A stretch of DNA of 20,000 bases from an uncultured virus (IMG/VR IMGVR_UViG_3300042522_001545) (taxonomy: Duplodnaviria > Heunggongvirae > Uroviricota > Caudoviricetes), in IMG/VR virus record IMGVR_UViG_3300042522_001545, positions 57,362-77,361 of that record; one strand, 5' to 3'. This document shows positions 1 to 20,000 of the stretch, piece by piece. How positions within the stretch are numbered: the stretch's first letter is position 1; each line of letters starts with the position of its first letter. The position numbers and the translations under genes were made by a program. A model generated the notes under the pieces. It ran no database searches and was not told the origin of the DNA. It saw only the letters and a list, made by a program, of their open reading frames with translations.

Positions 1-2
1 GG

Positions 3-377
3 CAAGCTATCGCATATCAGACTGATATCAAACTCAGAGCAAAAACATTCAAGCCTTGGTTGCTGGGTACCGATAATACTCAAATAGGACAAGAGATAGA
101 ATGGCAAGTTATATGTTCAGCATTGGGACCACCCGGAGCAACAACAACCAGTTATATTAGATACGGTCAGGGTATTGATAAATGTACCGAAATTATCAAT
201 CTAGCTTCCGATGTTGGTATTATTCATAAGGGTGGTGCTTGGTATACTATTACCGTATTAGAGGATAAGCCTAAATTCCAAGGGTCAGAAAAGGTAAGAA
301 ACTATCTATTAGAAAATCCTACCGCTTATGCTACTGTTGAAAATGCTGTAAAAGAAGTATTAGGAATTAATAAATGA
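3..377 (+). CDS. recA: RecA/UvsX-like recombinase, C-terminal part (5' end outside window)
   Basis: Frame is open from base 3: QAIAYQTDIKLRAKT...IGQEIEWQVICSALGPPG...IRYGQGID...GIIHKGGAWY...KFQGSEKVRNYLLENP. This matches the RecA C-terminal pattern (NALKFYASVRL...ILYGEGIN...LIEKAGAWY...QG). The TTG start at 60 in the ORF track is internal. Confidence 0.88.
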   Translation, partial: QAIAYQTDIKLRAKTFKPWLLGTDNTQIGQEIEWQVICSALGPPGATTTSYIRYGQGIDKCTEIINLASDVGIIHKGGAWYTITVLEDKPKFQGSEKVRNYLLENPTAYATVENAVKEVLGINK

Positions 378-784
378 ATATAGTCGATTTGGATGGGAAT
401 TCTCATTCTTGGCACTTGACAGGTTACATTGCGAAGGGTAAAATGCAAAATAAGTCATCTTTTCATCTGGAAGCCAGAAAGATTCTGACTAAAAATTTTC
501 CAACCATGCAAATACTGGAGGAAGTTCCAGTACCATTGCGTAAATCGGAAACTTTGTATTTAGATTTTTATATTCCTCTATTAAAGATGTCGGTAGAAGT
601 GCATGGAGAGCAGCATTATAAGTTCATACCATTCTATCATAATTCTAGAATTTCTTTTCTCAAGTCTCAAAAAAGAGATCATGATAAACAAGAATGGTGT
701 GAAAAAAATGGAATCAAATATATAGTATTAGGATATATGGAATCTCCAGAAGTATGGGAACAAAGGATTACCAACAATGAATAG
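374..784 (+). CDS. Vsr/DUF559-like PD-(D/E)XK-fold endonuclease
   Basis: LYLDFYIP...VEVHGEQHY...KRDHDKQEWCEKNGIKYIVL motif series typical of Vsr-like nucleases; ATGA overlap with the recA stop. Confidence 0.75.
   Translation: MNIVDLDGNSHSWHLTGYIAKGKMQNKSSFHLEARKILTKNFPTMQILEEVPVPLRKSETLYLDFYIPLLKMSVEVHGEQHYKFIPFYHNSRISFLKSQKRDHDKQEWCEKNGIKYIVLGYMESPEVWEQRITNNE
416..444 (+). promoter_or_regulatory. Possible internal sigma70-type promoter
   Basis: TTGACA (416-421), 17-nt spacer, TAAAAT (439-444), inside the nuclease gene. Confidence 0.35.
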
Positions 785-1268
785 AAGTGCGAAAGAAGAT
801 TTACAACACTGGGATAAGGTGCTTGACGAATACGAAAAGAGTATTTCGCTGCCAGAGTATGCTCAATCATATGGTGTGTCAGAACAAGAAATGAACACAT
901 ATTTAACAATGTCTCGTGATGAAATTGAGAAGCTATCTCCAGAAGATTGTGCTCAAATATCCTACAGACTTGGACAGTTTGCTTTTCATGTTCAAAGAAC
1001 AATTAACAGAGAAATTGCCAGACAGAATTGGGCTGAAGAGTCTATTAAAGAGACAATAGCGGATGAAGTGAATAATTATAAAGGATATGGCTATATTGAA
1101 AAATCTTTACAAGCCATAAAGCATAATGATAAAGCACAGTCTTTGAGCAGTATTAAGAAGTATGCTAAGCAAAGAAGTGACAGACTATCTTATATAGCAA
1201 ATAGTTTAAAGAATTTATCTGATATCATGTTGTCCATTCAAAGAGCAAAGGTGAGTCATGGATCCTAA
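777..1268 (+). CDS. Helical/coiled-coil protein, possibly UvsY-like recombination mediator
   Basis: 163 aa, amphipathic helical pattern, two genes downstream of the recA/uvsX. The ORF is solid; the function is inferred from size and context only. Confidence 0.4.
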   Translation: MNRSAKEDLQHWDKVLDEYEKSISLPEYAQSYGVSEQEMNTYLTMSRDEIEKLSPEDCAQISYRLGQFAFHVQRTINREIARQNWAEESIKETIADEVNNYKGYGYIEKSLQAIKHNDKAQSLSSIKKYAKQRSDRLSYIANSLKNLSDIMLSIQRAKVSHGS

Positions 1269-1665
1269 AGAAGTGCTAAATAATCCAGAAAATGTTAAGT
1301 TGTTAATAAACCTACTACAAAGTCTATTGCCCAATGACCAAACTCCTGAACAAGAAGCAAAGACAGAAACCAAATCTTCAAAGTCTAAAATGAAGACAAA
1401 GAGTCGTCAAAGAGGCAGGACTCAAAATGATAGCGAAGAATCGGTAAATAAATTTGCTAAAATGCCAGAGTTTAGTATGCATAAAGAAGATAGTTCAATA
1501 GACAAAAAGCTATCAAAACATCCTCCGGTAGCAAGAATGAGAGAGTTTGAACCAGTACAAGTAACATGCAGAATTTGTGGTAAGACAGAGATTGTTAGTC
1601 CTGGTTTAATATTTGAGGGCGCCTCAAGATACAAATGTAATAACTGTTCAACTCAAGCAGGGTAA
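1258..1665 (+). CDS. Hypothetical protein with C-terminal zinc ribbon
   Basis: Basic low-complexity middle region; C-terminal CRIC-x(17)-CNNC; overlaps the upstream gene and ends 2 nt before the helicase start. Confidence 0.7.
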   Translation: MDPKEVLNNPENVKLLINLLQSLLPNDQTPEQEAKTETKSSKSKMKTKSRQRGRTQNDSEESVNKFAKMPEFSMHKEDSSIDKKLSKHPPVARMREFEPVQVTCRICGKTEIVSPGLIFEGASRYKCNNCSTQAG

Positions 1666-1667
1666 TT

Positions 1668-3143
1668 ATGATTTTATGTGATCCTTCCGCAGAAAGAGCG
1701 GTACTGAGCGGTATATTGAAGTATGGTGAAGATGCCTACTTGGATATTTGTGATATAATCCAAGAAGGCGCATTTACTATTGACAGCAATCAAATAATTT
1801 ATAAATGCATTAAGAATATCTGTGATAAAAATCCTCAGACTAAACTAGATCTAGCATCTATCTACTCGTCTGCCCAAGAGTTGGGACTATCAGACGTTTT
1901 ATCCAAAAAAGAGGAAGCGCAGCACTTAAAAGCTATATTCGATTTTCCAGTTAATCTAGAAAACGTTAGGAAGTTTGCTGCCAAAATCAAGAAGCTAGAA
2001 ATAGCCAGATTACTACATAAAGAACTAGAGAATGCTCAGGAACAACTATTAGATGTTACTGGGTCAGAGAATATATCTTCTATTATAGGTATAGCAGAAG
2101 AGTCTATCTTTAATTTCTCTTCTTCTTTGTCAACTGACGGTGATTCTTCTCCATCTTCTATAGGCAAAGACATTGATGATTATATTAAGTTTTTGCAAGA
2201 ACATAAAGTAGATCAAATTGGTATATCTACAGGATTTCCAGTTTATGACCAGTCTATTGGAGGGGGTTTGCGTCGTGGAACAGTTAATGTAATAGCGGCC
2301 AGACCAAAGGTGGGCAAGACATTACTATCAGACAATATGGGTTATTATATTGCTAGTAAGTTAAAAATACCAGTATTGAATATGGATACTGAAATGACTA
2401 GGGAAGACCACGTTCATCGTATTCTTGCTATGTCATCAGAACTAGAAATATCCAAAATAGAAACTGGTAAGTTTGCAGATACTCCAGGATCTATGTCTAA
2501 AATGCAAGCAGCTGTAGCTGAATTAAAAGCCAGTAGACTGTATCATCATAGTATTGCTGGCAAATCATTCGAAGAACAATTAGCATTAATGAGGAGGTGG
2601 ATAGTTAAAGAGGTTGGACTTAATGATGACGGCACAGCTAAAGAGTGCGTAATTTTTTATGACTATCTAAAGCTCATGGACTCTGCCGGTATCTCTCAAG
2701 ACATGAAAGAATATCAGGTTCTTGGCTTCATGATGACATCATTACATAACTTTGCCGTTAAATATAAGGTACCAATAGTAGCCTTTATACAATTAAACAG
2801 AGACGGTATTTCCAAGGAAAGTACAGATACCGCTAGCGGATCAGACAGAATCATTTGGCTCTGTAGCAATTTCACTATCTTTAAAAGAAAGTCAGATGAG
2901 GAGATTGCTGAAGATGGTCCAGATAATGGGAATCGTAAGTTAGTGCCATTAATTAGTCGTCACGGAGGAGGATTAGACGATAATGATTATATTAATTGTC
3001 ACATGAAGGGTTGGTGTGCCAAAATAGTAGAAGGTAAAACTCGTTTAGAATTAGTTAACAACGTTCAGACCAAAAAAGATGGATTTATAGTTAGTAACAA
3101 TGAATATAATGAAGAAGAAGCAGAAGAAATACCATTCGTATGA
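1668..3143 (+). CDS. dnaB: Replicative DnaB-family (SF4) DNA helicase
   Basis: N-terminal AERAVLSGIL; GISTGF..DQSIGGGL; Walker A AARPKVGKT; catalytic Glu in MDTEM; Walker B FYDYL; QLNR motif. Confidence 0.95.
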   Translation: MILCDPSAERAVLSGILKYGEDAYLDICDIIQEGAFTIDSNQIIYKCIKNICDKNPQTKLDLASIYSSAQELGLSDVLSKKEEAQHLKAIFDFPVNLENVRKFAAKIKKLEIARLLHKELENAQEQLLDVTGSENISSIIGIAEESIFNFSSSLSTDGDSSPSSIGKDIDDYIKFLQEHKVDQIGISTGFPVYDQSIGGGLRRGTVNVIAARPKVGKTLLSDNMGYYIASKLKIPVLNMDTEMTREDHVHRILAMSSELEISKIETGKFADTPGSMSKMQAAVAELKASRLYHHSIAGKSFEEQLALMRRWIVKEVGLNDDGTAKECVIFYDYLKLMDSAGISQDMKEYQVLGFMMTSLHNFAVKYKVPIVAFIQLNRDGISKESTDTASGSDRIIWLCSNFTIFKRKSDEEIAEDGPDNGNRKLVPLISRHGGGLDDNDYINCHMKGWCAKIVEGKTRLELVNNVQTKKDGFIVSNNEYNEEEAEEIPFV

Positions 3144-4269
3144 TCAGCATCAATTAAAGCATCTATCTGATGTGGTCTGTGATGATATAGAGAATTTACT
3201 CAGTCATCTCGGAATAACATCTTATAGAATGCTTGATAAAATGGTTATCATGAGTTGTCCAATCCACGGAGGAGATAACGACTCCGCGTTTAATCTGTAT
3301 CATCAAGGAGACTCTTATAGAGGTAACTGGAAATGCAGAACCCATCAATGTGAAGAAATTTTTAAGTCGTCTATTATTGGGTTTATTAGAGGTTGTTTGT
3401 CTCATGAAAAGGGATGGTCTAAATCAGGAGATCCAGTAGTATCTTTTGGTGAAGCTCTGGAGTTTGCTATTGATTTTAGTAAGTCTGATTTGGCCAATAT
3501 CAAGGTCTCAAAAAGAGCCAAAGAAAAATCTACTTTTATAAATGCCATAAAAAATATTCAATCAAATGATAGGCCAATAAATCTTGGTACTGTTCCCAGA
3601 TCATCTGTGGTTAAAGCTCTGTCTATTCCATCTCAATACTTTTTAAATAGGGGCTTCAGTGAGGACGTATTGCGCAAATATGACGTTGGAGACTGCTTAG
3701 ATCCTAACAAGGAAATGTGTGACAGGGCGGTGGTTCCTGTTTATGATGATAGTGGTCAAAATATGACAGGTTGTACTGGACGAACCTTCTATAATAAATG
3801 TATCAAATGTGGAGGATTCCATAAAACCGAATCAGATTGCCCATCTGACAATGAGGTATGGAAGTACTGTAAATGGAGACATAATAAAAACTTTAAAACA
3901 CAAGAGTATTTGTATAATTATTGGTTCGCTAAAGAGCATATCTCGTCTTCTCATACTGTGATTCTGGTAGAAAGTCCTGGAAATGTATGGAGACTAGAAG
4001 AAGCAGGAATACATAATTCTGTGGCAATCTTTGGAGCATCATTAAGTCACAAGCAAAAGATGTTATTAGATATTTCTGGAGCCATGAACATAGTAACAAT
4101 TATGGATAATGATAAGGCTGGCGAGGCTGCTGCTAAGAATATAGAAGAAAAATGTTGTAGAACATATAACATTAAACACATTAAGTTAACAGCAAACGAT
4201 ATTGCAGAAATGTCTACAAAAGATATTCATGAATATATTTTACCACAACTACAAGGATACTCTATATGA
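3100..4269 (+). CDS. dnaG: DnaG-type primase (CHC2 Zn finger + TOPRIM)
   Basis: CPIH...WKCRTHQC zinc-binding domain; YFLNRGF; RAVVPVYD..G...GR; LYNY; TOPRIM ILVESPGN...GA...MDNDKAG; ND. Start may be 3100 or 3109. Confidence 0.92.
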   Translation: MNIMKKKQKKYHSYDQHQLKHLSDVVCDDIENLLSHLGITSYRMLDKMVIMSCPIHGGDNDSAFNLYHQGDSYRGNWKCRTHQCEEIFKSSIIGFIRGCLSHEKGWSKSGDPVVSFGEALEFAIDFSKSDLANIKVSKRAKEKSTFINAIKNIQSNDRPINLGTVPRSSVVKALSIPSQYFLNRGFSEDVLRKYDVGDCLDPNKEMCDRAVVPVYDDSGQNMTGCTGRTFYNKCIKCGGFHKTESDCPSDNEVWKYCKWRHNKNFKTQEYLYNYWFAKEHISSSHTVILVESPGNVWRLEEAGIHNSVAIFGASLSHKQKMLLDISGAMNIVTIMDNDKAGEAAAKNIEEKCCRTYNIKHIKLTANDIAEMSTKDIHEYILPQLQGYSI

Positions 4270-4997
4270 TAGTGCTAGGTATATCTGGACGAAAACAATC
4301 CGGCAAAACAACAGCTGGTAACTTTATATTATCTCTGCATCTGTCTAAACTAGGCTTGGCAGAAAAGGTATTACTAGACGACGAAGGACAGATACTACTT
4401 TCTGATTTTGGCGGAAATAAAGAGTACGAAGGATTATTTCAACCACACATAATACCAAAGACAGATATTAATGCCCAAAGCTTATTGCAAAAACTATATA
4501 GTAAAATCAAAATATATAACTTTGCAGATGTTTTAAAACAAGACATTTGCATGAATATTCTAGGATTGGAATATAATCAATGTTATGGTAGTGATGATGA
4601 AAAAAATCAAACCACACATTTGCAATGGGAAAACAAGCAGCTGTCTGGCAGAGATGCTATGCAAATTATAGGAACGGACATATTTCGTAAATTAGATCCT
4701 GACGTTTGGGTAAAAGCAACCATCTCTAAAATAGTCAGAGAAAAACCAGATATTGCTATAATTACAGACTGTCGTTTTCCTAACGAGGTTGAGTCAATTC
4801 AAAATATTGGTGGCAAAGTATTAAGACTAACTAGAAATCCACATAATTCTGATCATCTTAGCGAATCCATATTAGATAAAGATAAATTTGACTGGTCTAA
4901 ATTTGATTACGTTATAGATAATGTTAATTCGTCAATATATGATCAGGTGTCTCAAATTAAAACATTACTAGAAAACCTCTTAGGACTCACTACATGA
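4266..4997 (+). CDS. Deoxynucleoside monophosphate kinase (phage dNMP kinase)
   Basis: P-loop GISGRKQSGKTT; FADVLK; RDAMQIIGTDIFR...WVK; ITDCRFPNE; H.SE motifs of the T4 gp1/T5-type dNMP kinases. Confidence 0.88.
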   Translation: MIVLGISGRKQSGKTTAGNFILSLHLSKLGLAEKVLLDDEGQILLSDFGGNKEYEGLFQPHIIPKTDINAQSLLQKLYSKIKIYNFADVLKQDICMNILGLEYNQCYGSDDEKNQTTHLQWENKQLSGRDAMQIIGTDIFRKLDPDVWVKATISKIVREKPDIAIITDCRFPNEVESIQNIGGKVLRLTRNPHNSDHLSESILDKDKFDWSKFDYVIDNVNSSIYDQVSQIKTLLENLLGLTT

Positions 4998-6034
4998 TAA
5001 TAACATACTTTAGAAGTTCTTCTTACAATACTCATAGTCTCTGTGAACAGCAATATTTTGCTGAATATGTACTAGGGTGGCGGGGTCCGTCTGGTCAAAA
5101 GGCAGATAAAGGAACAATAACTCATAAAGTTCTAGAAATTTTAGCAGTTATTAAAAAGGCACAACAAGACAATCTAGACACTGTAGAAGACGATGTCTTT
5201 GGTTTAATAAATGTACATAGCTATAATCTGGATGAAATTATTGATAAAGTCTACGATTATTATACTCAACAAACACAGCACCATAAATGGTCTCCCAAAG
5301 ACTTAAAAGATTGTCGGGCTTGGGTATATAAAGCAATCGAGTTTAACAATGGGATGTTTGATCCTAGAAATAGAAATGTTCTATGTCCAGAACAACACTT
5401 TGACTTTGAGATATCTAAACCATGGGCTAAATATTCGTATGATGTAGAAGATAAGAAGATTACTGGTAATTTAGCTCTTAAGGGACCTATTGACCTAATA
5501 ACTCTGGTTAATGATACCACCATAGAAATTATAGACTGGAAAACTGGTAGGAGACTTGACTGGGCTACAGGAGAAGAAAAGACTCAAGAAAAATTGGAAA
5601 GAGATCCTCAATTAAGAATATATCATTATGCTATTAAGCATTTATATCCTAAGATTAACCATATAATGTTCTCTATTTATTTTATTAATGATGGAGGTCC
5701 ATTTACTATATGTTTTAATGATTCTGACTTAGCAGAAACAGAGAACATGCTGAGGGCTAAGTACGAACTTATTAAAAATACTAAAAAACCCAGATTACAT
5801 AAAAGCTGGATGTGTAACAAATTATGTCATTTTGGCAAAACAACTTTTGACAATACTAATGTCACTCCTATAACAGAATATAGAGACGGTCAAACATGCT
5901 CTGTTGGCCAAACCATGACAAAGTGTGAACAGGTAAAACATGATCTTGATCTTTACGGAATCGACACTACAATGAACTTGTACAAGCACCCGAAACACTC
6001 TATTGGATTATACAAGGCCCCAGGAACAGTATGA
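4994..6034 (+). CDS. PD-(D/E)XK exonuclease, RecB/AddB/Cas4-like, probable Fe-S cysteines
   Basis: S.SS...C..QY; GTITHKVLE; E; GPIDL; IIDWKTG; QLRIY; C-terminal C-x3-C plus two further Cys. Confidence 0.85.
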   Translation: MIITYFRSSSYNTHSLCEQQYFAEYVLGWRGPSGQKADKGTITHKVLEILAVIKKAQQDNLDTVEDDVFGLINVHSYNLDEIIDKVYDYYTQQTQHHKWSPKDLKDCRAWVYKAIEFNNGMFDPRNRNVLCPEQHFDFEISKPWAKYSYDVEDKKITGNLALKGPIDLITLVNDTTIEIIDWKTGRRLDWATGEEKTQEKLERDPQLRIYHYAIKHLYPKINHIMFSIYFINDGGPFTICFNDSDLAETENMLRAKYELIKNTKKPRLHKSWMCNKLCHFGKTTFDNTNVTPITEYRDGQTCSVGQTMTKCEQVKHDLDLYGIDTTMNLYKHPKHSIGLYKAPGTV

Positions 6035-7899
6035 CTAAAACTTATGCCGCATTGCATACACACTCTCACTACAGCCTATTGGACGGTATCAGCAAGCCTC
6101 ATCAGATTGCTCAAAGATGTGCTAACACTGGGATTAAATCGTGTGCATTAACTGATCATGGTTCTATTTCTGGATGTGTTCAATTTTTCCAAGCTCTTAA
6201 AGCTCAAAATATAAAGCCAATACTAGGTTGTGAACTTTATATTTCCCATGAAGATTCTAACATCAAAACTAAAGAAAATAGCAAGCTTAGTCATTTTTTA
6301 GTATTGGCGAAGAATTTAAAGGGGTGGCGTAATTTAATCTCAATAGCTTCCGAAACCAATAAAGAAGAAAATTTTTATCATAAGCCAAGAATTAGTATGG
6401 ACAGACTAGCTAATTTTTTGGATGGGAATATTATAGGGTTCTGTGGTCATTTGGGATCTCTCTTGCCAGATCTATTAGAAAACCAGTCTGGAACAATGGA
6501 TAAGATAGGTATAGATTTTGTAGCTAAAATGAAAGAAATATTTGGTCAAGAGAACTTCTTTTTAGAAGCACAGCTTATGGACCAAGCACTCAATCCTGCA
6601 CAAAGAGACATAACAGATTTTGTTCGTTCTTTGGGCAGTAAAACAAAAACAAAAGTAATATGCACACCAGATGCTCATTATTGCACAAAAGAAGACGCCA
6701 TAGACCAAAGAATTCTACTATGTAACAATCTGAAGACTACTTTAGTAGATGTGAATAAAAAGCTATTAGCTAATCAAGATGTTCCATTGAGTTGTTTTTT
6801 TCAGTCAGATAATTATCACATACTATCTCCAGAAGAGATGAGTGATATTCATACAGAAGAAGAGATCGAAAACACTTTGTATGTAGACTCGCTATGTGAA
6901 GAATACAATATATTGAGCAAGCCATCCCTTCCAACGTTTGAATGTCCCAATAATGCTGATCCAGACGAATATCTTAGACAACTTTGTCGAGATGGCTGGA
7001 GAGAAAAGATTGCTGATAAAGTTCCAGAGTCTGAACACGAAACCTATGTTAATCGTATCAAGTTTGAATTAAAAGTTCTACAAGGTGCTGGATTATCTAG
7101 TTATTTTTTAATTATTCAAGATATTGTCAATTATGTTAAGTCCAATGGATGGCTACCAGGACCGGGTAGAGGTAGTGCTGCTGGATGTTTGGTATCATAT
7201 CTTGTCGGTATTACAGATATTAATCCTATTAAGTATGATTTGTTGTTTGAGAGATTTTATAACGAAGGAAGAAATACTGCAGATCATATATCCATGCCAG
7301 ATATTGATGTGGACGTACCAATTACCAAAAGACAATATGTCATAGACTATATTAAAGATAAATATGGAATAGAAAAAGTATCTCAAATGATAACTTTTAA
7401 TACTATGAAAGGTAGAGGAGCTTTAAAGGAAGTTTTAAGAGTTTATGGTAATATATCCTTTGATGAAATGAACAGAATTACTAAAAGTATTCCTGACGAA
7501 GCAAAAATTGCAGACGAATTGCAAGAAATGAAAGAAGATACTGGAGAAGCTTCTATCATACGTTGGGCTTTAGAAAATAATGTTGACAAACTCAAGGAAT
7601 GGTGCTATATATCTAATGACAACGTTCTGGAGGGACCACTGGCCAAAAGATTTGAGCAAGCAATCAGGCTGGAAGGAACCAAGTCAAATCAATCTAAACA
7701 TGCTGCTGGTGTAGTTATTAGTAGCAAAAAACTTAGTTCTGTATGTCCAATGGTATATGACACAAAGAATAAACAGGCCATAGCCGGTATGGAAATGCAG
7801 GATTTAGAAAGTCTTGGTTTAATTAAATTTGATATTCTGGGCGTTGCTATGTTGGATAAAATTATGACAATATCAGACATATTAAAATATGGAGAATAA
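6031..7899 (+). CDS. dnaE: DNA polymerase III alpha (DnaE), N-terminal piece: PHP + palm/thumb
   Basis: LHTHSHYSLLDG, TDHG, GCE, KPRI, DAHY (PHP); GPGRGSAAG, LLFERF, MPDIDVD, KHAAGVVI, GLIKFDILG. Ends about 16 aa after KFDILG at TAA 7897-7899. Confidence 0.95.
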   Translation: MTKTYAALHTHSHYSLLDGISKPHQIAQRCANTGIKSCALTDHGSISGCVQFFQALKAQNIKPILGCELYISHEDSNIKTKENSKLSHFLVLAKNLKGWRNLISIASETNKEENFYHKPRISMDRLANFLDGNIIGFCGHLGSLLPDLLENQSGTMDKIGIDFVAKMKEIFGQENFFLEAQLMDQALNPAQRDITDFVRSLGSKTKTKVICTPDAHYCTKEDAIDQRILLCNNLKTTLVDVNKKLLANQDVPLSCFFQSDNYHILSPEEMSDIHTEEEIENTLYVDSLCEEYNILSKPSLPTFECPNNADPDEYLRQLCRDGWREKIADKVPESEHETYVNRIKFELKVLQGAGLSSYFLIIQDIVNYVKSNGWLPGPGRGSAAGCLVSYLVGITDINPIKYDLLFERFYNEGRNTADHISMPDIDVDVPITKRQYVIDYIKDKYGIEKVSQMITFNTMKGRGALKEVLRVYGNISFDEMNRITKSIPDEAKIADELQEMKEDTGEASIIRWALENNVDKLKEWCYISNDNVLEGPLAKRFEQAIRLEGTKSNQSKHAAGVVISSKKLSSVCPMVYDTKNKQAIAGMEMQDLESLGLIKFDILGVAMLDKIMTISDILKYGE

Positions 7900-7901
7900 T
7901 C

Positions 7902-8081
7902 ATGGAAAAGAAATTTGAAGAATTAGTGCTCGGTGATAAATTCACTGTTAACAATGTTGAATACGTTAAGACAGAAGAAGTCAGAGTTAGTTGTTGCAGA
8001 TCTATCAACTGTCAAGTAGCAGCTGATAATAACCAGAAGGCATTTTTCCCAGGTTCAACAGTAGTAGTGGTAAATGGCTAA
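7902..8081 (+). CDS. Small 59-aa hypothetical protein (absent from the ORF track)
   Basis: ATG 7902 to TAA 8079-8081: MEKKFEELVLGDKFTVNNVEYVKTEEVRVSCCRSINCQVAADNNQKAFFPGSTVVVVNG. GGAG Shine-Dalgarno at 7891-7894; fills the gap exactly and overlaps the exonuclease start by 8 nt. Confidence 0.8.
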   Translation: MEKKFEELVLGDKFTVNNVEYVKTEEVRVSCCRSINCQVAADNNQKAFFPGSTVVVVNG

Positions 8082-8772
8082 TTTACAAAAAATTTGCGTA
8101 TTTGATCTTGAAACCGACGGGATTAATCCCGACACATGTAGTCCTGTTCAGATTGCTGCTATAATGATCGATCCATATCGACTAGAAGTTATACCAGATT
8201 CTGAATTTAATATTACGATAAAGCCAGAAGCTTTAGAAAATAATATTGATTATGCTTATGGAGATTCTGATGTTCTAGACTTTCATGCGAAAGTTAGGTC
8301 TAGTACTAAAGATGCTATTTTAGCTGACTGGAAGTCCTATCAAAAGCAAGAAAATGGATGGCAATTATTTGTATCATATCTGAATATGTATCATTCACGA
8401 TCAAGCGGTAAAAAATCATGTTTTACTGCTCCGATTGCTGCTGGGTATAATATCAACAGATTTGATTTACGAATAATGGAGAGGCTTAGTAAAAAATATG
8501 ACAATCTTAATAAAGAGGGTCGTTCAGATCTTTTTTATCCAAGAGATGTTATAGATTTGATGAATTTGGTTTTTTATTGGTTTGAAGGAAATAATGAACT
8601 TAAAAACTATACACTAGATAACCTTAGAGACTATCTAGGAATTAGTAAAGAGGGCGCTCACGATGCTCTTAAAGACGTTAAGGATACGGCAGATATTTTA
8701 ATTCGTTTTCTTAGACTACATCGTAATATTTCGAATAAAGTAAAATTTAAATCAGCATTTACCGTTGGATAA
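8074..8772 (+). CDS. DEDDh 3'-5' exonuclease (DnaQ/epsilon-like)
   Basis: ExoI VFDLETDG, ExoII GYNINRFD, ExoIII AHDALKD. Confidence 0.92.
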   Translation: MANLQKICVFDLETDGINPDTCSPVQIAAIMIDPYRLEVIPDSEFNITIKPEALENNIDYAYGDSDVLDFHAKVRSSTKDAILADWKSYQKQENGWQLFVSYLNMYHSRSSGKKSCFTAPIAAGYNINRFDLRIMERLSKKYDNLNKEGRSDLFYPRDVIDLMNLVFYWFEGNNELKNYTLDNLRDYLGISKEGAHDALKDVKDTADILIRFLRLHRNISNKVKFKSAFTVG

Positions 8773-8774
8773 AT

Positions 8775-10400
8775 ATGTCAGACTCTTTTGTATTTGATTG
8801 TGGATGTAAATTTGAAGTATTAGATAAGGGTGGAGAATTTCCTAAAATAAAATTTTCTCCCAAACTATCTAACATTAGTTTAGAATGCTATAAAACATGG
8901 GAACTGATATCCGAAGGCAATACTAAAGGATGTTTTCAGCTAGAGTCCAGATTAGGACAAACCATGGCCCGGAAATTAAAGCCTCAAAATATTGAGCAGC
9001 TATCTGGCTTGATCAGTATTCTTAGGCCGGGTTGTCTTGAGGCACATAGAGATGGTAAAAGCGTAAGCAATCATTATATAGATAAAAAGAATGGCTTAGA
9101 GTCTATTGACTATTTCCATCCAGCACTAGAGCCAATCTTAAAACATACCTATTCTGAAATGATTTACCAAGAACAGGCTATGTCTATAGCTAAAGAGCTA
9201 GCGGGTTTCAATTTACAAGAAGCAGACGATCTAAGAAAAGCCATTGGTAAAAAGCAAGCAGATAAAATGGCAAAAGTCCGTAAGAAGTTTATAGAAGGAT
9301 CTAAGCAGACTGGGAAACTATCAGAACCAGAAGCAGAACAAATATTCGAATGGATTGAAAAATCACAAAGATACTTATTTAATGCTAGTCATTCCATAAG
9401 CTATGCAATGAATGCTTATTTATCAGCGTATGCTAAAGCACATTTCCCCAAGATCTTTTTTGCATCATATCTCAGGTTCGCTAAGGACAAAATAGATCCT
9501 CAACAGGAAATAAAAGAGTTGGTTAGAAATGCTATGGAGATGGATATAGAAGTCCATATTCCTGACTTTAGAAATTTAAATGAGCTTTTCATATTGAAAA
9601 ATCAAAAGATATACTTTGGCTTAACAGACATAAAGGGGGTAGGACAGTCTGTATACAAGAAAATATTAGAACTAACAAAGAACACGAATGTTAATGATAT
9701 AACGTGGCCACAAATGGTCGGCAATATTCTGATGAATATAAACTCTGTTGCAGCCAAGGCTTTGATTAGTAGCGGCGCATTTGACTACTATAAGAAAAAT
9801 AGATCAGAGATGCTCTTCGAATATGAAATATGTTCTGGATTAACCAAAAAAGAGCAAACGGTATTTAATATTTACTCAAAGACCATGATAGATAGTACTA
9901 TAATAGACATTCTCAGTGCTTTATATACTGAAACTAAACTAATCAGAGGACGAAAAGAAACAATAGCGAACTATATAAGATCATTAGGACATCCGCCTTA
10001 CTCCTTAATTGATAAAATAGAATGGTTATCAGATCAAGAAAATGATTTACTAGGGGTTGGTATCACATGCTCTAAACTTGATGTTTATGATATTACTATG
10101 GCCAATTGTAATTGTAAAACATTCAAGACATCATTGCTAAAAGAAAACATAGTTTTAGTAGGAGAGATTGGGAATGTTAATGTTACTAAAACTAAGAGCG
10201 GTAAGAATCCGGGTCTAGAGATGGCTTTTGTTACCATAGAGGATCAATACGGAACTTTGGATTCTGTGGTCTTTTTTCCTGAACAGTTTTCCCAGTATAG
10301 ATCTTATTTATTTATAGGTAATATTTTAGTCTTTTCAGGAAATAAAAGCAAAAGCAAGGACGGTCTGATCGTAGAAAAGTGTTTTGAGCCTATAACTTGA
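8775..10400 (+). CDS. dnaE: DNA polymerase III alpha (DnaE), C-terminal piece: fingers + HhH + OB fold
   Basis: TKGCFQLES, LRPG, YQEQAM..A...AGF....AD.LRKAIGKK, YLFNASHSISYA, KAHFP..F, GLTDIKGVG, LISSGAFD, MAFVTIED..G..DSVVF. Confidence 0.95.
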   Translation: MSDSFVFDCGCKFEVLDKGGEFPKIKFSPKLSNISLECYKTWELISEGNTKGCFQLESRLGQTMARKLKPQNIEQLSGLISILRPGCLEAHRDGKSVSNHYIDKKNGLESIDYFHPALEPILKHTYSEMIYQEQAMSIAKELAGFNLQEADDLRKAIGKKQADKMAKVRKKFIEGSKQTGKLSEPEAEQIFEWIEKSQRYLFNASHSISYAMNAYLSAYAKAHFPKIFFASYLRFAKDKIDPQQEIKELVRNAMEMDIEVHIPDFRNLNELFILKNQKIYFGLTDIKGVGQSVYKKILELTKNTNVNDITWPQMVGNILMNINSVAAKALISSGAFDYYKKNRSEMLFEYEICSGLTKKEQTVFNIYSKTMIDSTIIDILSALYTETKLIRGRKETIANYIRSLGHPPYSLIDKIEWLSDQENDLLGVGITCSKLDVYDITMANCNCKTFKTSLLKENIVLVGEIGNVNVTKTKSGKNPGLEMAFVTIEDQYGTLDSVVFFPEQFSQYRSYLFIGNILVFSGNKSKSKDGLIVEKCFEPIT

Positions 10401-10424
10401 CAATCAACGGCTCATTGCTATAAT
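10397..10424 (+). promoter_or_regulatory. Consensus sigma70-type promoter for ssb
   Basis: TTGACA (10397-10402), 16-nt spacer, TATAAT (10419-10424) preceded by extended -10 TG (10416-10417). The -35 overlaps the dnaE-C stop codon TGA. Confidence 0.85.
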
Positions 10425-10467
10425 GTAGTAGTTGCGTGATTTCTTTTTTACAAGGAGTTTGATATAT

Positions 10468-10839
10468 ATGAATATTACATTGCTTAGAGGTAATCTTGCT
10501 CGTGATCCAGAATTAAGGATTGTTAATACTGGTGGCAAGCAAACATCTGTTGTTAATTTTACAGTAGCTGTATCTCGTGAATATACGAAGGCTAGTGGCG
10601 ACAAAGACAAGATTACTTCTTTCATTAATTGTGAAGCTTGGGATAGTGGTGCCGAGATGATTGCTGAGTCATTCAAGAAGGGTGATTTGGTTATGGTCGA
10701 GGGATCTTTAAGGAACGATACCTGGGAAAAGGACGGAGTTAAGCACAGTAGTCTTAAGGTTAGAGTAAATAACTTTTCTAAGATCACTCGCTTAACAAAG
10801 AACAGCAAGCAGGACTCATCCGAACCTGTAGCGTTTTAA
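10468..10839 (+). CDS. ssb: Single-stranded DNA-binding protein
   Basis: MNITLLRGNLARDPELR...F.VAV.R...FINCEAW...AE...KKGDLVMVEGSLR...W. AAGGAG SD at 10452-10457 supports ATG 10468 over TTG 10432. Confidence 0.95.
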   Translation: MNITLLRGNLARDPELRIVNTGGKQTSVVNFTVAVSREYTKASGDKDKITSFINCEAWDSGAEMIAESFKKGDLVMVEGSLRNDTWEKDGVKHSSLKVRVNNFSKITRLTKNSKQDSSEPVAF

Positions 10840-10866
10840 TCTTATGAGAATGTAAGGAAACAATAA

Positions 10867-10904
10867 ACGGGGGTCTGTGATGAGCAGGCCCCTGTCTATT
10901 TTTT
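10867..10904 (+). terminator. Rho-independent terminator downstream of ssb
   Basis: Stem ACGGGGGTCTG (10867-10877) pairs with CAGGCCCCTGT (10885-10895) using two G-U pairs, 7-nt loop, then CTATTTTTT. Confidence 0.75.
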
Positions 10905-12572
10905 ATGACAAAAAACAATAAATTAAAAATCTTGATGTGCTCTGAAGCCAGTTTTATTCATTCTGGTTTCGGTATATATGCAAAAGAACTACTAACTCGT
11001 TTACACAAAACCAATAAGTATGAAATAGCAGAATTCGCTTCTTATGGTTTTGTTAATGATCCGAGGGATGTATCTATTCACTGGAAATACTACGCCAATG
11101 CTGTTAAAGATTCAGACCATAGACATAAAGAATATTCGTCCAGAGTAGACAATCAGTTTGGACGCTGGCGTTTTGAAAAGGTTTTATTGGACTTTAAACC
11201 AGATATCGTTATTGATGTTCGTGATTATTGGATGAGTGCTTACCAAGGATCCTCTCCTCTTAGAAAATTTTTCCATTGGATATTAATGCCAACAGTAGAT
11301 TCTTCACCACAGCAAGAAGAATGGATAGATACCTTCTTAGACGCAGATGCAGTCTTTACATACTCTGATTGGGGTGCGGAAGTTCTTAAAGAGCAATCAT
11401 CTAACAAGATTAATTATATAGATACTACTTCCCCTGGCGTGGATATTAATACCTTTAAGATAAAAAACAGAAGCGATATTAAACAACAGCTTGGACTATC
11501 TCCTGATTCTATCATAATAGGATCAGTTATGCGTAACCAAAAACGCAAACTAATACCAGAATTATTTACCACTTTCAGAGAAGTCCTAGATAGATTAGAA
11601 GCCTCTAATAGTTCTTTGGGAGAGAATCTATATCTATATCTTCATACTAGCTATCCTGATATGGGTTGGGATATTCCTGAACTACTAAGACAGTCAAGAG
11701 TTAGTAATAGGGTTCTATTCACCTATATATGTAAAAACTGTAAGACAACCCAGTGCTCTGTATTTACTGGCCCACAAAAGGTTTGTGTAAAATGTATGAG
11801 CAAAAGCATGACCTTTCCATCTGTAACAGAAGGTGTATCTTCTGACACTCTGAGTAGCATATACAACATATTTGATCTTTATGTTCAGTACTCAATCTGT
11901 GAGGGATTTGGTATGCCGCAGGTGGAGGCTGGGGCTTGTGGTGTGCCGATAGCTACCGTGGATTATAGTGCTATGTGTGATATAGTTAAAAAATTAAAAG
12001 CCTACCCAATCAAGATACAAACTCTATTTAAAGAACTAGAAACAAAAGCTTTACGGGTTTATCCAGATAATAATGATTTAGCTAATTATATAATTGATTT
12101 TATCAATAAGCCAAAACCAACCAGAGAAAAATTAAGACATGAAATTCAAGATCTGACACATCAGCACTATAATTGGGATAATATTGCTCAAAAATGGGAA
12201 AAGTATTTTGACGAATTAGATGCAAAGGGATATAGGTCTAAATGGAATACTGGAAAATATGAGACACCAGTAATCAAAGAGTCAAATATTGATCCTCAGA
12301 CCCATTTTGATAGACTTATTGGAATATGCAATAATAATTTCCAAGAAACAGAACTCATAGGATCATACAAAATGTTAGAACTGCTTAAAAATGCAGACTA
12401 TGGATTTGTACAATCTAGTGCTACATCAATGGCTCCTTTTGATTTTAATAATACTCTTGACTATATTAATACTATGATAGATAATAATAATCAAGCAGAA
12501 AATGTTAAGAATAATAATGTTAAATTTGATGAAGATTTTATCACATACGCACACCTGAAAAACGTAACCTAA
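10905..12572 (+). CDS. GT-B (GT4-like) glycosyltransferase with inserted Cys4 zinc ribbon
   Basis: N-terminal KILMCSE..F..SGFG.Y; PGVD...F; RNQKRK; YNIFDLYVQYSICEGFGMPQVEAGACGVP (E-x7-E); YNWDNIAQKW; insertion CKNC...CVKC. Confidence 0.9.
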   Translation: MTKNNKLKILMCSEASFIHSGFGIYAKELLTRLHKTNKYEIAEFASYGFVNDPRDVSIHWKYYANAVKDSDHRHKEYSSRVDNQFGRWRFEKVLLDFKPDIVIDVRDYWMSAYQGSSPLRKFFHWILMPTVDSSPQQEEWIDTFLDADAVFTYSDWGAEVLKEQSSNKINYIDTTSPGVDINTFKIKNRSDIKQQLGLSPDSIIIGSVMRNQKRKLIPELFTTFREVLDRLEASNSSLGENLYLYLHTSYPDMGWDIPELLRQSRVSNRVLFTYICKNCKTTQCSVFTGPQKVCVKCMSKSMTFPSVTEGVSSDTLSSIYNIFDLYVQYSICEGFGMPQVEAGACGVPIATVDYSAMCDIVKKLKAYPIKIQTLFKELETKALRVYPDNNDLANYIIDFINKPKPTREKLRHEIQDLTHQHYNWDNIAQKWEKYFDELDAKGYRSKWNTGKYETPVIKESNIDPQTHFDRLIGICNNNFQETELIGSYKMLELLKNADYGFVQSSATSMAPFDFNNTLDYINTMIDNNNQAENVKNNNVKFDEDFITYAHLKNVT

Positions 12573-12574
12573 TA

Positions 12575-13576
12575 ATGAATAATACTCTATACATTGGACC
12601 ATATCGACAAAGAGATATTAATGGATTGTGGTCAACAGCATTAATACAAAACATGCTTAGCGACCGATCAAAAAATATATCACTAAGACCAATATTTCTT
12701 GATAGTAAATGTGCTATAAAGAATATAGACGAAGCTCTATGTCGTCAAGAAAATATACACTTATCAAAGATTGATACTGTTATTCAGCATGTTCCTTTGA
12801 ATAAGGCTTGTGTTATAGATTCGGTAGACAGAAACATATTAATACCAATTATAGATACGAACCTTGTACCAAAAGATGTTATAGATAAAGTCCTAAGGTT
12901 TGACGGAATATTAGTAGACAACAAGCCAGATGTTATCAGGTTTTCTCAAGCTTACCCCACATTGCAAAAACTAGTTAAGAACATAGATTATGTTTTTGAT
13001 GTTGATTCATCTTATAAAGCTGGATTTAATATAGGGCTACTAAACAATAGTGAAAAACTATACATGGTATGCAATTATAGAACAAATGTCAGAGTTATAT
13101 ATGATACTATAGTATCATTTATTGGAAATCTAAGATCTAAAGATATAGTATTGGTTTTGTTCACTCTGGATATATCCTCATCTGAAAAGGCTGAATTGGA
13201 GAAATTTATCAAAGAAACTTACAATAGTATGGACACAAAATACTCAATAAACAGAGTCATTATTGCTCCAATAACATCAGACTTAAATAACATATATGCA
13301 GCCCATAAGTCTGGAGATGTCTTTATTGATGCTGTTGACTATGGATCAAATAGTATTAATCTAAAAATAGCCAATAGCTTAAAGAAGAATATTATCAAGA
13401 TTGATCCTGACTATATCTTTAGTTTAACTGATGGGTCTAATAAAATTAATCAAGCTGGATCTTTAAAGATATCTTCTCAAACAATAAATAGCAGCATTAA
13501 AAAATATCTAGAAGTGAGACAGATACACAACACGGCCTCTTTGTTTAAAACAAATCACATTAATAAATATCTATAA
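12575..13576 (+). CDS. Divergent GT-B-like protein (possibly inactive)
   Basis: Rossmann-like start TLYIGPY, DTVIQHVP, and AAHKSGDVFIDA resembling the GT4 segment before E-x7-E, although that motif is absent. Confidence 0.45.
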   Translation: MNNTLYIGPYRQRDINGLWSTALIQNMLSDRSKNISLRPIFLDSKCAIKNIDEALCRQENIHLSKIDTVIQHVPLNKACVIDSVDRNILIPIIDTNLVPKDVIDKVLRFDGILVDNKPDVIRFSQAYPTLQKLVKNIDYVFDVDSSYKAGFNIGLLNNSEKLYMVCNYRTNVRVIYDTIVSFIGNLRSKDIVLVLFTLDISSSEKAELEKFIKETYNSMDTKYSINRVIIAPITSDLNNIYAAHKSGDVFIDAVDYGSNSINLKIANSLKKNIIKIDPDYIFSLTDGSNKINQAGSLKISSQTINSSIKKYLEVRQIHNTASLFKTNHINKYL

Positions 13577-13577
13577 A

Positions 13578-14456
13578 ATGAGTTATTCTAATCCTATATA
13601 CAATATAGCATATAAGTATGTTAATAAAAATACTAATATTCTGTATTCTCCAACAAATAATACTTTTGATTTACTAGCAGGGTTACTAGAAGTTAATCTA
13701 TATCAGACAAATAGTAGTTTACAAAACTATTATTATGACTTGTTTTGGAGCAATAATTTCTTGGAGCATACTCAGCAAACCAAAATGCTAGCTCATAATC
13801 AGCATTTAATAGATATGGTTTGGTTCCATAATGGTCCTCCGGTAAAGTTTAAAAAAGAAGACATTGCTTTAGTAAAAAACCAATTACATGATACAACAAA
13901 AATATTTTCTGATATTCAAACATTAAAAGCTTGGGGCTGTGATATTGATGAAAAGAATATAATAGTACCATATGGAATACCAGTATTCGAAGATCTTAAT
14001 AATATAAAGAAAACAGAATCTATTTTGATTATGAATGCAAATAATAGTCAAGAAATTAATAATTTATATCAGCATATTAAAAATGAATTCCCAACAGCAC
14101 AAATAATCAATGGATTGCAGCATATTGATTCAATCAATACACTATATAGTATTATGTCTAAATATAAAGTATGTATTGACATATACAATCCTATGAATGT
14201 TCTTATTTCCCAATATCTAGGATGTAAAACAATAACTTCCACAAGCCATAATCCAGAGATTAAAGGGATAACACTACTATTTGACTATAGTAATATTAAC
14301 ACAGTACTAAACTCTATTATTAATGATGAGCTTAGCAAAGAGGATATTTTACACAATCAATCATGGATACAATCCAATCATAGCTTTAATGCATTTTATA
14401 GCAGCGTCAACACACTATTACAAAAAATAAAACTTGAGGAGTTCTTTGTTTCATGA
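13578..14456 (+). CDS. Divergent glycosyltransferase-like protein
   Basis: IIVPYGIP, LYSIMSKYKVCID, LGCKTIT and HSFNAF echo GT-B C-terminal domain elements; position within the cluster. Confidence 0.45.
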   Translation: MSYSNPIYNIAYKYVNKNTNILYSPTNNTFDLLAGLLEVNLYQTNSSLQNYYYDLFWSNNFLEHTQQTKMLAHNQHLIDMVWFHNGPPVKFKKEDIALVKNQLHDTTKIFSDIQTLKAWGCDIDEKNIIVPYGIPVFEDLNNIKKTESILIMNANNSQEINNLYQHIKNEFPTAQIINGLQHIDSINTLYSIMSKYKVCIDIYNPMNVLISQYLGCKTITSTSHNPEIKGITLLFDYSNINTVLNSIINDELSKEDILHNQSWIQSNHSFNAFYSSVNTLLQKIKLEEFFVS

Positions 14457-14869
14457 GAAATTATCATATAGTTAGTATTTCAGAACCGGTATCTAATATT
14501 TCTGGATATCAAAAAATCTTAACAAATAACATAGAACAGATTATAAATCATTCTGCCGATAATATTTTGTGTTCATGTCTAGAGTACCAAGAAAAATCTA
14601 GCTTACAAACAATTATCAAACAGTCCCTATCCAAGATTAAGCCTCAAGGACAGATTACTATTAGTCTAACTAACTTTAAGAAATTATTTGAGGATTTTTT
14701 AAATTCTAAAATACCATCATCCCAAATCTTCGACTCATTAAGAGGCAAAAACAACATAGTAATTATCGAAGATATCTTAACAACATTAGATACAAACGTT
14801 TTTAAACTAATCAATATTAACTATGCTGAATATAATATTAGTATCAATATCGAAAGAGTAAGTATATAA
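14453..14869 (+). CDS. Small degenerate class I SAM-methyltransferase-like protein
   Basis: SADNILCSCLEY...LSKIKPQGQITISL resembles the S.D.I....LEH...LKPGG pattern; no glycine-rich motif I visible. Confidence 0.45.
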   Translation: MRNYHIVSISEPVSNISGYQKILTNNIEQIINHSADNILCSCLEYQEKSSLQTIIKQSLSKIKPQGQITISLTNFKKLFEDFLNSKIPSSQIFDSLRGKNNIVIIEDILTTLDTNVFKLININYAEYNISINIERVSI

Positions 14870-14873
14870 AACG

Positions 14874-15545
14874 ATGTTACATGTTTTGATTCTGGTTCCA
14901 GAAATAACAAAAGGGATGAAGTCATTAGGCTCAAAAGCCCTTTTAGATATTAAGAAGCACACAAAGGTACTAGAATATCAAATACACAATATTAAAAATC
15001 TTGATATAAAAACACAAATAACTGTTGCTACTGGATTTGAAGCCGAGAAAGTTCATTCTGTTCTAGACGAATTGAGTATAGAATATACTTTTAATCCAAC
15101 CTACAAAGAAACTAATCAAGGAGAATCCATAAGACTGTATTTAGAAAAATATTCTCCAAAACATCTTTTGATTATTAATAACGGGATATTGATGAAAAAA
15201 AATACCCTAAATAAACTACTGCTGTCTGGACATTCAAAGCTTTTTCTTCTTGACAAAGCCAAAGAAAACTTTAACTTAGGTTGTGCACTAACTCAGTCTG
15301 TTACAGAATATATTTTCTACGATTTGCCAGAACCTTGGGCAGAGTGTGTTTACTTGGATAAGGATGCTATTAATAATTTGTCGGTCATAGTTCAACAAAA
15401 TAAAACTAGTCAAATGTATTTGTTTGAGTTGCTTAATGAAATGCTATCGTCTAACACAATATTAAGCAAACACTACCTGAATAAAACCAAAATTATGAAA
15501 ATCAATACTATTAAGGATTTGCCAAAAGCTAAAGTATTTATATGA
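14874..15545 (+). CDS. Nucleotidyltransferase-fold (LicC/MobA/GlmU-like) protein, divergent
   Basis: GMKSLGSKALL....VLEYQI..I, VATGFEAEK, NPTYKETNQGESIRL and INTIKDL parallel the sugar/choline-phosphate NTP transferase pattern. Confidence 0.65.
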   Translation: MLHVLILVPEITKGMKSLGSKALLDIKKHTKVLEYQIHNIKNLDIKTQITVATGFEAEKVHSVLDELSIEYTFNPTYKETNQGESIRLYLEKYSPKHLLIINNGILMKKNTLNKLLLSGHSKLFLLDKAKENFNLGCALTQSVTEYIFYDLPEPWAECVYLDKDAINNLSVIVQQNKTSQMYLFELLNEMLSSNTILSKHYLNKTKIMKINTIKDLPKAKVFI

Positions 15546-16285
15546 GATCTATTCTTGTACAGCAAAGCTCGGAAAAGTTTGTTCAAAACTGTTCTGCTTT
15601 ATCTTTTGAAGATATTATGATAATAGATATATCAATAGGAAATAATCTATATCAAACATTCTTTAGACATAAGCCGGAATACTGCATATTCTCTGGCAGT
15701 CTAGTAAATAAAGAAATTTTACAATTCTGTGAGGACTATAGCGATAGTACCAACATTTATTTTTTTCATATTGACAATAAGTCATATGAGAATGTCAAGA
15801 CCTTACTGCCTCAAAAATGTAGAGTAGTCCATATTGGATATGATGATACTTATGATGTAGCTATTCCATTAGGGTTGGTTAATGATCAACTATTTTATAG
15901 CACTAGCACAAATGACAATAAAAAAGATGGTATAGTTTGTTTTATGGATGGATTAGCTTCTATTCCTAACGATCTACTTGATTTGCTATATCCAAATAGT
16001 TCCACGCCAATTAAGCTTTTCAACTGCCCTAGTATTAGGCACTACCAAAATCTTGGTATGTTAACAGAACAGAATAGAGCCAATCTATTGCAGACGCATA
16101 AGTATTATCTAGACTTAAAACAAGATGCTGGATTTAGCTATACCAATGAGGCAAAGTCTTGCGGGGCTATAGTTGTCTCCTTAGACCAAATTAAAGATAA
16201 TAGCTATACTTCTAGTCTACCAGAAAACACATATCATACTAATATTACGTATAACAAATTTTTAAGAGAGTTATTTAAACTATGA
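15542..16285 (+). CDS. Hypothetical protein, weakly glycosyltransferase-like
   Basis: ATGA-coupled to the upstream gene; NLGML....RANLL...YTNEAKSCGAIVV resembles the GT-B 'EA..CG..V' element. Confidence 0.45.
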   Translation: MRSILVQQSSEKFVQNCSALSFEDIMIIDISIGNNLYQTFFRHKPEYCIFSGSLVNKEILQFCEDYSDSTNIYFFHIDNKSYENVKTLLPQKCRVVHIGYDDTYDVAIPLGLVNDQLFYSTSTNDNKKDGIVCFMDGLASIPNDLLDLLYPNSSTPIKLFNCPSIRHYQNLGMLTEQNRANLLQTHKYYLDLKQDAGFSYTNEAKSCGAIVVSLDQIKDNSYTSSLPENTYHTNITYNKFLRELFKL

Positions 16286-16740
16286 ATGAAGATATAGGAT
16301 TTGTCTTAATAAAGCTTTTAAATAACAAGACTTATGACAGTATTCTAAATACTGTAGAACAATTTATTAAACGTCGCCCATACCAGCAACATGTAGTGTT
16401 CAATAGTTATTCGGAAAAAAGTAACACTTTTAATGTTCCAATTTTTCATCTTCAACAAGCACAGTTTTTTGATGGAAAACTAATACTATTTGATATGCCT
16501 AGTGTTATTCTGAGTAATCAATTCCCAAATATTAGCAAGCGTATACTATTTACATCTGATACCCATTGGACACAAACCAATACCGGAATGTATGAACAGT
16601 GGAGATCTATTTATGAGCAAGAGAATCTTGATATAATTGTAACCAGTCCAGTTCTAAACGACCTATATTCTATGTGTTGGAAACGCCCAATAGCCACAGT
16701 GGAGCAATTTACTTATGAAGAACTCTCAAAATATATATGA
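16282..16740 (+). CDS. Hypothetical protein (last gene of the GT-like cluster)
   Basis: 152-aa ORF, ATGA overlap with the upstream gene; alpha/beta pattern; no recognisable motif. Confidence 0.65.
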   Translation: MNEDIGFVLIKLLNNKTYDSILNTVEQFIKRRPYQQHVVFNSYSEKSNTFNVPIFHLQQAQFFDGKLILFDMPSVILSNQFPNISKRILFTSDTHWTQTNTGMYEQWRSIYEQENLDIIVTSPVLNDLYSMCWKRPIATVEQFTYEELSKYI

Positions 16741-17512
16741 CAATTTATCTGATAAAGAAAAAGAGAAGATTATCAGAACATGGTATGAAGAATTGAATAA
16801 AAGCTTTGCTGACATTGCTACAGCATGGTCAACTTATGCAAATAAGGTTAGAAGAGATGCTAAAAGATTTCAAATAACAATTCGCAATAAGTCAGACGCT
16901 CAAAAAAATGCTCTAAATACAGGAAAACACAAGCATCCCACAAAGGGTCAAGAGAGATCGTTAGAAATTAAAAATAAAATTGGTATGGGTGTTCTTAATT
17001 CATGGGAGTCATTGGATGCTTCTGAATTAGAATCTCGTAAAGCTAAAGCAAAAGCCAATTGGGAAAAATTAGACCATAATCAAAAAGAAAATATGCAACA
17101 AGCAGCTATTGTTGCTATAAGACAATCTAGTAAAGTTGGATCAAAATTAGAAAAATTCTTACTAAAGAACCTGCTATCTTCTGGTTTACATGTGGAGTTT
17201 CATAAGGAACAGTCTCTTGTTACCACCAAGTTGCAGATCGACCTGTTCCTGCCTAGTATTGGTACAGCTATTGAGGTTGACGGCCCTTCTCATTTTGAGC
17301 CAGTGTGGGGAGAGCAATCTCTGAGCAGAAATATAAAGTACGATAAAAAGAAAGAAGGACTAATCACTGGTAAGGGGTGGCATCTGATCAGAATCAAACA
17401 AACAAAAGATTTTTCAAATGCTAGAGGAACAATTATCTTAGAGAGATTATTACAAGCAATTAAATCTTGTGAGCAATCTAAAATACCATTAATTCTAACT
17501 ATAGAGGACTAA
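16715..17512 (+). CDS. Putative homing-type endonuclease: HTH + NUMOD3-like segment + Vsr/DUF559-like nuclease
   Basis: N-terminal Y...KSFADIA..W...ANKVRR (HTH-like); KGQERSLEIKNKIG (NUMOD3-like); C-terminal SKLEK...IDLFLP...AIEVDGPSH...D.KK......GWHLIRI. Confidence 0.7.
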   Translation: MKNSQNIYDNLSDKEKEKIIRTWYEELNKSFADIATAWSTYANKVRRDAKRFQITIRNKSDAQKNALNTGKHKHPTKGQERSLEIKNKIGMGVLNSWESLDASELESRKAKAKANWEKLDHNQKENMQQAAIVAIRQSSKVGSKLEKFLLKNLLSSGLHVEFHKEQSLVTTKLQIDLFLPSIGTAIEVDGPSHFEPVWGEQSLSRNIKYDKKKEGLITGKGWHLIRIKQTKDFSNARGTIILERLLQAIKSCEQSKIPLILTIED

Positions 17513-17515
17513 TTT

Positions 17516-18262
17516 ATGATGGCCAAGGTTGATAAGAGCAAGGACAAAGAAGTAGAAAACAAAGTAGCACCAACTCCCGAAAGTGATGTTGTAGCGTTGC
17601 CTAAGATTACCGATCTAGAATGGACAGATTATGTACTAGGTCTTTTATCTGATGATGAGAAAATTTCTGGCAATCCTACTACAGATGGTTTGCGTCGTAT
17701 TTTTGAATTGGCCTTAAATTGTCAGGTAATATCGTCAACCAGTGCGGTTGCTCAAGCCCCCAGTCCAGACAATGAAAAAAGAGCCACCGTTATTCATTCT
17801 ATAAGCTATCTTTTAAAAAACCAGTCAAGTGACACACAGGATTTAAATACTGTGACTGTTGACGGCGCTGCGGACGTTTATTGGGGTAATTGCGACAAGA
17901 TATATCGCAACCATCCGGTAGCTGTTGCTGAAACTAGGGCAGAGGGTAGGGCACTTCGTAGAGCATTGAGACTCAGGAAAGTAGTTGCTGCTGAAGAAAT
18001 ATCTAAGGAAATTGAAGATAATCCTGATTTAAACACTGTTTCTAAGATTAGTAATAATCAGATTAATTTCATTGACGTTATGGCCCAGAGACTTAATATT
18101 AATGTAATGAGGCTTTTCTCAGATAATCAACTACCAACTGACAATATTTACGGAATCTCTCATGAGGATGCTGTAACTGTAATTAGGCTATTGTCTAAGT
18201 ATCAGCAGAACACCAATGAGATATCGAATAGTATTGTTGGGTATTCTAAAGATTGGAAATAG
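17516..18262 (+). CDS. Possible single-strand annealing (Rad52/Sak-like) protein
   Basis: VAETRAEGRALRRAL helix after beta strands, resembling the AET.A.GRAL motif of phage annealing-type proteins; C-terminal ISNNQINFI...ISHEDAVTVI helical module. Confidence 0.45.
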   Translation: MMAKVDKSKDKEVENKVAPTPESDVVALPKITDLEWTDYVLGLLSDDEKISGNPTTDGLRRIFELALNCQVISSTSAVAQAPSPDNEKRATVIHSISYLLKNQSSDTQDLNTVTVDGAADVYWGNCDKIYRNHPVAVAETRAEGRALRRALRLRKVVAAEEISKEIEDNPDLNTVSKISNNQINFIDVMAQRLNINVMRLFSDNQLPTDNIYGISHEDAVTVIRLLSKYQQNTNEISNSIVGYSKDWK

Positions 18263-18264
18263 TT

Positions 18265-18612
18265 ATGAAAGTAATATATAAAGCTAGTGATAAACTAACC
18301 TTTGAATTAGAAGGTTCTGGCCAAAAAGAAGTTTTTAAGGAACTAGCCGTAATTCAAGAAATTTTTGCAGAAGAAAAGTGTGGCTTGTGTTCTTCAACCA
18401 ATTTAAGATTTATCGTTAGAAACGTTGAAGGTAATGATTATTATGAACTTCGCTGTGCAGACTGTGGAGCAATTCTTGCTTTTGGTCAACACAAAAAGGG
18501 TGGAACATTATTTCCAAAGAGGAAAGATGATAACGGAACAATACTGCCTAACAAGGGTTGGCATAAATGGTCCAAAGATCAAGCAGAGGGCAAGGCGGGG
18601 AAGAAGAGTTAA
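18265..18612 (+). CDS. Hypothetical zinc-ribbon protein
   Basis: CGLC...CADC. ATG 18265 follows the upstream TAG (18260-18262) by 2 nt, so it is preferred over TTG 18253. Confidence 0.75.
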   Translation: MKVIYKASDKLTFELEGSGQKEVFKELAVIQEIFAEEKCGLCSSTNLRFIVRNVEGNDYYELRCADCGAILAFGQHKKGGTLFPKRKDDNGTILPNKGWHKWSKDQAEGKAGKKS

Positions 18613-19016
18613 TCCTCTTTCCCCCATTTGCCGACTGGACATTCGGAAGAAGCCCAAGATAGTTTGCTGATAAATCTTTTATTGCGAACAATAGGACATC
18701 CACACTTATTGCAAGAAGAGTTGATAAAATGCTCACAACCATGGCATATTCTATATCTTTGTTCTATCTGTTCATCAGAGCAGAGTTTTGCTCCATTTTG
18801 TAAATGCTCCGATGCTGCATTAATGAAGCTTTTAACTTTTGTGGAAAATGATGCTAACTGTTCTTGATCTGTTTTGACAGAAGGCATACTGCACATAAGT
18901 GGGGGTGGTCCATCATCTGACATTATTCTGGTTCCACATTTAGAACATATATAAGTGTCTAAACCAGCTTCAATAAAAGTACAAAACCAAGAGTTGTCAA
19001 CTTCTTGAATACTCAT
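18609..19016 (-). CDS. Small Cys-rich hypothetical protein
   Basis: CSKC at the N-terminus and RYRICHGCEHF...CNKCGC...KLSWASSECPVGKW at the C-terminus; stop shares TTAA with the convergent gene. Confidence 0.8.
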   Translation of the reverse strand: MSIQEVDNSWFCTFIEAGLDTYICSKCGTRIMSDDGPPPLMCSMPSVKTDQEQLASFSTKVKSFINAASEHLQNGAKLCSDEQIEQRYRICHGCEHFINSSCNKCGCPIVRNKRFISKLSWASSECPVGKWGKED

Positions 19017-19998
19017 AAGGAATAAGCTCCCATGGGTAATAGGGTACCATAAGATCTGTTCTATTCTCTATCCTATCTATACTACCAAAAAAGCTCCTAA
19101 ATATCATTTCGTTTTGATGTTGAAAAAAAGGAGGAAGGGGAGCGTATCTTAGACTATTATCTGATAGTCTCTGTTGCAGACAAATCCAGCAGTATAGTCC
19201 GTTATTTATTGGTCCATTCAATCCAATTCCATCTACTTCAAAAGGTACTCTAGGATTAGATGATGATTGTTGTCTAAATATGTTGCGATTACCATATCTA
19301 TATACTGTTCCTAGTATATCGCAACCTCTTAACATTCTTGGTATTCTCTTAATTTGAACATCAATAGAGGTTATGTCGTCTAGATTGAAAATATTTTGTA
19401 CTCTGGTGCTAGTTCCGACCCTTCCTCCACCAATCACAAGTCCTCCAGAAAATGCAGAACCAATTAAACCAAACCCAGGAGGACTAGGAGAATCAGTTTG
19501 GCATTGTGGGATTCCCGGAACAGACTGAGTATCTGCCGAACCATCATTATGGGTTGGAGTATTATTAATTAGTGGTATCCAATATGTTTCTTTAGACTGT
19601 ACAGTTGTCTCATCCCCAGCTCCACCAATGCCTAAGCTATTATCAGCGTTTATATTAAAAAATCTTTCTTTGGTATATTTAGTCCAACCAGTAATCGCCG
19701 GATATTCACGCGACAATGCTGTTTTGTTTCTTTCAACAGTATTGAAAGGAATAGTATATTTATATGTCCTATATACTGCCGAAGAAAACCCCTCATCTCC
19801 GATAGCGTCGCTTGGAAATTGTGGAACATTTTCTTTGGAAGCAAAATCTGGACATACGTTATTATTTGCAACCACTGTACTACCAAATGCATTCATGCTA
19901 GATACATTGGCTTCTATACAAAAATATTCTGTAGAGTCTAATACTTTAGGATTACTAGTAAAATCTAAAACACAAGATTGTTTTGGGTCAATATTAAT
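18997..19998 (-). CDS. C-terminal part of a larger hypothetical protein (possibly virion-associated); 5' end outside window
   Basis: Frame is open from 19998 (INIDPKQSCVLDFTSNPKVLDSTEYFCIEANVSSMNAF...), so ATG 19896 is probably internal. Gly/Pro/Ser/Asn-rich. Confidence 0.7.
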   Translation of the reverse strand: MNIDPKQSCVLDFTSNPKVLDSTEYFCIEANVSSMNAFGSTVVANNNVCPDFASKENVPQFPSDAIGDEGFSSAVYRTYKYTIPFNTVERNKTALSREYPAITGWTKYTKERFFNINADNSLGIGGAGDETTVQSKETYWIPLINNTPTHNDGSADTQSVPGIPQCQTDSPSPPGFGLIGSAFSGGLVIGGGRVGTSTRVQNIFNLDDITSIDVQIKRIPRMLRGCDILGTVYRYGNRNIFRQQSSSNPRVPFEVDGIGLNGPINNGLYCWICLQQRLSDNSLRYAPLPPFFQHQNEMIFRSFFGSIDRIENRTDLMVPYYPWELIPYEYSRS

Positions 19999-20000
19999 CC

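Follow-up and report, generated by a model that had tools for sequence, protein, structure and literature searches.

Comparative evidence for a probable non-covalent, two-piece DNA polymerase III alpha in an uncultured lake-water jumbo phage

Results

Gene layout at the dnaE locus

The window analyzed here, a stretch of 20,000 nucleotides, comes from an uncultured lake-water jumbo phage, and its ORF read-out presents dnaE as two ORFs of 622 and 541 amino acids (dnaE-N and dnaE-C, Table 1). The stop codon of dnaE-N is separated from dnaE-C by 875 nt holding two other genes, so that DnaE is not encoded as one polypeptide.

Table 1. Features of the dnaE locus, in positions of the window
Feature	Position	Strand	Basis
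PD-(D/E)XK nuclease, upstream neighbour	4994..6034	+	Pfam PDDEXK_1, 2.7e-16
dnaE-N, 622 aa (PHP + palm + thumb of Pol III alpha)	6031..7899	+	Pfam, Taq alignment
Junction 1, dnaE-N stop to mini-gene ATG	7891..7904	+	read from sequence
Mini-gene, 59 aa	7902..8081	+	orthologues, AF2 model
DEDDh 3'-5' exonuclease, 232 aa, epsilon-like proofreader candidate	8074..8772	+	Pfam RNase_T, PHROG 192
dnaE-C, 541 aa (fingers + HhH + OB of Pol III alpha)	8775..10400	+	Pfam, Taq and E. coli alignment
dnaE-C head, residues 1-38	8775..8888	+	invariant residues in 41 sequences
SSB, downstream neighbour	10432..10839	+	Pfam SSB, 1.4e-25

At the first junction, a GGAG (7891-7894) and the dnaE-N stop codon TAA (7897-7899) are followed after 2 nt by the ATG of the mini-gene (7902-7904), a layout that suggests translational coupling. 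The mini-gene and the exonuclease gene overlap by 8 nt (ATGGCTAA, 8074-8081), and 2 nt separate the exonuclease stop codon from the dnaE-C ATG at 8775. The coordinates, ORF sizes, gaps and overlap given in a preliminary description of this DNA were all exact on re-reading of the sequence. Because the genes lie head to tail with such gaps and overlap, the four are probably co-transcribed and translationally coupled, as far as spacing can tell. Most of the 80 close viral loci likewise have gaps of 1-3 nt or small overlaps at the first junction, and in all 80 the gene order is preserved over whatever length the locus covers. The PD-(D/E)XK nuclease gene, which overlaps the dnaE-N start by 4 nt, is a conserved neighbour outside the split, found upstream in 80/80 close loci, and the SSB gene lies 3' of dnaE-C in all those extending that far. 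DnaB, primase and dNMP kinase genes are also nearby.

The break falls at the palm/fingers border

The N piece contains a PHP domain (PF02811, 6e-35, residues 8-181) and a DNA_pol3_alpha domain (PF07733, 5e-75, residues 313-604), and its alignment to Taq DnaE (2hpi, E 1e-79) covers residues 7-626, with query residue 609 at Taq 626. It holds the catalytic aspartates D424 and D426 of the PDIDVD motif (7300-7308) and D601 of KFD (7831-7833), the latter aligning with the Asp of Taq KMDFLG (Taq D618). All three are invariant in 40 relatives, as are the PHP metal-binding residues H43, E68, H88, H140, D214 and H216, and mean column identity is 78% (40 sequences). The C piece contains the DNA_pol3_finger (PF17657, 9e-44, residues 30-179) and HHH_6 (PF14579, 8e-10, residues 258-345) domains; its OB match (PF01336, residues 469-531) reaches 23.4 bits against a cut-off of 27, although the AF2 model (mean pLDDT 82.6) has a beta barrel at 459-537. 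Residue 34 corresponds to Taq 648 (E 9e-49) and residue 32 to E. coli 587, and the fingers motifs are invariant among relatives (41 sequences).

Alignment to Taq and E. coli and the profiles agree in placing the break where palm gives way to fingers, with D601 lying 21 residues before it. This bears out the earlier statement that the N piece ends just past the third catalytic Asp and that the C piece resumes near the next conserved block and carries the fingers. Indeed, PHROG 405 runs continuously over both pieces (positions 41-613 in N, 622-1053 in C), as does TIGR00594 (2-572 and 581-1022), and by this profile measure N and C together are a complete DnaE with only about 8-10 profile positions between them. 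Since the catalytic aspartates lie in one piece and the fingers in the other, any working active site would have to be built from both polypeptides. We take two NCBIfam models (876 and 449 positions) to be the cyanobacterial DnaE halves; these put their break near residue 200 of this C piece, and the claim that cyanobacterial dnaE is broken elsewhere holds as far as that assignment does.

The genes in the gap and the head of the C piece

The exonuclease matches Pfam RNase_T (PF00929, 3.7e-12) and PHROG 192 'DNA polymerase exonuclease subunit' (2.4e-22), its nearest solved chain by sequence being the T. maritima PolC-type exonuclease 2p1j (E 6e-6). The Exo I (DxE), Exo II (D) and Exo III (H-x4-D) motifs are all present, and residues D11/E13, D131, H196 and D201 are either invariant or conserved to at least 90% across 41 sequences, so that the enzyme is an intact DEDDh exonuclease, as previously described. 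Mean column identity over these sequences is 78%, and the C-terminal tail K[VI]KFK[GS][SA]F is conserved.

The mini-protein has 51 distinct orthologues with invariant F14, C31, C32 and V55 and a motif R[VI]SCC[RK]S[IV]N, and no match in Pfam, PHROG or NCBIfam. Its AF2 model is an all-beta barrel (pLDDT 95.1), predicted to be of the SH3-like/KOW/Tudor-like type; the fold matches are weak, with Foldseek E 0.15 to EF-P domain I and, with VIA, Z 5.1 and rmsd 2.5 over 51 aligned positions to the IdeR SH3-like domain. The mini-protein, suggested earlier as a possible part of the replicase, is found in part of the family and cannot be a family-wide part: 44 of 158 split loci lack a match to its profile, their slot being empty or occupied by unrelated small ORFs, and the protein is thus not essential to the two-piece design.

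The head of dnaE-C (residues 1-38) includes about 25 extra residues, is modelled by AF2 as a beta hairpin (pLDDT ~80), and has invariant C9, G10, C11, F13, F27 and C38 in 41 sequences. Neither this Cys-bearing head, missing for instance from the fused relatives P0051, P0108 and P0029, nor the short N tail of 21 residues past KFD is present in fused relatives. The CxC pair and C38 occur together in 134 of 157 loci, whereas 14 loci lack both and 9 are discordant, and the head is a candidate docking tail or metal knuckle. Furthermore, the SCC mini-protein is confined to loci whose dnaE-C has the Cys head (113/113).

Distribution, selection and phylogeny

Among 159 non-redundant related viral loci reaching both halves, 158 are split with an exonuclease gene in the gap and one is fused, so that the break is shared well beyond this contig; the order of the halves is identical in all 158. 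The best 150 library representatives include 121 with lengths of 540-700 aa, and almost all of these 121 stop 15-30 residues after KFD, down to 37% identity. The halves lie 0.73 to 5.6 kb apart in relatives, the larger distances indicating independent genes. An HNH-like ORF is seen at the junction only in locus L076, its motif being judged by eye with no profile.

Median dN/dS, from 12 unsaturated pairs, is 0.036 for dnaE-N, 0.053 for dnaE-C, 0.029 for the exonuclease and 0.074 for the mini-gene, and by this estimate strong purifying selection acts on each of the four genes. Relaxed selection on either half, named as a refuting outcome in the preliminary description, was tested for and not seen, and none of the other refuting tests named there went against the split reading. 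In a FastTree phylogeny with SH-like supports, a single fused outgroup and some weak intermediate nodes (0.28-0.66), the fused forms fall into two small clades, supported at 0.996 and 1.0, that sit within split lineages. This nesting makes the one-piece and two-piece enzymes look interchangeable.

Discussion

Pol III alpha is generally regarded as one chain; textbooks give a single exception, that of cyanobacteria, which is rejoined by an intein. We consider it probable (about 0.8) that the Pol III alpha of this phage is a non-covalent two-piece enzyme with co-translated partners. The missing splicing element, the wide conservation and the purifying selection support the split replicase put forward in the preliminary description, its assembly being deduced from comparative evidence. 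The two polypeptides would fold together with no covalent joining, the N piece supplying the three catalytic aspartates and the C piece, with its fingers, HhH/clamp-binding region and OB, binding nucleotide and DNA. Translational coupling would give matched subunit amounts, and the gap-encoded DEDDh exonuclease would likely be the proofreader of the core. By analogy with the split NrdA tails of phage Aeh1, the N tail and the Cys-bearing C head may well be docking elements, and the 59-aa SH3-like protein would be a clade-restricted accessory that might help to assemble or stabilise the enzyme.

Each of the three complete relatives (197-244 kb, one matching the window at 100% identity) contains a single DnaE palm and no Pfam match to PolA or PolB, although a very divergent or novel polymerase would escape profiles; as judged from these searches, the two-piece DnaE is their sole polymerase. 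None of the three has a match to the beta clamp (PF00712) or clamp loader (PF13177), so that processive synthesis would depend on host factors, or on phage factors that escaped detection, and phage use of the host polymerase is also possible in principle. This lack is in keeping with an alternative in which the halves are no longer a polymerase and host Pol III replicates the phage, dnaE-N having a separate job as, for example, a PHP nuclease or a repair factor, for which its retained metal-binding residues would equip it on its own, and dnaE-C one in, for example, DNA or clamp binding. We find this improbable in view of the invariance of the catalytic aspartates and fingers motifs, the dN/dS of the halves, as low as that of the exonuclease, their fixed order in all the split loci and the full replication set that adjoins them. 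Furthermore, the two re-fusions are sensible only if the halves act as one enzyme.

Much less probable still is a covalent joining of the halves by an unrecognised route, whether non-canonical intein-like tails, RNA trans-splicing or translational bypass. The extra N-terminal residues of the C piece do include conserved Cys, the usual intein nucleophile, and inteins are common in relatives at other sites. However, the preliminary description reported no intein at the junctions, and a Pfam scan (E <= 0.01) indeed found no Hint/intein family in either half, while the identical scan, used as a positive control, detected inteins in 9 of 13 relatives (including P0028, P0030, P0039, P0043 and P0073) and is therefore able to detect them. 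With 21 and about 25 residues, the tails fall far short of the N parts of known split inteins, which have 88-105 residues (PMC2677866). Split lineages with a short head and without Cys also exist, the distance between halves varies as given above, and the gap holds two conserved protein genes and no ribozyme. The Rfam search of positions 5500-11000 returned no intron or other RNA family, its sole match being a chance snoRNA (E 0.39). Known arrangements were thus rejected: a split-intein DnaE, by the empty Hint scan and the short tails; a group I/II intron-split gene, by the missing ribozyme core and a gap filled by two ORFs; and the fractured-gene type, by a gap with a mini-gene and a DEDDh exonuclease and no homing endonuclease gene. 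As to an artefact or recent pseudogene (assembly error or single-contig frameshift), nothing was found in its favour and it is refuted by the 158 non-redundant loci sharing the break, the purifying selection on both halves and the recovery of the 4,370-nt stretch in single contigs with 0 differences from four lake-water runs of four studies (2018-2024), which may include the source sample.

Beyond the non-covalent two-piece enzyme, a wider and rather doubtful proposal is that the palm/fingers break with its proofreader gene is an old, modular and reversible build of C-family replicases. The halves would dock via break-specific tails, the three-Cys fingers head might hold a metal ion, and the slot between palm and exonuclease genes would take lineage-specific small assembly factors of at least three unrelated kinds, the SCC protein being one. 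As this protein occurs only where the Cys head exists, it may bind the head and complete a shared metal site.

The E. coli Pol III core (alpha-epsilon-theta) comprises a polymerase, a DEDDh proofreader and a small third protein, a set whose putative counterparts are encoded together here. In the phage, by contrast, alpha is in two chains and the small protein is a predicted beta barrel with no family match, whereas theta (HolE) is helical. Single-chain DnaE (Taq 2hpi/3e0d, E. coli 5fku/2hnh, M. tuberculosis 5lew/7pu7) has the same domains, order and catalytic residues, the differences here being the two chains, the exonuclease and small gene in the gap and the extra residues at the break. DnaE is also contiguous, with 1028-1096 aa, in Streptomyces phage Faust, Geobacillus phage GBK1 and Bacillus phage PK-1.

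Split phage enzymes are already known, and the two-piece Pol III alpha would add to them; no description of it was found in the literature searched. According to Dassa et al. 2009 (PMC2677866), cyanobacterial and fractured DnaE likewise have two dnaE genes, and in the fractured genes of metagenomes, from aquatic samples similar to ours, neighbouring halves also have a gene between them, a homing endonuclease gene flanked by split intein halves. Here, in contrast, there is no intein, the gap holds genes for a putative proofreader and a small protein, and the break site is probably another. T4-related phages have essential replication enzymes that are also cut without an intein and are described as reassembling without splicing: gp43 is split (43A/43B) in Aeromonas phages 25 and 44RR, that of phage 25 co-purifying and being active (PMC2988022), and Aeh1 NrdA-a and NrdA-b assemble through tails at the break (PMC3045599). 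Homing endonucleases are frequent at such junctions (PMC2988022; PMC3045599), a trait echoed here by the HNH-like ORF of L076, and the present case differs in concerning a C-family rather than B-family polymerase, in its old and very widespread split and in the functional partner gene, the exonuclease, in its gap. Group 2.2 jumbo phages have, according to Iyer et al. 2021 (PMC7824862), a minimal split Pol III alpha of two proteins predicted to reconstitute, with no PHP or other domains. Its break lies within the nucleotidyltransferase module, its genes are far apart, and it is found beside a family B replicase. The version described here, unlike that one, is a full-length DnaE cut between palm and fingers, encoded by genes lying close together and apparently the sole polymerase.

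If the two-piece reading is true, the palm/fingers junction of C-family polymerases would be a natural seam, and a widespread case would join the few essential enzymes known to have withstood the breaking of their gene by acquiring tails for docking. Protein engineers would also gain a polymerase that already comes in two parts, as would studies of the coupling of fingers closing and catalysis, the nested fused forms and changing small ORFs being natural controls for experiments. A cultured example may be at hand in Rossellomorea phage phiT1 (PV767480.1, 52.8 kb), on which no paper was found in the literature searched. Its annotation gives DnaE as two CDS (573 and 469 aa), with 34% and 30% identity to the halves in the window, and the gap has no exonuclease gene and a 49-aa ORF. 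The break is at the same place, the N piece ending 24 residues after KFD.

Gene organization and position of the break

In the window, an uncultured virus has its replication module; the source record is a 77-kb IMG/VR fragment, and the region is 100% identical in L001, a 243.8-kb contig with direct terminal repeats. The two genes encoding Pol III alpha lie within a series of genes of the same orientation and enclose two others (table below). Two nucleotides separate the dnaE-N stop codon from the ATG of the mini-protein ORF, which has a GGAG 8 nt upstream; this ORF overlaps the exonuclease gene by 8 nt (ATGGCTAA), and 2 nt again separate the exonuclease stop codon from the dnaE-C ATG. These junctions, as read from the sequence, are laid out as in the preliminary description. 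Downstream, positions 12575-18612 hold nine plus-strand ORFs with no Pfam match, and the G+C content is 27-30% at 13-16 kb against about 35% elsewhere.

Genes of the replication module, in order along the window
Feature	Position	Strand
RecA C-terminal fragment	first in gene order	+
DnaB helicase	1668-3143	+
Toprim primase	3100-4269	+
dNMP kinase	4266-4997	+
PD-(D/E)XK nuclease	4994-6034	+
dnaE-N, 622 aa	6031-7899	+
Mini-protein ORF, 59 aa	7902-8081	+
DEDDh exonuclease, 232 aa	8074-8772	+
dnaE-C, 541 aa	8775-10400	+
SSB	10432-10839	+
Glycosyltransferase	10905-12572	+

The dnaE-N product (N piece) comprises the PHP domain and the palm module according to Pfam. Its alignment with Taq Pol III alpha reaches Taq residue 626 at query residue 609, which identifies D601 of the KFD motif as the last of the three catalytic Asp residues; 21 residues follow it before the C terminus. 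In the dnaE-C product (C piece), the first aligned residue is 34 against Taq (residue 648) and 32 against E. coli (residue 587). Two family profiles extend across both pieces, PHROG 405 covering 41-613 then 622-1053 and TIGR00594 covering 2-572 then 581-1022, with only 8-10 profile positions skipped. Judged from these alignments, a full DnaE is present across both pieces and is cut at the palm/fingers border, and the Taq and E. coli comparisons agree with the break just past the third catalytic Asp that had been proposed. The distance from KFD to FQLES is about 74 residues in the window versus 42-50 in fused relatives, the surplus being the first ~25 residues of the C piece.

The split layout is widespread

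A break peculiar to this contig is contradicted by sequencing runs and by relatives alike. Indeed, the 4,370 nt occur without a single difference, and within one contig, in each of four runs on lake water, which come from four studies (2018, 2020, 2023, and 2024); any of these runs could be the source sample of the window. A first scan of viral contigs yielded 227 related stretches, of which 80 were kept (67-100% identity); all 80 have the genes for dNMP kinase, PD-(D/E)XK nuclease, N piece, mini-protein, exonuclease, C piece, SSB, and glycosyltransferase in the same order as far as they reach, and the four ORFs from dnaE-N to dnaE-C are whole in 59. Three further scans, with alignments of distant N pieces as queries, each returned at least 571-594 related stretches, and the 304 loci listed (L numbers) collapse into 184 groups once identical N-gene ends are merged. 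Among these listed groups, 114 show the order dnaE-N, mini-protein ORF, exonuclease gene, dnaE-C, 44 the same order without the mini-protein ORF, and one a fused dnaE; a contig end cuts 24, and the N end is absent in one. Of the 159 listed groups that reach both halves, 158 thus have a split dnaE whose gap contains the exonuclease gene. By blastn, the locus has no match among the GenBank phages searched, a set that may lack records close to the window.

The same picture emerges from a library of 1.84 billion representative proteins (P numbers) searched with the N piece: 121 of the best 150 matches are 540-700 aa long, and nearly all of these end 15-30 residues past the KFD motif, down to 37% identity. 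One representative, P0160 (762 aa), is an N piece fused C-terminally to a circularly permuted YpsA SLOG domain (PF12694, 1.6e-35), a domain that one would not expect next to a polymerase palm. In some viral loci, insertions of 2.5-4.4 kb divide the cluster, between exonuclease and dnaE-C in L130, L126, L142, and L148 or between mini-protein ORF and exonuclease in L139 and L228, bringing the N-to-C distance up to 5.6 kb.

No element that would rejoin the halves

A rejoining of the two pieces by protein or RNA splicing finds no support in the window. No Hint or intein family is detected in either piece by Pfam (E <= 0.01), in agreement with the intein-free junctions noted previously; the same scan does detect inteins in longer relatives, 9 of the 13 examined, where they sit near residue 65, near residue 381, or within the fingers and never at the palm/fingers break. 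A search of positions 5500-11000 against Rfam (E <= 1) gave one chance match only, and the gap between the halves is wholly taken up by two conserved protein genes. An apparent joint from 8254 to 10310 in the reads of one run (X1) was set aside, as it consists of 20-letter matches in an unrelated contig of 3.2 kb, which are separated by 1,228 other letters.

Five library representatives (P0030, P0039, P0043, P0073, and P0142) are N pieces of the split family that end at the usual break even though one or two inteins, in some cases with LAGLIDADG domains, are inserted near residue 65 (PHP domain) and near residue 381 (close to GPGRGSAAG). Furthermore, one relative has a 231-aa ORF inserted at the junction of dnaE-N and the mini-protein ORF (L076:7872-8567, plus strand) with, by eye, an HNH-like C-terminal motif, and this insertion suggests that homing endonucleases may target such junctions.

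Fused relatives

Full-length single chains account for 4 of the best 150 representatives (P0035, P0062, P0108, and P0028, the last with an intein in the fingers). Two others, P0029 and P0051, are uninterrupted at the break and end further on in the N part of an intein, which looks like the "fractured gene" type. No counterpart of P0035, the closest fused relative, was found in viral contigs, where the sole fused dnaE among the loci listed is that of L098 (5262-9402, 1142 aa), with its DEDDh exonuclease gene directly upstream and overlapping its start.

In a FastTree phylogeny of 124 N-piece sequences (613 columns, rooted on Streptomyces phage Faust, and leaving out 30 of the best 150 representatives because of length or inteins), the seven fused forms fall into two clades (support 0.996 and 1.0). 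One of them lies inside a 24-member clade of split forms that includes the window (support 0.998) and the other inside a 22-member clade of split forms (support 0.891). The simplest reading of this tree would be one old split followed by two later re-fusions.

Selection on both halves and polymerase complement

Relaxed selection on either half, which would speak against a functional split, is absent. Over 12 pairs with an N-gene dS between 0.05 and 1.0, the median dN/dS is 0.036 for dnaE-N, 0.053 for dnaE-C, 0.029 for the exonuclease gene, and 0.074 for the mini-protein ORF; values from a previous run, whose pairs were near saturation, were higher and less reliable. The catalytic and motif residues of the polymerase pieces are invariant, and those of the exonuclease are invariant or close to it. 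Among the PHP metal-binding positions (N piece residues 9-216, window 6031-6700), H9 and H11 are kept in at least 90% of 40 sequences and D18, H43, E68, H88, H140, D214, and H216 in all of them, and because these positions are kept the PHP domain may be an active nuclease beside the separate DEDDh enzyme. The latter ends in a conserved tail, K[VI]KFK[GS][SA]F (residues 222-232, window 8737-8769; K222, F225, K226, and F229), a putative docking peptide that could bind the PHP domain or a clamp.

In the three complete relative genomes G001-G003 (243.8, 197.0, and 237.9 kb; CheckV 100%), one DnaE palm each is found and no match to PolA or PolB. Helicase, primase, SSB, and polymerase are phage-encoded, yet these three genomes give no match to the beta clamp (PF00712) or the clamp loader (PF13177), so that clamp functions would have to be supplied by the host or by proteins that escape these profiles.

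The Cys head of the C piece and the small-ORF slot

The C piece starts with a conserved hairpin carrying C9-G-C11, and with C38, all invariant in 41 sequences; the region is modeled with a pLDDT of about 80. In raw counts over 157 non-redundant loci, kinship ignored, 134 have both the CxC motif and C38, 14 have neither, and 9 are discordant. The motif and C38 thus go together as a unit, possibly a metal knuckle. A further Cys after "RPG", C87, was rejected as fourth ligand because it does not follow the presence of the head, being found in 7 of the 14 head-less loci.

The mini-protein has 51 distinct orthologues, in which F14, C31, C32, and V55 are invariant. It is modeled as a five-strand barrel (pLDDT 95) whose fold matches are only generic, SH3-like, KOW, and Tudor (best E 0.15 with Foldseek; best by VIA, Z 5.1 and rmsd 2.5 over 51 residues), and no function can be read from them. 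It has no match in the family libraries searched, and the ESM Atlas returned unnamed viral clusters only. Counting loci without regard to kinship, the mini-protein with its SCC motif occurs only where C38 is present (113 of 113), and the Cys head occurs without mini-protein in 30 loci, some of which (L293, L150, and L288) have no room for any ORF in the slot. These 30 loci weaken the idea of a single obligatory zinc site shared by the CC of the mini-protein and the CxC of the head.

The mini-protein is not universal, its profile being unmatched in 44 of the groups listed. In these groups, the slot that separates dnaE-N from the exonuclease gene is in one of three states. Some groups have an unrelated acidic ORF of 80-100 aa (L291, L283, L219, L254, L197, L256, and L277). 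Others have a second ORF of 73-87 aa with "GRY.EYK.LSIC.INDFY..YQVHS", unrelated to both, which accompanies a short C head without the Cys motif (L180, L184, L181, L182, L166, L186, L176, L179, L170, L173, and L177). The slot is empty in L293, L150, L288, L296, and L162. It therefore holds lineage-specific small proteins.

A probable non-covalent two-piece polymerase and known systems

The split is real, and its initial reading was upheld on every test run. The best-supported interpretation is a Pol III alpha made of two non-covalently associated pieces, whose assembly is predicted from sequence. One tightly packed operon would supply both pieces and the proofreader in matched amounts, and the active site would be composite, because the Asp triad and the fingers sit on different chains. 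Docking might involve the break-specific tails; the analogy is with phage Aeh1, in whose split NrdA the tails are essential (PMC3045599). Prediction of a complex of the mini-protein, as partner, with C piece 1-330, N piece 310-622, and the exonuclease scored 0.00 against a mark of 0.32 that was calibrated on single-chain pairs, a value that argues neither for nor against binding by the mini-protein.

The split falls among known intein-free split phage enzymes, such as gp43 of Aeromonas phage 25, which co-purifies and is active (PMC2988022). It stands out in several respects: the family of polymerase that is split, how old and how widespread the split is, the presence of a partner gene within the gap, what look like re-fusions, and a small-ORF slot whose content changes. 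Dassa et al. 2009 report fractured DnaE genes whose halves carry split inteins and flank a homing endonuclease gene, along with one intein-less SbcD-like case (PMC2677866). The minimal Pol III module that Iyer et al. 2021 describe (PMC7824862) is a different one; it occurs in jumbo phages that possess PolB as well, and the genes between which it is split lie far apart. Searches of the literature outside subscription journals and supplements returned no account of a full-length DnaE that is split without an intein and has an exonuclease gene placed between its halves.

The cultured, 52.8-kb Rossellomorea phage phiT1 (L305, PV767480.1 9714-12996) has its DnaE annotated as two CDS of 573 and 469 aa with the same palm/fingers cut; the DNA between them encodes a 49-aa ORF and lacks an exonuclease gene. 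In phages GBK1, PK-1, and Faust, the DnaE gene is contiguous, and phiT1 is about equidistant (34-37% identity) from these three and the window. Bacillus phage vB_BceM_WH1 (L307, LC597490.1 194353-198551) has its DnaE annotated as three CDS (gp235-237) separated by unannotated stretches of about 700 and 400 nt, a fragmentation of another kind that introns may have caused.
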